64,000 bases of DNA from Candidatus Latescibacterota bacterium (GTDB lineage Bacteria; Latescibacterota; UBA2968; UBA8231), in contig CBDETY010000003.1 of assembly GCA_965243025.1 (NCBI GenBank), positions 5,664,001-5,728,000 of the forward strand, in the 5' to 3' direction. The position numbers were made by a program, and so were the translations under genes. The notes below the pieces were generated by a model. The model made no database searches. It was not told where the DNA came from and saw nothing but the letters and a program-made list of their open reading frames with translations. Positions 1-64,000 of this stretch are shown piece after piece. The first letter of the stretch is position 1, and each line of letters starts with the position of its first letter.

Positions 1-548
1 TGATCTGCGTCTGGCACACCGACAGCAGTTACCGTCGAGTGCCCGGCAAGGGGGCGGTGCTTCACGCCATCGAGGTGGTCACAAAAGGGGGCGACACCCT
101 GTTTGCCAACATGTGCCATGCCTACGAGCAGATGCCGGTGGAACTGCAAGAGAGGATCGCGGGGCTGAAGGCGCGCCACAGTTTCGAGTACTCACGCCAG
201 CTGCGGCAGCTGCCCCCCATGGATCCGGCCGAGGCGGCCGAGGTGCCGCCGGTGGACCACCCCCTGGTCCGGCGGCACGGGGACGGGCGTCGCTCGCTCT
301 ACGTCAGCGCCACCTACATGGAGCGCATCCCGGGGCTGAGCGAGGCGGACAGCAGGGGGCTCATCGACGAGCTGATGGCCTGGGCCACCCAGGACCGGTT
401 CGTCTACCGGCATCGCTGGCGCCCCCACGACGTCCTTATGTGGGACAACCGCTGGTGCATCCACGTGGTGACCCCCTTCGACCACGGCGCCGAGCGCCGG
501 GTGATGCACCGCACCACCATCGCCGGCACCGAACCGGTGGAAGGGTGA
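1..548 (+). CDS. TauD/TfdA-family Fe(II)/2-oxoglutarate dioxygenase (5' truncated by window edge)
   Basis: Frame open from position 3: WHTDSSY (HxD), GGDTLFA, HPLVRRH, WDNRWCIH, RRVMHRTT. Confidence 0.9.
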   Translation, partial: ICVWHTDSSYRRVPGKGAVLHAIEVVTKGGDTLFANMCHAYEQMPVELQERIAGLKARHSFEYSRQLRQLPPMDPAEAAEVPPVDHPLVRRHGDGRRSLYVSATYMERIPGLSEADSRGLIDELMAWATQDRFVYRHRWRPHDVLMWDNRWCIHVVTPFDHGAERRVMHRTTIAGTEPVEG

Positions 549-599
549 GGCGGATTCAGCCGCGGCGGCACGGCGAGACCTGATGGTCTCTCTGCCTCC

Positions 600-959
600 T
601 CAGGTCACCGCTTTTCGCACAATCTCGGACAGTCCGGCCTCGGTTGCGTCGTCCAGCCCGGTGAAGAACCAGGCGCAGCCCATCAGCAGGTTCGGGGCGC
701 CCTCCTCGACGGAGAGCTTCACCTTCTCGGTAAGGCCGAAGGTCATGTACTCGTCATCCGCCCGGAAGAAGCAGAGCACCGGTCCGTCCAGGGCGTATCC
801 CGGCATACCGTACCACACCCTGGGATTGAGCTCGGGGGCGCTCCGTCGGATGAGCGCGTGGACTCGCTCACCCATGCCCCGGAAGGGCTCGGGCATCGCG
901 GCAATCTTCTCGAGCACCGCGGCCTCGTCGTCGGCCTTCTTCTTCGCCTTGCTTGCCAT
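600..959 (-). CDS. DUF1801 (YdhG-like) protein
   Basis: ATG at 959 after GGGAGG RBS; APELNPRVWYGMPGYA motif. Confidence 0.75.
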   Translation of the reverse strand: MASKAKKKADDEAAVLEKIAAMPEPFRGMGERVHALIRRSAPELNPRVWYGMPGYALDGPVLCFFRADDEYMTFGLTEKVKLSVEEGAPNLLMGCAWFFTGLDDATEAGLSEIVRKAVT

Positions 960-1124
960 GGGAATTCCTCCCTGCTCGGTCACGCGCCCCCGACAGCGCG
1001 GATTTCGGCTCATTTAAGGGTGCGGCAACGACCGCTCGCGAGGTGCGGTTCTCCAGGGCTGGTCGAGGGTTGCGAGGGCGACGTTTTTCTTGACTGACCG
1101 GGTGGAGATCCGTACGGTCTGAGT

Positions 1125-2189
1125 ATGACAGAACACAGACAAACAGTCGAGACCGCACCCGCCATCGACGACGGATCGACGACGCGCGACGCCAAAGGGG
1201 AGTGGACCCCCCGGTTTCTGGGGAAAGCACAGCCTTTCGTCTGGCCGTTCCAGCCAAAAAAGCTCCTCCAGTTTCTGCTCGGTTTCCCCGGTTTCCTGTG
1301 GCCGTTCGGCGCCGTCGCCTTCTACGGGCTCGCCGCCGTGACGTGGCACTACCTCCAGCCGGGGGCCGACCAGTTGAGCAACTTCAGCGAGCTGCGCGCC
1401 TCCTGGATCCTGCCGATGTTCGCCCGCAACATCGTCATGCTTGTGATCGTCGCCGGCTCTCTGCACCTGATCCTCTACTGGCGCCGCGTCCAGGGGACCC
1501 GCTTCAAGTACAACTCGCGGTGGCCGAGCAGCAACAGCAAGGCGTTTCTGTTCAACGACCAGGTCAAGGACAACGTCTTCTGGAGCGTCGTCAGCGGCGG
1601 CGGGATCTGGACCCTGTACGAAGTGCTCATGTTGTGGGCGTACGGCAACGGCTGGGCTCCTTACATGTCGTGGCGGGACAACCCCCTCTGGTTCATCGCC
1701 CTGGCCGCGGTTCTCCCGTTCTGGCAGGACTTCCACTTCTACGTCATACACCGCATTTCGCACTGGAAACCGCTCTACAAGTGCTCCCACTACCTGCACC
1801 ACCGCAACACGAACGTCGGGCCCTGGTCCGGTCTGTCGATGCACCCGATCGAACACCTGCTGTATTTCACCCGCTGGATCATCCTGTTCCTGGTGCCCTC
1901 GCACCCGATCCACATGTTCTACCTGATGCAGCGTCCGGCGCTCAACCCGGCCCTGGGTCACACCGGCTTCGACAGGCTCGTCCTGAAAGAAGAGAGCGAG
2001 GGCATGTCCATCGACTCCTATTTCCACTACCTGCACCACCGCTACTTCGAGTGCAACTACGGCACCGTCACGGTGCCGTTCGACCGCTGGTTCGGATCGC
2101 TGCACGACGGCTCTCCAGAGGCGTACGCCCGCATGCGGCGCAAGCAGCGGATCCCGGCCAAGACGGACGCAGAGGCGGTCAGCGCCTGA
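1125..2189 (+). CDS. Sterol desaturase / fatty-acid hydroxylase family membrane protein
   Basis: His boxes HRISH, HYLHH, FHYLHHRY; hydrophobic segments; FDRWFGS. Confidence 0.9.
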   Translation: MTEHRQTVETAPAIDDGSTTRDAKGEWTPRFLGKAQPFVWPFQPKKLLQFLLGFPGFLWPFGAVAFYGLAAVTWHYLQPGADQLSNFSELRASWILPMFARNIVMLVIVAGSLHLILYWRRVQGTRFKYNSRWPSSNSKAFLFNDQVKDNVFWSVVSGGGIWTLYEVLMLWAYGNGWAPYMSWRDNPLWFIALAAVLPFWQDFHFYVIHRISHWKPLYKCSHYLHHRNTNVGPWSGLSMHPIEHLLYFTRWIILFLVPSHPIHMFYLMQRPALNPALGHTGFDRLVLKEESEGMSIDSYFHYLHHRYFECNYGTVTVPFDRWFGSLHDGSPEAYARMRRKQRIPAKTDAEAVSA

Positions 2190-2253
2190 GGGAACTCCCC
2201 GATCCGGGAAATTGAGGCGATCCCCCTGAAAGGGTGCGTCAGCGGAACTGCCG

Positions 2254-3249
2254 CTAAAGGTCTGCATCCGGCTCGGTCGGCAGCACCTCCGGGTTGACGC
2301 AGTACTCCGGAGCCTCCCCGTTCAGCACCTTCACCATGCTCGTGGCCATGGAGTGGTAGATCCGCGCCATGGCCACCTCGCTCGTACCGGCCGTGTGGGG
2401 CGAGAACAGGCAGCGCCGGTCGCGGAACAGCCGGTGGCTCGTGTCGGGCGGCTCTTCCTCGAACACGTCGAGGCCCACCGCACCCAGCTGCCCCGACTCC
2501 AGTCCGTCGGCGAGGACGTCGAAGCTCTCGACCACTCCACCGCGCGCGGTGTTGATGAAGACGGCGCCCGGTTTCATGCGGGCCACCGCCGCGGCATCGA
2601 TCAGTCCTCGCGTGTCGTCGTTCAGCGGAACGTGCACCGATATGTAGTCGCTGCGCGCCAGCAGCTCGTCGAGCGCCACGACGGTGACGCCGATTTCGCT
2701 CACGCTTTCCTGCCCTACGACGGGGTCGTACCCCAGTACCTCCATCTCGAATGGCTGCACGAGCCGGGCGAGCCGGGCCCCGATGCGGCCGAGCCCGATG
2801 ATGCCGAGGGTGCGGGTGGTCATGTCGCCGGTGAGAAAGTGGAAGCGCTCGTTCCAGCGGCCTTCGCGGACAATCGCGTCCGCCTGGGGCAGGCGCTTGA
2901 CGATGGACAGCAGGATGGCCAGCGCCCCCTCGGCCACGGCAAACCCGCCTACCGGCGCATACACGAGGGGAATCCCGCGGGCTGTCGCAGCTTCGACGTC
3001 GACGGTGTCGTACCCGGCGCCTGGCCGCCCGATCACGCGCAGCCCGGGAGCGGCCTGTATGATCTCCGCCGAGATCCGGATCTCCATTCCCCTGCTGACG
3101 ATGCCGATAACGTCGCCCAGCGAGGAGACCAGGGTCCCCTCGTCGGTGGCGCTTTCTACGGGAGCGACGGTCTGCAGGACGTCGATCGCCTCGGGGCCGA
3201 TGGCGCCGGTGGTCAGGATCCGTTTCCCTGAATAGTCTGTTCTGTTCAT
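2254..3249 (-). CDS. D-isomer-specific 2-hydroxyacid dehydrogenase (SerA-like)
   Basis: GAGYDTVD, GIIGLGRIG, INTARGGVV, LDVFEEEP, SPHTAG. Confidence 0.9.
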   Translation of the reverse strand: MNRTDYSGKRILTTGAIGPEAIDVLQTVAPVESATDEGTLVSSLGDVIGIVSRGMEIRISAEIIQAAPGLRVIGRPGAGYDTVDVEAATARGIPLVYAPVGGFAVAEGALAILLSIVKRLPQADAIVREGRWNERFHFLTGDMTTRTLGIIGLGRIGARLARLVQPFEMEVLGYDPVVGQESVSEIGVTVVALDELLARSDYISVHVPLNDDTRGLIDAAAVARMKPGAVFINTARGGVVESFDVLADGLESGQLGAVGLDVFEEEPPDTSHRLFRDRRCLFSPHTAGTSEVAMARIYHSMATSMVKVLNGEAPEYCVNPEVLPTEPDADL

Positions 3250-3425
3250 TTCAGCGCTGAGCCTCCTTTGCGGCAAACCTGGGGGGCCGGAGGTGTTAAG
3301 CTAACCTACTCCCGATCAAACCTACCAGAGCCAACAAAGTTCACGGCATCCCGCCAAGTCGGGCGACATCACATCTGCGAATCCCCCCTCGACACCTCCC
3401 GACTTTCCGACCATACTCCCCGGCC

Positions 3426-4850
3426 ATGACGGACATCCTTCACAGTACCCGATTCACCGAAGCCAGCGCCGCCTGGGACCTCTCTCCAGGGGGAGAGGGG
3501 GGTATCGAGGTCGGGCCCGATGGCGCGGTGCTGTCACCGTCCGGGGGGGAAACCGCCTCGCTGTGCGGCAGCGGCGTGCACACCCGGAACGGCGACAGCA
3601 TCGAGGTGCGTTTCCGCGTGCTGGAGGGAAGCGGCCGGCTGCGTTTCGGGTTCGACGCGGAACGGCACGAGCACGCCTGTGTCGAAGTCTGCATGAAAAC
3701 GGGGACGGTTTCGCTGTTCACGACCGACTGGCGGCTCGAGCAGCCGCTTGGGGCGGTTCCAGCCGAGGTGGGAGCGGAACGATCGCACAGTCTCCTACTC
3801 GAGAAGACGGAGGGCGCGGGGGCGCTGGTCAAGAACTCCGACGTGACCGTCTACCTGGACGGGGCGCCGATCATGCACCTCGAGAACCTGGACCTGCTGC
3901 CGGAAATGGGTGTGCTCGTGGAAGCGAGCGGAGCCCGGGTGCTCGTCGAGGAGTTCGCGCACCGGGGCCGGCCATCGGAGATACCGGAGTACCTGCATCT
4001 GGGCGGCTGCCAGGTGCTCAACGTCGACGGTATCGAAGAGAACCTCGGGTCGATCTGCCGCGGGCTTGAAAGGGCTGCCGAGGCCGGCGTCGAGCTGCTG
4101 GTTACGCCGGAGATGTCCCTTACCGGACTGTATCCCACGAGGCCCCGCACGCGGGAACCGGGACCGGTGGCCGCCGCCGAAGCGCGGCTGCGGCAGTTCA
4201 TCCGCGACCTGCCGGACGCCCCGCACGTCATTGCCGGTCTGCCGGTCTGGGAAGCGGTGGCAGAGCACGACCTGCCGGAGACGAGGTTCATCGCCTCACG
4301 GGTGTACGATCCGGACGGCGAGATCCTGTACACGGCGCGCAAGGTCCATTCCGCTGAACAGGAGATGTGGCACGGGTACCGGCTCAACGAGTTCGACATC
4401 GAGGGTGTACCCGTTTCGCTCTACATCTGCCACGATAACCGCTATCCGGAGCTGCAGACCCTGCCGGTGATGTTCGGGGCCCGCCTCCTCCTGCATCCCT
4501 CGAACGGCGGTGTCGTAAGCGGCGCCGTCAGCGCCTTCGAGGCGGTCGCCATCGCAGCGAGCAGACAGACACACGCCTTTCACATGCACGTGAACGCCGG
4601 CGGCGGCAGCTACATCGTAAGTCCGGAACGGCATGCGGAGCTGCTGGCTGCGAGTGAAGAATCGCGGAGCGACAACCCGAACAGCCCGGCAGTCGGAAAG
4701 CCGACGGAGTGCTTCTTCCACGCCCGCGTGCGCATCCACGACGCCTTCGGGTACTGGCCTGCACGCGCCTTCCGCGCCTCGGAGTCCATCGCCCGGGCGT
4801 ACGCGGACCTGTACCGGGAGATCGGCGGCGGGAGCGAGATCCCCTCCTGA
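3426..4850 (+). CDS. Carbon-nitrogen hydrolase (nitrilase superfamily) with extra N-terminal domain
   Basis: Catalytic triad contexts TPEMSLTG, ARKVH, YICHDNRYPE. Confidence 0.75.
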   Translation: MTDILHSTRFTEASAAWDLSPGGEGGIEVGPDGAVLSPSGGETASLCGSGVHTRNGDSIEVRFRVLEGSGRLRFGFDAERHEHACVEVCMKTGTVSLFTTDWRLEQPLGAVPAEVGAERSHSLLLEKTEGAGALVKNSDVTVYLDGAPIMHLENLDLLPEMGVLVEASGARVLVEEFAHRGRPSEIPEYLHLGGCQVLNVDGIEENLGSICRGLERAAEAGVELLVTPEMSLTGLYPTRPRTREPGPVAAAEARLRQFIRDLPDAPHVIAGLPVWEAVAEHDLPETRFIASRVYDPDGEILYTARKVHSAEQEMWHGYRLNEFDIEGVPVSLYICHDNRYPELQTLPVMFGARLLLHPSNGGVVSGAVSAFEAVAIAASRQTHAFHMHVNAGGGSYIVSPERHAELLAASEESRSDNPNSPAVGKPTECFFHARVRIHDAFGYWPARAFRASESIARAYADLYREIGGGSEIPS

Positions 4851-4873
4851 CAACCATCGACAAGGCGAAACCA

Positions 4874-6394
4874 ATGCCGATGCTCAATATCGGATCGACC
4901 AGGCAGCTCTTCTTCGACGATTACCTGATCGAAAGTCTGGTCAACGCAAAGCAGGGGCTGAACCCCGCGGTAAAGGTTGAGGGCAACCCCGTCCTCCGGC
5001 CGGAGCGCCCGTGGGAAGGAAACTTCATGCGGCCCGCCAAGGTGATCTTCGACCCGGCAGACCAGGTCTTCAGGATGTGGTATTCCTCGGCGACCATCAC
5101 CGTGCGCCTGGAAAACGGGAAACCGGTCCCCGGCGGTGCCGCGGGTCTTGTCCTGGACCAACGGGGCGACGTGATGTGCCTGGCGACCTCCGAGGATGGA
5201 GTTAACTGGGAGCGGCCGTCACTGGGACTGGTCGAATTCGACGGCTCGACGGACAACAACATCATCCCCCGGAAGGAGGGGCTGCCGTCGGTGCCGGCTT
5301 TCCAGGATCTGCACGAGAAGGATCCCGCCAAACGGTTCAAGGCAATGCAGCTGACCGGGGGCACGCAGACCCGGGGGATGCAATACGATCTCTTCCATTC
5401 CCCGGATGCAATCGACTGGACTCCCTACGAAGGCAATCCCGTCATCGATACCGGGAAGGAACTGGGACGTTGGTCGGGCCGTTTCCAGGGATGGGACCCG
5501 ATACGCGAGACGTACTACGTCACCATGGAAGCCAGCCACCACTGGCGGGGACCTTACGGCAAACGGCTGATCGGCAGGGCGGAAAGCCCGGACATGATTC
5601 ACTGGAGCGAGCCGGAGATCATCCTCGTGCCGGACGGGGACGACTATCCCGACACCGAGTTCTACAGCATGCCGGTCATCCCCTACGAAGGTGTTTATGT
5701 CGGGTTGCTGTGGATCTTTCGCACCACCAACGTGACCCACCATCCGGAGGTCGTCTTCAGCCGGGACGGGTTTCACTTTCAGCGGAACTACCGGGAGCCG
5801 TTCATACCCCGCGGCGGCGCGCGGGGGGACTTCGACTACAGCAGCGTCTACGCCCAGGACACCATCGTTCACGGGGACCGCATCTTCACCTACTACATCG
5901 GCACCAACAGCCGGTCTCCTGAAACCGCCCTGGAACTGGGAGACAAGTCCGCGGAGGGGATAGGACTGGCGGTATCACGTCTCGACGGGTTCGTCTCTCT
6001 CGACAGCGGGAAGGGCTGGGTGGTCAAGGACAGGTCCGAGGAGGAACTGCAACAGATCTACGGCGAGCGGGAAATCTTTCCGGAGCCGGAGTCCTTCGGT
6101 CAGATGACGACCCGCCCGTTCGGGTTTTCCGGATCGCGCCTGTACCTGAACGCAAGCATGGCCCCGATTGCCGCGGGGCCGGGTCCCGGCGAGGTCAGGG
6201 TCGAGATTTTAAGGGCGAATTTCAAGAAGCTGCCCGGATTCAGCTTCAGCGATGCCGATCCGGTCAGACAGACGAGCACCGCCCACCTTGTCTCGTGGAA
6301 CGGGAACTCCGATTTGAGTGCGCTGGCGGGCAAGCCGGTGAAGCTGCGGTTCTACTTCAAGAACGCCAAGCTGTACTCTTTCCAGTTCAAGTAA
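4874..6394 (+). CDS. Five-bladed beta-propeller glycoside hydrolase-like protein
   Basis: RQLFFDDYLI start, GNPVL repeats, Asp-box-like SEDGVNWE/SPDMIHWS/SRDG, RLDGFVSL, LYSFQF end. Confidence 0.7.
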   Translation: MPMLNIGSTRQLFFDDYLIESLVNAKQGLNPAVKVEGNPVLRPERPWEGNFMRPAKVIFDPADQVFRMWYSSATITVRLENGKPVPGGAAGLVLDQRGDVMCLATSEDGVNWERPSLGLVEFDGSTDNNIIPRKEGLPSVPAFQDLHEKDPAKRFKAMQLTGGTQTRGMQYDLFHSPDAIDWTPYEGNPVIDTGKELGRWSGRFQGWDPIRETYYVTMEASHHWRGPYGKRLIGRAESPDMIHWSEPEIILVPDGDDYPDTEFYSMPVIPYEGVYVGLLWIFRTTNVTHHPEVVFSRDGFHFQRNYREPFIPRGGARGDFDYSSVYAQDTIVHGDRIFTYYIGTNSRSPETALELGDKSAEGIGLAVSRLDGFVSLDSGKGWVVKDRSEEELQQIYGEREIFPEPESFGQMTTRPFGFSGSRLYLNASMAPIAAGPGPGEVRVEILRANFKKLPGFSFSDADPVRQTSTAHLVSWNGNSDLSALAGKPVKLRFYFKNAKLYSFQFK

Positions 6395-6453
6395 CTCGGT
6401 CCGCGGGAAGGTACGCCGACGCTTCGGCGGGAGCGTGACGAGCCGGCTCCGGG

Positions 6454-6930
6454 CTACTCGCCGCGGAAGGCTTTCTCCAGGGCGGGGACATCCAGTTTCT
6501 TCATCTGCAGAAAAGCCTCGGTGACGCGCTCGACCGCGGCTGCATCGCCGCTGTTCAACATCTCACCCAGTGCGACCGGCGTGATCTGCCAGGAGACGCC
6601 GAAGCGATCGGTCAGCCAGCCGCACTGACCCTCCTCACCGCCCTCCGCAGTCAACCGCTCCCAGAGGCGGTCCACCTCGGCCTGGTCGGCGCAGTTGACC
6701 AGGAGTGACACCGCCGGGCTGAGCTTGTAGTGGGGTCCCCCGTTGATGATGCAGAACTCCTGCCCAGCCAGCTCGAACTCGGCCGTCATGATGTCGCCGG
6801 GGTTTCCCATGCCCCCTTCGGCGTAACGCAGGATCCGCGTGACCCGCGAATCCGCGAAAAGGGACGTGTACAGCTCGAGCGCTTCCTCCACCTGCCCGTC
6901 AAACCACAGATTGGTGACGATTTTCTGCAT
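6454..6930 (-). CDS. VOC/PhnB-like (3-demethylubiquinone methyltransferase-like) protein
   Basis: MQKIVTNLWFD, INGGP, CGWLTDRFGVSWQI. Confidence 0.9.
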   Translation of the reverse strand: MQKIVTNLWFDGQVEEALELYTSLFADSRVTRILRYAEGGMGNPGDIMTAEFELAGQEFCIINGGPHYKLSPAVSLLVNCADQAEVDRLWERLTAEGGEEGQCGWLTDRFGVSWQITPVALGEMLNSGDAAAVERVTEAFLQMKKLDVPALEKAFRGE

Positions 6931-6968
6931 GGGTTCAATCCTCTCCTGTCAGTTGGATCGTGTACGAC

Positions 6969-7970
6969 TCAAGGCGCCCCGCGCTCTTTCAGGAGCGCTG
7001 CCGCCCGGGTCGCGCCGCCGAACTCCGCCCAACCCAGCGGGGTGCCGCCGTGCGCTCCGTCGACCACGGCGGCGTCGGCGCCGCGGTCCAGCAGCAGCTC
7101 GACGCAGCCCACCGCGTCGTGCTGGGCGGCCAGGTGCATGGCGACCGCGCTGACGCCATGACCCTCGCCGCCCCAGTCGTGCCGCAGATCGGAATCGGCG
7201 CCGTGATCGAGCAGCCAGGCCGCGGCTTCCACCTTGTCGCTGTAGCAGGCCCACAGCAGCGGCGTGCCCCGGAACGGGTTGGCGTTGACGTTGGCGCCGC
7301 GGGCTACGAGTTCGTCCATCGCCTGGCACTGGTTGTTCCGCGCCGCCCACGACAGGGCCTCGTCGACGACCTCCCGGCGCTCGAGTGTCCTGTTCCAGGC
7401 GGGGAAGAACACCGGGGCGTAGAATCCGAGGCCCTCCCGGGCGGCAGGGGTCAGCTCGCTCCCCTTGAAGAACCTGCCGACATCGGCGCCGAGGGCCGCG
7501 GCGGCTCGCAGGTTGTCCGGGTACACGGGCGTCAGCACGCCGCCCATGAAGGCCTTGGCATAGAACAGGGCGTACGACAGGGGCGAACCCCCGTCTCTCC
7601 CGTAAGCCTCGGCACGGACGGAGGCCCCGGCCCGCACCAGGCGCGCGCCGAGGCCGGCGTGTCCCGCCATGGCGGCGGTGTGCAGAGGCGTCCAACCGTC
7701 GTCGTCGGCCGCGGAAGGGTCGGCGCCTGCGGCCAGGATCATGTCCACGGCCGCGTGCTGCTGACGGGTGCCGGGATCGATTGGAATGGCGATGTCGCCG
7801 GTGGCGGCGCGGCAGGCCAGATCGAGCAGTGTGCGCCCGTCGGCATCGGCGGCGGCGGTTGCGGAAGGAGAATCGGCGAGGATGGCCGCGAGGGACTCGA
7901 GGTCGCCGGCGCGGGCGGCCGTTGCCGCCTGCGTCAGTGCGTCTTCAGCCACGCCGGTCTGCCTGGTCAT
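6969..7970 (-). CDS. Ankyrin-repeat protein
   Basis: GWTPLHTAA, GSPLSYA, GTPLLWA, GTPLGWA repeats. Confidence 0.9.
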   Translation of the reverse strand: MTRQTGVAEDALTQAATAARAGDLESLAAILADSPSATAAADADGRTLLDLACRAATGDIAIPIDPGTRQQHAAVDMILAAGADPSAADDDGWTPLHTAAMAGHAGLGARLVRAGASVRAEAYGRDGGSPLSYALFYAKAFMGGVLTPVYPDNLRAAAALGADVGRFFKGSELTPAAREGLGFYAPVFFPAWNRTLERREVVDEALSWAARNNQCQAMDELVARGANVNANPFRGTPLLWACYSDKVEAAAWLLDHGADSDLRHDWGGEGHGVSAVAMHLAAQHDAVGCVELLLDRGADAAVVDGAHGGTPLGWAEFGGATRAAALLKERGAP

Positions 7971-8034
7971 GGGGCAGCCGCATCACCTCGGGAACTCCAG
8001 CAAGGTCACTCCCGAACATCCTTGTGGATACGTT

Positions 8035-8140
8035 TCACTCAGCCAAAGAGGCCTTGATCCGGCCCCAGGCCCCCCAGGCACTGCCGAAGGACCAGCAAAG
8101 GGTGTATGACGATGAGCGGCTGGATGAGACTCTTGACCAT
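8035..8140 (-). pseudogene. Collapsed remnant of a secreted protein with a WGRIKASL tail
   Basis: Signal-like MVKSLIQPLIVIHPLL joined out of frame to SAVPGG/WGRIKASLAE*, matching the tail of the 32347-33300 protein. Confidence 0.45.
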
Positions 8141-8275
8141 GGTCCCGCCGACCGACTGGCGTTATCCGTTTATGGAAGAAGAGTAGGAGCGGGGAGCCTC
8201 CCGCTGCTGGAAGCCCGTCACCCCGAGGCTTGTGCGCAACCGGGTCGGCCCTTCCTTGTCCCCGCCCTTCGCCGC

Positions 8276-9319
8276 TCAATACGAGAACGGCATCCGCAGT
8301 GGCGCCGTCCTTTCCGCCCGGTCGTACCACCCCTGGGGTGCGTGGTCGCTCATGTGGAGGTAGCACCTGATGTCGACGTCCGCCGCGCCTTCGGAAAACG
8401 TCAGCAGCCGGCTCATCGAAACGTTCCTGTAGCCGTGGTATTTCGAGATGGCGGCCACGTTGACGAAGGTCACCCCCCACTTCCGCTCCACGTGGGACCG
8501 CCCGCCGCAGGTATCGTCCGGATCCGTGTGGGTATGGCCCCCCAGCCAGAGGTCGACCGCTCCCGGGTTCGCCTCCAGCCAGAACTCGAACGCACCCGCA
8601 TCCGGTTTTCCGCCGACGAAATAGAGGTACGACGCCCCGACGGGCGCCCCGTCCTCGAAGCGGCCGTGGTAGCCTCCGTCAACCCCCTCCCACGGGCCTG
8701 AGGCCACTGTCGTCTCCCTCAACATGTGGTGGTGGGCGGTTACGATGATCCTGTCCTGGTTTTCCTCGACCTTCTGTTTCCACCACTCGAAGGTCTCCCG
8801 CGTCACCGCGCCGGCCGGGTATCCCCCCCTCTGGCCGCGTCCGACCGGAGGGCCGCCGTCGTTGCGGTCCCCCATGGCCAGAAACAGGACGTTCCCCACC
8901 TGGAACGAGTACCGCTCCCAGGTCCCCTCGACCGGGTAGGGCCGCCGGTCGGCGTGAACGCCTGAGTACCCGGGGTTCTCCCCGAGGGGATCGACCCACT
9001 TCCGGAACCACCACTGGCACGGCTCGTCGGGGCCGCTGGCGTCGTGGTTGCCCACGATGTTGTAGAAATCTTCCCGGGGGTGCCGGGTCGACACGCTGTA
9101 CTGCCGCACCACCTCCTCCCCTTCCTCGTCACCGGGCGGTGTCTGCGACCCGGACAAGTCGCCGATGTCCAGCATGATATCCCACTCGAACGGCGGACCG
9201 CCATCGGCGCCGCCCCGTTCGGCCTGCAGGATCGCATCGGCAAGGCTGCGGCGGTCGGCATGCGCCAGGTCCGTGCCCAGGTGCGCATCCCCGCCCGCCC
9301 ACAGCTTGAAGGTCCTCAC
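8276..9319 (-). CDS. Calcineurin-like metallophosphoesterase
   Basis: GDAH, IGDLS, VGNHD, GGHTH motifs. Confidence 0.8.
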   Translation of the reverse strand: MRTFKLWAGGDAHLGTDLAHADRRSLADAILQAERGGADGGPPFEWDIMLDIGDLSGSQTPPGDEEGEEVVRQYSVSTRHPREDFYNIVGNHDASGPDEPCQWWFRKWVDPLGENPGYSGVHADRRPYPVEGTWERYSFQVGNVLFLAMGDRNDGGPPVGRGQRGGYPAGAVTRETFEWWKQKVEENQDRIIVTAHHHMLRETTVASGPWEGVDGGYHGRFEDGAPVGASYLYFVGGKPDAGAFEFWLEANPGAVDLWLGGHTHTDPDDTCGGRSHVERKWGVTFVNVAAISKYHGYRNVSMSRLLTFSEGAADVDIRCYLHMSDHAPQGWYDRAERTAPLRMPFSY

Positions 9320-9482
9320 TCCGGCGGCACCGTCAGCTGCTTGAAGTGAGGGAGCCCCGGCGCTTCCCGCGAGCCGGTGACAAATGGTCCCGTCGAGGAC
9401 GCGGAGTGAACCGTCGGCCCTCTGGCCATGGACGGGGTTGCCGCCGGCGACATGGCAAGGATCAGCGGGGGGTCACCGGCCC

Positions 9483-10724
9483 TCATCGGGCGGCCTCCGC
9501 CAGGTCGAGGCAGACGATTTCCCGTTCGTCGCGGAGGAAGAGACGGCCCCCCGCGAGTGTGGGCAGCGTCCAGCAGCGGCCCTCGAGAACGGGGTAGCCG
9601 GCCTTTTCGACGAAACCCGCGGGGGTGGCCTCGGCGAGGCCGAGGTTGCCGCGTTCACCGAGGATGACGAGGTGGCCGTCGGCGAAGATCAGCGTGCCCT
9701 TGCCGTAGCCCCGGGACTTCCACTTCTCGGCGCCGGTCTTCGCGTCGATGCACTTGAGGATCGAGCCGTCGAAACCGTAGAGGTGGCCCTCGTGGTAGAT
9801 GGAGGTGGCGAAGTGGTTCTTCATTTCCGTATTGCGCCAGACCTCGCTGACACTGTAGCCGCTGTCCGTGGCGGAGACCTCCACCACGGTGCCGCCGGTG
9901 CCGTAGCCGGAGGAGATGAAGAAGCGGTCGGGTGGAATGAAAACCGGGGTGGCGGCGTTGACGTCGTGCCTGGTCGTCCAGGGGTGTGTCCACAGCACCT
10001 TGCCGTTTTGCGGCGCCACGGAGACCAGCCCGTAGCCGGTGAAAAACACCGCCTGGGGCGTTTTTCCGATGGTGACGGCGATGGGAGAGGAGTAGCCCAG
10101 CTTGTCGCTGCCGGTGGTCCAGGCGACCTCGCCGCTGGATTTGTCAAAGGCCATCAGCGAACGGCCGCCAGAACCGCCGGCCTCGATCAGGACCAGGTTG
10201 CCTGCGACCAGCGGCGACGGGCAAAAGCCCCAGCGGGGCTTCCTGCTGCCGAATTCGCGCACCAGGTCGCGGCTCCATTTTTGAGAGCCGGTTTTGCTGT
10301 CGAGTGCGTAGAGTTTGCCGTAGGCGCTGGAAACATAGACCGTTCCGCCGTCCACGGTGGGGGTTCCACGCGGACCGTCGCCCCCCTGCCGTTCCATCAA
10401 CAGATCGTCGGTGCGGGTGCGCCACAGCACTTCGCCGTTGCCGGCGTCGAGACAGACCGCGTATTCCTCGCCGCCGTGGATGTACATCGTATAGAGGCGG
10501 CCGCCGGCTACGGACATCCCGGAAAACCCCTTCCCGCCCTGAGTCCGCCAGGACTCGTTGATCGACAGCTTGTCGCCGAACAGGCCGGTCTCAGGCGAGA
10601 TGCCGTTGCGTTCGGGGCCGAGCCATTGCGGCCAGCCCGCCGTTTGCCAGCGCGACCAGTCCTGGGCCGAGGCGGGAAAGGCAAGCAGGAGGAGGGTCAG
10701 GGGAACCAGCAGTTCAGTCTTCAT
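9483..10724 (-). CDS. Secreted PQQ-binding-like beta-propeller (BamB-like)
   Basis: Signal peptide MKTELLVPLTLLLLAFPASA; WPQWLGPERNG; repeated LDAxxGxxxW blades. Confidence 0.85.
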   Translation of the reverse strand: MKTELLVPLTLLLLAFPASAQDWSRWQTAGWPQWLGPERNGISPETGLFGDKLSINESWRTQGGKGFSGMSVAGGRLYTMYIHGGEEYAVCLDAGNGEVLWRTRTDDLLMERQGGDGPRGTPTVDGGTVYVSSAYGKLYALDSKTGSQKWSRDLVREFGSRKPRWGFCPSPLVAGNLVLIEAGGSGGRSLMAFDKSSGEVAWTTGSDKLGYSSPIAVTIGKTPQAVFFTGYGLVSVAPQNGKVLWTHPWTTRHDVNAATPVFIPPDRFFISSGYGTGGTVVEVSATDSGYSVSEVWRNTEMKNHFATSIYHEGHLYGFDGSILKCIDAKTGAEKWKSRGYGKGTLIFADGHLVILGERGNLGLAEATPAGFVEKAGYPVLEGRCWTLPTLAGGRLFLRDEREIVCLDLAEAAR

Positions 10725-10934
10725 CGGGCTGCTCCGTTGCCGTTGCGGGTGGAGGTTGAAATCCGGGCGGGCGCGAGAACATGAAGCCGCCGCACCCGTG
10801 CCCATGTAATGGTAAAATATGGCACCTTTCCGGCTTTTCTGAGGTCTGCTCTTCGCGCATGGCCTTGAGAGGACACAAAAAACGCGGAGCAGACGGGCTG
10901 CTCCGCGTCGCGGAAAAAAACAGGAAACCGGTGT

Positions 10935-11546
10935 TTACCACCGGCCGCGCCAGCGTTTGCCGCCTCCGTAGAACGCCTCGTCCTTCATCACTTCGAGCTG
11001 TTCCCGCTGCTCATCGGTCAGGACGTCTTCCAGGGCGGTGCGGTGCTTCTGGCGCGTATCGCGAATCTCCTCGCGGTGCCCGGTGCGCAACTCCTCGAGC
11101 TGTTCCTTCTGCTCGTCGGTCAGGTCCAGCTTTGAAAACGCGCCCATGCCGCCGCGCCCGGGGTGGTCCCGACCCTTGCCCCCGCGCCACATGTCGTACC
11201 GGTCCTTCCCCTTGCCGCCGCGGCCGTCGAAAAACCTGCCGCGCCTGCCGCGCATTTCTTTCAGGGTCTCCTGCTGCTCCCCGGTCAGAATGTTCATTAC
11301 CGCCTCCCGCTGCTCCTCAGCCATGGCGGCCATGGCCTCCCGCTGCTCGCGCCTGGCTTCGCGGTGCTCCCTGCGCAACTCCTGCAACTGCTCCTTCTGC
11401 TCGCCGGTCAGGTCGAGACGCTCCAGCATCCACGGCCCGGGCTGCCCGTGCCCCCGCATCTTTCCTCCGTGCCCGGCTACGGCCACGGTGACCAGCGCGC
11501 CGAGCGCCAGCGCGGCGCCGGCTGCAATGATCCATTTCTTTTTCAT
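10935..11546 (-). CDS. Spy/CpxP-family periplasmic chaperone
   Basis: Signal peptide and repeated LTxEQ motifs. Confidence 0.85.
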   Translation of the reverse strand: MKKKWIIAAGAALALGALVTVAVAGHGGKMRGHGQPGPWMLERLDLTGEQKEQLQELRREHREARREQREAMAAMAEEQREAVMNILTGEQQETLKEMRGRRGRFFDGRGGKGKDRYDMWRGGKGRDHPGRGGMGAFSKLDLTDEQKEQLEELRTGHREEIRDTRQKHRTALEDVLTDEQREQLEVMKDEAFYGGGKRWRGRW

Positions 11547-11748
11547 CGTTCTTTCTCCCGCGTCAAGCGTCAGTTGGGTTCAACCGCCTGGCCGGCGGCT
11601 CTTGAGATATGGCCATTTCTTCTCTCCACGCCCCATTAGACCACCTGACGATGCAATTCATTTCATTGAGGGTTCATTTTTTTCCTGATTGCGGCAGCGG
11701 GACCGCAACGACACCGCCCCTGCCGCGAGGTTCGGCGCGACCGGGAAA

Positions 11749-14538
11749 TCAGTAGGCTACGTGCACCAGTCGGTGAACCGAGGTTCGAACGACTTCCGAA
11801 TCCGGGTGGATTTTGATCCTCAGCAGGTAGATGCCCGGAGGTACGATTCCACCCGAGGTGCTTTTTCCGTTCCAGGTGAGAGAGTGGCGGCCGGCGGTTC
11901 TGGCTTCGACGCTCAGCCGGTTGACCAGCCTGCCGCCCAGATCGTACACCTCCACCTGGACGGGAATGGGAGATCCGAGCCGCAGCAGCGAGAAACCGAC
12001 CTCCATCATGTCGTTGATTCCGTCGCCGTTCGGGGTAAAGCTGTCATCCGTTTCGAGGTCCCCGAGCAAGGTCCCCTGCTCCAGGGCAAGAACAACGGTG
12101 GTTTCGCTGTCCTCGACTCCGTTGGCATCGCCGTCGTCCACCCTCTGCCATGAACCGTCGAAGCCGGAATGACCCAGCGACCCGTTAAAGAAAGTGTTGT
12201 ACCCGAAAACCGTGGTCTCGTACCGCACTTCGACCAAAGCGGATCCCCGCGTCGTTCTGACCGGGGCAGGGAGACGCAGCCAGAGTGAATCGGCGTCGTT
12301 CCTGACTACTTCGAAGCCCGCACTCCCTGTCACGTAGCGGACGGCCGACTCGCCGGTCACGTTCACCTCGGCCCGCTCGAAGGTCATGGCGATTCCCTCG
12401 GGGGCCTCGATGAGGATCTCGTCAAACCCCAGGCTTTCCCCATCGAAGGCGGAGCGGACGAAATAGGACAGTTCCTGTCTGGCGCCGAGTGTCTTCAAAC
12501 GGGAAGGCAAGACCTCCCCGACGATACTCTTCGCCACCGGAGTTGCGAAGTTCAGCTGCACGGAACGCAGGGAGGCAGCCGCCATCGGGACCTCGGTCAG
12601 GAAGGTCGCGCGAATGGCGGCGTATTTTCTCGGACTTGGGGAGCTGATCCTGTCGCCCGAGCTGAAATAGGGCTGGCTCCAGCCGCTCCATTCGCTGCCC
12701 GGTACCTTTTCGACCACCGCCCGCCCCACCGCATTCTCGCCGAAGTATTTCTTGTCGGAAGCGTACGCTTCGGCGGCTTCTTCGTCCGTGCCGGGGTACT
12801 TTTCCCCGTTCTTCTGGTAGTAGTGGGTCTTTGTCTGGAAGGTATCGCCGGTTCGGGTCTGCAGAATCAGTTCGGTGCCCGGGGGTACGTCGGCGTCCCA
12901 CTGGATCGTCGTCAGGTTCCGGGGGGTGCCGGCGATCTCGATGAACGAAGACTCGCCTTCGAACGCGGACGAAATCCGCGACTCCGGCATGTACCCTTCC
13001 CCGAAGAACTGCATCTCCGACAACCCGGACCTGTCGCTTACGAACCAGTCGCCGAGTCCGAAGGTAAAGGCGACGTGTTCCACTTTCGTGAGCGGGAACT
13101 TCAGGTCGTTGTACCGGTTGCCGGAGGCGAGATTCTCGAAGGAACCCACTGTTTTCCAGGCGAGTTCCCCGTCTGCATGAGTGCTGCCGTCCGAGACCTG
13201 GATCCGGTAGGTGGGAAACGGAGCAGTGAACGTCCCGGCGGCATGCAGCACCCGGATGTTGTCGAGGAAGTAGGAGCCGCCGAGATCTATGAACAGGGAG
13301 CGCTCCAGGTCCGGAGGGTCCCAGGGCAACAGCTTGTCGGGGTCGAAGTAGGCATTGGTGGACCAGTGGGGCACCTTGCCGAAATAGTCTCCGTCGACCA
13401 CCGCCATCTCCGAGCCGCTGTTGTCGGAACTGGTCACTTTCCCGCCCCGGTCGAGAACGCCCGTGCCGATGTTGTCCCCGATCGCCCAGACCTCGATCTC
13501 GGCCAGCCTGGGGCGCTCGCGGCGGTAGTGGATTACCGGCCCCTGCATGCCGCTGCCGGCCAGCCGGTCCCAGTCCTCCCTGCCATCGAGCGGGTCACGG
13601 TTCCCCCGGGCATCCTCCCGGAAATAGAGGACATCCCCTTTCTGTTCGGGCGGCAGGTCCTCGTACGTGCCAGGGGAAACCTCTCTGCTTTTTCCGAAGT
13701 CGCTGTCAGTTATCCCGATTCCCACGTAGCGGATCACGTCGCCGCTGAAGTCGCCGGCGACATCCGGCCACTTGGTCGCCAGCTGCCTGGTCAGATCGAT
13801 CTCGAACCGGCGCTCGTTCTTGACCGGTCTGTTCGTGGTGAACCGGGTGCGGAACAGCATCGGTTCGACCGGTCTCTCACCCTGGGAGGTGGTCACCTTG
13901 AAGTGCAGGAAAGGGTCCCCGACCTCTTCTTCGACAAACTCGAGGACGATCCGGGTGGCCGATACCGTCCGTCCCAGGTCGATTTGCACCCACCAGTCCT
14001 CCAGCAGGTCGGACCGGTCCGGTTCCCACCAGGTGTCCAGCCTGCCATCCATCAGGTTGGCGGCGTCCAGGGCGTTGGATCCGGCATCCCTTATTCCTCC
14101 GCCGAAATCCGCGGCGTTGAGGACGGCGTTGATGCCGGGAACGACGGTTTCCCCGCCGTCTGTTTCCAACCGGGTGCTTTTCCGAACGAAGGTGGGCATC
14201 ACCCCTTCGTCGGAGATGTGGATAGTCCCTGCGGCGGAACGCCAGCGTTCCCAGTGTTCCCGGGAATCGATTACGACTTTCCCGGGCAACAACGAGTAAC
14301 CCCCCTGTGCCCAGCATGCGGCCGGAAGGGCCAGCGGGGACAGCAGGAAGACGAACTCCCTCAAGGTTCGCGGAATCGCAGTCAGTAGTTTTCTATCGGT
14401 CTTGACCGACCCGGGTTGATGAAACCAGGCGGGTCGGCGCCTTCCCGCGTGCGGATGGCTACCCGGGCGTGGGCTTTCCGTCCCGACCAGCTGATATCCC
14501 CCAAGTTGGGGATGTTGGTGTATAGGGAAAAAAGGCAC
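11749..14538 (-). CDS. Large secreted protein with discoidin-like domains and C-terminal FlgD-Ig domain (paralog A; true start probably nearer 14360-14400)
   Basis: FTPNGDGIND...EVYDLGGRLV...WNGK...PPGIYL tail; LMDGRLDTWW, IDLG motifs; aligns by eye with 16929-19586. Confidence 0.8.
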   Translation of the reverse strand: MPFFPIHQHPQLGGYQLVGTESPRPGSHPHAGRRRPAWFHQPGSVKTDRKLLTAIPRTLREFVFLLSPLALPAACWAQGGYSLLPGKVVIDSREHWERWRSAAGTIHISDEGVMPTFVRKSTRLETDGGETVVPGINAVLNAADFGGGIRDAGSNALDAANLMDGRLDTWWEPDRSDLLEDWWVQIDLGRTVSATRIVLEFVEEEVGDPFLHFKVTTSQGERPVEPMLFRTRFTTNRPVKNERRFEIDLTRQLATKWPDVAGDFSGDVIRYVGIGITDSDFGKSREVSPGTYEDLPPEQKGDVLYFREDARGNRDPLDGREDWDRLAGSGMQGPVIHYRRERPRLAEIEVWAIGDNIGTGVLDRGGKVTSSDNSGSEMAVVDGDYFGKVPHWSTNAYFDPDKLLPWDPPDLERSLFIDLGGSYFLDNIRVLHAAGTFTAPFPTYRIQVSDGSTHADGELAWKTVGSFENLASGNRYNDLKFPLTKVEHVAFTFGLGDWFVSDRSGLSEMQFFGEGYMPESRISSAFEGESSFIEIAGTPRNLTTIQWDADVPPGTELILQTRTGDTFQTKTHYYQKNGEKYPGTDEEAAEAYASDKKYFGENAVGRAVVEKVPGSEWSGWSQPYFSSGDRISSPSPRKYAAIRATFLTEVPMAAASLRSVQLNFATPVAKSIVGEVLPSRLKTLGARQELSYFVRSAFDGESLGFDEILIEAPEGIAMTFERAEVNVTGESAVRYVTGSAGFEVVRNDADSLWLRLPAPVRTTRGSALVEVRYETTVFGYNTFFNGSLGHSGFDGSWQRVDDGDANGVEDSETTVVLALEQGTLLGDLETDDSFTPNGDGINDMMEVGFSLLRLGSPIPVQVEVYDLGGRLVNRLSVEARTAGRHSLTWNGKSTSGGIVPPGIYLLRIKIHPDSEVVRTSVHRLVHVAY

Positions 14539-14565
14539 CTTTTATGATTCTCGGCCAAGGCGCTG

Positions 14566-16596
14566 ATGAGTATGGGCAACTCTCTTCCCGTGGACTCCCG
14601 ACCTCCCATTCCGTCCCACATGGTGCTGAATCCGGGACAGGATGCAGCCTCAATACCGCGGAAGCATTTCCCGAAAGCAATGGCGATTCTTCTGCTTGTA
14701 ACTGCCGCTCTTGCCGTCGACGTCCACAGGGGTTGGGGGGTGGTCGTCTACCGCATCGGAACCCCGTTCACCGCGGTGGAAAGGGACAGCCTCCGCGGCC
14801 TCGGCATCGATGTCGAGGAAATCCCCTGGTGGCCCTCGCTGGGGCACGACGCTGTCGAGCAGGACTCGCTGCAAGCCGGTTCGCTGCAACCCGACTTCTT
14901 CGACCAAGACGAAGATATCGCCGCGACTCTGTTGATCAGGGGCGGGCGGGTCGCTGCCAATATCAGCTACTTGACCAGAGATCCGAAGCTCCAGGTGATG
15001 GTCGATGGCGACCCGGCCACGGCCTGGACATGGGCCGAGGTGACCCCGGAAAGTTTCGCAACCTTTCATCGGAACACCTGGGGTGTGATGCTCGGTCTGG
15101 GTGGTGAGTTTCTCGTCAGGGAAGTGGTTTTCAGACCGCTTGCGCACCGGCCCGATCACTACCTCGAGAATGTCCAGATCCTGGTCCGTGACCAAGGCGA
15201 AGGCGACTATGGGCCGTACGCGCATTTTCAGATGGTTGCGGAGGTGAAAGAAAACACGGAACCGGATGTCAGGGTGACCCTCGATCCGCCGGTGACTGCC
15301 GGAGAAGTCTGGTTGAGGATCATTCGGCATACCCCGAAAGAGGTCGGCATCGCCGATATCGAAATCTATGGCGGAGGGTTCGTGAGACATGCCTACTACG
15401 AATCGGAGGTCATCGAAATGGAGGATCTCGCCAGCTGGGGAGAGATTCACTGGGAAGGGCGCCGGGATCCCGAAGCCCGCGTCGAGATTCGCACCCGGAC
15501 CGGAGATGATCCACAGCCGGAAATTTTCTGGGAACAGAGGACCGAACATCAGGACCGGATCAGATTCCTCCAGGGCGGGGGCGACCTGGACTTCGCCGAA
15601 TACAATCGCCAGTACGATCTGCTCGACGAGTTCCGAAAGCCCGGGGAACCGGATCGGAGAAGGACGGTCGACGTTGAAAACTGGAGCTACTGGTCCAGTC
15701 CCTATCCGTTCGAAACTCCAGGGGTCGCCATCGCCTCTCCAAGCCCGCGGAAGTTCATCCAGCTGAAAACGGAATTCCTGTCTACCGTCATGCACGGCGG
15801 GAAGATCGACTACATACAGCTCAGGGCCTCCGTTCCGCCGGCGGTCGGTGGGCTCGTCGGTGAGATCCACCCCACCGAGACTCGACTGGGTGAGGTCTCG
15901 CGTTTCACCTACTTCGTCAAGCCGACCATTCGCGCCGGAGACAGGGGATTCGACGGCATCGAGATTTCCACCCCTTCCGGAGTGGTATCGGTGGACTCGC
16001 TGCGCATAAACCGGATCGATCAGGAGTTCTCCTGGTCGGTCAACGCGGACGGCCTGGGGTTCGAGGTCATGCTTCCGCGCAGATTGGAACCCGCAGACAG
16101 CGGGGTGCTGGTGGAGGTGGTGTTCAGCGCCACGGTGTTGAGAGAGGTGGGAAACCTGTTTGCAGGCAGGGCGATCGATACTTCGAGGCCGCAGGAAGTG
16201 CGCCAGAGGATTCTTCCAGGCAATGCAGCTCATGAGATAGACAGCGATCGTCTGTCAGTGACCACCGCGTTGAGCAACTCGCTGCTGTTGGGCTGGAAGA
16301 TTTCGCCGAATCCGTTTACGCCCAACGGGGACGGCATTAACGATGCTGCGAAAATCTCCTACAAGCTCGTACGGGTCACCTCTCCGGTGCGGGTGTCCAT
16401 CGGGATATACTCCCTGTCGGGCCGGCTGGTGAAGCAGGTCTACGAAGGGGAGAGTCCGATCGGTGAGTATGCTCGTTTCTGGGATGGAACGGACAGTTCG
16501 GACAGGCCGGTGGCTCCCGGGCTGTACCTGTATCGAATCGCGGCCGACGTGCGCCATCGGGAAACCGGCATCGGCATCCTGTCAGTGGCTTACTGA
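14566..16596 (+). CDS. Secreted FlgD-Ig-tailed protein (start uncertain, possibly 14680)
   Basis: SPNPFTPNGDGIND...WDGTD...APGLYLY tail; MVDGDPATAW. Confidence 0.75.
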   Translation: MSMGNSLPVDSRPPIPSHMVLNPGQDAASIPRKHFPKAMAILLLVTAALAVDVHRGWGVVVYRIGTPFTAVERDSLRGLGIDVEEIPWWPSLGHDAVEQDSLQAGSLQPDFFDQDEDIAATLLIRGGRVAANISYLTRDPKLQVMVDGDPATAWTWAEVTPESFATFHRNTWGVMLGLGGEFLVREVVFRPLAHRPDHYLENVQILVRDQGEGDYGPYAHFQMVAEVKENTEPDVRVTLDPPVTAGEVWLRIIRHTPKEVGIADIEIYGGGFVRHAYYESEVIEMEDLASWGEIHWEGRRDPEARVEIRTRTGDDPQPEIFWEQRTEHQDRIRFLQGGGDLDFAEYNRQYDLLDEFRKPGEPDRRRTVDVENWSYWSSPYPFETPGVAIASPSPRKFIQLKTEFLSTVMHGGKIDYIQLRASVPPAVGGLVGEIHPTETRLGEVSRFTYFVKPTIRAGDRGFDGIEISTPSGVVSVDSLRINRIDQEFSWSVNADGLGFEVMLPRRLEPADSGVLVEVVFSATVLREVGNLFAGRAIDTSRPQEVRQRILPGNAAHEIDSDRLSVTTALSNSLLLGWKISPNPFTPNGDGINDAAKISYKLVRVTSPVRVSIGIYSLSGRLVKQVYEGESPIGEYARFWDGTDSSDRPVAPGLYLYRIAADVRHRETGIGILSVAY

Positions 16597-16928
16597 TCCC
16601 CGTACTTCACCGCGGCCTGGTCCCCCTCCGGCCTCGGGGCCGCGCTCCGGAGGGTCGTCCCGGCCGCCGCCGGCCTGGCGGTGGCAGATCACTCGCGGTC
16701 GAACATGGGGGTGGATATCACCGCCGGCAGGGGTTGGCTCGGAGCAGTCGGGCCGGTGCGCCGGTGCGAATCTGTTCTGATCGCTCCCATATTACCGTAT
16801 ACTTACGGCCAATACCTGTTCGGCGGCATCCGTTCGGTGGAACAGGCGTCCGACAGGCCCCCGCTTTCTGTCCTGCTTCGCGCTCCGTTTCGGAGGCAGG
16901 ACCGGCACATCCTCTGTGAGGCTGCCCC

Positions 16929-19586
16929 ATGGGAACTGCGCTCACCTGCTTTCTCGCCTGCCTTCTCCTCGCAGCTCCCGGCCGCGGCCAGGAGGGCTTC
17001 TCCCTCGAGTTGGGCCGAGCCGTGGTCGACTCGAAGGAGCAGTGGGAGCGCTGGCACGCCCCCTTCAAGACCATCCGGATCACCGACGAGGGCGTGAAGC
17101 CCGCCTTTATCCGCAAGAGCACCCTTCTCGACATCGACGGCCGGGAAACCGTCGTTCCCGGGATCAACGCCGTCCTCAACGCCTGGGAGTTCGGCGGAGG
17201 CGCAACCGTGGCCGGTTCCAACCTCGGTGCCGCTCCCGCCCTGATGGACGGCCGCCTGGACACCTGGTGGGAGCCGGACCGGTCTGACCGGCTCGAGGAC
17301 TGGTGGGTGGAGGTCGATCTGGGACGCACCGTTTCGGCCAACCGCATCGTGCTCAGGTTCGTCGGCGAGGAGTTCGGAGATCCATTCCTGCATTTCAAGG
17401 TGACCACCTCCCAGGGAGAGACGGTCGTCGGTCCGCGCATCTTCAGGACCCGGTTCGTCACCGGAAACCCGGTCAAGAACGAACGGGTGTTCGAGATCGA
17501 CCTGACCAAGCAGCTTCCCACCAAGTGGCCGAGGGTGACCGGCGACTTCACGGGGGACGTGATCCGCTATGTCGGAGTCGGCATCACCGGCAGCGACTAC
17601 GGCAAGGCGAGGCGGGTCACGCAGGAGGAGTACGAAGCCCTTCCCCCCGAGCACCAGGGAGACATCGAGTACTTCCGGCAGCGTCCCTCCGGCAGCCTGA
17701 CCCTGCTCGAGGAGGGGAAGGAGGGCTGGGACGCCCTGGCCGGCACCGCCAGCCAGGGGCCGGCGGTCCATTACCGCCGCGAGCTTCCCAGGCTGGCCGA
17801 GATCGAGGTGTGGGCGATCGGGGACAACATCGGCACCGGGGTGCTGGAGCGCGGCGGCGCGGTGACCAGCGACGAGAACAGCGGCGAAGAAGGGGCCGTG
17901 GTCGACGGGGACTTCTTCGGCGAGGTGATCTACTGGACCGCCCGGGGGGCCTACAACCCGAACCTGCTGCCCACCTCGGCGCCGGCCGACATCGAACGCC
18001 AGCTGGTCGTCGACCTGGGGGGCGCGTTTTTCCTCGACAACATCCGGGTGCTGCAGATCGCCGCCCCGGCGCACACGGGACCCTTCCCCGACTACCACAT
18101 CCGCCTCTCGGACGGGTCGACCAACGCCGGCGGAACCCTGGCCTGGAAGACGGTGGGCTCGGTGTCCGGCCTCGAAACCACGGGGAGGAGCCCGACCAGC
18201 CAGCGCTACAACGACTTCAAGTTCCCGCTCACGGTCGCCAAGTATTTCTCCTTCACCTACCGGGTCTTCCCCAACACCCGATGGGTGGGAATCGCCCAGG
18301 ACTTCGGTCTCTCCGAAATCCAGTTTTTCGGCGAAGGGTTCATGCCGGAGTCCTGGATCGAATCGGTTTTCGGAGGGGAGTCGCCGTACATCGAGCTGGG
18401 CGACCAGCCCCAGAACCTGGCGACGATCGAGTGGGACGCCGATACCCCTCCCGGCACCGACCTGGTCCTGCAGACGCGGACCGGCAACACGGTCGAGACG
18501 GTGACCCATTACTACAAGAACAACGGGGATGTATACCCCGGCACCGAAGAGGAAGCGGCCAAAGCCTACAACAGCGACAAGGATCTTTTCGGCGAGAACT
18601 CGGTCGGTCCGGCCATCACCGAGACCATACCGGGTCCGGACTGGAGCGGCTGGAGCCAGCCGTATTTCGAGCCGGGAGAGAAGATCACCTCGCCGAGTCC
18701 GCGCCGCTACGTGTCGATCCGGGCGACGTTCCTGACGGAAGATCCGATGGCGGCCGCGACGCTGCGTTCGCTGGCGCTGAACTTCGTGACGCCGGTGGCC
18801 GGGGCGATCGTGGGGGAGGTGCTGCCGTCCCGTCTGGAGGAGATCGGCCTGAAGCAGGAGCTGTCCTACTTCGTGCGCTCGACTTTCGAGGAGGGCAGCC
18901 AGGGGTTCGACGAGGTGCTCATCGAGGCGCCGGACGGGGTGGAGATGTCGCTGAGGCAGGCGCAGGTGAACGTCACCGGCCGGGAAGCGGTGACCTACAC
19001 CCCCGGCAGCGAGGGCTTCGAGGTGGTTCGGAACGAGTCGGACTCGCTGTGGGTGCGCTTTCCCGAGGCGCTCAAGACGACGAGCGGCTCGGTGCTTGTC
19101 GAGGTCGCGTTCGAAGCGACGATTTTCGGATACAACACCTACTTCATCGGCTCGACGGGTCACTCGGAGTTCGCGAACTCGTGGCAGCGGGTGGATGACG
19201 GGGATGCCAACGGGGTCAACGACAGCGAGACGACGGTGGTGCTGGCCCTGGAGCCCGGAGAGCTGCTGGGGAACCTGGAGATCGACGGCAGCTTCACACC
19301 GAACGGGGACGGCGTCAACGAGGAGCTGGAGGTGGGGTATTCGCTGATGCGGGTGGGAAGAGCCGCCCCGGTGCGGGTGGAGGTGTATGACCTGGGCGGC
19401 CGCCTGGTGAGCCGCTTGAGCGACGACTCGCAGGAGGCGGGCCGCCACAAGGTGACCTGGACCGGCAGGGACGGCTCGGGGGGACTGGCTCCCCCGGGCA
19501 TCTACCTGTTGCGCATCGACCTGGACGTCGACGACAAGTCGGGCAAGAACAGCTCCGTCCACCGGCTGGTGCATCTCGCGTACTGA
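16929..19586 (+). CDS. Large secreted discoidin-like/FlgD-Ig protein (paralog B)
   Basis: Signal peptide MGTALTCFLACLLLAAPGRG; same architecture as paralog A. Confidence 0.85.
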   Translation: MGTALTCFLACLLLAAPGRGQEGFSLELGRAVVDSKEQWERWHAPFKTIRITDEGVKPAFIRKSTLLDIDGRETVVPGINAVLNAWEFGGGATVAGSNLGAAPALMDGRLDTWWEPDRSDRLEDWWVEVDLGRTVSANRIVLRFVGEEFGDPFLHFKVTTSQGETVVGPRIFRTRFVTGNPVKNERVFEIDLTKQLPTKWPRVTGDFTGDVIRYVGVGITGSDYGKARRVTQEEYEALPPEHQGDIEYFRQRPSGSLTLLEEGKEGWDALAGTASQGPAVHYRRELPRLAEIEVWAIGDNIGTGVLERGGAVTSDENSGEEGAVVDGDFFGEVIYWTARGAYNPNLLPTSAPADIERQLVVDLGGAFFLDNIRVLQIAAPAHTGPFPDYHIRLSDGSTNAGGTLAWKTVGSVSGLETTGRSPTSQRYNDFKFPLTVAKYFSFTYRVFPNTRWVGIAQDFGLSEIQFFGEGFMPESWIESVFGGESPYIELGDQPQNLATIEWDADTPPGTDLVLQTRTGNTVETVTHYYKNNGDVYPGTEEEAAKAYNSDKDLFGENSVGPAITETIPGPDWSGWSQPYFEPGEKITSPSPRRYVSIRATFLTEDPMAAATLRSLALNFVTPVAGAIVGEVLPSRLEEIGLKQELSYFVRSTFEEGSQGFDEVLIEAPDGVEMSLRQAQVNVTGREAVTYTPGSEGFEVVRNESDSLWVRFPEALKTTSGSVLVEVAFEATIFGYNTYFIGSTGHSEFANSWQRVDDGDANGVNDSETTVVLALEPGELLGNLEIDGSFTPNGDGVNEELEVGYSLMRVGRAAPVRVEVYDLGGRLVSRLSDDSQEAGRHKVTWTGRDGSGGLAPPGIYLLRIDLDVDDKSGKNSSVHRLVHLAY

Positions 19587-19891
19587 TTCCGACGCGGGGA
19601 AACCCCCCTGAGAAACAAGGCCTGAATCAGGCCGAGCGGCGTCATGGCCCGCCCAATCCATCGCCGCCGACTTCCGCAACTTCCGCTGCGCTCCTTCCTC
19701 TCTCTCAGAAAAGCCTTGAAACGCGAAGGTCGCGGTACCTGGCGCGGGTGCGCTGCACCTCGAGCCAGATGAAAACCGGGACTCCGGTTTGAAGGACAAC
19801 CATCCCGGCGCCCGCGGGGGCCGCCCCCGGGCGACTTCCTCATCAGTACCCGGTGGGTAAGTTCCAGGCCAGCCGAGTCGTGGGGGTGGTG

Positions 19892-20791
19892 TTACCTCGT
19901 CAGCGTTCCGGCGAAATGGTCGAGGAAGCGCGGCGCATCCACCGCCACGCACACGTCGGTGTTTGGCTCGGCATCCCTTGCCGGGGCCGGAACCGTCGCC
20001 CCGTTGAGGTGCCCGGACCTCGTCTCCACCTCGATCCGCATGGGCCGCGTCTCGCAGAAGGTGGGATCGAACACCATGGCGACGGCCAGCGGATCGTGCA
20101 GTAACGGCCGGCGCTGCGGGTTGTCACCCCGCCAGAGCTGGATCAGCTCGAAGCAGAGCCGGTTGATCGGGCGGTCCACGGCCCCGACCGCCCGCACCTG
20201 GTCCAAGCTCATGCGGCACTGCTCGGTCACGTCCAGGCCGACCATGGTGATCGGAACCCCGGTCCCGAACACGATGCGCGTTGCCTCCGGATCGCACAGG
20301 GCGTTCCACTCCGGGCGGGGGCGGTTGGTGCACCCGCCCATCAGGCAGATCCTGGCTCTGTCGGCCATGCGGGGTTCTATAGTGAAGGCGGCCGCGATGT
20401 TCGTCAGCGGGCCGATCGGCACCAGGGTGACGTCGCCGGCGCCGCTCATGACGGTGTCGACGATGAAGTCGACCGCGCCCCGGGACGCGGGCCTGGTCGA
20501 TGCCGGGTATCGCTCGAGCGCCTGCATCTGGTGCGGCTCATGTGCCGCGATCGCCGCCCGGCCCTCGGTCACCGAATCGAGCAGGGGCTTCCCCAGGCCG
20601 GCGTAAACCCCGACGTCGCTCCGCCCCAGCGCCTCCAGCACGCAGCAGGCGAGCTCGGCCCGGCGGACGGTGTCGCGGAACACGGTGGTGACCCCGAGCA
20701 ACTCGATCTCCCCGCACATGAGTGCGTACGCGAGCGCCAGCGCGTCGTCGATGTCGTCCCCGATGTCGGTGTCCAGGATGATCTTGTGCAC
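19892..20791 (-). CDS. Nucleoside hydrolase (IU-NH family)
   Basis: ILDTDIGDDIDDALAL, IGPLTNIA, EWNALCDPEA, LHDPLAV. Confidence 0.92.
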   Translation of the reverse strand: MHKIILDTDIGDDIDDALALAYALMCGEIELLGVTTVFRDTVRRAELACCVLEALGRSDVGVYAGLGKPLLDSVTEGRAAIAAHEPHQMQALERYPASTRPASRGAVDFIVDTVMSGAGDVTLVPIGPLTNIAAAFTIEPRMADRARICLMGGCTNRPRPEWNALCDPEATRIVFGTGVPITMVGLDVTEQCRMSLDQVRAVGAVDRPINRLCFELIQLWRGDNPQRRPLLHDPLAVAMVFDPTFCETRPMRIEVETRSGHLNGATVPAPARDAEPNTDVCVAVDAPRFLDHFAGTLTR

Positions 20792-20920
20792 TGCGCGCTC
20801 CTCTCCGGCGGGCAGACCGCCAAGGGTGGATCCATGTGCAGGTAAAAATAGAGCCGGCCGGGGAACAGACCCTGCCTGGACAGCCTCGAACGGGGCCGGA
20901 TCGGTCAGGGTCGATGATTC

Positions 20921-21703
20921 TCAGGGGACCGCCACCGGCCGGGCCTTCCCCGATGTCGGGTCAGGCCGGACATCGGCCGCCTCCAGGGCGACGCGGAAAC
21001 CGTAGTCGGTCAGCTGCCGGTCGGGCAGGATCGCCGAGCGGTGGGCGCAGCGGGTGACCTTGACGGCGTGCCGCCAGGAGCCGCCCCGGGAGGCGCGCCG
21101 CTGGCCGGCGGCCGGGCCGGGAGGGTTGCGGTCCGGGGAGACGGCGTAGTATCCCGGGTCGTACCAGTCCGAGCACCACTCGTGGACGAGGTCGCCCATG
21201 TTGTGCAGGCCGTAGCCGTTTGGGGGGTCCCGGCCGACGCGGTCGGGGCGCTCAACGTCGTCGCCCCGGTAGCGGGGGTCCATCCAGTCGGGAGGGCCGT
21301 CGCCCCAGGGGTATTCCCGCTCCTCCATCCCGCCCCGGGAGGCCTTCTCGCGTTCGGCCTCGGTGGGGAGGCGGAAGGCGGCGTCCAGCTCGGCGGAGAG
21401 CCAGGCGCAGTAGGCGACGGCGTCGAACCAGCTCACCGCCACGGCCGGCTGCTCCGGGTCGGCGAAGCGCTCGTCCCCCCAGGAGCGCGGCGGCGGGCGG
21501 CCGGCCGCGTCGAGGAAGGACTGGTACTCGAGGCGGGTCACGGGCCGCAGGGCCAGGGCGAAGGCGTCGACCCAGACGCCGTGGGCGGGCGCCTCGTTGG
21601 CGCGGCCCCGGTCGCTGCCCATGCGGAACCGGCCCTCCGGGATCAGGGCCACCTCCGGCACCGCCGGGGGAACTGCGGCGGCGGAGTCCACCGCCCGGCT
21701 CAT
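20921..21703 (-). CDS. Formylglycine-generating enzyme family (SUMF1/PvdO-like) protein; start uncertain
   Basis: FRMGS, FRLPTEAEREKA, YPWG, PNGYGLHNMGDLVHEWC, RGGSW, GFRVA. Confidence 0.9.
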   Translation of the reverse strand: MSRAVDSAAAVPPAVPEVALIPEGRFRMGSDRGRANEAPAHGVWVDAFALALRPVTRLEYQSFLDAAGRPPPRSWGDERFADPEQPAVAVSWFDAVAYCAWLSAELDAAFRLPTEAEREKASRGGMEEREYPWGDGPPDWMDPRYRGDDVERPDRVGRDPPNGYGLHNMGDLVHEWCSDWYDPGYYAVSPDRNPPGPAAGQRRASRGGSWRHAVKVTRCAHRSAILPDRQLTDYGFRVALEAADVRPDPTSGKARPVAVP

Positions 21704-21947
21704 GAGCGGGCCGGAACTTCCCGGGACTCGACGATGCGCAGCCATGGAAACAATAAGGCACCATTCCGGACTCCCGGCCAAGGCGCAGAGCGCGGCGCCG
21801 AGGCCGACCTGCTCGTCATGCCCGGGGGGAAGCTCTACGGCTGGCGACGGGTGCCTGCGGATTCCCAAAACAGATTTGACATACAACCATTTCGTCGTAC
21901 GTTTGGTTTATAAAACAATTCTGCTTTACAACCGAAATGGTGTGAAA

Positions 21948-23177
21948 ATGGAAAACGTCCCCGAGTTCTACACGGGCGCTCCCGTCGACCCGGTTGACCT
22001 GCGTTTCCGCGAGACGTTTCTGGCGGAGCTGTGGCAGACGCTGCGCACCGGGCATGTGGTCCTCACGGCTCCTCGGCGAACCGGCAAGACCAGCGTCATG
22101 GATTACCTGCGCGACCATCCCGAGAACGGATTCTCTGTGGTGTCCATCAGCGTTCAGGACCTGACCCATCCCGCCGACTTCTTCCAGGTGCTGCTCGATG
22201 GATTCCACGATGCGCATCCGGATTTCGTGCGCGGCCGGCTTGCCGCGGGTTGGGAACTCGTCAGCGGTGTGGTCGGAAAGGTCGACGAAATCGGTGTCGG
22301 CGGCTTCAAGCTCGGGCTGCGCGAGAGCGCCCCCGACTGGCGCACGAACTGGCGCCAGTACGGCGACACGTTTCTCGCCCATGCCCGCAAAACCGATACC
22401 CGGATTCTTTTCATCATCGACGAGTTTCCCGACATGCTGCTCAGCCTGTCCCGGGAAGATGAAGGGTTGCCGCGCGAGTTCCTCGCCTGGTTTCGCACCC
22501 AGCGACAGAATCCGGCGCCGGCAAGGGATTCGGTTCGCTGGCTGATCGGCGGCTCGGTCAATCTGGGCGGCACCCTCGACGCCCTCGGGCTGGTCCACCT
22601 CATCAACGACCTCGAAGACGTTTCCCTGCCGCCCCTCACCGATGGCGACATCGAAGCCTTCGTGAAGGAGATGCTGGGCGGCCGGGGCGTCCCCTTCGAC
22701 GACGACGTTACGCAACGGCTCATCGCTCGCCTGGGCAGTCCCATCCCCTTCTTCATGCAGATGACGACCCAGAATCTCTACCGGTTGTGGAAACGGGAGC
22801 AACGCAGGATCACCGGGGCGGATGTCGATGCCGTGTTCGACGCGATGGTCGTCGGTTCCGCGGCACGCACCCGACTGCAGCACTTCCATTCGAGGATCAA
22901 CCAGTACTATGCGGATCCGAAACGCTCGATTGCCCATGCCTTGCTGGGACAGATCAGCGTGAGTGAATCAGGGCTTAGGCGCGCAACCCTGTTGCATGAG
23001 ACGGAACGCCTGCTGGAAGGTCTCGGCGTCACGCTCCCGGTGCATGAACGCAGGCAGATGTTCAACCAGCTGCTGCTCGACCTGGAGAACGATTTCTACA
23101 TCGTCGAGGTCGAGGAGCCGTTCTACGACTTTGCCAGCGGCGTCCTGAAATCGTGGTGGAGGAAATACCATGCCTGA
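21948..23177 (+). CDS. STAND/AAA-like P-loop ATPase with C-terminal winged helix
   Basis: Walker A APRRTGKTS, Walker B LFIIDEFP, GSPIPFF; AT-rich upstream region. Confidence 0.8.
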   Translation: MENVPEFYTGAPVDPVDLRFRETFLAELWQTLRTGHVVLTAPRRTGKTSVMDYLRDHPENGFSVVSISVQDLTHPADFFQVLLDGFHDAHPDFVRGRLAAGWELVSGVVGKVDEIGVGGFKLGLRESAPDWRTNWRQYGDTFLAHARKTDTRILFIIDEFPDMLLSLSREDEGLPREFLAWFRTQRQNPAPARDSVRWLIGGSVNLGGTLDALGLVHLINDLEDVSLPPLTDGDIEAFVKEMLGGRGVPFDDDVTQRLIARLGSPIPFFMQMTTQNLYRLWKREQRRITGADVDAVFDAMVVGSAARTRLQHFHSRINQYYADPKRSIAHALLGQISVSESGLRRATLLHETERLLEGLGVTLPVHERRQMFNQLLLDLENDFYIVEVEEPFYDFASGVLKSWWRKYHA

Positions 23178-25773
23178 GCCGACCCTAAATTCGAAAATCG
23201 GTCTGTACCGATCCGGCGTAACCAGCCCGGAGCGCCTGCACCGCACCAGCGTCGCGCGCCAACACCTGCTCGACAACGCCATCGAATCCCTGCGCGGTTC
23301 GGTGGGCAGGAAGTCGAAGAACCACCTGCTGTTTATCGGCCCGCGCGGGATCGGCAAGACCCACCTGCTCTCGTGCATCGAAGACGCCGTTCAGTCCGAT
23401 GAAACCCTGAGCCCATGTGTCGTAATCGTCCGGTTCCCGGAGGAATCGAACCGGACGCTGTCCTTCGCCGATTTCCTTATCGGCATGTGCGAAATATTGA
23501 AGGAGGTCCTCGAAGAGGAACCGCTGTGGGCGAAGCTGTTTGCCGCAGTGCAGACCGAAGAAGACGACGCCAGGGTTGCCGACAGGCTGGTGCCGGCGAT
23601 CCGCGAAGAGAACCGCAGGCGCGGCCGAACCATGCTGGTCATGCTCGAAAACCTGGGCGAGATCCTGGACCAGCAAATTCGACGCAAGAACCACGTCGCC
23701 GCCCTGCGCCAGTTCTTCATGGGCGACAACGGCTGCCTGCTGCTGGCCACCGCGCCGAGGCATTTCGACGGGATCACCGACGTGAGCCAGCCGTTCTACG
23801 ACTTCTTCGACACTCAGATCCTGGATAACCTGAGCTTCGGGGAAACGGTCGAGGTCATCCGCCTGAACCTCGAATGGGAAGAACGCACCGACATTCTCGA
23901 AACGCTGGACGAAATGCGCCCGCGGCTGCAAGCGCTTTATCGCATGACGGGGGGAAATCCACGTTTGACGATGATGCTCTACGAGCTGATCGCCCACGAG
24001 TCGGTCATCAGCGTGCAGGATCAGTTCCTCCAGCTGCTCGACCGGATCTCGCCGTTCTACCAGGGACGATTGAACGATCTGCCGCCGGGCCAGCGCGCCC
24101 TGCTGGAATGTCTGGCGAGCATGCGCGACCAGGAGAAGACTCCGGCCGCCATTGCCGCGCGAATGCGCATGAGCCAGCAGGAGACGTCGTCGCTTCTCAA
24201 GCGTCTCACCAGTGCCCACTACCTGCGCGCAGACCGGCACCCGCGGGACAAGCGTTCGCGCCTCTACACGATACGCGAGGGTTTCTTCGACATCTGGCTC
24301 GCGATGAGCCTCTCCCGCGGGGCACGCAGGCGCATGCCGTTCCTGCTCGACTTCTTCAGTCTCTTCTACCCGAGCATCGCGGCCCGCGAGGAAAAGCGCC
24401 GTCAGTTGCGCGCGAAGCTTCTCGAAGAGGGCAGCGATGACGCGGAAAGGTCCCTCGACTACCTGAGTGAAGTCGGCGGCGAAGGGGAGCGGGCGACCGC
24501 GAAGTTCGACATGGCCAGAACTTATGCCCGCCGTGGAGATTTCGATCAGACGGTGAGCTACGTGCGGGAAGCCGCGCCCCTGGCCGGAGACGGAGTGAGC
24601 CGGTCGATTGTCCGCATTGCCGACAGCACTCCGTCCGCTCCCGACTATCTCTCGGAAATCGAGGAGATGATCGAGTGCTGGGAGCTGCACCGCAGTGGCG
24701 AGCTCGAGGAGTTTGCCTACCGGCTGGCGGAGATGGGGGAAGGACTGACCCTCCGCACGTTCTCCGAGACCAGACTGGCGTTTCTGCGAGATACCCTGGA
24801 AAGCGTGGGGGATGCCGAGGATCGGATCGCGCAGCGCCTGGGAATTGCGGCGGTTCTGATGGATCTCGCACGCTGGGAGGAGTGCGAGGAGCAGCAGCGC
24901 CAAGCGCTTGCCGAGGCGACGGCACTCGCCGATTCCGACCTTGTCGCAAGGGCGTCGAACGAGCTGGGGCAGCTGCTGCAGCGCACAAACCGACTCGGAG
25001 AGGCGGAACCGCTGATGCGTCGTGCACTGGAGATCTTCCTGGCCGCCTACGGCGAGCAGCACCCGGAGGTGGCAACTTGCTCGAGTAACCTGGCTTCTCT
25101 GCTGCATGACACCAACCGGACCGAGGAAGCCGAACCGCTGATGCGGCGTGCCCTGGAGACCGCGGAGGCCTCCCTCGGCGAGCAGCACTCGACCGTGGCG
25201 ATCTACCTGAACAACCTGGCGATTCTGCTGAAGGACACCAACCGGATCGGGGAAGCCGAACCGCTGATGCGGCGTGCGCTGGAGATCGACGTGGAGGCCC
25301 TCGGTGAGCAGCACCCAACCGTGGGGAACCGCTTGAACAACCTGGCGAATCTGCTGCTGAACACCAACCGAATCGAGGAAGCCGAACCCTTGATGCGGCG
25401 TGCGCTTGAGATCGACGAGGCCGCCTTCGGGGAACAGCACCCGAGGGTGGCGACTTGCTTGAACAACCTGGCGACTCTGCTGCATGGTAGCGGCCGGATC
25501 GAGGAAGCCGAGCCGCTGATGCGTCGTGCGTTGGAGATCCGCGAGAGGGCTTTCGGTCAGCGGCATCCAGACGTAGCGACACACATGAACAACCTGGCGA
25601 CCCTGCTGCTGGACACTCACCGGATCGAGGAAGCCGAGCCCTTGATGCGGCGATCCCTGGAAATCCTGGACACCTTCCGTCGCCAAACCGGGCACGAGCA
25701 CCCGCACTTCCAAGACGCGAACGAGAGCTACCAGACCCTTAAGCGAGCCATGGGATCCAACGAGCCGGACTGA
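23170..25773 (+). CDS. STAND-like ATPase - winged helix - TPR (42-aa repeats) protein
   Basis: Walker A GPRGIGKT, atypical Walker B LVMLENL, TGGNPR, wHTH, EAEPLMRRALEI repeats; overlaps upstream gene by 8 nt. Confidence 0.85.
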   Translation: MPEPTLNSKIGLYRSGVTSPERLHRTSVARQHLLDNAIESLRGSVGRKSKNHLLFIGPRGIGKTHLLSCIEDAVQSDETLSPCVVIVRFPEESNRTLSFADFLIGMCEILKEVLEEEPLWAKLFAAVQTEEDDARVADRLVPAIREENRRRGRTMLVMLENLGEILDQQIRRKNHVAALRQFFMGDNGCLLLATAPRHFDGITDVSQPFYDFFDTQILDNLSFGETVEVIRLNLEWEERTDILETLDEMRPRLQALYRMTGGNPRLTMMLYELIAHESVISVQDQFLQLLDRISPFYQGRLNDLPPGQRALLECLASMRDQEKTPAAIAARMRMSQQETSSLLKRLTSAHYLRADRHPRDKRSRLYTIREGFFDIWLAMSLSRGARRRMPFLLDFFSLFYPSIAAREEKRRQLRAKLLEEGSDDAERSLDYLSEVGGEGERATAKFDMARTYARRGDFDQTVSYVREAAPLAGDGVSRSIVRIADSTPSAPDYLSEIEEMIECWELHRSGELEEFAYRLAEMGEGLTLRTFSETRLAFLRDTLESVGDAEDRIAQRLGIAAVLMDLARWEECEEQQRQALAEATALADSDLVARASNELGQLLQRTNRLGEAEPLMRRALEIFLAAYGEQHPEVATCSSNLASLLHDTNRTEEAEPLMRRALETAEASLGEQHSTVAIYLNNLAILLKDTNRIGEAEPLMRRALEIDVEALGEQHPTVGNRLNNLANLLLNTNRIEEAEPLMRRALEIDEAAFGEQHPRVATCLNNLATLLHGSGRIEEAEPLMRRALEIRERAFGQRHPDVATHMNNLATLLLDTHRIEEAEPLMRRSLEILDTFRRQTGHEHPHFQDANESYQTLKRAMGSNEPD
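24950..25690 (+). repeat. Coding 126-bp tandem repeat (TPR array, about 6 units)
   Basis: GAxGCxGAxCCx(C/T)TGATGCG recurs at 25000, 25126, 25252, 25378, 25504, 25630. Confidence 0.9.
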
Positions 25774-25789
25774 TCGGCATGCGATTGGC

Positions 25790-25816
25790 CGTCACAATCT
25801 GTCGATTGTGGTGTCC
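25790..25816 (+). promoter_or_regulatory. Putative ECF-type promoter containing a palindrome
   Basis: GTCACA (25791-25796)...TGTC (25812-25815) resembles the ECF41-type TGTCACA-n16-CGTC; CACAATC-N4-GATTGTG palindrome at 25793-25810. Confidence 0.4.
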
Positions 25817-25833
25817 TGTAAGTGGGTACTCCA

Positions 25834-27066
25834 ATGGTCTGCAACTACGAGGAACTGGCTGCTCTGACCAGGGCGGCTCGAGCAGGGGATCTGCGCGCCT
25901 ACGGCCGAATCGTCGAGTTGACCCGCAACTCGGTGGAGGCGGCGGCGCGGGTAATCATTCACAACCCCGAAGATGCGGAGGATATCGCGCAGGAGACCTA
26001 TGTGCGCGCCTTCGGTCAGCTCGCAAACCTGCAGGACGCCGCCTCGCTGCCGGCGTGGCTCCAGCGCATCGCCCGGAACCTGGCGCTGAACCGCAGGCGG
26101 GCCAGCCGCTGGTCATTTGTCAGCGACTTCGATGTGTCGCAGATCGCCCAGCCGGATGCCGATGCCGATGAACTCGGTCCGGCGCTCGCCCGGGCCCTTG
26201 TCGGACTGGGCGGCGAGGATCGCCAGCTGTGCGAGAGATACTACCACGGCGGTTGGACCACGGCGCGTCTGGCCGGCGAGATGAAGATCAGCGAGGTCGC
26301 TGTCCGCAAACGTCTGCAACGCGTCCGCGAACGCCTGCGAAAGGGAATCGCCATGACCGGAATGGATCTGCCCGAGCGCATCGTCGAACTCCTGTCAAAG
26401 CCGAATCTGACCGCCCTGCCGGAAAACCCGGTGGGAGCTGTCTGGGAGGCATTCAAGCGTCAGTACGACGGTTTTTCAGAGGTCGAGCTCGAGGAGAGAA
26501 TCGACCCTGAAAAGGTCAGGGAGATCCTCGCAAATGCCGGCAATGGGCCGCTCGAAGAGTACCTGACAGCGGCGAGCCGCCAACAGTGGCTGCGGCGTGC
26601 GCTCACGGTGCCGATGGTGATGGAAGCAGCGGGCAGGGAGGCCCCGGTGCAGCTGATCGCCACGGGGAAGACCTACCGGATAGACAACGGGGAGGAGAGC
26701 AGTACCAAACTGCACGCCTTTCATCAGGCCGAGGTGCTGTGGGTCGGGGAAGGTTTGAGCGAGTGGCAGTTGATGGCGCCGTTCAGCGAGTTCATCCGGG
26801 AACTGAACCCGGAAATGGAGCTGCGCATCCATCATTTCGACTACTCGCTCCACTCGGAGCGGGGATGGAAGATTGCGGTTCAACTGCGGGGAATGGAATG
26901 GAGTTCGATCGCGGGGTTGGGTCGGATGAAAGCCAGTCTCCTCGAGGCCCTGGGGTACGACTCGGACCGGTTGACGGCCGTCGCGCTCGGAGTGGGTCTG
27001 GAACGCCTGGCCATGATGCAGTACGGCATCGATGACATCCGCCGGATGGAGGCCGAGCGCGTATAG
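25834..27066 (+). CDS. ECF sigma factor fused to a degenerate phenylalanyl-tRNA synthetase alpha catalytic domain
   Basis: Sigma2 DAEDIAQETYVRAF/WLQRIARN, sigma4 SEVAVRKRLQRVRERL; class II aaRS motifs GKTYR...FHQAE and ALGVGLERLAMMQYGIDDIR. Confidence 0.85.
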   Translation: MVCNYEELAALTRAARAGDLRAYGRIVELTRNSVEAAARVIIHNPEDAEDIAQETYVRAFGQLANLQDAASLPAWLQRIARNLALNRRRASRWSFVSDFDVSQIAQPDADADELGPALARALVGLGGEDRQLCERYYHGGWTTARLAGEMKISEVAVRKRLQRVRERLRKGIAMTGMDLPERIVELLSKPNLTALPENPVGAVWEAFKRQYDGFSEVELEERIDPEKVREILANAGNGPLEEYLTAASRQQWLRRALTVPMVMEAAGREAPVQLIATGKTYRIDNGEESSTKLHAFHQAEVLWVGEGLSEWQLMAPFSEFIRELNPEMELRIHHFDYSLHSERGWKIAVQLRGMEWSSIAGLGRMKASLLEALGYDSDRLTAVALGVGLERLAMMQYGIDDIRRMEAERV

Positions 27067-27172
27067 GAGCTTCGCTCCCTGGCATCCATGGCTCGCGGCG
27101 CACCAACCGACTCGGAGAGGCGGAACTGCTTATGCGCGGTCCGGGTTTATCGAGGCTCCTGAAGGCAAGGCG

Positions 27173-27733
27173 TCACTCGGCGACGCACCGTCCATCCCTG
27201 TACGCCAGAACCGGTTCGTTGGGCACTGAGCAGTCCGAAAAATACTCGTAGCGCTCGTTCATATCGGCTTCAAAGGCGTTATACGCTGTCAGCCGCTCGG
27301 CCAGCGCCGTCGAGTCGGTGGACGAGGCGGAGTAAACAACGTACTCCCAGGGACCGCCGCAGGGCTTGGAGCCCAGGCCCACGTACCGACAGTCCTCAAT
27401 CGACGCGCCCGCAGCGTCCCCGACGAGGGCGTCGATCTCCCCTCGCATCTCCGCCAGCTGTGCACGGTCGCCTTCCTCGGTCCGCTGGTCGCCGTTGTTG
27501 TCTCCGACGACAGGATCCGAGTCCGTCGTGTCGGCGACCCCGGTGTTCGTCCCCGGTATCCGGGACTCCGCCAAACCGGCGACAGGGGCGCTGAAGGTCA
27601 GGCTGCTGGATATGCGTTTCCCGGCAGCCCCGGAATTCCCTGCCGGCTGGCCGGGTGAAACAGGATCGTCTTCACCGCATGCGCCCAGCGCCAGGACGCA
27701 AGCCAGGAAGTACAAAGCGGATTCTGATTTCAT
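27173..27733 (-). CDS. Hypothetical lipoprotein with Cys-rich C-terminal domain
   Basis: Lipobox LGAC; CRYVGLGSKPCGGPWEY, SDC, GRC. Confidence 0.7.
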   Translation of the reverse strand: MKSESALYFLACVLALGACGEDDPVSPGQPAGNSGAAGKRISSSLTFSAPVAGLAESRIPGTNTGVADTTDSDPVVGDNNGDQRTEEGDRAQLAEMRGEIDALVGDAAGASIEDCRYVGLGSKPCGGPWEYVVYSASSTDSTALAERLTAYNAFEADMNERYEYFSDCSVPNEPVLAYRDGRCVAE

Positions 27734-27966
27734 GCCGGCCTCTCGTCACAAGCGAGGAGACAACCGGCGATCCATGCCGCCGCAGTCAAGTTTTGCATGG
27801 TCTTCCTTTCGTCAAGAGAGAGCCGCAGCCAGCACTGTGAGACCACTTGACCTGATGACAGGTTCCTCCACCTAGCGGCGCTAACTGCAGCCGCGTCAAC
27901 CTGCCCACAATGTAACCCTCGCCATCAACACCAGGCCCAGGGAATATGCGCCCGTACGACTGGATT

Positions 27967-28743
27967 CTACTGCTGTCCCGATTGGTGCCGAATCGATAGA
28001 TGTTCGGGGATGCCCTGTCCCATCACCATGGCGGCGACGTCGTCCTGCGTGACGTCGGAGATCTGGAAGTCGCCGACCTTTTCGCCGTGGCTGAGAATGG
28101 TGGCGCGGTCGGCGACCTCGAAGACATGGGGGATATTGTGGGTGATGAAAATCACCCCCAGTCCTTTTTCTTTCGCCGCGGCGATATAGCCGAGCACCTT
28201 GCGGGTTTCGCCGACGGAAAGAGCGGATGTCGGTTCGTCGAGAATGAGCACGCGGGTCCCGAAGTGAAGGGCGCGGGCTATGGAGATCGATTGCCGCTCG
28301 CCGCCGGAGAGAAGGGCGACGGACTCCTTCGCGTTGCGGATGTGTATGCCTATCTCACCCAGCGCCGTGGCTGCCCCGGTGTCCATCCTTGCCTGGTCGA
28401 AAAGCGTGAAGGGACCGACCCGCCTGACGAGCTCCCTGCCCAAGAAGAAGTTGCGCGCGATGCTCATGCTCGGGACGAGGGCGAGATCCTGGTACACGGT
28501 CTCGATCCCGAGGTCGCGGGCATCCTGCGGCGAGTCGAAGCGGACAGCCCTGCCCTCGAACTTCATGATACCCGAGCTCGGCGGATAAACCCCCGTGATC
28601 ACCTTGATCAGGGTGGACTTGCCCGCCCCGTTGTCCCCCAGGAGCGCGAGGACCTCACCCTCCATGAGGGTAAAGTCGATACCATCCAGCGCGACGATAT
28701 GCCCGAAACGCCGGCCGATATTGTTTAGCTCCAACAAGGCCAA
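27967..28743 (-). CDS. Sugar ABC transporter ATP-binding protein
   Basis: GDNGAGKST, LSGGERQ, ILDEPT, ITHN. Confidence 0.95.
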   Translation of the reverse strand: MALLELNNIGRRFGHIVALDGIDFTLMEGEVLALLGDNGAGKSTLIKVITGVYPPSSGIMKFEGRAVRFDSPQDARDLGIETVYQDLALVPSMSIARNFFLGRELVRRVGPFTLFDQARMDTGAATALGEIGIHIRNAKESVALLSGGERQSISIARALHFGTRVLILDEPTSALSVGETRKVLGYIAAAKEKGLGVIFITHNIPHVFEVADRATILSHGEKVGDFQISDVTQDDVAAMVMGQGIPEHLSIRHQSGQQ

Positions 28744-28753
28744 AAACGGAGCC

Positions 28754-29932
28754 TCAGCGTTCCTTGCGCACGTAGTTGTTGATCACGACGGCCGCGATCA
28801 GGATGACCCCGATGGCGCCCCGGAAGGCATTGGAGGGCACCTGCAGGAGAACGAGCCCGGTGCGCAGCATGCCGGTCAGCGCGGTGCCGATCGCGGAACC
28901 GATCAGACTCCCATACCCCCCTTTGAGCAGCGTCCCTCCGATAACCACCGCGGCGATGACTTCCAGCTCCAGCCCCGTGCCCCGCAACGGGTCGACGCTT
29001 TTGAGGCGTGCGACCTGAACGATCCCGGCGAACGCGGCGAGGAATCCCGATATGACGAATGCGATCACCCGCACGCGGTCGATACGGATACCCTGAAGAC
29101 GGGCGGCCTGGGCGTTGCCCCCCGTGGCAAAGACCGCATTTCCAAACCGGGTCTGACTTAAAACGATCGCGAAAAGGGCGGTCAGTCCCAGCCACCAGAG
29201 AATGCAGGTGCGGTAGTACCCCGGTTCGATGCGTCCGTTGAGCGCGGAGAAGAAATCGATTTTTACCGGAGTCAGAGGATTGGGTAGAACTGCCTGAAGG
29301 ATGAGATAGCCGGCGAAAAGGACCGAGGCGGCAAGCAGGACTTTCGACTTGAGCGACCGGTTTCCCGCCCGCCAGATATCCCGCGCCGTCCACAGGACAA
29401 CCAGAAAAAAAACAAGCGCGAGTATAAGAACCACGGGACCGGGAATTTCGAGAATCGGAGGCTCGCGCGAGTAGTCGGCATAGCGGACGATGCGCCCGCC
29501 TGAAATAGCGGAAAGCGGAATGGCGCGATAGGCGAGCATCGTCCCCAAGGTGATGATGAAGGAGGGGATGCCGGTCGACACGAGGAGCAGTCCATTGATC
29601 AGACCGAGCAGGGAACCGGCGGTCAAACCAATACATGCCGCCAGCAGGATCGGCACGCCGTTTACGGTCGCAAAGAGAAAGGCGAGAGAGGACACCCCCA
29701 GGATGGAACCGACCGAAAGGTCGAACTCCCCGGAAATCATCAGGAGCGTAATGCCGATGGCGAGGATTCCCGGAACGGCCTGGCTGTTGAGGATGGATGA
29801 AATCGCGCTGTGGGAGAGAAAGGTGTCCGGAGCGGCCAGCGCGAAGACCAGAAAGATGACGGTGAAACCTGCCGCGGCCCCGGCTTCCGGAGAGCGCGCG
29901 AAACGTCCGCGAACAGCCTCGTAAAACTTCAA
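28754..29932 (-). CDS. Sugar ABC transporter permease (RbsC-like)
   Basis: SGEFDLSVG, IPSFIITLG, GGNAQAARLQG, ELEVIAAVVIGGT; TTG start after AGGA. Confidence 0.92.
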   Translation of the reverse strand: MKFYEAVRGRFARSPEAGAAAGFTVIFLVFALAAPDTFLSHSAISSILNSQAVPGILAIGITLLMISGEFDLSVGSILGVSSLAFLFATVNGVPILLAACIGLTAGSLLGLINGLLLVSTGIPSFIITLGTMLAYRAIPLSAISGGRIVRYADYSREPPILEIPGPVVLILALVFFLVVLWTARDIWRAGNRSLKSKVLLAASVLFAGYLILQAVLPNPLTPVKIDFFSALNGRIEPGYYRTCILWWLGLTALFAIVLSQTRFGNAVFATGGNAQAARLQGIRIDRVRVIAFVISGFLAAFAGIVQVARLKSVDPLRGTGLELEVIAAVVIGGTLLKGGYGSLIGSAIGTALTGMLRTGLVLLQVPSNAFRGAIGVILIAAVVINNYVRKER

Positions 29933-29939
29933 TTGATTC

Positions 29940-30908
29940 CTACCTGTAGCCGTCAGCAACCAACCCGGAAATGCGGTCGACATTCGCTGCGTCGATGGCG
30001 AACGGACCGGTGAGCACATCCTGCGCGAGGGTAAGGCCGTAGGCGTTGTTCAGGTAAAGAAAGGAAACGGTCAGGTAGCCCTGCAGATAGGGCTGTTGAT
30101 CGACAGCCTGGACCGTGTATCCGCCGCGGATGTGGTCGAATATGGCGGTGCTCGTGTCGTGGGTGACGTGCAGGATTTCGCCGGCTTCCTTTCCCTCTTC
30201 CTCCAGAAAGAGATAGAAGGCATCGGCCGGCAGCGGTCCGAGGGTGGCGATGGCGTTGGTTTCGGGGTGGCCGAGGAAGTAGTCGCGCAACAGGCCCGAG
30301 GACTGCTCGACATCGTTGGATATGGTCAGGCCGTCGACGGTGATTCCCCTTTCCTCGAGAATGCTCGAGAATCCGGCGAACCGCGCTTCGAGCCCGCTGT
30401 GTCCGAGCTCCTGTATGGGACATACGGCGCGCCGCACCGCGACCCCGCGTTTCTCCGCCTCGGCGAGAACGGCTCTCGCATTGGATTGGCCGCCGAGGTA
30501 CTCGCTGGCGCCGACGTAGAACTGCGTGGGCAGCGCGTTTTCGGTTCCGGCATTGGGGTCCGCCGTGTTGAGCACGATAACGGGGATGCCCGCCGCGTGC
30601 GCGCGCTCGACGCTCTCGCGGATCGCCTCCGGGTCCGGGCAGGTAATCCCGATGCCCTTGACCTTGTTGGCGATGGCGTCGTCGAGAAAATCGGTCATGT
30701 CCTCGATCGAAAAGGTGGGATTGCTCAGCCATTGCACGTCGACGCCATACCGTTCGGCCGCGTCTTCCATGCCCTTGATCACCACGTTCCAGAACGGATT
30801 CCCGGGCCCGCCATGGGTGACGAAAGCGAACTTGTAGCGCTCCTGGGCAACTGCGGAGTGCAGGCAAGCGAATACCAGGAATAGGGCGGGAATACAGCGG
30901 AAAATCAT
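29940..30908 (-). CDS. Sugar ABC transporter substrate-binding protein
   Basis: Signal peptide, VTHGGPGNPFWNVV, VDQQPYLQGY. Confidence 0.9.
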   Translation of the reverse strand: MIFRCIPALFLVFACLHSAVAQERYKFAFVTHGGPGNPFWNVVIKGMEDAAERYGVDVQWLSNPTFSIEDMTDFLDDAIANKVKGIGITCPDPEAIRESVERAHAAGIPVIVLNTADPNAGTENALPTQFYVGASEYLGGQSNARAVLAEAEKRGVAVRRAVCPIQELGHSGLEARFAGFSSILEERGITVDGLTISNDVEQSSGLLRDYFLGHPETNAIATLGPLPADAFYLFLEEEGKEAGEILHVTHDTSTAIFDHIRGGYTVQAVDQQPYLQGYLTVSFLYLNNAYGLTLAQDVLTGPFAIDAANVDRISGLVADGYR

Positions 30909-31092
30909 TGGGAACTCCTGTTTTCGAGATGATGGCTCGCAAGCTAAGCAGCCCAAAAAGACCAAGTCAATCTTGCACGCCTGGAGGGTCGATCCGGGAT
31001 GATGGGGGCAAATAGGTGCTTGTCAGCGGTCCCCATCCTTCAGTTTTTCCCGAGCGGGAAAGAAGACCGGACATAACAAGGAGCAAAGACAA

Positions 31093-32322
31093 TTGAAAGC
31101 CCGACCTGACCTCGTCCCCGAGACCGAGCGGGACAATCTGGAAGTCATTCAGCTCACCGACGAGCCGATCCCCTCGTCGCATGTGTACATGGAGGCGCAG
31201 ATCTTCACGCCCGATTCGCGGCGGCTGATCCTCCACCGCTCGGCGCACCCGCACGGCTCCGATCCGCGGGACCCGGAGCACCAGTTTCTGATCTGCGACC
31301 TGGAAGACGACTGCAGCCTGACGCCGATCACCACCGAGCCTGGAACGACGGGGCCGTCCGTCTCACCGGACGGCGGCTGCCTGTACTACTTCGTCGATGA
31401 AACAGAGCCCGGAAAGGACGGACGACTGACGCTGAAGCGGGTCGGGCTGGACGGGTCTGACCGCGAGACCGTCTACGTCCTGGATCACGCGATTCCGGGG
31501 ACCGGTTTCAGGCTGAGCCGGCCGTATCCGCTTTCGACGATTTCATCCGATGGCCGGCGCATCGCCATCTCCGGATTCCTCGGGGACGGCAACAGCGCCG
31601 GGGCGCCCTGGGGCCTGATCGTCTTCGAGATCGAAGAGCCCTCCGTGCGGCTGGTCTTTCACGGTCCCAGCTGGTGCAACATTCACCCGCAGTACACGCG
31701 CGAGACGGACCCGGCGGCTGCCCACGACATCATGATCCAGGAAAACCACGGGAACACCGTTTCAGCCGACGGCAGGCTGGAACAGCTCGTCAGCGGGCGG
31801 GGCGCGGACATCCACCTGATCCGGGACGACGGCACGGACCTGCGCGACTTCCCCTGGGGCAGGGACGGGAACGAGTCCTGTCAGGGGCATCAGTGCTGGC
31901 AGGGGAGGAGCGACATTGCCATCACCAGCACCATTACGCGCGAACCGGACGAAAGACAGCTCATCTCGGGCAGGGAGGCAGCGCACGCCGGCGACGAAGG
32001 CATCAACACCCCCGGCGGCTGGCGCAACGACCTGTCCCGCTCCTTTGACGGGCCCGATTTCTGGCATTTCGCGACGGACATTGACGGGACCCGCCTGATC
32101 ACGGACGCGGGTCCGAAAGACGGGGGCGGCGCGGTCTGGCTGTTCGACCTTCCCGGGGAAGAGGAAGGCGCCCTCGCGAATACGCGGAAGGTCGCAAACC
32201 CCGGATCGTCCTGGCAGAAGGACACCCACATCCATCCCTTCCTCTCGCCGGACGGAGGTTCGGGCTTCTTCAACTCAGATGAAAGCGGGGTGCTGCAGGC
32301 CTACATGGTGCGCGGCTGGTAA
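31093..32322 (+). CDS. Oligogalacturonate lyase-like / TolB-like beta-propeller
   Basis: VIQLTD...HVYMEAQIFTPD, HIHPFLSPDG, FNSDESG. Confidence 0.6.
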   Translation: MKARPDLVPETERDNLEVIQLTDEPIPSSHVYMEAQIFTPDSRRLILHRSAHPHGSDPRDPEHQFLICDLEDDCSLTPITTEPGTTGPSVSPDGGCLYYFVDETEPGKDGRLTLKRVGLDGSDRETVYVLDHAIPGTGFRLSRPYPLSTISSDGRRIAISGFLGDGNSAGAPWGLIVFEIEEPSVRLVFHGPSWCNIHPQYTRETDPAAAHDIMIQENHGNTVSADGRLEQLVSGRGADIHLIRDDGTDLRDFPWGRDGNESCQGHQCWQGRSDIAITSTITREPDERQLISGREAAHAGDEGINTPGGWRNDLSRSFDGPDFWHFATDIDGTRLITDAGPKDGGGAVWLFDLPGEEEGALANTRKVANPGSSWQKDTHIHPFLSPDGGSGFFNSDESGVLQAYMVRGW

Positions 32323-32346
32323 GTGACGTAAGTGCCCGTCCGAAGG

Positions 32347-33300
32347 TTACCGTAAGAAGCTGGCCTTGATGCGCGCCCACGAGTCGGTTGCGACCGCACT
32401 GTCGCCGCTGTCGATGCCGCCGGCCGGAAGCAGGATCCCATCCATCAGGAGTTCGCCTTCGCCGACTGCAAATTCGTGAGCCGTCATCCCGAAGTAGTCG
32501 CCGAGGGCGTACCACTTGTCCGCCCTGTTTCCACCCGGCTCATCGAAATCGCTCACGGTCGCTCGAAACCCGACAATCCGTCCCTCAGCCAGGTCCGATA
32601 CCAGGCTTTTTTCGGGTTCCTTCCTGAGCAGCAGGTCGAACGGGGTGACGTAGAACTCGGTGACCCAGACCACGGGATTCTCTCCAGCGACCGAGCCCCC
32701 ACCGTTTCCGTATGGTGGGTACCCCCACCAGCTTTCCCCACTTTCGAACCATGTCTCCAAATGACCCAGGCCAACGTGCGAGGTATCCATGCGCAGCGGT
32801 ACGGCGAGGTACAATTGTGCTCCTTGATCCAAAAGTCCTGAATCGTCATTCGCCGTATCGAAAACGAAGTCGTTACCCCATGCGATCGAACCGTCATGGT
32901 CGCCGTCGATCTCGATACCAACGTGGTCCTCTCCCCCCCGCTCCAGATGCTGGAAGGATCTTTCCTCCTCACCGATGTAGACGTCGTCGATGCAGATGGC
33001 GCCCATAAAAATGCGTTCGGAATCCCCGTCCCAGCCGAGCCAGATGCGAAAGTCGAGGTCGGACGGGTTGTAATCCATGCTCTCCCCACCACCCTGGTGA
33101 GAGGTGAAACCGGTGAAATCCAGGCTCGTGAGAGATGGCCCTCCGAAATGTTCTTCCCAGTCTTCAATGGATCCATCGGTCACGTCGATAGCGGCCTCTT
33201 CGGTTATCTCGTAGAACGGAAATACCCGGTCGCCGGCATGCCCGAGGACGGGGTCCAGGTCGAACAAAGCGATCACCGCTGAAAGAAGGATCACATGCAT
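32347..33300 (-). CDS. Secreted CBM9-like protein with SWARIK tail
   Basis: Signal peptide; IDVTDGSIEDW, IWLGWD; C-terminal SAVATDSWARIKASF. Confidence 0.6.
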   Translation of the reverse strand: MHVILLSAVIALFDLDPVLGHAGDRVFPFYEITEEAAIDVTDGSIEDWEEHFGGPSLTSLDFTGFTSHQGGGESMDYNPSDLDFRIWLGWDGDSERIFMGAICIDDVYIGEEERSFQHLERGGEDHVGIEIDGDHDGSIAWGNDFVFDTANDDSGLLDQGAQLYLAVPLRMDTSHVGLGHLETWFESGESWWGYPPYGNGGGSVAGENPVVWVTEFYVTPFDLLLRKEPEKSLVSDLAEGRIVGFRATVSDFDEPGGNRADKWYALGDYFGMTAHEFAVGEGELLMDGILLPAGGIDSGDSAVATDSWARIKASFLR

Positions 33301-33317
33301 GACAACTTCCTATTTGT

Positions 33318-33731
33318 CTAGCAGTGTATCCCGTCCAGCTCGGGCAAGAGCTTGACGCTCTCCTGTTCGTTGGGGTCCGTCCGGGCGATCACGGCAGTGC
33401 AGGTATCGGTCTCGCTGGGATTGTATGGGAGGTGAGGGATGCCGGCGGGGATGTAGAGGAAGTCGCCGCTGTCGATGTCCACATGTTCTTCCAGGCTCTC
33501 GCCGTACCACATACCAGCTTTGCCGCTGATGATGTAAATGGCTGTCTCGTGGTCTTCGTGCAGGTGCGCCCTGGCTCGTTCTTTGGGAGGCAGGTTCAGC
33601 AGGTGCATGCAGATCCCCCGCGAGCCGGTGTTCTCCGCGGCGACCCCCGCAACATAGGTGAGTGCCTGTTTGCCTTCGTAGGATTCCCGGGGGCGAATCA
33701 CTTTGCAGGTTGGTTTCGGGTGCTCTGCCAT
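33318..33731 (-). CDS. Cupin (RmlC-like) protein
   Basis: AHLHEDHETAIY, GDFLYIPAGIPHLPYN; ATG at 33731 after GGAGG. Confidence 0.9.
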   Translation of the reverse strand: MAEHPKPTCKVIRPRESYEGKQALTYVAGVAAENTGSRGICMHLLNLPPKERARAHLHEDHETAIYIISGKAGMWYGESLEEHVDIDSGDFLYIPAGIPHLPYNPSETDTCTAVIARTDPNEQESVKLLPELDGIHC

Positions 33732-33787
33732 TGTTTCCTCCGTGATTTTACAGACCCAGGGCGTCAGTCCGTCGAGCAGGTACAGCA

Positions 33788-34036
33788 TCAGCCGGAGAGG
33801 TCGACTTCGCGGATACCGCCTTCGATCCTTGCGAAGTCCTCGTCATCACCCACGTCGGGCATCGCTCTCAGGTACTGCTCGAACGACATCTTCGACGACT
33901 CGGCCCCGGTGCCGAGGAGGGCCTCGCGCAGAATCGCACGGTGCTCTTCCTCGGCGGAGCGACCCTTCCGGCCGGCGCGCTCCTTGAGCCGGGCGACGAC
34001 CTCCGGTTCCAGCTTCCTGACGATCAGCTGTGCCAT
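33788..34036 (-). CDS. FitA/VapB-like ribbon-helix-helix antitoxin (orphan)
   Basis: MAQLIVRKLE...LKERAGRKGRSAEEEHRAIL; TGATG-coupled to a PIN-like start MLYLLD that does not continue. Confidence 0.8.
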   Translation of the reverse strand: MAQLIVRKLEPEVVARLKERAGRKGRSAEEEHRAILREALLGTGAESSKMSFEQYLRAMPDVGDDEDFARIEGGIREVDLSG

Positions 34037-34179
34037 GCGTGCGAATATGATAGCATTGAATCACCGGTCAACCGCCGGAATGGCCACTGCGGAAACCTCC
34101 AGCTTCTGCGGCTCGAGCGCGCGACCCGTTGACCAGGGAGGGCGGTCCCGTTGAAGAGCGAGTTGAGCTTCCGTGCCGG

Positions 34180-34305
34180 GTGCCCGCCATCGACGCCAAT
34201 GTCGGCGCCGGTCACTCCCATCTGCGGCAGGCCCCGTCGACACTCCGGAGGAGCTGCGGGCAAAGCTCGGCCGCCACGGCGTCGAGCGGGGGTCATTTTC
34301 CTACC
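34180..34305 (+). pseudogene. Amidohydrolase N-terminal remnant at left edge of island
   Basis: IDANVG then frameshifted TPEELRAKLGRHGVERG. Confidence 0.4.
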
Positions 34306-34479
34306 TTCTTGGTGGGTTGGTGGCAATCACACTTCTGCGTACTTCTCTAACTATCTCGCAGGCCGAGAAGGCTGAGCTCGCAGCCGAAGTCGGCGGTCAC
34401 AACAAAAGGTCAGGTCCATGAAGCTCGGAGAATACAGCCTGGTTGACGACACCGAGTTGCGATTGGTGATCTGGGCGGC

Positions 34480-34917
34480 ATGAAGCTCTCTACCATCGGC
34501 TTCACCAGGAAGCCTGCCGGCCGATTTTTCGAACTACTCCGTCAATCGGGCGCCAGACGCGTCGTCGACGTACGGCTCAACAATGGGTCGCAGCTCGCCG
34601 GTTTCACCAAGAAGGACGACCTCCCCTACTTTCTCGATAAGCTTTGCGGCATGGAGTACGTCCACCTTCCCGCGCTGGCCCCGACGAAGGTAATTCTCGA
34701 CGACTTCAAAAAGCGGAAGGGCGACTGGAAGACCTACGAGGATCGCTTCCTCGCCCTGATGCGGGAGCGGCGGATCGAGGAGACGGTCCCCAGGGAGATC
34801 GTCGCGGACAGTTGCCTCCTGTGCAGCGAAGACAAGCCCCACCACTGCCACCGGCGTCTCGTCGCGGAGTACCTGGACCAGCATTGGGGCGGCGTCGAGA
34901 TCTCCCATCTCGGATAG
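34480..34917 (+). CDS. DUF488 family protein
   Basis: TIGFT, VVDVRL, CLLCSEDKPHHCHRRLVAE. Confidence 0.88.
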   Translation: MKLSTIGFTRKPAGRFFELLRQSGARRVVDVRLNNGSQLAGFTKKDDLPYFLDKLCGMEYVHLPALAPTKVILDDFKKRKGDWKTYEDRFLALMRERRIEETVPREIVADSCLLCSEDKPHHCHRRLVAEYLDQHWGGVEISHLG

Positions 34918-34926
34918 AGGCATGGC

Positions 34927-35253
34927 ATGAATAAACCGGCCGTTGAGACTTTCATTCCGACCATGGTGGACCGCATCGTGGAGGGCTTCCAGCCTGCACG
35001 GATCGTCCTCTTCGGGTCCCATGCACGAGGCTCGGCAACCGAGTGGAGTGACGTGGACTTGCTCGTGATTCTGCCCAACGTGTCTGACAAGCGGGACACG
35101 GCAATCGAGATCCGCAGGACCTTGGGGGATCTACCGGTCTGCAAGGACATCGTGGTAGCGACTCCCGAGGAAGTCACCCGCCGGGGCCACATTGCCGGCA
35201 CCGTGTTGCGTTCAGCACTTCGTGAAGGCCGGGTCGTTTATGAACGACCCTGA
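34927..35253 (+). CDS. Minimal nucleotidyltransferase (MNT antitoxin)
   Basis: IVLFGSHARG...SDVDLLV. Confidence 0.9.
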   Translation: MNKPAVETFIPTMVDRIVEGFQPARIVLFGSHARGSATEWSDVDLLVILPNVSDKRDTAIEIRRTLGDLPVCKDIVVATPEEVTRRGHIAGTVLRSALREGRVVYERP

Positions 35254-35295
35254 AACCGTAAATGCAATTCGCCGCTGGCTTCGATACCCAGGGGG
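35240..35295 (+). pseudogene. HEPN toxin 5' remnant
   Basis: Overlapping start MNDPETVNAIRRWLRY directly after MNT, then no HEPN-like continuation. Confidence 0.5.
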
Positions 35296-35375
35296 TTTAC
35301 GACTCGATAGGTCCGGAGTCCGCAGCGTACAGACGCTGAATAAGGGTCGAAGGCCCCACACAAGAGAACAAGCAA

Positions 35376-35951
35376 ATGGCAATCACAAACCACGAGCGCG
35401 TCGGCAAGGGGATGGAATCGCTCCGGCAGGGCTAGCCCCGTTCGTCGAACGCGAGCTGCACCACAGGATCGAAACCGGGGCCGTCCACATGGAGTGCTCC
35501 GCCGCTTCGAAATCGACAAGCCCTACGAGTGGGACGCCGCCGCCCTTCTCCGGCTGATGTGGGAAACCTGGAACGACGGCTACCGCGACATCCTCGGTGC
35601 CACGTAGCTCAGCATGGTCAATGAGCTGCGCGTCTGGCGCAACAAGGGGGCGCACCAGGGGTCCTTCTCCAGTGACGACGCCGACCGCGCCCTCGACTCG
35701 GTCGAGGGGCTGCTCAAGGCGGTTTCCGCGCCCCAGGCGGCAGAGGTCGCCGCGATGAAAATGGAACTGCGCCGGCGGGTGTTCGAAGAGCAGGCGCGCG
35801 GAGAACGTCGCAAGGCGGCCGGCAGTCTTGTCGAAGCCGTGAGCGATGGGGACTCAAGCCCTGGCGCGTGGTGGTGACTCCTCACGCCGACGTGGACAGC
35901 GGCCGCTACCAGCATGCGGAGTTCGCCGCAGACCTGTGGCAGGTTCACTAA
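35376..35951 (+). pseudogene. Swt1-like HEPN/DUF499 ATPase 5' fragment (frameshifted, truncated)
   Basis: [73 protein letters not shown] across several frames. Confidence 0.8.
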
Positions 35952-36121
35952 CTTATGCTGAGGGTGCCCCGTACCCTCAGACGTGATCGGTCACGTTTTC
36001 CAAGGACCTTGATATGCGCCGCCCCCGCATGCGATTTGGCCCACGGTCAGCAGTGCGTTCCGACATATCTTGGAGGAGGCGGGGGCGAAGATCCCCTTCA
36101 TCCCCTCACGGGAGGACTTTC

Positions 36122-37131
36122 ATGGACCGCCTTCTTTTTTTGGGGCCCTTGCGATGGGCCTGAGTGCCTGCAGGGAACCTATTGACACGGTCCCTCGTGC
36201 CTTGATGCTCGAACAGCATGGTTTGGTCGAGGAGGCGAAAGGCATGTTTATAGAGATCGTCCACAGCGACGCCCATGATTCAAGCAAGGCGACATCCCTC
36301 TACCACCTCGGCTTAATCGCCTTCAATGAGAAGCGCCTTCAGGCTGCCCTTAATACGTGGAACAGTCTAACAGATCTATATCCCTCGTCTACCGAAGCCG
36401 AGCTGGTCTCCGAGCAGATGGACTACTTGGTTCGGGAAATCGCCCACCTGTCCAGCGACCTCGTCAGCGATGTCACGGCAAGGTTGTATTTTGAAGCATG
36501 CCGAATTCTGGTCAGGCGACATTAAAATGCCCACCTGGTCAATCGACACGAGCAATTTGGACCCAATCAATTTGGCTTGCGACTGGTATGACAAGGCTAT
36601 CAGGGAGTTTCCCCAAACCGACGTGGCGAGGAAAGCACACATCGAGAAATTCAGAACGATCCTGGGGAAAGAGGGGATCAAACTCTCGTTCGGCCGGTAC
36701 ATCGACCCTCTACTGACAGCATACCATGAATTCGAGAAGGCGTTTCCCGACGATGACAATTTGCCGGCCATGAAATACCAGATTGCCCAGGTATACTGGA
36801 GGCAAGGAATTGGCCACCTACGCCTGTCGGAAGTCCAAAAAACCATTGCGGAAGGGAGGGAATACGATGCGAAACGTGAAAAAGAATTCGCTGACCACCC
36901 CTCTTTTCTGGCCATTCAAAATGGTCGGAAGATTCCCTGGAAAGAGCCAAGGAGTACGCAGCCAAAGCTAGTAAGAGCCTGAACGACGCAAGAAGGTCGG
37001 AAAAGACATTCAAACAACATATGATGAAAGCCAAGGAGAGGTTGAACTTGATTATCGAAGGGGGAGATTCAAATTCTTTCTACACGAGACTCGCCACAGC
37101 TCGCCTGAACGAAATCCTTTCGCAGGAATAA
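36122..37131 (+). pseudogene. TPR-like lipoprotein split by three frameshifts
   Basis: GGAGG-ATG at 36122; lipobox GLSAC in another frame; ORFs 36070-36525, 36470-36982 and a third frame to TAA 37131 join into one helical protein. Confidence 0.65.
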
Positions 37132-37948
37132 CCAACTCCCTGCTTGAACGACAGTGTATCCGGGGTACAAGTCGCATGGCTATTCTCCTCCTTGACGTTT
37201 ATGCGATGGAACCACGAATACCGACTTGTTTGTATGGAAACTCGAGATGGATTTCCTTCAGGTCAGTCCTGCTGTGTTGGTGTGGCGTGCTCGATCAGCT
37301 TGATAGTCAGGTGCAGGAAAGGTTCCGAACATCAACAGCACCAGGATCACCGGCATCAAGCATAGGGTCGGTATCACCGCACATCAGCCATCACCCACTT
37401 CGTTACCGGCCAAGACAGCGCCAGGATGTTCCAAGCGAGGCCGCGTTGCTTTAGGTAGATGAATGAGGGTCGTTTGAAGATCCTTCGGAAGAACTCGTAG
37501 AACCCTTTTTGGATTTCTCTCGCCCCGTATCCGGTTCAAACCGGGACCTGAGGGACTGTTGATTGCACGCGCACCCGTACGGCGGAACCCGAATGCGCGT
37601 CGAGGATACAGGTTGGTCGACACCCGGGTAGACCCCTACGGAGTCCTTGCATTCCCGGAACTTCCGCTGCACCTTGGGGACCGACCTTAGCAAGCAAAGA
37701 CCATGGGTGTAGGCCTACACTCAGTAAGTAACCTGGGGCAACTACGAAATGGGCAAGCTATCAGGCCTTGACTGGCTGAAACTACATCAATCCCGACCAA
37801 GGCGGGGGCATTATCAACAACGTGAACTTTTGGGCGGAAGAGAACGGGTATCCGCGCAATATCATCGACCTCGAAAACGCATCGTGACGGTCAATGTCGA
37901 GACGATTCGCATGGTGTGGGAGCAGCCGGAGCTGCGGGTGGAAGAGGT

Positions 37949-40099
37949 ATGACTGAGTCGCACGCTGAGCCCCCAGATCTCCTTGGCCGCCTCGAGCCAG
38001 ATATGGCGCGTGAGGAATTGTCGGACCGCGCAGTGGCCGCCCAAAATGAGATACGTGCTCTGCTGGATGCGGAATGTCAGGTTGGCGACCTCATCCGGAT
38101 GGACTTTGGCGAGGCACACATTCTGGTTCACGACGCCCTGCGGCTGCAAGTCGGCGGCGTGCCCCACGGCTGTTTGTTGCTGGCGGCACGAACCCAGGTG
38201 GCAGGTGACCCTCGTGGTGAGGCGGGGGAGGTGATGCCCTCGCTGCTGCTTCTGCGGGTTTTGGGAAGCAGTGCTTTGCCGAATGACATCGAGATGCAGC
38301 AGGCTCGATTCCAAGCTGGACAACGGGCTTCGGACAGCCTGCACAACTGGGATGAGAATCAGAACACAGACCAGTTTACGCTTCACCAGATGCGGTATGC
38401 AGGCCTACGCTGCTCCATCCTCGGAACGTTTCGCATGGTTCTCAGAGGAGACCCCGGGGAGTGGGGCCTCACATTCGGGAGCGACATCGACAACTTCTAC
38501 GCAGGGCAGGGCATGAAGGTATACAAGCCTGTTGGTGAGGCTTTGGAGCGCATCGTCAACTTCACGACGGCCAACGTATCTGATTCGGCCCGTGTTCGGA
38601 TCGGTGAGATCAAGTACGCTGCCGCCCTGGATGCAGGCCGGGCTGAGTCCGTGCCTGTCCAGATGACGACCCGCGATGTCGTCTCTCAGCGCACTGCCCT
38701 GTTCGGTATGACCCGAACCGGGAAGTCGAACACTGTCAAGACTCTCGCCCGCGCAGTTTTCGAGTTGCGGCTGGGGGACGAGACGCCGGAGCGGGTCGCG
38801 CAGCTGATTATCGACCCGAACGGGGAGTACGCGAACGACAACCCACAGGACGAAGGCTGTCTGCGCAACGTAAGGCATCTCCCAGGGGCCAGCTTGGATG
38901 ACGTGGTGACCTACGGTCTGACCCCCCATCCCAACGATCGGGAACGCCGGATCACCAAAATGAACTTTTTTGGCCCTGAGCTCAGTCAACAACCGCCGCG
39001 TAGCGCAGGTGAACTCGACGCGGTGTTGCAGTCCTTGTACATGGGTAAGCAGGTCATCGACGGGCGCCTTGATATGGAAGGGGCCGCGTACATCGCCGCA
39101 TTCCGTGGAACGGAAATGACGGCGCCCCCGGGGGTGACCGACCACGGAGAGTATGTACGCTACCGTCGCGCAGTGATCGTCTATCAGTCCGCCTTGGCCG
39201 CGGCCGGATTCGCCCCGCCTGGGGCCAGTGTTTCTGTGAGCGGGCTATTCAGCCGCGATGTTCGCCGGGCAATGGCTAGCGACTCCGAGTTATCCGGCTT
39301 CGCCGATCAAATCGGAGGGGACCTTAGGTGGGATGCCGCCTCGGAGTTCTGTCGGCGCCTGAGTAAATGGTTCGAGCGAGGAGGAGGAGGGCACCAATTT
39401 GATCGTGAATACCAGTCCTCTCATGACGGGCGTAACTGGAGCGACGATCGCCTCCTGGGCCTGTTGCGCATCTTCGAGAACACGCGAGGGGTTCAGGCGC
39501 TCCGTGAGTGCCGGGAGTGGCACGACCCACAACGGAATGCGGACTACACGGAGGAGATTGTCGCGGATCTCGCGGAGGGGAAGCTGGTCATTCTCGATCA
39601 GGCGCTCGGTGATCCTGTGATGAACGAGCAGTCCGCGGAGCGTATCATGCGCGCGATTTTCGCTCGACAGCAGGTGCGTTTCACGAATCCAGATAGGGGA
39701 CCGGACGGATCGTTCCTGGACCCCGATCCTGTCATCGTTTACATCGAGGAGGCGCACACAGTCCTGCCCCGCGGAAGTGAGGATGACACGCGCAACGTTT
39801 GGGCGCGAACGGCGAAAGAAGGCGCGAAATTCAACATCGGCCTCGTCTACTCGACGCAGGAGCCGTCTTCCGTCCAGCGCAACATCCTTCGGAACACAGA
39901 GAACTGGTTCCTCTCCCACCTCAATAACACGGCAGAGACGCGAGAACTCGACCAGTATAACGACTTCGCGGACTTTAGCGCTGGCATCCGGCGGGTGAAG
40001 GAGATTGGATTTCTCAAGGTGCGGACAATGTCCAGTCCCTACACCCTGCCCGTGCAGATAGATCGCTTCACTGCCCCGCCGGGGCTACCGGGGGACTGA
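37949..40099 (+). CDS. HerA-family (DUF87) ATPase/translocase
   Basis: Walker A GMTRTGKS, IIDPNGEY, Walker B VYIEEAH, KEGAKFNIGLVYSTQEPS. Confidence 0.9.
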   Translation: MTESHAEPPDLLGRLEPDMAREELSDRAVAAQNEIRALLDAECQVGDLIRMDFGEAHILVHDALRLQVGGVPHGCLLLAARTQVAGDPRGEAGEVMPSLLLLRVLGSSALPNDIEMQQARFQAGQRASDSLHNWDENQNTDQFTLHQMRYAGLRCSILGTFRMVLRGDPGEWGLTFGSDIDNFYAGQGMKVYKPVGEALERIVNFTTANVSDSARVRIGEIKYAAALDAGRAESVPVQMTTRDVVSQRTALFGMTRTGKSNTVKTLARAVFELRLGDETPERVAQLIIDPNGEYANDNPQDEGCLRNVRHLPGASLDDVVTYGLTPHPNDRERRITKMNFFGPELSQQPPRSAGELDAVLQSLYMGKQVIDGRLDMEGAAYIAAFRGTEMTAPPGVTDHGEYVRYRRAVIVYQSALAAAGFAPPGASVSVSGLFSRDVRRAMASDSELSGFADQIGGDLRWDAASEFCRRLSKWFERGGGGHQFDREYQSSHDGRNWSDDRLLGLLRIFENTRGVQALRECREWHDPQRNADYTEEIVADLAEGKLVILDQALGDPVMNEQSAERIMRAIFARQQVRFTNPDRGPDGSFLDPDPVIVYIEEAHTVLPRGSEDDTRNVWARTAKEGAKFNIGLVYSTQEPSSVQRNILRNTENWFLSHLNNTAETRELDQYNDFADFSAGIRRVKEIGFLKVRTMSSPYTLPVQIDRFTAPPGLPGD

Positions 40100-41424
40100 T
40101 GCCCTACGGAAACGAGTACGCCAGCGGCGACTCCCTGTGGCGCCTTGTCGAGAGTGAAAGCGTCAAGGAGTTCGAGGGCATGATTCGCCGGGGCGATCCG
40201 GAGGATGCGCCCGAGCCACCGCCTCCGCTAACGCCTCCACGGGGCGTAGACCTAATTTCTCGCATCATCGTCATTGACGGTTCCACGGTCACCCACGCGG
40301 TTCGCAACGGGTACCCCGGCGCTGAAGCGGCGCTGCTCCAGCTGGCTGCTGTCATTATCGACCTTTCGGCGCTGAGGAGCATTCCTCGGGGATCGATCCC
40401 CCGCCCGAGCGCTATTCGCGATATGGAGGACTGCAGAACTCTTGATTCGGTGCTACCGGGCAGGAACGTTGTGCGGCGCAGCGTGCCGGGAGACACGCCG
40501 AGAACCTACTTCCGCTTCACCATTCACGAGATGCTGTCGGGCAGGAAGGTCGACCGTGATCACGAGACGCTGCTCGAGACGATGCGCGCCATTGCTCCCC
40601 CACGGAGCTTTCAGTGCCCCGCGGACGAATGCGAGGAGTCGCTGCCGGAACTCTCCGGCACTGGTCACTGCCCCTGCGAAAGGAAAGTTTTGGTATTCGA
40701 GACCGACAGCTTGCGGTTGCACGAGCGATTCGAAGACTTCGGTTCCTCGGCGCAGGCCTACACAGCCGCACGGCAGGTCGTGGAACACTTGGCAATGGTT
40801 AACATCATGCGCTTCTTTGCGCGGCGGGGCTGGTGGAATGCGTTCCGCACTACCGCCTTCGTGATGGACGGCCCGCTCGCCATTTTTGGGATGCCTGCGT
40901 GGCTCAAGAGTCACGTCCAGAACGAGGTCACCCGCCTGCACGAACTGGCGCTGGAACATGGTGGGCCTGGGGTCCTGCTCTTCGGTGTCGAGAAGGGCGG
41001 TATGTTCCTCGACCATCTCGAGGCGCTGGACCAGAGCGACCAGGAAGGACCTCGCTCCCTGCTCGATCCCGGAACAGCGCTAGCGCCTGACCGCGAGTAC
41101 GTCCACGGCCACATCGCTCTTCGGCCTCTCGACGCCAAACCGCACGGTGACGTAACTGACTATGGCCGCCGGGTGATGTACAAGAATGGGCTTGGGCAAC
41201 ACTCGGTGGTCATGACGCCAATCGTCAACGCCGCAGGAGAGAATCGCGATTGCGTGGAAGAGACCGCGTATCCACGGATAGGCGAGGTGCTCGACATAAT
41301 GGACGAATTCTCCACCTACCTTTACGAGGACGGATTCGCGCCGCTTGTGCGCGCGCACGCTCATGCTGCCATCCCGCTGAAGGCTGGCATCGGGCTTCTC
41401 ACAGAGCTCTTCACAGAGGAATGA
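40099..41424 (+). CDS. NurA-like nuclease with Cys-rich insert
   Basis: IIVIDGS, VMDGPL, GVEKGG, PLVRAHAHA; CPADEC...CPC insert; TGATG overlap with HerA. Confidence 0.8.
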   Translation: MPYGNEYASGDSLWRLVESESVKEFEGMIRRGDPEDAPEPPPPLTPPRGVDLISRIIVIDGSTVTHAVRNGYPGAEAALLQLAAVIIDLSALRSIPRGSIPRPSAIRDMEDCRTLDSVLPGRNVVRRSVPGDTPRTYFRFTIHEMLSGRKVDRDHETLLETMRAIAPPRSFQCPADECEESLPELSGTGHCPCERKVLVFETDSLRLHERFEDFGSSAQAYTAARQVVEHLAMVNIMRFFARRGWWNAFRTTAFVMDGPLAIFGMPAWLKSHVQNEVTRLHELALEHGGPGVLLFGVEKGGMFLDHLEALDQSDQEGPRSLLDPGTALAPDREYVHGHIALRPLDAKPHGDVTDYGRRVMYKNGLGQHSVVMTPIVNAAGENRDCVEETAYPRIGEVLDIMDEFSTYLYEDGFAPLVRAHAHAAIPLKAGIGLLTELFTEE

Positions 41425-42581
41425 GCCGTACCGCCTCGTGCGACATCGACATGCCGAAGTTGACTGGCTTCGGCACCGCCGAGGGCCGATGGGCAAGGCT
41501 TGGCCCATACTACGCGATGTTCCCAGTCGAGTTCGCACGGGACGTCATCGAAAACCTCAGCCAATGCGGCGACACGGTTCTGGATCCGTTCTGCGGCCGC
41601 GGAACCGCCCCGTACGTCGCCATGATTTCGGGCCGCCGCGCCGTCGGGTGCGACATCAATCCGGTTGCTTGGCTGTACGCCGCTGTCAAGACAGACCCGT
41701 GCCCTTTGTACCCCGACGTAAATCGGCGCATCCGCGAGGTTTCCGCCGCCGTACGGCCACGCGACCGGCGCCCGGCGGACGAGTTCCAGGCGCTCGCTTA
41801 TGGGCGGAAGGCGTTGGGTTTCATCAATGCCGCACGCCGAGAGTTGCGATGGCGCGAAAGCCGCCTCGACCGCACCGTCGCTGCCTTCTTACTCCACTAT
41901 CTGCATGCCAAGCTGGGGCAGGGCCTATCAAACCAGATGCGCCCTTCGCGAGCGATGTGTCCTGACTACTCTGTCCGCTGGTGGCGGAAGCGCGGCCTCA
42001 CAAGCCCACCCGACGTTGACGCGGCATCTTTTCTCAGCGACCGGGCCGCTTGGCGCTACGCCAAGGGGATTCCGGAACGTGCCGGGAACGCTAGGTTGGC
42101 GCTGGGCGACGCCGCCGCCGTTCTGCCAGATGCGGGGACAGGTGCCGCGCTCGTTTTTACGTCCCCGCCGTATGTCGGTGTCACCAACTACCGATCCGAT
42201 AACTGGCTGCGGCTATGGGCGTTGGGGGAGGGCCCGCCTCGAGCCGACTGGTCCACAAGCCAGAAGTTCACCAACCCCGAGAAGTACGAGACTATGCTGG
42301 ACGATGTGGTGCGGGCGGCGCGTGACCGAGCGCGTAGCGATGCGGTCTGGTACCTGCGTGTGGACGCTCGGAAGAGGACGCTCGCCGAAGTACGTCGCGT
42401 GACAGCAGCGGTGCTGCCCGGGCATCGTCGATACGAGCGACCATCGCCCTCGCCAAGTCGCACGCAGACAGCCATGTACGGAGACCACGGCGTCAAGCCG
42501 GGAGACGTGGACTTGGTGTACGTACCCCGGACAAGACGGAAACCAGCGTTCCTCAAGGGCTTCCGCCCACGTCGTCGTTAG
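41421..42581 (+). CDS. Amino-DNA methyltransferase (motif I before SPPY)
   Basis: PYYAMFP, VLDPFCGRGT, GCDINP, FTSPPY; ATGA overlap with NurA. Confidence 0.85.
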   Translation: MSRTASCDIDMPKLTGFGTAEGRWARLGPYYAMFPVEFARDVIENLSQCGDTVLDPFCGRGTAPYVAMISGRRAVGCDINPVAWLYAAVKTDPCPLYPDVNRRIREVSAAVRPRDRRPADEFQALAYGRKALGFINAARRELRWRESRLDRTVAAFLLHYLHAKLGQGLSNQMRPSRAMCPDYSVRWWRKRGLTSPPDVDAASFLSDRAAWRYAKGIPERAGNARLALGDAAAVLPDAGTGAALVFTSPPYVGVTNYRSDNWLRLWALGEGPPRADWSTSQKFTNPEKYETMLDDVVRAARDRARSDAVWYLRVDARKRTLAEVRRVTAAVLPGHRRYERPSPSPSRTQTAMYGDHGVKPGDVDLVYVPRTRRKPAFLKGFRPRRR

Positions 42582-42781
42582 TTGACATGTCTTGGGGAGT
42601 AGCCTGTGTGGCAAGGTTCTGGCGGAACCCCCCTGAATCGGCAAGGTTGCATGATGTGCGTGGGTGAATCTGGCGTGAAGTCAGCACTGGTCTTGGGAAG
42701 AACAATGGCGTTTAAGGATGGTTCTCCCCGAATGAATCATGCTCGGCCTCTTTATGAGGGCGAGAGTGGAGGCAGGGAGTT

Positions 42782-43912
42782 GTGATAGCGAGTGGTGAAG
42801 TAAGAGTTGGCGATGCTACCGACCTCGGGTTCATTGACGAAGGATCGGTGGACTTGGTTATCACCTCGCCCCCTTATCCGATGATTGAAATGTGGGACGA
42901 GGCCTTCCAGCACCAAATACCCTGGGTTGAAAAAGCTCTGGCAGCCTGCGATGGCCCCAAGGCTTTCGAAATGATGCACAGATTACTCGACGAAGCTTGG
43001 GTGGAGGTATTCCGGGTTTTACGTCCGGGGGGGATTGCCTGTATCAACATTGGTGATGCCACCCGCACCATTGACGGGGATTTTCGGCTTTATTCCAACC
43101 ACTCGCGGATCCTATCTGGATTGCTTCGGGTTGGCTTCGTAAGCCTGCCCGATATTCTCTGGCACAAGCCTACAAACGCGCCTAACAAGTTTTTGGGGTC
43201 TGGTATGCTTCCCGCTGGTGCCTACGTCACCTACGAACATGAGTACATCCTGATCGTGCGAAAGGGCCCCCGCAGGGAATTCAAATCAGCCGCGGAGAAG
43301 AGACTGCGGCGAGAGAGCGCCTTCTTTTGGGAGGAGAGGAATCTTTGGTTCTCCGATGTCTGGTTCGATATCCGGGGAGCGGGCCAAGAGCTCGTCGACG
43401 AAGCTTCGCGCAAAAGAAGCGGTGCCTTTCCCTTTGAGTTGGCTTACCGGCTGGTGTGCATGTATTCAATCAAGGGAGACATGGTGCTGGATCCGTTCGG
43501 AGGTACGGGAATTGCAGCGGCTGCCGCCCTTGCCACGGGACGAAATGCCATCTCGGTGGAACTAGATGGGGCACTACTGCCTGTAGTTCGGTCATTCCTC
43601 CAAGCACTGCCGAAGTTTGCCAACGAGCACATCCAGCAGCGTCTCCGGCGCCACATGGAGTTCGCTCAAAAGAGAATCGCCGAGGGAGGTGCCTTCAAGC
43701 ACTGCAATCGGAACTACGGTTTTCCAGTGGTGACCTCCCAAGAGAGAGAACTCTTCCTGAATGATCTCCTGTCGGTTTGGGAGGAGAACGCTTCGGTAAC
43801 CGTTTTGTATGACAAGGAGCCACAGGCGGAGTTTCTAAAGCAGTGGACACCCGAAGAGGTGGAGGGATACTCTCTCCGTCCGAGAGAATTTCAGGCAGAG
43901 CTGCCGCTATAA
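42782..43912 (+). CDS. Site-specific DNA methyltransferase (beta class, N4C/N6A)
   Basis: VITSPPYP before VLDPFGGTG. Confidence 0.92.
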   Translation: MIASGEVRVGDATDLGFIDEGSVDLVITSPPYPMIEMWDEAFQHQIPWVEKALAACDGPKAFEMMHRLLDEAWVEVFRVLRPGGIACINIGDATRTIDGDFRLYSNHSRILSGLLRVGFVSLPDILWHKPTNAPNKFLGSGMLPAGAYVTYEHEYILIVRKGPRREFKSAAEKRLRRESAFFWEERNLWFSDVWFDIRGAGQELVDEASRKRSGAFPFELAYRLVCMYSIKGDMVLDPFGGTGIAAAAALATGRNAISVELDGALLPVVRSFLQALPKFANEHIQQRLRRHMEFAQKRIAEGGAFKHCNRNYGFPVVTSQERELFLNDLLSVWEENASVTVLYDKEPQAEFLKQWTPEEVEGYSLRPREFQAELPL

Positions 43913-43916
43913 TCTC

Positions 43917-44498
43917 TCAGAAGTCGAAACTGAACGATACGCCGCCTTTCTTCTTCTCGTAGATGATCATTCCGGAATCGATAGTCTCGGGAAGCATGTC
44001 CATGGTCGAATAGGTGGTGGGCTTTACCGAAACGGGTGTGTCTCCGATGTAACCGTCGATCCCTTGAGCTTCCTCTTCGGCGGATGCCAGCCGATAGGAG
44101 GTCCTTTTCATTTCGGCGACCCGTGCTATCAGTGCCTCTTGGAAGCAGAGGCCAGTGAAGGTTTTGGCGAGCACCAGATCCTCTACCCATTCACGGACCA
44201 TCTGCTTGTCGATCAGCAGAATCGCTTCCTGGAGTTTTTTAAGCATCGAATAGATTCGCTCAGTCGCCTCCTCGATTGCCGCTGGGTTTCTCTGAAGATA
44301 CCAAGCCTTCCATTCCTCGAAGTTCCTTCCAGAGAACTCGGTGAAGAGTTCGGTCATCTGGCCAACAACGCGCGGGCGTGTCCCTCCTGCATTCTGGTTT
44401 GCCAGATTCATGATCTGAGTGGTGTACTTTGGAAACTCGGGGACTCGGCCAACCGCGAAGTCGACGATTTCCGCAGTCTTGATTTTCCCTTTGGGCAT
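43917..44498 (-). CDS. MjaI-family type II restriction endonuclease
   Basis: PKYTTQIMNLANQNAGGTRPRVVGQM, GIDGYIG...VSVKP PD-(D/E)xK-like core; convergent with MTase. Confidence 0.8.
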   Translation of the reverse strand: MPKGKIKTAEIVDFAVGRVPEFPKYTTQIMNLANQNAGGTRPRVVGQMTELFTEFSGRNFEEWKAWYLQRNPAAIEEATERIYSMLKKLQEAILLIDKQMVREWVEDLVLAKTFTGLCFQEALIARVAEMKRTSYRLASAEEEAQGIDGYIGDTPVSVKPTTYSTMDMLPETIDSGMIIYEKKKGGVSFSFDF

Positions 44499-44574
44499 TT
44501 CATCCAGCCTCCTTGTTGTGCAGTCTCAGAATACGGACAAGTAGGTCCCCCTCCCCCAGTCGCTGACCGCCCGG

Positions 44575-44675
44575 TGGGTAGGTCGTAATCGACCGCGGTA
44601 AGATTCATGGTACGGCTTGGCAGGGTGACGCGTCGTTTGACGTAGTCTATGGTCAAGTTCTCCAGGGCATTGGGC
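44575..44675 (-). pseudogene. OmpR-type winged-helix response regulator fragment
   Basis: LENLTIDYVKRRVTLPSRTMNLTAVDYDL. Confidence 0.4.
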
Positions 44676-44904
44676 CCAACGGGCTCGTCGAAATCCCCGT
44701 CTCCCTTTCCGCTTGGCGGCCCCGAGCAGGAAATTCATGGAGTTGGCCCCAGTTTGCTCCTGAATGCCCGCCAACCTTTGCTCAGGACGTGGGCTGTTCC
44801 AAGCCGCCCATAAAGGAGCACCACCTTCTTCCCCTTGCGGTTCTCTGGAGTTGACCCGATTTCGTGGACACTTCATTTCTTGAAAGAAAGGAGGGTGTCC
44901 AACC

Positions 44905-45219
44905 ATGCCGAAATCCCATTCCCCTTATCCGCCCGAATTCCGGCAACAGATGGTGGAACTGGTACGGGCGGGTCGTAGTCCGGAGTCGCTGGCCAAGGAA
45001 TTCGAGCCGTCCGGGCAGACGATCCGCAACTGGGTGATCCAGGCCGAACGCGATGAGGGGGTGCGCCGCGACGGCCCCTCCCGTCCGGAGCAGGAGGAAT
45101 TGCGGCGCCTTCGCCGTGAGAACAAGCAACTGCGTATCGAACGGGAGATCCTGGCAAAAGCCACGGCCTGGTTCGCTCGCGAGGCCGACTCGGAGTCCGG
45201 CCCGTCTACGAGTTCATGA
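44905..45219 (+). CDS. IS3 transposase OrfA (HTH)
   Basis: YPPEFRQQMVEL, ELRRLRRENKQLRIEREIL. Confidence 0.92.
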   Translation: MPKSHSPYPPEFRQQMVELVRAGRSPESLAKEFEPSGQTIRNWVIQAERDEGVRRDGPSRPEQEELRRLRRENKQLRIEREILAKATAWFAREADSESGPSTSS

Positions 45220-46100
45220 GAGCGCACCAGGCCGACTTTCCGGTGCTGACGATGTGCCGCGTGCTGAAGGTCTCCCCCAGCGGCTACTACGCCTGGTTGA
45301 AACGCCCGCCTTCGGGTCGCGCCCGGGCCGATGCCGTGCTCAAGGCACGTGTCGAGCAGATCCACCAACACTCCCGGGGCACTTATGGAGCGCCGAGGAT
45401 CCGGGCCGAACTGGCCGAGGAGGGCCAAGCCATCGGTCGCAAGCGCATCGCCCGATTGATGCTTGAGCTCGGGGTGCGCGGGGTATGCGCCCGCCGCCGC
45501 CTCTCCACCACCCGTCGCGGCCGGCAGGGCCGGGTCGCCTCCGACCTGGTCAAGCGGGTGTTTTCGGTCTCCGGCCCGAATCGCCTGTGGGTTGCCGATC
45601 TCACCTACATTCCCACGAGGTCGGGGTTTTTGTATCTGAGCGTGGTCATGGACGCCTGGAGCCGCCGAGTGGTGGGCTGGGCCATGGCGAACCATATGCG
45701 TACGCAGTTGGTGCTGGACGCCCTTGACATGGCCCTGCACCGGCGCCGTCCCAAGAAAGTGATTCACCACTCCGACCACGGCAGTCAGTATACGGCCCTG
45801 GCCTTCGGGAAGCGCTGTCGCCAGGCCGGGGTACGTCCGTCGATGGGATCGGTCGGTGACTGCTTCGACAATGCTCTGTGCGAAAGCTTTTTCGCCACCT
45901 TGGAAAGGGAGCTGCTGGATCGTCATCGGTTTGCTACCCAGTCGCAAGCCCAGCGTACGGTTTTCGAATACCTGGAAGGCTGGTACAACCCCCATCGGCG
46001 GCACTCGGCCCTGGGACAACGATCTCCCATCAACTACGAGAGGTATCATTTATCAAGGGGTATAAATCCAAACGGAAAACTGTCCGTGAAATCGGGGTAA
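45216..46100 (+). CDS. IS3 transposase OrfB (DDE)
   Basis: WVADLTY, HHSDHGSQY, DNALCESFF, YNPHRRHSALG. Confidence 0.95.
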   Translation: MRAHQADFPVLTMCRVLKVSPSGYYAWLKRPPSGRARADAVLKARVEQIHQHSRGTYGAPRIRAELAEEGQAIGRKRIARLMLELGVRGVCARRRLSTTRRGRQGRVASDLVKRVFSVSGPNRLWVADLTYIPTRSGFLYLSVVMDAWSRRVVGWAMANHMRTQLVLDALDMALHRRRPKKVIHHSDHGSQYTALAFGKRCRQAGVRPSMGSVGDCFDNALCESFFATLERELLDRHRFATQSQAQRTVFEYLEGWYNPHRRHSALGQRSPINYERYHLSRGINPNGKLSVKSG

Positions 46101-46140
46101 CCTCACTCGGGGCTGGTCGACCTATTAGAAACAGGGTGCT

Positions 46141-46569
46141 CTACTTACGCCACCTGCCTAGCGACAGACGTTCGCATACACGGTTTCGCCAGGAGAGCCA
46201 GAAAGCTTTAGGGTTCGGTTGAGACACAATAAGCCGCCTTCGCTCGACTTGGGCATACTCCGAATGACGGCTTGGATCGATTCTAGGCGCCCAAACGACG
46301 GTGTTATTCCAAATATAGTAGTGACTGCCGCAGCCCGAATTAGCCCACACGGACCCACCTGTGGCCCCTCCCAAGGAGACCGATTTGCCGTCAAAGTGAA
46401 CGTGCCAACGGCTGGGGTGGAGGGACAGGACGGTCAGATCGCCGCAGCCGCATGGACAGCGCAGGTTGACGGTTCGGTGCTTGTGGCTGATCCAGAGCTC
46501 GCCAGCTTTGATTGTGTCAAAGTCTGGCATTAGGTCTACGAAGATCGGTCGGACTTCCATGGGCGTCAT
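46141..46569 (-). CDS. DUF6527-like protein (putative Ubl-processing peptidase)
   Basis: GELWIS...LRCPCGCG...CGSHYYI; last gene of Ubl-ThiF operon. Confidence 0.75.
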   Translation of the reverse strand: MTPMEVRPIFVDLMPDFDTIKAGELWISHKHRTVNLRCPCGCGDLTVLSLHPSRWHVHFDGKSVSLGGATGGSVWANSGCGSHYYIWNNTVVWAPRIDPSRHSEYAQVERRRLIVSQPNPKAFWLSWRNRVCERLSLGRWRK

Positions 46570-46578
46570 GCCTTCGAG

Positions 46579-47766
46579 TCAGGCCGCCCTGGCAATCCGG
46601 GGTGTCTCGAGACGGAATTTGTGAAGGAACGAAGCGGATTCGGAAACGTACTGTTCCGTGCGGCGCCGCCACTCCATCATGGCAAGCGACGCCGCCAAAG
46701 CGTTCACTTCCGGGAGCTGGACGTTGCGATAGCCTGGCGCATTGCCCTCGACCCTGGCGTTCGGTATGGCATCTTGCCATGCCAGAGAGCCGGCGGCATT
46801 GGCAATTGTCGTGACCGCGCCGCTAACCGCATCGTTTTCCAAGGTAATACTCACGCCCGAATCTATGAACGGAACCTCCTCCTCCGAGAGCACGGCGTAC
46901 ACGACGTCCTGACGCGGCGAGTCACAGTCAATCCGTTGGTCGATACACACGAAAGCATAGTCGACAGAATGTTCGGACAGGAATTCGGCGAATCTTGTTG
47001 AATTGTCGACTCGGATGGCATGCGCGTGGATGCCTTCCCGGAGGGAAGCGTACTTGGAGTGGTAGTAGTCCACTTTGCGCGGGCGCGCCTTACGCAGCGA
47101 TTCAATCTCCTCGCAAGTCGGTGCTCCCGGCGCACGCATGAGGTTGTGCCAGTCCACCTCGTCGGAATCGAGAAGATGGATCTCTGCCACAGGCGTCTTC
47201 ACCATGAGGTCAAGTAAGTAGGCCCCCGTCCCGCCCAGACCGATAATCGCAACGCGCTGATCGCGGATACGGTCTTGCACTGGGCCTATCGCCGCTCGGG
47301 CCTCGTAAGTGTTGGGAATCTTAAACGGACCCCGGTCTACGAGGGAAGTGGGTTCGTGGAAACCGGCCGCCGAAACGGCCCCGACGACTTGCTTTGCATA
47401 GCGGTAGATCACGTCGTTTGGTGAAGCATCGTCCTCTGGACTAGCTTGGCTACCTCTCCGAATAGAAATGTTGGACCAGGTTTCGCCGTCACCGCCTATG
47501 TGGTGCCCGATAGGTGTTCCATTCGCGTTGTACACGCAGCCATCCAGTGCTTCGTCAGGGGTGACGGAGACGGCATGGACTGCCCCACCTATGCGTTTAT
47601 TCGGCTTCCCGCTCTCCGGGTCGAAGGATTTTTCGATCTTGCAGGTACCAACGATCTCGTCTTTGAGCAGACAGGGAACCCTCTCGGCTGCCACAACGTC
47701 GTTGCCCACCGTCACCGTAAAACCAATCTGCCCCGCGAACTGGAAGAGGCGATCCTTACGAGACAT
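46579..47766 (-). CDS. ThiF/E1-family adenylyltransferase with N-terminal DUF6791-like domain
   Basis: VAIIGLGGTG, LLDSDEVDWHNLMRAPG, FVCID, PFIDSG, YRNVQLPEVNALAA. Confidence 0.85.
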   Translation of the reverse strand: MSRKDRLFQFAGQIGFTVTVGNDVVAAERVPCLLKDEIVGTCKIEKSFDPESGKPNKRIGGAVHAVSVTPDEALDGCVYNANGTPIGHHIGGDGETWSNISIRRGSQASPEDDASPNDVIYRYAKQVVGAVSAAGFHEPTSLVDRGPFKIPNTYEARAAIGPVQDRIRDQRVAIIGLGGTGAYLLDLMVKTPVAEIHLLDSDEVDWHNLMRAPGAPTCEEIESLRKARPRKVDYYHSKYASLREGIHAHAIRVDNSTRFAEFLSEHSVDYAFVCIDQRIDCDSPRQDVVYAVLSEEEVPFIDSGVSITLENDAVSGAVTTIANAAGSLAWQDAIPNARVEGNAPGYRNVQLPEVNALAASLAMMEWRRRTEQYVSESASFLHKFRLETPRIARAA

Positions 47767-48004
47767 GTTCGGGGTCTACCGAGAAGCTCGTGCCGTCCTT
47801 GACTTCAACGTCCTTGCCAGGCAGGAGTACGCCGTCGTTGCCTTTCAAGTCGTTTTCGTAGTCGATTCCGGGCGTGCCGATAATGTGCTTTCCCTCCGCC
47901 TCGTGAAGCATGTTCCAGATCTTTACGATCTGTTCATACGTCACGACAGGGCCAGGGACCTTGTACTCTCGACCGCTCACGATAATCTGTGTGTCACCAT
48001 TCAT
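47756..48004 (-). CDS. Multi-ubiquitin-family ubiquitin-like protein
   Basis: IIVSGREYKV...VTYEQIV...LLPGKDVEVKDGTSFSV; GGAG RBS; overlaps ThiF start. Confidence 0.75.
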   Translation of the reverse strand: MNGDTQIIVSGREYKVPGPVVTYEQIVKIWNMLHEAEGKHIIGTPGIDYENDLKGNDGVLLPGKDVEVKDGTSFSVDPEHVS

Positions 48005-48136
48005 AGGTTGCTCCTCCGATTTTGGAATGCATAGGTTACGGTCAGGATCAATCCGGGGCCTGGGGGACCATTGAGGTCACACAAGCTCCATCTGTTCCTG
48101 CCCATCGAGCGCGATCAGCCTTGCCGTGTGTCGTCA

Positions 48137-48174
48137 CAACGGCATATGATATGTCGTTGAAAACCCAATGTCAA
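48137..48174 (-). promoter_or_regulatory. Sigma70 promoter of the Ubl operon with overlapping palindromic operator
   Basis: Minus strand TTGACA (48174-48169)-N17-TATCAT (48151-48146); inverted repeat CAACGGCATA-TGA-TATGTCGTTG at 48137-48159. Confidence 0.7.
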
Positions 48175-48245
48175 GGGCGTATTAGATCTTTCCTATTTGC
48201 CTTCTTGTGTGCTATTCTTGTGGGGGAGATCGGTCGTGAACCGTA

Positions 48246-49010
48246 ATGGCTGTTGAAATCGCCGGTTTTGCCCAAGCGCTAGCCCGTTGTCAGGCCTTTG
48301 AGTCCGTCGATGCTGGCGAGCTTGAGAACGTGCTCTCAAGTGGCCAGGAACCACTGGAGATGCTGTTCGTTGAGCCTTCGGCTGATGAGCCACTCATTCG
48401 CTCGGGAGGGCCCTTTAGGCACCTGTTCTTCGTTTTACACGGCATGATCGTGCCCTGGCAGTATCCTCACTCGGAACTCTCATCCCCTTTCCTCATAGGG
48501 GATCACGAATTCATGATGAATGCGGAGCGCTGGGTGGCTTCCTACTCCGCTGCAACGGAAGCGACGGTCGTGGGCATCCCCGTCTCCACGATGCGACACG
48601 CCGTTGAAAAGATGCCCGAGATTCGGTCCAATTTGTACCTATTGTTGTTGAGGCGAATGGCGCGCTACTACTGGATTTCACTCGCTACCAACGGGAGTCC
48701 ACCACCGAGGGTAGCGGCCGCTCTGATCTCCCGTCTGGCCCTCAATGGACTGGATCACGGCCGCGAGCGCGAGATCGTCGTGCGGCAGCGAGACATCGTC
48801 CGCCTCACAGTCATGTCTCGCTCGGCCGTCGCGGGGGGGATTGCAACACTCGTTTCCGCTGACCTCATCCGCACCGGGGACGACAACAGTGAAAGATTCT
48901 CAGGGCTCGTACATGTCCCGGACGTTGACCGGTTAAAGGACTACGCTCTCAGCGAAGTTCGGGGAAAAGAGGTCCTCCCACTTCTCCAGTCGTACAAAGA
49001 CTACCAATGA
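48246..49010 (+). CDS. CRP/FNR-like regulator (cNMP-binding fold plus HTH)
   Basis: LIRSGGPFRHLFFVLHG...IGDHEF...ASYSAATEATVVGIP; HTH RQRDIVRLTVMSRSAVAG. Confidence 0.7.
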   Translation: MAVEIAGFAQALARCQAFESVDAGELENVLSSGQEPLEMLFVEPSADEPLIRSGGPFRHLFFVLHGMIVPWQYPHSELSSPFLIGDHEFMMNAERWVASYSAATEATVVGIPVSTMRHAVEKMPEIRSNLYLLLLRRMARYYWISLATNGSPPPRVAAALISRLALNGLDHGREREIVVRQRDIVRLTVMSRSAVAGGIATLVSADLIRTGDDNSERFSGLVHVPDVDRLKDYALSEVRGKEVLPLLQSYKDYQ

Positions 49011-49104
49011 ACCCCTACACCCGGTTTGCAGGTAGCGTTGGTGGGACCACCCCTTGGAAGCGACCAACAAGCCGGTAACCGGGCTCCCTCGAGAAAACCC
49101 AACC

Positions 49105-50592
49105 GTGCCACCCGTCCGCGTTCGCATAGCCCCCTCGCCGACCGGAGCCCCCCACGTCGGCACCGCCTACATCGCCCTGTTCAACATGGCCTTCGCCCGC
49201 CGCCGCGGCGGCGAGCTGGTCCTCCGCATTGAGGACACCGACCAGACGCGCTCCTCCGACGAGCACGAGGAACGGCTGATAGAGGCCCTGCGCTGGGCGG
49301 GCATCGAGTGGCAGGAGGGCCCCGATGTCGGCGGCCCCCACGGTCCCTACCGCCAGAGCGAGCGGATCCAGATCTACTCCGAGTACGCCAAGCAGCTCGT
49401 CGACCAGGGCTGCGCCTACTACTCCTTCACGACCCCCGAGGAGCTGGCCGCCTGGCGGAAGCGCAAGGACTCGGATGAACCCGCCCCGTACGACGCCGAG
49501 CGCGAGCAGTCCACCGAATCCGCGCGCAAGCAAATCGACGCCGGGACTCCGCACGTGATCCGCATGAAAACCCCGCGCGAGGGATCGGTAACGGTCACCG
49601 ACACGCTGCGCGGGGAGATCCCGTTCGACCTGGCCGGCCTCGACGACCAGGTGCTGCTGAAGTCGGACGGGTTCCCCACCTATCACCTCGCCGTCGTCGT
49701 CGACGATCACCTGATGGAGATCAGCCACGTCATCCGCGGCGAGGAGTGGATTCCGTCGACGCCGAAACACCTGCTGCTCTACGACTGGCTGGGCTGGGAC
49801 CCCCCGGAGCACACCCACCTGCCGCTGCTGCTCAACCCGGACCGCTCCAAGATGTCGAAGCGGCGGAACCCGACCTCCATCGACTTCTACCGCCGCGCCG
49901 GGTACCTCCCCGAGGCCCTGCTCAACTACCTGGCGCTGATGGCCTACCCGCCGGGGGAGGGGGGCGAGGAGAAGTTCCCGCTGTCCGGGCTGGTCGACCG
50001 CTTCGATCTCGGGCGGGTCAACCTCGGCGGCTCGGTGTTCGACCTCGAGAAGCTGAGCTGGCTCAACGGCCGCTACATCCGCGAGGACCTCAGCGCCGGC
50101 CAGCTGCTGGACAAGCTGAAGGAATGGGCCCTGAACGACGGTTTCCTCGGCGAGATGATCCCGCTGATGCAGCCGCGCATGCAGACCCTCGGCGACTTCA
50201 TGCCGGCCTGCTCCTTCTTCTTCGCCCGCGAGGTGGAGCCGGCCGCGGAGGATCTCGTGCCCAAGAAGCGGGAGCCCGCGGAGGCGGCGCAGATGCTCCT
50301 GACCGCGGTCTGGGCGCTTCAGGAGGTCTCCCCCTGGGAGGTCTCCGGGGTCGAGGCGGCGGTCCAGCGGGTGAGCTCGTTCTGGGAGTGGCCGGTGCGC
50401 GAGGTGACCCGGCCGATGTTCGCCGCGCTCATGGGACGGCCGGTCGGGCCGCCGCTCTACGAGTCGATCGTCCTGCTCGACATCGACCTGACGCGGGCGC
50501 GGCTGCAGGCCGCGGTCGGGGTGCTCGGGGGGGTCTCCAGGAAGAAGGAGCGGGCCCTGGAGAAGGAGTGGTCTTCCCGGGGCCGGGGCTAG
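49105..50592 (+). CDS. gltX: Glutamyl-tRNA synthetase
   Basis: RVRIAPSPTGAPHVG, LRIEDTD, YRQSER, HVIRGEEW, KMSKR. Confidence 0.96.
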   Translation: MPPVRVRIAPSPTGAPHVGTAYIALFNMAFARRRGGELVLRIEDTDQTRSSDEHEERLIEALRWAGIEWQEGPDVGGPHGPYRQSERIQIYSEYAKQLVDQGCAYYSFTTPEELAAWRKRKDSDEPAPYDAEREQSTESARKQIDAGTPHVIRMKTPREGSVTVTDTLRGEIPFDLAGLDDQVLLKSDGFPTYHLAVVVDDHLMEISHVIRGEEWIPSTPKHLLLYDWLGWDPPEHTHLPLLLNPDRSKMSKRRNPTSIDFYRRAGYLPEALLNYLALMAYPPGEGGEEKFPLSGLVDRFDLGRVNLGGSVFDLEKLSWLNGRYIREDLSAGQLLDKLKEWALNDGFLGEMIPLMQPRMQTLGDFMPACSFFFAREVEPAAEDLVPKKREPAEAAQMLLTAVWALQEVSPWEVSGVEAAVQRVSSFWEWPVREVTRPMFAALMGRPVGPPLYESIVLLDIDLTRARLQAAVGVLGGVSRKKERALEKEWSSRGRG

Positions 50593-50656
50593 CCTTGGTT
50601 ACTTCCGTTTCTTCATTCTGGTTCGAGGTCAGGCAGAGGATTTCCCTTCCGTTCCG

Positions 50657-51808
50657 ATGTGGTTCTTCGACAAAGCGATAGGGTTCAGATGGGTGGCGCT
50701 CCTGTCTCTGACGGCAGCCATCGGCATGACCGCCAGCGCAAACGCGGAAGAAGGGATGGACCGGGACGACCTTCCCGGCGTCCTCCAGGAGGAGCCTCCG
50801 GTGAAGATCGCAGTGGATGTCGAACCGACGGAGCCAAACCGCGGAACGACCCTGGCATCCTCACTCGAGCCGGTGATGCACACCCTCGGACGGACCGGGT
50901 GGACGCCCGCGCGCATCCAGGGTGTGCTGGGGCATTCGTTCCACTTCCAGATGGCCGAGGGCGGGGCCGTTGTCTACCACGACAACCTCGATTGGAGCCT
51001 GGGCCTGAAGGTCCTGCCGGAGATGGCGGAGTACCGCAGCTACGAGGCCACCAAGGAAAACTCCGGGGAGGAGCGGGCGGCCGCGGTGCGGGAGGCGAGG
51101 GACGCTGTCCGGGCGAGCCTGGATCGCGGCGTTCCCGCGATGGTCTGGAACCCGAGGACGGCCGCGCAGAGAGAGGCCGGACACCCCGGCGGCCGCGGGG
51201 TGTGCTGGGGGATCATCGTCGGCTACGACGAGGCGCAGGAGACCTACTCGATCCGCCATCCCTTCGTGTGGCAGGGGGATTACACGGTCCGCTGGGACGA
51301 GGTGGGGGAATGGATGGGGTCCGAGTGGTTCAGCGTGATGGTTTTCGACGGGGCGAAGAGCGCCGACGACAGGGAGCTGCATCGCATGGCGCTCGAGAAC
51401 GCCGTCTCCTTCGCGGACGGAACACGCCTGGGCAGGCACAAGTGGGCCCAGGGGTTCGACGCCTACGAGCTGTGGCTGGATGCGTTCGCGTCCGCGGATC
51501 TGCCTGATTTCACGCACTATCACGCCAGAATCCTGAGCTGGCGGCGGGAGCTGGCCGCGGAGTATCTCCGCGATCTGGCGGGGATTTTCGAGGCGGCGCG
51601 GGAGCCGCTCGAGGCGGCGGCCGGCCACTACGGCCGCGAGCATGCATCGCTGGCGGATCTGTCGTTGCTGGTCGATGCGGCGCTGACGCGCGGGTTCACG
51701 GAGGATGACCGCGCCGAGGCGGGCCGTCTGTTGCGGCAGGCGCTCGAGGCGGACCGCGCCGCAGTGGATGGGATTCGCAGGGCACTTGCCCTGCTCGACG
51801 AGTACTGA
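50657..51808 (+). CDS. Secreted hypothetical protein (BtrH/C39-like fold possible)
   Basis: Signal peptide; SLDRGVPAMVW...WGIIVGYDE...IRHP. Confidence 0.55.
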   Translation: MWFFDKAIGFRWVALLSLTAAIGMTASANAEEGMDRDDLPGVLQEEPPVKIAVDVEPTEPNRGTTLASSLEPVMHTLGRTGWTPARIQGVLGHSFHFQMAEGGAVVYHDNLDWSLGLKVLPEMAEYRSYEATKENSGEERAAAVREARDAVRASLDRGVPAMVWNPRTAAQREAGHPGGRGVCWGIIVGYDEAQETYSIRHPFVWQGDYTVRWDEVGEWMGSEWFSVMVFDGAKSADDRELHRMALENAVSFADGTRLGRHKWAQGFDAYELWLDAFASADLPDFTHYHARILSWRRELAAEYLRDLAGIFEAAREPLEAAAGHYGREHASLADLSLLVDAALTRGFTEDDRAEAGRLLRQALEADRAAVDGIRRALALLDEY

Positions 51809-51859
51809 GGACCTGCGACCCTGGAAGGGATGGTCTTCCCGGGGCGGGAGTTACCGGTT

Positions 51860-51944
51860 ACTTCCTGCCAATCCGGCCTCCGAACCGCGCAACGTTGGGC
51901 GAGGGACCGAACGGCCCGAAGCCGGGGGCACGGGGTTAGGCGAA
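51860..51944 (-). repeat. attC-like site 3 (after HicB; distal end degraded)
   Basis: Minus strand starts TTCGCCTAAC; core homologous to 52701-52793. Confidence 0.6.
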
Positions 51945-52041
51945 GGAGCCTGGCTGCCTCGTGCGTGTCGGTAAAACGTAAATCCCAACCGCCCTCATTT
52001 TTGAATCACCTGTCGATAGGTGGACCCTGAGAGCCGACCCA

Positions 52042-52287
52042 TCAAACACCTACGGGAATATCTAACTCAACGATTTCCATATTCATCCTGTGCAAGCCAT
52101 CCGGGAGAGCGTCTCCATGCTCCCTACAGGATTCGATTAGTTTTCTTGCCACGTCTTGAGCAATTTCAACCGTTTCAGCCACTGTTCGCCCTTGGGCTAC
52201 CAAGCCGGCGAAATCCTCTGAGGTAGCCAGATACTGATCGTTTTCTACACGTCTGATTTGAAGATGCAGCCGGTATTCCTCCGACAT
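52042..52287 (-). CDS. HicB-family antitoxin (orphan)
   Basis: YLATSEDFAGLVAQGRTVAETVEIAQDVA. Confidence 0.85.
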   Translation of the reverse strand: MSEEYRLHLQIRRVENDQYLATSEDFAGLVAQGRTVAETVEIAQDVARKLIESCREHGDALPDGLHRMNMEIVELDIPVGV

Positions 52288-52338
52288 TTTCTACTCTCGT
52301 TTGAGCGATGCTCAATGTGAGGTGGATTTTCTCTGCGC

Positions 52339-52432
52339 TTTCGCCTGACGTTATGCCGGTTTGCGAACCGGGAAGCGGTTGCCGAAGGCCAAAGCGCCAA
52401 AGCGTCGATGATGAATCGCAAACCGACTTAAG
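52339..52432 (-). repeat. attC-like site 2 (after DUF433)
   Basis: Imperfect hairpin CGGTTTGCGA...TCGCAAACCG; ends GCATAAC-GTCAGGCGAAA on minus strand. Confidence 0.6.
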
Positions 52433-52652
52433 AAACTGGTAGAGGATGAGCTTCTTCTGCTTCTACGAGCTCCTCAGCGTACTCAAGGGCTGCCCGTACA
52501 TCCGCCTCTACAATGCCATATTCCTCACAGACTTCATCTGGGGTTGCTCCACCTGCAAGGCTCCCGATAATTCGGTGCACTGGCACTCGGGTCCCCCGCA
52601 CCACAGGCTTGCCATGACGGATCGAAGGATCGATCATGATTCGTTCATTCAT
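52428..52652 (-). CDS. DUF433 antitoxin-like protein
   Basis: RIMIDPSIRHGKPVVRGTRVPV...DVRAALEYA. Confidence 0.9.
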   Translation of the reverse strand: MNERIMIDPSIRHGKPVVRGTRVPVHRIIGSLAGGATPDEVCEEYGIVEADVRAALEYAEELVEAEEAHPLPVS

Positions 52653-52700
52653 TCTATGACCTCCATTCTTTTACTTCACGCATACGAAACATGACTCCCA

Positions 52701-52793
52701 TTTTCACATAACGTTCTCGCCGTGCCCGAACCGCGAAGCGGTTGGGCGAAGGGCCCTATTGCCCGAAGCCGGGCACGGACGTGTTATGTGCCC
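52701..52793 (-). repeat. attC-like site 1 (after EVE gene)
   Basis: Minus strand GGGCACATAAC...CCGTGCCCG...CGGGCACGG...AAC-GTTATGTGAAAA, long imperfect palindrome with AAC/GTT cores. Confidence 0.75.
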
Positions 52794-52829
52794 GTTGCTT
52801 GCCCTCTCGGTACGATCAGTGCGGGTTCC

Positions 52830-53924
52830 TTAGGCTTCCTCTGCGTATTCCTCAAGCACTGCGTCCGACAGATAGGAAAGGTGCTGCTCGTCAGATACTT
52901 CTCTCACGCTATCGTAAGAGATAAAGGAACAGATCTCCGACAGCGGAGCACGTTCGAGTAATGAAAAGACCGGCCGCTGAATTTCTTGCAGAACCTTCTC
53001 CTTTCGACCGTACGGGGCAACAATGTGAAGGCGGATGTCCATGTTTGGCTGAAGTGCCAGCAAGTCCGCCATTCGGAGTATCCCGGAATAAATCGCTGTT
53101 GAGTGTTCAACTTCGAAGGCCCTGACAATTGATCTACGCCGCAACCAAAGTACATCAATTTGTTCAATTGTCTTCAAGGTGGTTTCGTCGTAATTCAGTG
53201 GCAGTGCATCCAACAACACTCCCTCGTCTGGCGCCCACTCCTGGATAATATTGGAGCGATCGCTACGTGGAAGCCAGACTGTGAATCCCATGGCCTCCCC
53301 AATCCGAGCTAGGAGTGCCTGTATCTGATAGGATTCACGAATAGTTTGTTCATCTCGCGCGTCTTCCTCTGACTCGTCCTCCTGAGGTACGGAGACAGAA
53401 ACCACCTTGTCTTCCCGCCGGATTCTCTGTCCAACCAGCTTCCGGTAGTGTTCCTCGTCCAATTCGTATGTGTGTCCACCTATTTTCTGGCGTTCCAGCA
53501 ACTCTTCTAAGAACCGGCCGTCTTCCTCGGATAGAGGATTAAGGCTGTTTCGCATTTTGCCGGTCCAATGCGAGCTGTTCTTTTCGTAGCTCTGAGTGAA
53601 TGAAAGAGCCTCCCAAACGTGGTCCTCGTGAATCGGGACAGCCTTCTCCTTGGGCAGCCAAACCTGCGGTTTTACACGAAATCGGATCACGAAGGGGTCA
53701 TCCTCAGGATAGAATAGAGGCGTGTTACCCTCGAAGTATTCGCTTGTGACCTCCAGGATACCCACCCAGCGGGAAAGCTTGGTTACGTAGCAAACAAGCT
53801 TGTCACCACGCCCGATCTGGCTCGCGGCGTTCTTCTGGCGTGGTCTGAACCCGGAGATGCTCTGATCTGATTGGGTAAAAGCCTCGTATGTCTCAGGCGA
53901 AAAGAGATCGGTGTAATAAGCCAT
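52830..53924 (-). CDS. EVE-domain protein with C-terminal PD-(D/E)xK-like domain (candidate modification-dependent nuclease)
   Basis: GDKLVCYVTKLSRWVGILEV (EVE-like); QIDVLWL...AFEVEHST. Confidence 0.7.
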   Translation of the reverse strand: MAYYTDLFSPETYEAFTQSDQSISGFRPRQKNAASQIGRGDKLVCYVTKLSRWVGILEVTSEYFEGNTPLFYPEDDPFVIRFRVKPQVWLPKEKAVPIHEDHVWEALSFTQSYEKNSSHWTGKMRNSLNPLSEEDGRFLEELLERQKIGGHTYELDEEHYRKLVGQRIRREDKVVSVSVPQEDESEEDARDEQTIRESYQIQALLARIGEAMGFTVWLPRSDRSNIIQEWAPDEGVLLDALPLNYDETTLKTIEQIDVLWLRRRSIVRAFEVEHSTAIYSGILRMADLLALQPNMDIRLHIVAPYGRKEKVLQEIQRPVFSLLERAPLSEICSFISYDSVREVSDEQHLSYLSDAVLEEYAEEA

Positions 53925-54009
53925 ATTGATACTCGTGTGGTGGTTTCAGAGCTGTTGAATCATTCTCGAAACGAATGACAAAAAAGCTGCAATGGCACAT
54001 AACTACCGA

Positions 54010-54160
54010 TTAACGATCGGCGTTCACTTCGAGTTGGACCCCCCTCGTGCTGCTGAATCCGGCTGATGACCTCGAACAGGTTGCGGGTGTGGGGATTGCC
54101 GGACGGTCCGAACATGCGCATCAGACTCTTGGGCGGCTTGAAGTCACGGGTAAGCGGCAT
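54010..54160 (-). pseudogene. Internally deleted HTH antitoxin/regulator
   Basis: MPLTRDFK fused directly to PPKSLMRMFGPSGNP...NLFEVI. Confidence 0.6.
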
Positions 54161-54207
54161 GGTTCATTTCTCTTGACCGCGCCGGGGGTGGGGTGTGCTG
54201 CGGTTGC

Positions 54208-54416
54208 TCAAGCGCTTAACGATCGCGCCACGGTTTCGGGATTTTCCGAAGCAATCTTGAGCAGAGCTCGGGCAGGACCCTCCGGACGGCGGCGTCCCTG
54301 CTCCCAATTCTGCAGGGGTCCATCTGAACCGTGCGTCCTGGCTTCAGCTTGCCTCGCTTGATCGCTCCGGCCTGCTTGACGCTGGCTGCAAGTTGGTCAA
54401 AGTCGCGCTCATTCAT
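54208..54416 (-). pseudogene. Internally deleted NadS/HigA-like HTH antitoxin
   Basis: MNERDFDQLAASVKQAG...MDP joined out of frame to LQNWEQGRRRPEGPARALL. Confidence 0.7.
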
Positions 54417-54453
54417 ACCAGATAGGTTACCTCCTTCCGGAGATCTTGGAAAT

Positions 54454-54705
54454 TCAGCTCGCTGCGTGTAATTCCTCGCGCAATACTCGACGCAGAGTAT
54501 CCTCGTCAACAGGAGGCTTCCTCTTCCCAAGGTAATCTCTCAATGCCTCGTTGATCATGGTTTGATAACCTGTTCCCGCCTCTTCGGAAAATGAACGAAA
54601 GGCATCCAGGACGTCGTTATCTACATACATGGTTATTCGCGTTTTTCCTCTTTGCGGGACTACTGCCCCTCGTCTCCCACGGCTGAAATCATATTCCTGT
54701 TTCAT
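54454..54705 (-). CDS. BrnA-family antitoxin
   Basis: MKQEYDFSRGRRG, KTRITMYVD, GYQTMINEALR. Confidence 0.9.
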   Translation of the reverse strand: MKQEYDFSRGRRGAVVPQRGKTRITMYVDNDVLDAFRSFSEEAGTGYQTMINEALRDYLGKRKPPVDEDTLRRVLREELHAAS

Positions 54706-54961
54706 AGGTTTTCTTTTCTCTCCGAGTCGCTGGTCTCGCGGAAATTATCCTTATGGTTCCTTCGTAAACTGCGTATACAACCACGAGGGTCCGCCCCAAA
54801 GCATCCAAACCAACAGTAACCTGCCGATCTTCGAACACCTCTCGATCATCTGCAACCGTCAAGGCATAGGGATCAAAGAGTACCGATTCAGCGTCTGAGA
54901 ACGATACGCCGTGCTTGGCAAGGTTAATCTTGGCTTTTACTGGATCCCATTCGATGTCCAT
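54689..54961 (-). CDS. BrnT-family toxin
   Basis: IEWDPVKAKINLAKHGVSF, IRIISARPATRRE. Confidence 0.92.
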   Translation of the reverse strand: MDIEWDPVKAKINLAKHGVSFSDAESVLFDPYALTVADDREVFEDRQVTVGLDALGRTLVVVYAVYEGTIRIISARPATRREKKTYETGI

Positions 54962-54968
54962 CGCCAGA

Positions 54969-54991
54969 ATATATGCATAATATGCATATAT
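54969..54991. promoter_or_regulatory. Perfect palindrome, probable BrnTA operator
   Basis: ATATATGCATA-A-TATGCATATAT just upstream of the brnT-like start. Confidence 0.7.
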
Positions 54992-55050
54992 CGCAATGGT
55001 CGAGAGCGGGGGAGGGGAGTAGCCACCTACTGTTTACAGCAATGACGTAG

Positions 55051-55135
55051 AACTGCCGATTACTGAACCCGGTTCACTTCGAGTTGAACACCCTCGTGTT
55101 GCTGAATCCGGCTGATGATCTCGAAAAGGTTGCGG
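55051..55135 (-). repeat. Diverged direct repeat of 54001-54086 (3' end of HTH antitoxin)
   Basis: Shared GTTCACTTCGAGTTG...GCTGAATCCGGCTGATGA.CTCGAA.AGGTTGCGG. Confidence 0.85.
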
Positions 55136-55166
55136 ACTCTGCGGACCGAGCCGGCTGTAGAACCGG

Positions 55167-56870
<1,704 letters not shown>

Positions 56871-56890
56871 GGGATCGGAATGGCGGCGGG

Positions 56891-57820
56891 CTAGCGGATC
56901 AGCCAGGGGGCGTCCGGCGGGCTGAACTCGTCCTTGGGAGGCAGGAACTGGCGCAGGTGCCGGCAGCCGTAGGCGAACCCATCTAGGCCGGGCATGCCGC
57001 GGTCCTCGTTCTCGCAGCAGAGGACGTAGTCGTACCCCGATTCGACCAGGGCGTTGGTGATCTTCGCCCAGTCGAGATCGCCGCGGCCCGGCACGCGGTA
57101 CTGCCACCACCAGTTGCCGATGACGCCCTGGCGGTAGAGCATGCGCGGGCTCACCTCGCAGTCCTTGACGTCGGCGAAGTACCACTTGCCGGAGTACTCG
57201 CGGATGACGTCCTCTGCCGGCAGCATCATCATCCAGACCCAGTGCGAGGGATCGCAGGAAAGGCCGATGAAGTCGGAGGGAACCGCGTCGAGGATGCGGT
57301 CCCACATCTCCGGGTTGCAGCCGATGTTCCCCATGCGCACGGCCACGTCGAGGGCGATTTTGACGCCGGTCTCCTCGGCTTCGCGGGCGATCGGGGTGAA
57401 CATCTCCCGGTAGCGTTCGACCAGCTCGTCGCAGCGGTCGGTCGGGTTGCCCGGTGGGGAGGAGTACATGCCGTAGAAGACGCCGTTCCTGACCGGGGCG
57501 CCGCTGCCGGTGATCACCACCGGGCACTCGAGCGCCGCGGACGAGCGCAGCGCCTTCTTCAGGCGCAGCGACTCCCTCTCGCGGATCTCGGGGTCGTCGT
57601 CGAGGAGGTTGCAGTGGGCGGCGATGCAGGAGAGGTAGAGGTCGCTGCCGGAGAGGGTCTCGCGCACCTCGGCGGGTCCTTCGGTGAGGATCCGGTCGGA
57701 GTCGAGCACGCCGTTGTCGGTCAGGCGCACGCAGTCGAAATCGTGCGCCCTTGCCCAGGCGGCGCACTGTTCGAGGCTCCAGCCGCCGGCTCCCGCGGTG
57801 GTGTAGAAGCTGATGTCCAT
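56891..57820 (-). CDS. Sugar phosphate isomerase/epimerase (IolE/xylose isomerase-like TIM barrel)
   Basis: [22 protein letters not shown]. Confidence 0.8.
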
Positions 57821-57942
57821 CGAGGTTCGGGGGTTTCTCTGGAAAGAGCGGCGGAGCTTGAGCCCGCTCGGCGCGGGGCCCTAGATTGGAGTTCCCTTCC
57901 GCCGCAAATGAGTGACGAACTGAATTAAAGAAAGGCCCTGGC

Positions 57943-59169
57943 ATGGCTCTCATCAACGAACATTACCTGAAGCTCACCGCCGGATACCTGTTCCCGGAGA
58001 TCGCGCGCCGCACCGGCGCCTTCCAGGAGAAGAACCCCGGCGCCGACGTCATCCGCATGGGGATCGGCGACGTGGTCAAGGGGATCCCCCGGGTCGTCGC
58101 CGAGGCGATGAAGGAGGCGGTCGAGGAGATGGCGCACGACGAGTCGTTCCAGGGCTACCCCCCGGGCGAGGGGTACGACTTCCTGATCGATGCCATCGTC
58201 GAGCACGAGTACGCCTGCCGCGGGGTCGAGGTCGCCGCCGACGAGGTGATCGTGTCGGACGGCTCCAAGTGCGACTCGGCCAACATCCAGGAGATCTTCG
58301 CCATCGACAACACCGTCGCCCTCACCGACCCCGTCTACCCCGTGTACTGCGACAGCAACGTCATGGCGGGCCGCACCGGGAACGCCGGGGAGGACGGCCG
58401 CTACGCCGGGCTGGTTTACCTGCCCTGCACGGTTGAGTCCGGGTTTCTGCCGCCGCTTCCCGACCGCCGCGTCGACCTGGTGTATCTCTGCTCGCCCAAC
58501 AACCCGACGGGTGCGGTGATGCCGCGCGAGGTGCTGGCCGAGTGGGTCGCGTACGCCCGCGACGAGAAGGCCGTCCTCTTCTTCGACGCCGCGTACGAGG
58601 GGTACATCTCCGACCCGGGGATACCGCACTCGATCTACGAGATCGACGGAGCCCGCGAGGTAGCCGTCGAGATGCGCTCGTTCTCGAAGAGCGCCGGTTT
58701 CACCGGCCTGCGCTGCGCCTTCACCGTGGTTCCCAAAGAGCTGCGCGCCTTCTCCGAATCGGGGGAGGGCCACTCCCTGCACGCCGCCTGGGTGCGCCGG
58801 CACAACACCAAGTTCAACGGGGTCTCCTACCCCGTGCAGCGGGGGGCCGCGGCTTCTTACTCGCCGGAGGGCCGCCGCGCCACCGCGGAGACGATCGCCT
58901 TCTACATGGAGAACGCGCGGCTGATGAAGGAGCGCCTGTCCGCCTGCGGGTACGCGGTGTACGGCGGGGAAAACGCCCCCTACTTGTGGATCACCACCCC
59001 GGAGGGGACGGACAGCTGGGGATTCTTCGACCTGCTGCTCGAAGAGGCCCACGTCGTCGGCACGCCCGGCTCCGGGTTCGGGGCCGCCGGGGAGGGGTAC
59101 CTGCGCCTGTCCGCCTTCCAGCACCGGGAGGCGGTCGAGGAGGCCCTGACCCGCATCGCCGCTCTCTGA
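57943..59169 (+). CDS. dapL: LL-diaminopimelate aminotransferase
   Basis: [46 protein letters not shown]. Confidence 0.95.
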
Positions 59170-59262
59170 TAGTTCCGGAGGCTCTCCGGGTCCGGCCGCG
59201 ATCCGGAAAGCCCCGGAGTCAGCTGAGGAAATCCCGGAAACAGCTGAAAATGTGTCAGGGGG

Positions 59263-59292
59263 TTGACAGTTCCGTGTCGAAGCCGGTACACT
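59263..59292 (+). promoter_or_regulatory. Sigma70-like promoter of regulator-nadA operon
   Basis: TTGACA-N18-TACACT followed by an AT-rich leader. Confidence 0.6.
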
Positions 59293-59407
59293 AGGAAATC
59301 CGAAATAAACAATTATTATTCATTAATTAACCGGTTTCGCCGGACGAATACCGGAAAATTCATTCGGAATGCAACATCACCTGCAAACAGGAAAGACGAA
59401 GGGATCG

Positions 59408-59602
59408 ATGAACGGAAAGGCGAGGTCGAGGACTTTCTCGGCGACCGAGAGAGACTTCGACATGCTCGAAGCAGTGGCCCGCTACCACGGCTCGAGCAAG
59501 AGCGCGGCGATCGCGGGACTCATCCGCAAGGAGTTCTGGCGCGTGTTTCCGCACGGGACCGAGGAGATCGCCCCTGACCCGGGAGCCAAGGTGGAATCAT
59601 GA
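59408..59602 (+). CDS. Small ribbon-helix-helix-like protein coupled to nadA
   Basis: RTFSATERDFDMLEAVARYHGSSKSAAIAGLIRKE; ATGA overlap with nadA. Confidence 0.65.
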   Translation: MNGKARSRTFSATERDFDMLEAVARYHGSSKSAAIAGLIRKEFWRVFPHGTEEIAPDPGAKVES

Positions 59603-60585
59603 GCCAGGTCGAAACCGCCGGCGTCGCCGGACACTACCACTACACCGACCTGCCGCACGCGGAGCTGGTCGCCCAGATCGACCGCCTGCGTCAGGAGAAG
59701 AACGCCGTCATCCTCGCCCACAACTACCAGGTCCCCGAGGTCCAGGACATCGCCGATTTCACCGGCGATTCGCTCGGGCTCTCGGTGGAGGCGAGCCGCA
59801 CCGCGGCGGACCTGATCGTCTTCTGCGGCGTCCACTTCATGGCCGAGTCGGCCAAGATCCTCAGCCCTGAAAAGACCGTGCTGCTGCCGCATCTGGGGGC
59901 CGGCTGCGCCCTGTCGGACTCGATCACGCCTGAGAGCCTCGAGGAGTGGAAGGAAGCCTACCCCGATCACACGGTGGTCACCTACGTCAACTCCTCGGCG
60001 GAGGTGAAGGCGGAGTCCGACATCTGCTGCACCTCGGCCAACGCCGTCTCCGTGGTCCGCAGCCTCGACAGCGGCAAGGTGCTGTTCACCCCGGACCGCA
60101 ACCTCGGCCGCTGGGTTGCCGAGCAGGTTCCGGAGAAGGAGGTGGCGATCTACGACGGCGTCTGCCCGACCCACGACGTGCTGCGGCAGGCGAGCGTCGA
60201 GCGCACCCGGGGGGAGCACCCGGAAGCGGTGATCATCGCGCACCCTGAATGCCGCGAGGACGTGGTGGCCGCCGCCCACGAGGTCTGCTCGACGACGGGC
60301 ATGCTCGACGCCGTCGGGCGCTACCCGGACGCGGAGACCTTCATCATCGCCACCGAGAGCGGCATCATCCACCAGCTCAAGAAGCGCTACCCCGGCAAGG
60401 AGTTCGTGCCGGCCGACGGCTGCATCGGCTGCCGCCTGCACTGTCCCTACATGAAGGTCACCGGGCTGCAGGACGTGTACTTCTCGCTGGCGGACGAGCG
60501 CTACGAGATCGAGCTGGACGACGACGTGATCGAGGGGGCGCGGCGCTCCCTCGAACGGATGATGGCGGTGCCGAGAGACAACTGA
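59599..60585 (+). CDS. nadA: Quinolinate synthase
   Basis: ILAHNYQ, GDSL, FCGVHFMAE, YVNSSA, CCTSANA, AHPEC, CPYMK. Confidence 0.96.
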   Translation: MSQVETAGVAGHYHYTDLPHAELVAQIDRLRQEKNAVILAHNYQVPEVQDIADFTGDSLGLSVEASRTAADLIVFCGVHFMAESAKILSPEKTVLLPHLGAGCALSDSITPESLEEWKEAYPDHTVVTYVNSSAEVKAESDICCTSANAVSVVRSLDSGKVLFTPDRNLGRWVAEQVPEKEVAIYDGVCPTHDVLRQASVERTRGEHPEAVIIAHPECREDVVAAAHEVCSTTGMLDAVGRYPDAETFIIATESGIIHQLKKRYPGKEFVPADGCIGCRLHCPYMKVTGLQDVYFSLADERYEIELDDDVIEGARRSLERMMAVPRDN

Positions 60586-60768
60586 TCCGGGGGATGTCCG
60601 GGCGGCCGGGCTGACGTCGGGGTTGTTCGACCCCGGACCGCCGGGGACGTCAGCCGCGCCGAGGGCCGGTTGTTCCGAAACCGGACCCCGTGAAGTCAGC
60701 CGGGACAGGGCCGGTTTTTTCGAGCTCGAGTCCCCGGGCTTTCAGCACCTATTTTCGCGCATGCCTCG

Positions 60769-60796
60769 ACGCCGCCGGCTTCGGCGGCGTTTTTTG
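60769..60796 (+). terminator. Rho-independent terminator
   Basis: ACGCCGCCG-GCTT-CGGCGGCGT followed by T run. Confidence 0.7.
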
Positions 60797-60825
60797 TGCC
60801 CTTCCACAAGCGAGGAGTTCAAACC

Positions 60826-61683
60826 ATGAGAGTTGGATCGGGTGATTTCGTGTACGAGTACGACGGGGACTGGCCGCGGCTTCCTGCCGACATCGAGCTG
60901 GGTTGGGTGGCCGCCGTGGCCGTAGATGCCGACGACAGGGTGTACGTGTACAGCCGCAGCGAGGTGCCGATGGTGGTGTTCGACCGGGAGGGGAACTTCC
61001 TCGACGGCTGGCGCACCCTCGACGCGCAGGCCGCCCACGGGTTGAACATCGACGCCGGCGGCAGCCTCTGGTGCACGGAGTACGATATCCACTGCGTCCG
61101 CAAGATGTCGCCGTCGGGAGAGGAGCTGCTGACCATCGGAACTCCCGGGGCGGCGGGTGCCGAGGGGGAACCGTTCCGGCGTCCGACCGACGTCGCCTTC
61201 GACTCGCAGGGGTTTCTCTACATATCGGACGGGTACGACAACGCCCGCGTCCACAAGTACTCGGCCGGCGGCCAGCTGCTCAAATCATGGGGGGAGCCGG
61301 GCACCGGCCGGGGGCAGTTCGACATCTCGCACTGCGTCCGCGTCGACCCCGACGACCGGGTCATGGTCTGCGACCGCTCCAACGACCGCATCCAGATTTT
61401 CGACACCGAGGGGAACTACCTCGAGGAGTGGGGGGACCTCAGCGAGCCGGACACCATCCACATCGACGGCGACGGCATTGTCTACGTCGCCGAGCTCAAC
61501 CAGCGCGTCAGCATCTACAACCTGCGGGGTGAGCTTCTGTGCCGCTGGGGCCGCGCGGAGCGCACCGATACCCCGGGCGAGTTCAAGGGCTGCCCCCACG
61601 GCATCTGGACCGACTCGCGGGGCGACCTCTACATCAGCGAGGTGCAGACCGACGGCCGGGTGCAGAAGTTCGTGCGCCAGTGA
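60826..61683 (+). CDS. NHL-repeat protein (PAL-like)
   Basis: FRRPTDVAFD, YISDGYDNARVHKY, CDRSNDRIQIFD, PHGIWTDSRGDLY. Confidence 0.88.
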   Translation: MRVGSGDFVYEYDGDWPRLPADIELGWVAAVAVDADDRVYVYSRSEVPMVVFDREGNFLDGWRTLDAQAAHGLNIDAGGSLWCTEYDIHCVRKMSPSGEELLTIGTPGAAGAEGEPFRRPTDVAFDSQGFLYISDGYDNARVHKYSAGGQLLKSWGEPGTGRGQFDISHCVRVDPDDRVMVCDRSNDRIQIFDTEGNYLEEWGDLSEPDTIHIDGDGIVYVAELNQRVSIYNLRGELLCRWGRAERTDTPGEFKGCPHGIWTDSRGDLYISEVQTDGRVQKFVRQ

Positions 61684-62137
61684 GGGAGCAGGCCGGGGCC
61701 GGAACGGCGGGCCCGGGATGGCCGCCGCTTGGTGCGCAGGGACGGCGCAGGTCAGAGGATGGCTGGCGAACCCGGGAAGGCGCCCGGCTTGCGCTCCGGT
61801 AAGGGGCATTCGGGATCCCGGGGGGCGGGGCGCCAGAGACGGCTAATGGTCCGGATGGGTGAGAATCCGAAGGCCGCCAGGCTCGTGCTCCCGGAACGGG
61901 GCATGTCGGGATCCTTGTCGGGGGGACGCCGCGCCTGCTGCGCACCCCGGGCGCCGGCGATTCAGCCGATGCAGCAGTCGGGCCGGGTGACCCGAAGCGG
62001 GAAGTTCACCCCCCTCGTTCAAAAGTGACGGGGCATGCCGGATGGGTGCAGGCCATGGGCGGCCCCAGGTGGCTCCTCTTCAGGGGCGGCCTTACCGCCG
62101 GTGCAGCCGCGCCGGGTGACCGGCCGCACCCGCTGTC

Positions 62138-63448
62138 CTACAGGTAGGAGTTGATGATGTTCTCCAGCATCTCCTCGCGGCCGCTCCGCTTCTCCGGTTC
62201 ACCCTCCCGCAGGATATGACTCTCCAGCTCGGCGAAGCCGGTCTTTCCGGCGGAGATCTTCCGACCGATGCCGGAGCGGTAGGACTTGTAGCGCTCCTTG
62301 ATGAAGTCGCCGACCACTCCGTCCTCGATGATCCGGTGGGCGATCTTCAGGCCGCGGGCGAAGCTGTCCATGCCCCCGATGTGGGCGTGGAACAGGTCGA
62401 CGGGATCGAAGGAGCCGCGCCGCACCTTGGCGTCGAAGTTGATCCCCCCCGGGCGGATGCCTCCGTACTTCAGGATCACCATCATCGCGTAAGTCGTGCC
62501 GTAGAGATCGGTGGGGAACTGGTCGGTGTCCCACCCGAGCAGGAGGTCGCCGCGGTTGGCGTCGATGCTGCCGAGCATGCCGTCGGCCGCGGCCACGGTT
62601 AGGTCGTGCTCGAAGGTGTGCCCAGCCAGGGTCGCGTGGTTGGCCTCGAGGTTCAGCTTGAAGCGGTCGTGCAGCCCGTACTTGCGCAGGAAGCCGAGCA
62701 CCGTGGCGGCGTCGTAGTCGTACTGGTGCTTGGTCGGCTCCTTCGGCTTGGGCTCGACCAGAAGGGTGCCGCGAAAGCCGATCTCCTTCTTGTAGTCGGC
62801 GGCCATCCCGAGGAACCGCGCCATGTTGTCCTGCTCGCGGGCCATGTCGGTGTTGAGCAGGCTGGAGTAGCCTTCGCGCCCTCCCCAGAACACGTAGTTG
62901 GCGCCGCCGAGCTGTTTGGTTAGCTCCATCGCCTTCTTCACCTGCGACGCGGCGTAGGCGAAGACGTGGGCGTCGGGGTTGGTCGCCGCCCCGTGGGTGA
63001 AGCGCGGGTGCGAGAACATGTTCGACGTGCCCCAGAGCAGCTTCACCCCGGTGTCGCGCTGCAGCTTCTTTGCCAGCGCGCCTATGCGGTCGAGCCGCTC
63101 GTTGGTCTCGGCGAGGGTGTCCGCTTCCGGCGCGATGTCGCGGTCGTGCCAGGCGTAGAACGGTACCCCGAGCTTGGTGAACATCTCGAACGCGGCCCGC
63201 ATGGTGTCCTCGGCCCGCTGCATCGGGTCGGAGGCTTCGTCCCAGGGGCGGTCGTAGACCGGTCCGCCGAACGGGTCGGCGCCGGTCCCCTTGAAGGTGT
63301 GCCAGAAGACGACGGAGAAACGCAGGTGTTCGGCCATGGTCTTTTTGCCGATCTGCTGGTCGGGGTCGTACTGCTTGAAGGCCAGCGGGTTCTTCGAGTC
63401 CGGGCCCTCGTAGCGAATCTGCGGAATCCCCTTGAAGTACTCTTTCAT
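62138..63448 (-). CDS. xylA: Xylose isomerase (class II)
   Basis: [41 protein letters not shown]. Confidence 0.97.
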
Positions 63449-63750
63449 TTATATGGTCTCCCTGGTGGGGTGCGCTCAGTTGCGTTCGGGCGAGGCGGGT
63501 TTAGTGTAACGCGGATGAATCGACCGGGCGAGGGCGGCCGCTTTCGCGGGCCGGCCAGATTCAACCAGAAAAACCCCTTGTGGGATTTTCCTCGATCCGC
63601 GGCTCGCGGCGTGTTCTCCCGCCCGGGCGCAAGGGCCTTCGCGGGCCAACGGGAATTCCGGCCCGGGGAGGCCGGGGAGGCCCAGGTGTCGAGAAGTGGG
63701 CGGCCAGAGGCGCCGGCCGTTGGCGGACAGGGGGATCAAGGCGCCGGCGG

Positions 63751-64000
63751 CTACTCCGGGGTCACGTAGGCCGCGGCGATGCCGCCGTCCACCGTGAACG
63801 AGGTGCCGGTGACGAAGGAGGACTCGTCCGAGGCGAGAAAGACCACGGCCTCGGCGATCTCTCCGGCTTCGCCGAACCTCCCCATCGGAACGTGGACCAG
63901 GCGCCGCTGCCTTTTCTCTTCGGTGTCGAGGTACTTCATCAGCAGCTCGGTCCGCAGCGGACCCGGACACAGCGCGTTGACGCGGATGTTGTCGCGGGCG
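63751..64000 (-). CDS. SDR-family oxidoreductase, 3' part (5' beyond window)
   Basis: NIRVNALCPGPLRTELL...PMGRFG...SSFVTG...VDGG. Confidence 0.9.
   Translation of the reverse strand, partial: ARDNIRVNALCPGPLRTELLMKYLDTEEKRQRRLVHVPMGRFGEAGEIAEAVVFLASDESSFVTGTSFTVDGGIAAAYVTPE

Follow-up and report, generated by a model that had tools for sequence, protein, structure and literature searches.

In the window analysed here, a 64-kb stretch of DNA, a Type II Bub cassette has probably been joined to a portable module, made up of a CRP-like regulator gene and a promoter region of ~160 bp, that formerly fronted a CBASS operon, and the regulator would now hold the Bub operon off. The layout is as the original prediction had it, with a three-gene operon on the minus strand and, divergent from it, a gene for an HTH protein of cNMP/CRP-type fold. 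The surroundings also deserve the label of a defence island that they had been given: the neighbours include an MjaI-type restriction-modification pair, a HerA-like ATPase and a second methyltransferase, and the GC content is lowered across the island stretch (0.53-0.58; gltX, 0.69). An IS3 element lies at the opposite end of the Bub cassette.

Judged by their sequences, the three genes make up a complete Type II Bub (6E.2) operon, an assignment that narrows down the earlier one (Bub-type) and draws on Pfam matches, hhalign and the catalytic residues. This family is already known and has been characterised biochemically, and the operon described here is an ordinary member of it. In the preprint on Bub biochemistry (Ye, Gong, Chambers and Corbett, bioRxiv, 10.1101/2024.11.21.623953), the E. 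coli and Citrobacter systems are described as carrying out ATP-dependent Ubl conjugation via oxyester intermediates. The gene set and order are those of the Type II prototype, BubA-BubBD-BubE of E. coli ZDHYS365, with no JAB peptidase. The product of bubA (46141-49010 being the operon and regulator together, bubA itself 47756-48004, minus strand) is a single-domain ubiquitin-like protein of 82 aa that ends in Ser, as had been noted (...EHVS); its match to Multi_ubiq (PF14452; 3.6e-8, 33.9 bits) exceeds the curated cut-off of 24.5 and predicts one beta-grasp domain, whereas the E. coli ZDHYS365 Ubl has three. A comparison of BubA with PDB sequences returned nothing at E <= 1. Of 13 close orthologs, 12 share its C-terminus, SFSVDPEHVS, unchanged, and every one ends in ...VDPEHVS; besides, among 80 Type II Bub loci, 75 contain, anywhere in the locus, a plus-strand ORF of at least 55 aa ending in F-x-[VA]-x5-S.

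The stop codon of bubA and the start of bubBD (46579-47766, minus strand; 395 aa) overlap by 11 bases. The ThiF/E1 adenylation domain of BubBD (6.8e-14) covers residues 163-327 and thus leaves ~160 extra residues at the N-terminus, in line with the E1/ThiF protein with an extra N-terminal domain and a YRNVQ motif that had been described; the motif (G345-Y346-R347-N348-V349-Q350) is invariant in 11/11 aligned homologs. The N-domain is E2-like (DUF6791-type), yet too diverged for a direct match to Pfam DUF6791, and a Pfam search returned none. An AF2 model built from 11 sequences (pLDDT 54) was too poor for a fold search or for confirmation of the E2 fold, and hhalign was therefore used: residues 12-379 aligned with DUF6791+ThiF BubBD proteins at probability 100 and E 1.7e-43. 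BubBD also matches NCBIfam PRK06153 (1.3e-53) and Citrobacter BubCD (PDB 9ea4; E 3e-4). Y346 and the adenylation Arg, R211, are invariant in the alignment of 11 sequences, and Y346 corresponds to the Tyr that does not vary among DUF6791-type BubBDs, the crossover-loop Tyr that replaces the E1 catalytic Cys and is Y342 in E. coli BubBD according to the preprint (10.1101/2024.11.21.623953); the conserved catalytic Ser of the E2 domain is S106 in that protein. Candidates for the latter in the window's protein are S98, S101 and S109, in a loop of uncertain alignment; S109 is Ser in 10/11 sequences and Cys in the remaining one and, with the same uncertainty, lies no more than 3 residues from Ser106, which is invariant in L067-type proteins, in the hhalign alignment.

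The third gene, bubE (46141-46569, minus strand), encodes a DUF6527 Zn-ribbon Ser-His peptidase of 142 aa (PF20137, 3.1e-13), and a DUF6527 gene was detected by tblastn in 78/80 of the best Bub loci. Both motifs by which this protein had been singled out, CPCGC (C38, C40, C42) and SHY (S82-H83-Y84), are present. The spacing of C38/C40/C42, S73, C80 and H83 is identical to that of C57/C59/C61, S92, C99 and H102 in Citrobacter BubE, residues named in the preprint (10.1101/2024.11.21.623953), and by this spacing BubE is predicted to keep the C4 zinc site (C38/C40/C42/C80) and a Ser-His dyad formed by S73 and H83, so that the serine of the SHY motif, S82, would not be the catalytic one. By analogy with the prototype, the E2-E1 fusion BubBD would work via oxyesters on a Tyr and a Ser, whereas BubE would be a Ser-His peptidase. 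For Bub itself, little is added by this ordinary operon.

The gene divergent from the Bub operon (48246-49010, plus strand) encodes a one-component regulator of 254 aa with a CRP/FNR fold. While its match to Pfam cNMP_binding stays below the cut-off (E 0.003, 17.9 bits; cut-off 27.5), an AF2 model (pLDDT 77.7) displays an N-terminal cNMP-type beta-barrel, a long dimer helix and a C-terminal winged HTH, and Foldseek placed it, over its full length, closest to M. tuberculosis CRP (4a2u; E 7e-12, probability 1.0) among 470 matches at E <= 0.001 that include CRP, GlxR, FNR, Clr and DNR. Domain order and fold are thus shared with CRP/FNR proteins such as E. coli CRP, M. tuberculosis CRP, C. glutamicum GlxR and FNR, but in sequence the protein is far removed from them (E about 1e-4 for members in the PDB). 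In a profile search of PDB sequences, residues 26-198 of E. coli CRP matched residues 47-210 of the window's protein; in the profile alignment, R82-S83 of CRP, which bind the cNMP phosphate, fall on an invariant W96-V97 of the CRP-like family, and the canonical cAMP phosphate contacts are therefore predicted to be missing. The recognition helix, TVMSRSAVA, is likewise unlike the motifs of CRP (RE..R) or FNR (E..SR). The protein belongs to what appears from its profile to be a small, sharply separated subfamily, since the profile reaches E 1e-3 in only 103 of 1.84 billion representative proteins. No description of this family was found in the literature searched, and we apparently deal with an undescribed family of defence-operon switches. 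The window's copy is intact, as it retains 46/46 residues that are invariant in 30 relatives. The gene is accessory rather than core: only one of 40 related genomes carries it, and that copy (G012) is broken. Its GC3 (0.667) equals that of bubBD (gltX, 0.934).

Elsewhere, members of the CRP-like family regularly accompany CBASS or MBL operons. The gene faces an operon of one of these kinds, encoded divergently, in 14/21 full-length loci among genome_contigs and in 11/15 among metagenome_contigs or, after removal of redundancy, in 19 of 30 loci, plus one with a CBASS-type E2; in the other 10 of the 30, some of which have short flanks, no recognised defence operon was present upstream. The CBASS operons concerned are of types II and III, the association persists down to 45% identity (L127), and L004 (= L011) carries a CBASS operon as well. 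At the MBL-linked loci, PADLOC gave only RTasMBL, LmuA and Avs1a matches; a cyclase was not found in these MBL operons, and Pfam gave 0 families for the 379-aa protein of L016. The relatives stem from Chloroflexota MAGs (23/23 titled genome records) and otherwise from metagenome contigs. In a phylogenetic tree, the window's protein falls into a clade of 7 CBASS-linked rows (support 100/99). The cargo of these closest relatives is a Type II CBASS operon (TIR-SAVED, CD-NTase, Cap2), which stands in the place of the Bub cassette, downstream of the corresponding promoter region. Type II CBASS likewise contains an E2-E1 fusion enzyme, yet the similarity of BubBD to Cap2 models is weak and limited to ~50 residues in the ThiF fold, and the CD-NTase, SAVED and TIR genes are absent from the window. 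Specifically, Pfam found no CD-NTase (SMODS) in the Bub operon, and PF18144 found none in the window's whole genome, which is 96% complete.

The boundaries of the two parts can be drawn from DNA homology. The Bub cassette is homologous to Bub cassettes of other phyla from 46139/46241 to 48004-48028, and the regulator module to its relatives from 48087 to 49004, with a left end common to the CBASS-linked loci and G012. Between them lies a junction of ~60 bp (48029-48086) that is homologous to neither. Immediately inside the module, at 48089-48100 on the minus strand, alignment A1 reveals what is left of the former cargo gene, its ribosome-binding site and ATG, now a 4-codon ORF: CATCTGTTCCTGCCCAT in the window lines up with the region around the start codon in the TIR-SAVED genes of L001, L002, L003 and L005, and past the ATG the similarity to these genes is lost. 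As the module fronts CBASS or MBL in related Chloroflexota, Bub has therefore taken the place of a CBASS cargo, the switch lying at the first gene's start codon. The junction is real and persistent, for it is spanned by contigs from the sequencing runs of three other studies, X5 (47789-49164, 1 difference), X8 (47533-48857, 0 differences) and X9 (47869-48408, 41 differences and 7 gaps; ~91% identical). A look for sequencing runs containing the locus listed none of RNA.

Upstream of the junction, a sigma-70-like promoter (48146-48174, minus strand) faces the Bub operon. Its -35 box TTGACA (48174-48169) and -10 box TATCAT (48151-48146), 17 nt apart, agree with the consensus at 11/12 positions, as had been foreseen, and are kept as TTGACT and TATnCT in the CBASS-linked relatives; between 45900 and 49200, 3 promoter-like sites were counted, versus 1.3 +/- 1.1 in shuffles. 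The original prediction had further proposed as operator a palindrome overlapping this promoter. The palindrome, CAACGGCATAT-G-ATATGTCGTTG (48137-48159), is indeed there, with 10/11 arm positions complementary, and covers the -10 box together with the probable start of transcription. When the 241-bp intergenic region was shuffled 2000 times by dinucleotides, 17 of the shuffles reached this quality; 13 equally good palindromes occur in the whole window. No equivalent was present in the orthologous promoters of L007-L012 and G012, and it is thus a candidate operator specific to the window's lineage. Nor did a conserved operator emerge when 32 upstream regions were searched for dyads in common (5-mer half-sites, spacers of 0-12); TATGT-N10-ACAwA occurred in 10 sequences, mostly closest relatives, versus 3-4 in shuffles and is absent from the window, and GTAGT-N4-ACTAC was confined to L020 and L119. 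The best-conserved block in close relatives, CAAAGTCAAT, spans the -35 box. By eye, three related 8-mers can be made out, namely TGCCGTTG (complement of 48137-48144), TGTCGTTG (48152-48159) and TGACATTG (complement of 48166-48173). On the plus strand, 48210-48218 (TGcTATTCT) may tentatively be the extended -10 of the regulator's own promoter: its TGCTA core does not vary in alignment A1, and more distant relatives have GCTATACTTG-like boxes equally far away; the promoter scan of 45900-49200 did not call it.

Taken together, transcription of the Bub operon would start near 48138, from the strong promoter of the module and with a 5' leader of ~130 nt, and would be kept silent by the CRP-like protein, bound as a dimer between about 48137 and 48174; a ligand in the sensor barrel, or another modification, would relieve this repression during infection or stress. 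Since the palindrome is not conserved and the cAMP contacts are missing, we regard regulation of Bub by the CRP-like protein as plausible and leave operator and ligand unassigned. If it does regulate Bub, it most likely does so as a repressor, because the promoter is so close to consensus and because the known regulators of CBASS, MBL and Bub operons are repressors, as stated in the preprint (10.1101/2024.11.21.623953). According to the literature, CapW, CapH+CapP and CapK+CapS are common to Bub, CBASS and MBL operons. A family that partners CBASS and MBL, kinds of operon sharing their regulators with Bub, is thus likely to have a regulatory link to a defence operon. To that extent, part of the original prediction stands.

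The regulator is not the one to be expected at a Bub operon. HTH/metallopeptidase regulators had been described as usual beside Bub genes, and this agrees with CapH+CapP at 31% of 544 Bub operons in the preprint (10.1101/2024.11.21.623953) and with a CapH/CapP-like pair of HTH and Peptidase_M78 proteins upstream in 9/14 of the closest Bub relatives. Such a pair is missing at the window's Bub operon, where no other regulator is present, and the CRP-like gene stands instead of the known CapW, CapH+CapP or CapK+CapS. The modules of CapW/BrxR, CapH+CapP and CapK+CapS (CBASS, MBL, Bil, Bub) are likewise divergent and at the promoter of an immune operon, and in each case, as for the CRP-like family, one family serves CBASS, MBL and Bub cargo. 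However, the resemblance is one of position only. The barrel, dimer helix and winged HTH are unrelated in fold to WYL, XRE-HTH + M78 peptidase and STAS/GHKL, domains that were found neither in the 254-aa protein nor beside it, and whereas the known modules respond to DNA damage, the CRP-like protein has a sensor domain of the small-molecule type.

That the two neighbours came together by chance, the CRP-like gene being an orphan whose CBASS cargo was lost or replaced and Bub being constitutive or driven by an unseen promoter of its own, seems to us unlikely, yet it draws on several observations. The gene-neighbourhood survey suggested along with the original prediction did not bear out a recurrent pairing: a CRP-like gene occurred in 0/80 of the best Bub loci and a Bub gene next to 0/38 other CRP-like loci (23 genome_contigs, 15 metagenome_contigs), so that the two never co-occur in these collections, the exception being the same-lineage copies in the sequencing runs. 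Besides, the genome lacks a CD-NTase by PF18144, an orphan copy without cargo exists in G012 and is decaying, and the IS3 element at the other end of the cassette makes the area rearrangement-prone. Against this, the regulator has kept every family-invariant residue, and contig X9 retains the junction at ~91% identity, which indicates that the time for decay elapsed and decay did not occur. The cargo exchange, moreover, left promoter and leader exactly in place, and most of the close Bub relatives carry a regulator, for which there is no other candidate here.

Should the CRP-like protein control Bub, it could also do so as an activator, switching the operon on from a site over the -35 box in the manner of CRP class II. 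CRP/FNR proteins are activators more often than repressors, most of the characterised ones activating, and the best-conserved block of the close relatives does cover that box; with near-consensus hexamers and a 17-nt spacer, however, the promoter should need no activator, and abortive-infection cargo (TIR-SAVED) would be expected to require tight repression, like that reported for CapW and CapH+CapP in the preprint (10.1101/2024.11.21.623953). We therefore hold activation to be quite unlikely, and we think slightly less probable still a coupling of nucleotide signalling to Ubl conjugation, with the protein as sensor of a cyclic (oligo)nucleotide, for instance as a feed-forward by a CBASS-type messenger. 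While a cNMP-binding-type barrel is present and the family usually adjoins cyclic-oligonucleotide synthases, against the nucleotide link of the original prediction, the Arg-Ser pair aligns to Trp-Val and the cNMP_binding score falls short of the cut-off. Neither does the genome, at 96% completeness, contain SMODS/CD-NTase, and the family also pairs with MBL operons in which no cyclase was found.

The three known regulator modules by which immune operons of the abortive-infection or conjugation type are silenced and induced are all tied to DNA damage. Against this background, a regulator with a ligand-binding fold, found before several CBASS types and MBL and once before Bub, offers a new input route that can be tested, and the locus is a clear case from nature in which one defence cargo has replaced another while regulator and promoter stayed in place. 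As a far-reaching and rather doubtful extension, the CRP-fold family might constitute a fourth, undescribed class of immune-operon switch (CBASS II/III, MBL, Bub) whose remodelled barrel reads a small molecule rather than DNA damage, perhaps a messenger made by the operon itself or an infection signal derived from nucleotides, with the module as a docking site for cargo exchange at the start codon; if true, this would place defence expression under metabolite or second-messenger control. As for further CRP-like-Bub pairs, the longest contigs are equal in length for the CRP-like homolog P0004 and the BubBD homolog P0142 (5,734,604), and likewise for P0027 and P0206 (99,700), which hints at additional instances of this arrangement.

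The three minus-strand genes predicted to form a ubiquitin-like conjugation (Bub) operon were borne out as such by Pfam and NCBIfam matches, profile alignment and catalytic residues. They comprise bubA (47756-48004, minus strand; 82 aa; Multi_ubiq, E 3.6e-8, Pfam), bubBD (46579-47766, minus strand; 395 aa; ThiF, 6.8e-14 at residues 163-327, Pfam; PRK06153-type models, 1.3e-53, NCBIfam) and bubE (46141-46569, minus strand; 142 aa; DUF6527, 3.1e-13, Pfam), and are closely packed, with an 11-base overlap of bubBD start and bubA stop and 9 bases between bubBD stop and bubE start. PADLOC, which has no Bub model, recognised nothing beyond the ThiF core that its Cap2-type E1-E2 models contain. According to the accessible text of two reports (10.1101/2024.11.21.623953; 10.1101/2024.11.21.623966), a Type II Bub operon (formerly 6E.2) encodes the Ubl BubA, the E2-E1 fusion BubBD and the DUF6527 protein BubE, and in most cases lacks a JAB peptidase. 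Its chemistry proceeds via a Tyr of the crossover loop (Y342 in E. coli), a Ser of the E2 domain (S106) and an Arg for adenylation (R219); BubE works as a peptidase through Ser and His and has a zinc site of C4 type. Y346 (within a GYRNVQLPE motif) and R211 of the window BubBD are invariant in 11/11 homologs, and C38/C40/C42, S73, C80 and H83 of BubE have exactly the spacing of C57/C59/C61, S92, C99 and H102 in the Citrobacter protein, as far as the accessible text gives it. The N-terminal domain of BubBD had no direct match to DUF6791; the profile of the window clade aligned with DUF6791+ThiF BubBDs over residues 12-379 (probability 100, E 1.7e-43). S109 is the best candidate for the E2 serine, being Ser in 10 and Cys in one of 11 sequences, with its placement uncertain. 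The operon is thus a Type II Bub system, and as such already known.

The C-terminal Ser of BubA is the norm for its family. Of 13 close orthologs, 12 share the end SFSVDPEHVS exactly and all 13 finish in ...VDPEHVS, and an F-x-[VA]-x5-S terminus, ending in Ser rather than Gly, occurs at 75 of the 80 Type II Bub loci that scored best among 484. A conserved C-terminal Gly is mentioned only for Type I Bub in the accessible text of 10.1101/2024.11.21.623953. The 14 closest cassettes (L034-L047; BubA 72-90% and BubBD 60-73% identical) were found across at least six phyla, with MAGs from Chloroflexota, Gemmatimonadota, Acidobacteriota, Proteobacteria, Latescibacterota and Actinomycetota, which points to recent horizontal spread. 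Nine of the 14 carry an HTH gene and a Peptidase_M78 gene upstream, paired or fused, as anticipated for the usual Bub neighbours; this matches the 31% of Bub operons reported, in the accessible text, to have CapH+CapP (10.1101/2024.11.21.623953). The expected recurrence of a CRP-like gene beside Bub, on the other hand, failed to appear: of 484 BubBD loci in 185,579 species genomes, the best 80 were surveyed by tblastn (E 1e-3), and none had such a gene within 5 kb.

The CRP-like regulator of the window (48246-49010, plus strand; 254 aa), divergent from bubA at a distance of 241 bp, scored under the Pfam cut-off for cNMP_binding (E 0.003). Across the entire protein, its AF2 model (11 homologs, pLDDT 77.7) matches CRP, GlxR, FNR, Clr and DNR (top match 4a2u, E 7e-12), and the sequence keeps 46/46 residues invariant among 30 relatives. 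Homologs form 372 clusters at 90% identity, and of the 1.84 billion representatives at 50% identity no more than 103 matched the family profile at E 1e-3. Every titled genome record with a homolog, 23 in number, is a Chloroflexota MAG (Dehalococcoidia or SAR202). We catalogued the divergent upstream operon at 21 full-length genome_contigs loci and 15 metagenome loci. Among the former, ten encode TIR-SAVED, CD-NTase and Cap2 (type II CBASS), two another type II CBASS (L010, where the effector is nuclease-SAVED and JAB is present, and L020), one a type III CBASS that includes HORMA and a Trip13-like ATPase (L021) and one an operon of MBL type in which E2, E1 and JAB are fused (L016), while seven have no recognisable operon; of the latter, 11/15 have CBASS or MBL and 1/15 a CBASS-type E2. 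With duplicates removed, CBASS or MBL stands at 19 of 30 loci, plus the one with the CBASS-type E2. Bub genes were found at none of the other loci in either set. In a maximum-likelihood tree, the window protein falls within a clade supported at 100/99, and the seven further rows of this clade are all CBASS-linked. By these comparisons, the regulator is part of a portable unit, found mostly in front of CBASS, and not of Bub generally. The gene is accessory, since it occurs in 1/40 related genomes, as a broken copy, and its GC3 (0.667, equal to that of bubBD) compares with 0.934 for gltX. MBL-type operons behind the regulator (L016:1516-6632, L119, L120) encode a 379-aa protein (PADLOC RTasMBL and LmuA matches) followed by a 719-aa Prok-E2_A, ThiF and JAB fusion; in L016, an IS (DDE_Tnp_1_4) lies between the two genes. 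The CBASS cargo is often damaged: the TIR-SAVED effector is broken into 181-aa and 246-aa ORFs at L009:4344-5846 and cut off at ~residue 311 in L007, with IS copies close by.

The junction of both parts is discernible at the DNA level. The regulator leader and both promoter regions are common to the window and the CBASS-linked loci; even the leader, ribosome-binding site and ATG of the TIR-SAVED gene are retained, and similarity stops at that ATG (48089-48091), leaving a 4-codon ORF. The decaying copy in the related genome G012 is homologous over 48087-49004, with the same left boundary. As the homology of the Bub cassette to other phyla reaches no further than 48004-48028 and that of the regulator module starts at 48087, ~60 unique bases separate the two. 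The arrangement is real and no assembly artefact, because contigs of three other studies span it: X5 (47789-49164; 1 difference), X8 (47533-48857; none) and X9 (47869-48408; 41 differences, 7 gaps). Another run, X1, may represent the sample of origin. The G012 locus (L033, G012:C2:3768000-3787000) holds the regulator remnant at 9082-9680, with an internal deletion, a frame break and the same module boundary; the cargo position is taken by genes for a protein with DUF2806 and for a nuclease (DUF6602/NucC-like).

The promoter (TTGACA-N17-TATCAT, 11/12 consensus positions) and the palindrome at 48137-48159 (10/11 complementary arm positions) are both present as first described. The palindrome is statistically unusual, being equalled in 17/2000 shuffles, but its role as an operator is called into question by its absence from orthologous promoters; nor does a shared dyad stand out across the regulator promoters beyond the closest relatives. 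The promoter hexamers are retained in the CBASS-linked relatives as TTGACT / TATnCT. Given this conserved strong promoter, and since cargo of the CBASS/MBL/Bub kind is, in the accessible text, repressed by the adjoining regulator (10.1101/2024.11.21.623953), the most economical reading is that a CRP-like dimer over the -35/-10 region would repress the Bub promoter. While this half of the original prediction is plausible, nucleotide sensing fares less well: in the profile alignment, R82-S83 of CRP lie opposite the invariant W96-V97, and the invariance of W71, Q72, Y73, P74, S76, E77, L78 and W96-A102 suggests a remodelled pocket in the barrel. Besides, with no CD-NTase found in the window's genome (96% complete), the signal here could not come from CBASS.

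Full-text literature searches turned up no account of CRP/FNR-type regulators that specifically serve CBASS, MBL or Bub, and 'Crp' has no occurrence in the accessible main text of a survey of Bub-operon regulators (PMC13373217); supplementary tables of that paper and of the Bub preprints may list such neighbours. The family would be the fourth used in the manner of CapW, CapH+CapP and CapK+CapS, from which it differs in fold and probably also in input. Within the collections searched, its attachment to Bub is confined to the window lineage.

Further features surround the cassette. An IS3-family element (44846-46105; HTH_Tnp_1 and rve integrase ORFs, TG...CA inverted ends, likely a 3-bp CTC target duplication) lies 35 bp downstream of bubE. 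This insertion is recent, because it is absent from X5, which joins 44842 directly to 46106, and from X9 (~44813 to about 46106-46138). With the element removed, the cassette directly adjoins an MjaI-type type II restriction-modification pair (42782-44498; N6_N4 methyltransferase, PADLOC MTase_II, 5e-137; RE_MjaI endonuclease, 1.6e-62). Genes at 37916-42581, for a 727-aa HerA-like ATPase, a protein of 441 aa without family match and a second N6_N4 methyltransferase, may be a further defence system of the same island. Beyond gltX, a second low-GC patch (52000-54500; GC 0.51-0.55) includes an ORF (52830-53924, minus strand) whose product weakly matches type II restriction enzymes (PADLOC REase_II, 4.6e-13). 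Finally, besides the ordinary gltX (49054-50592), a gene a few kb away (55167-57956, minus strand) encodes a protein of 929 aa that is of Glu/Gln-tRNA synthetase type and is extended at its N-terminus by ~400 residues without family match.
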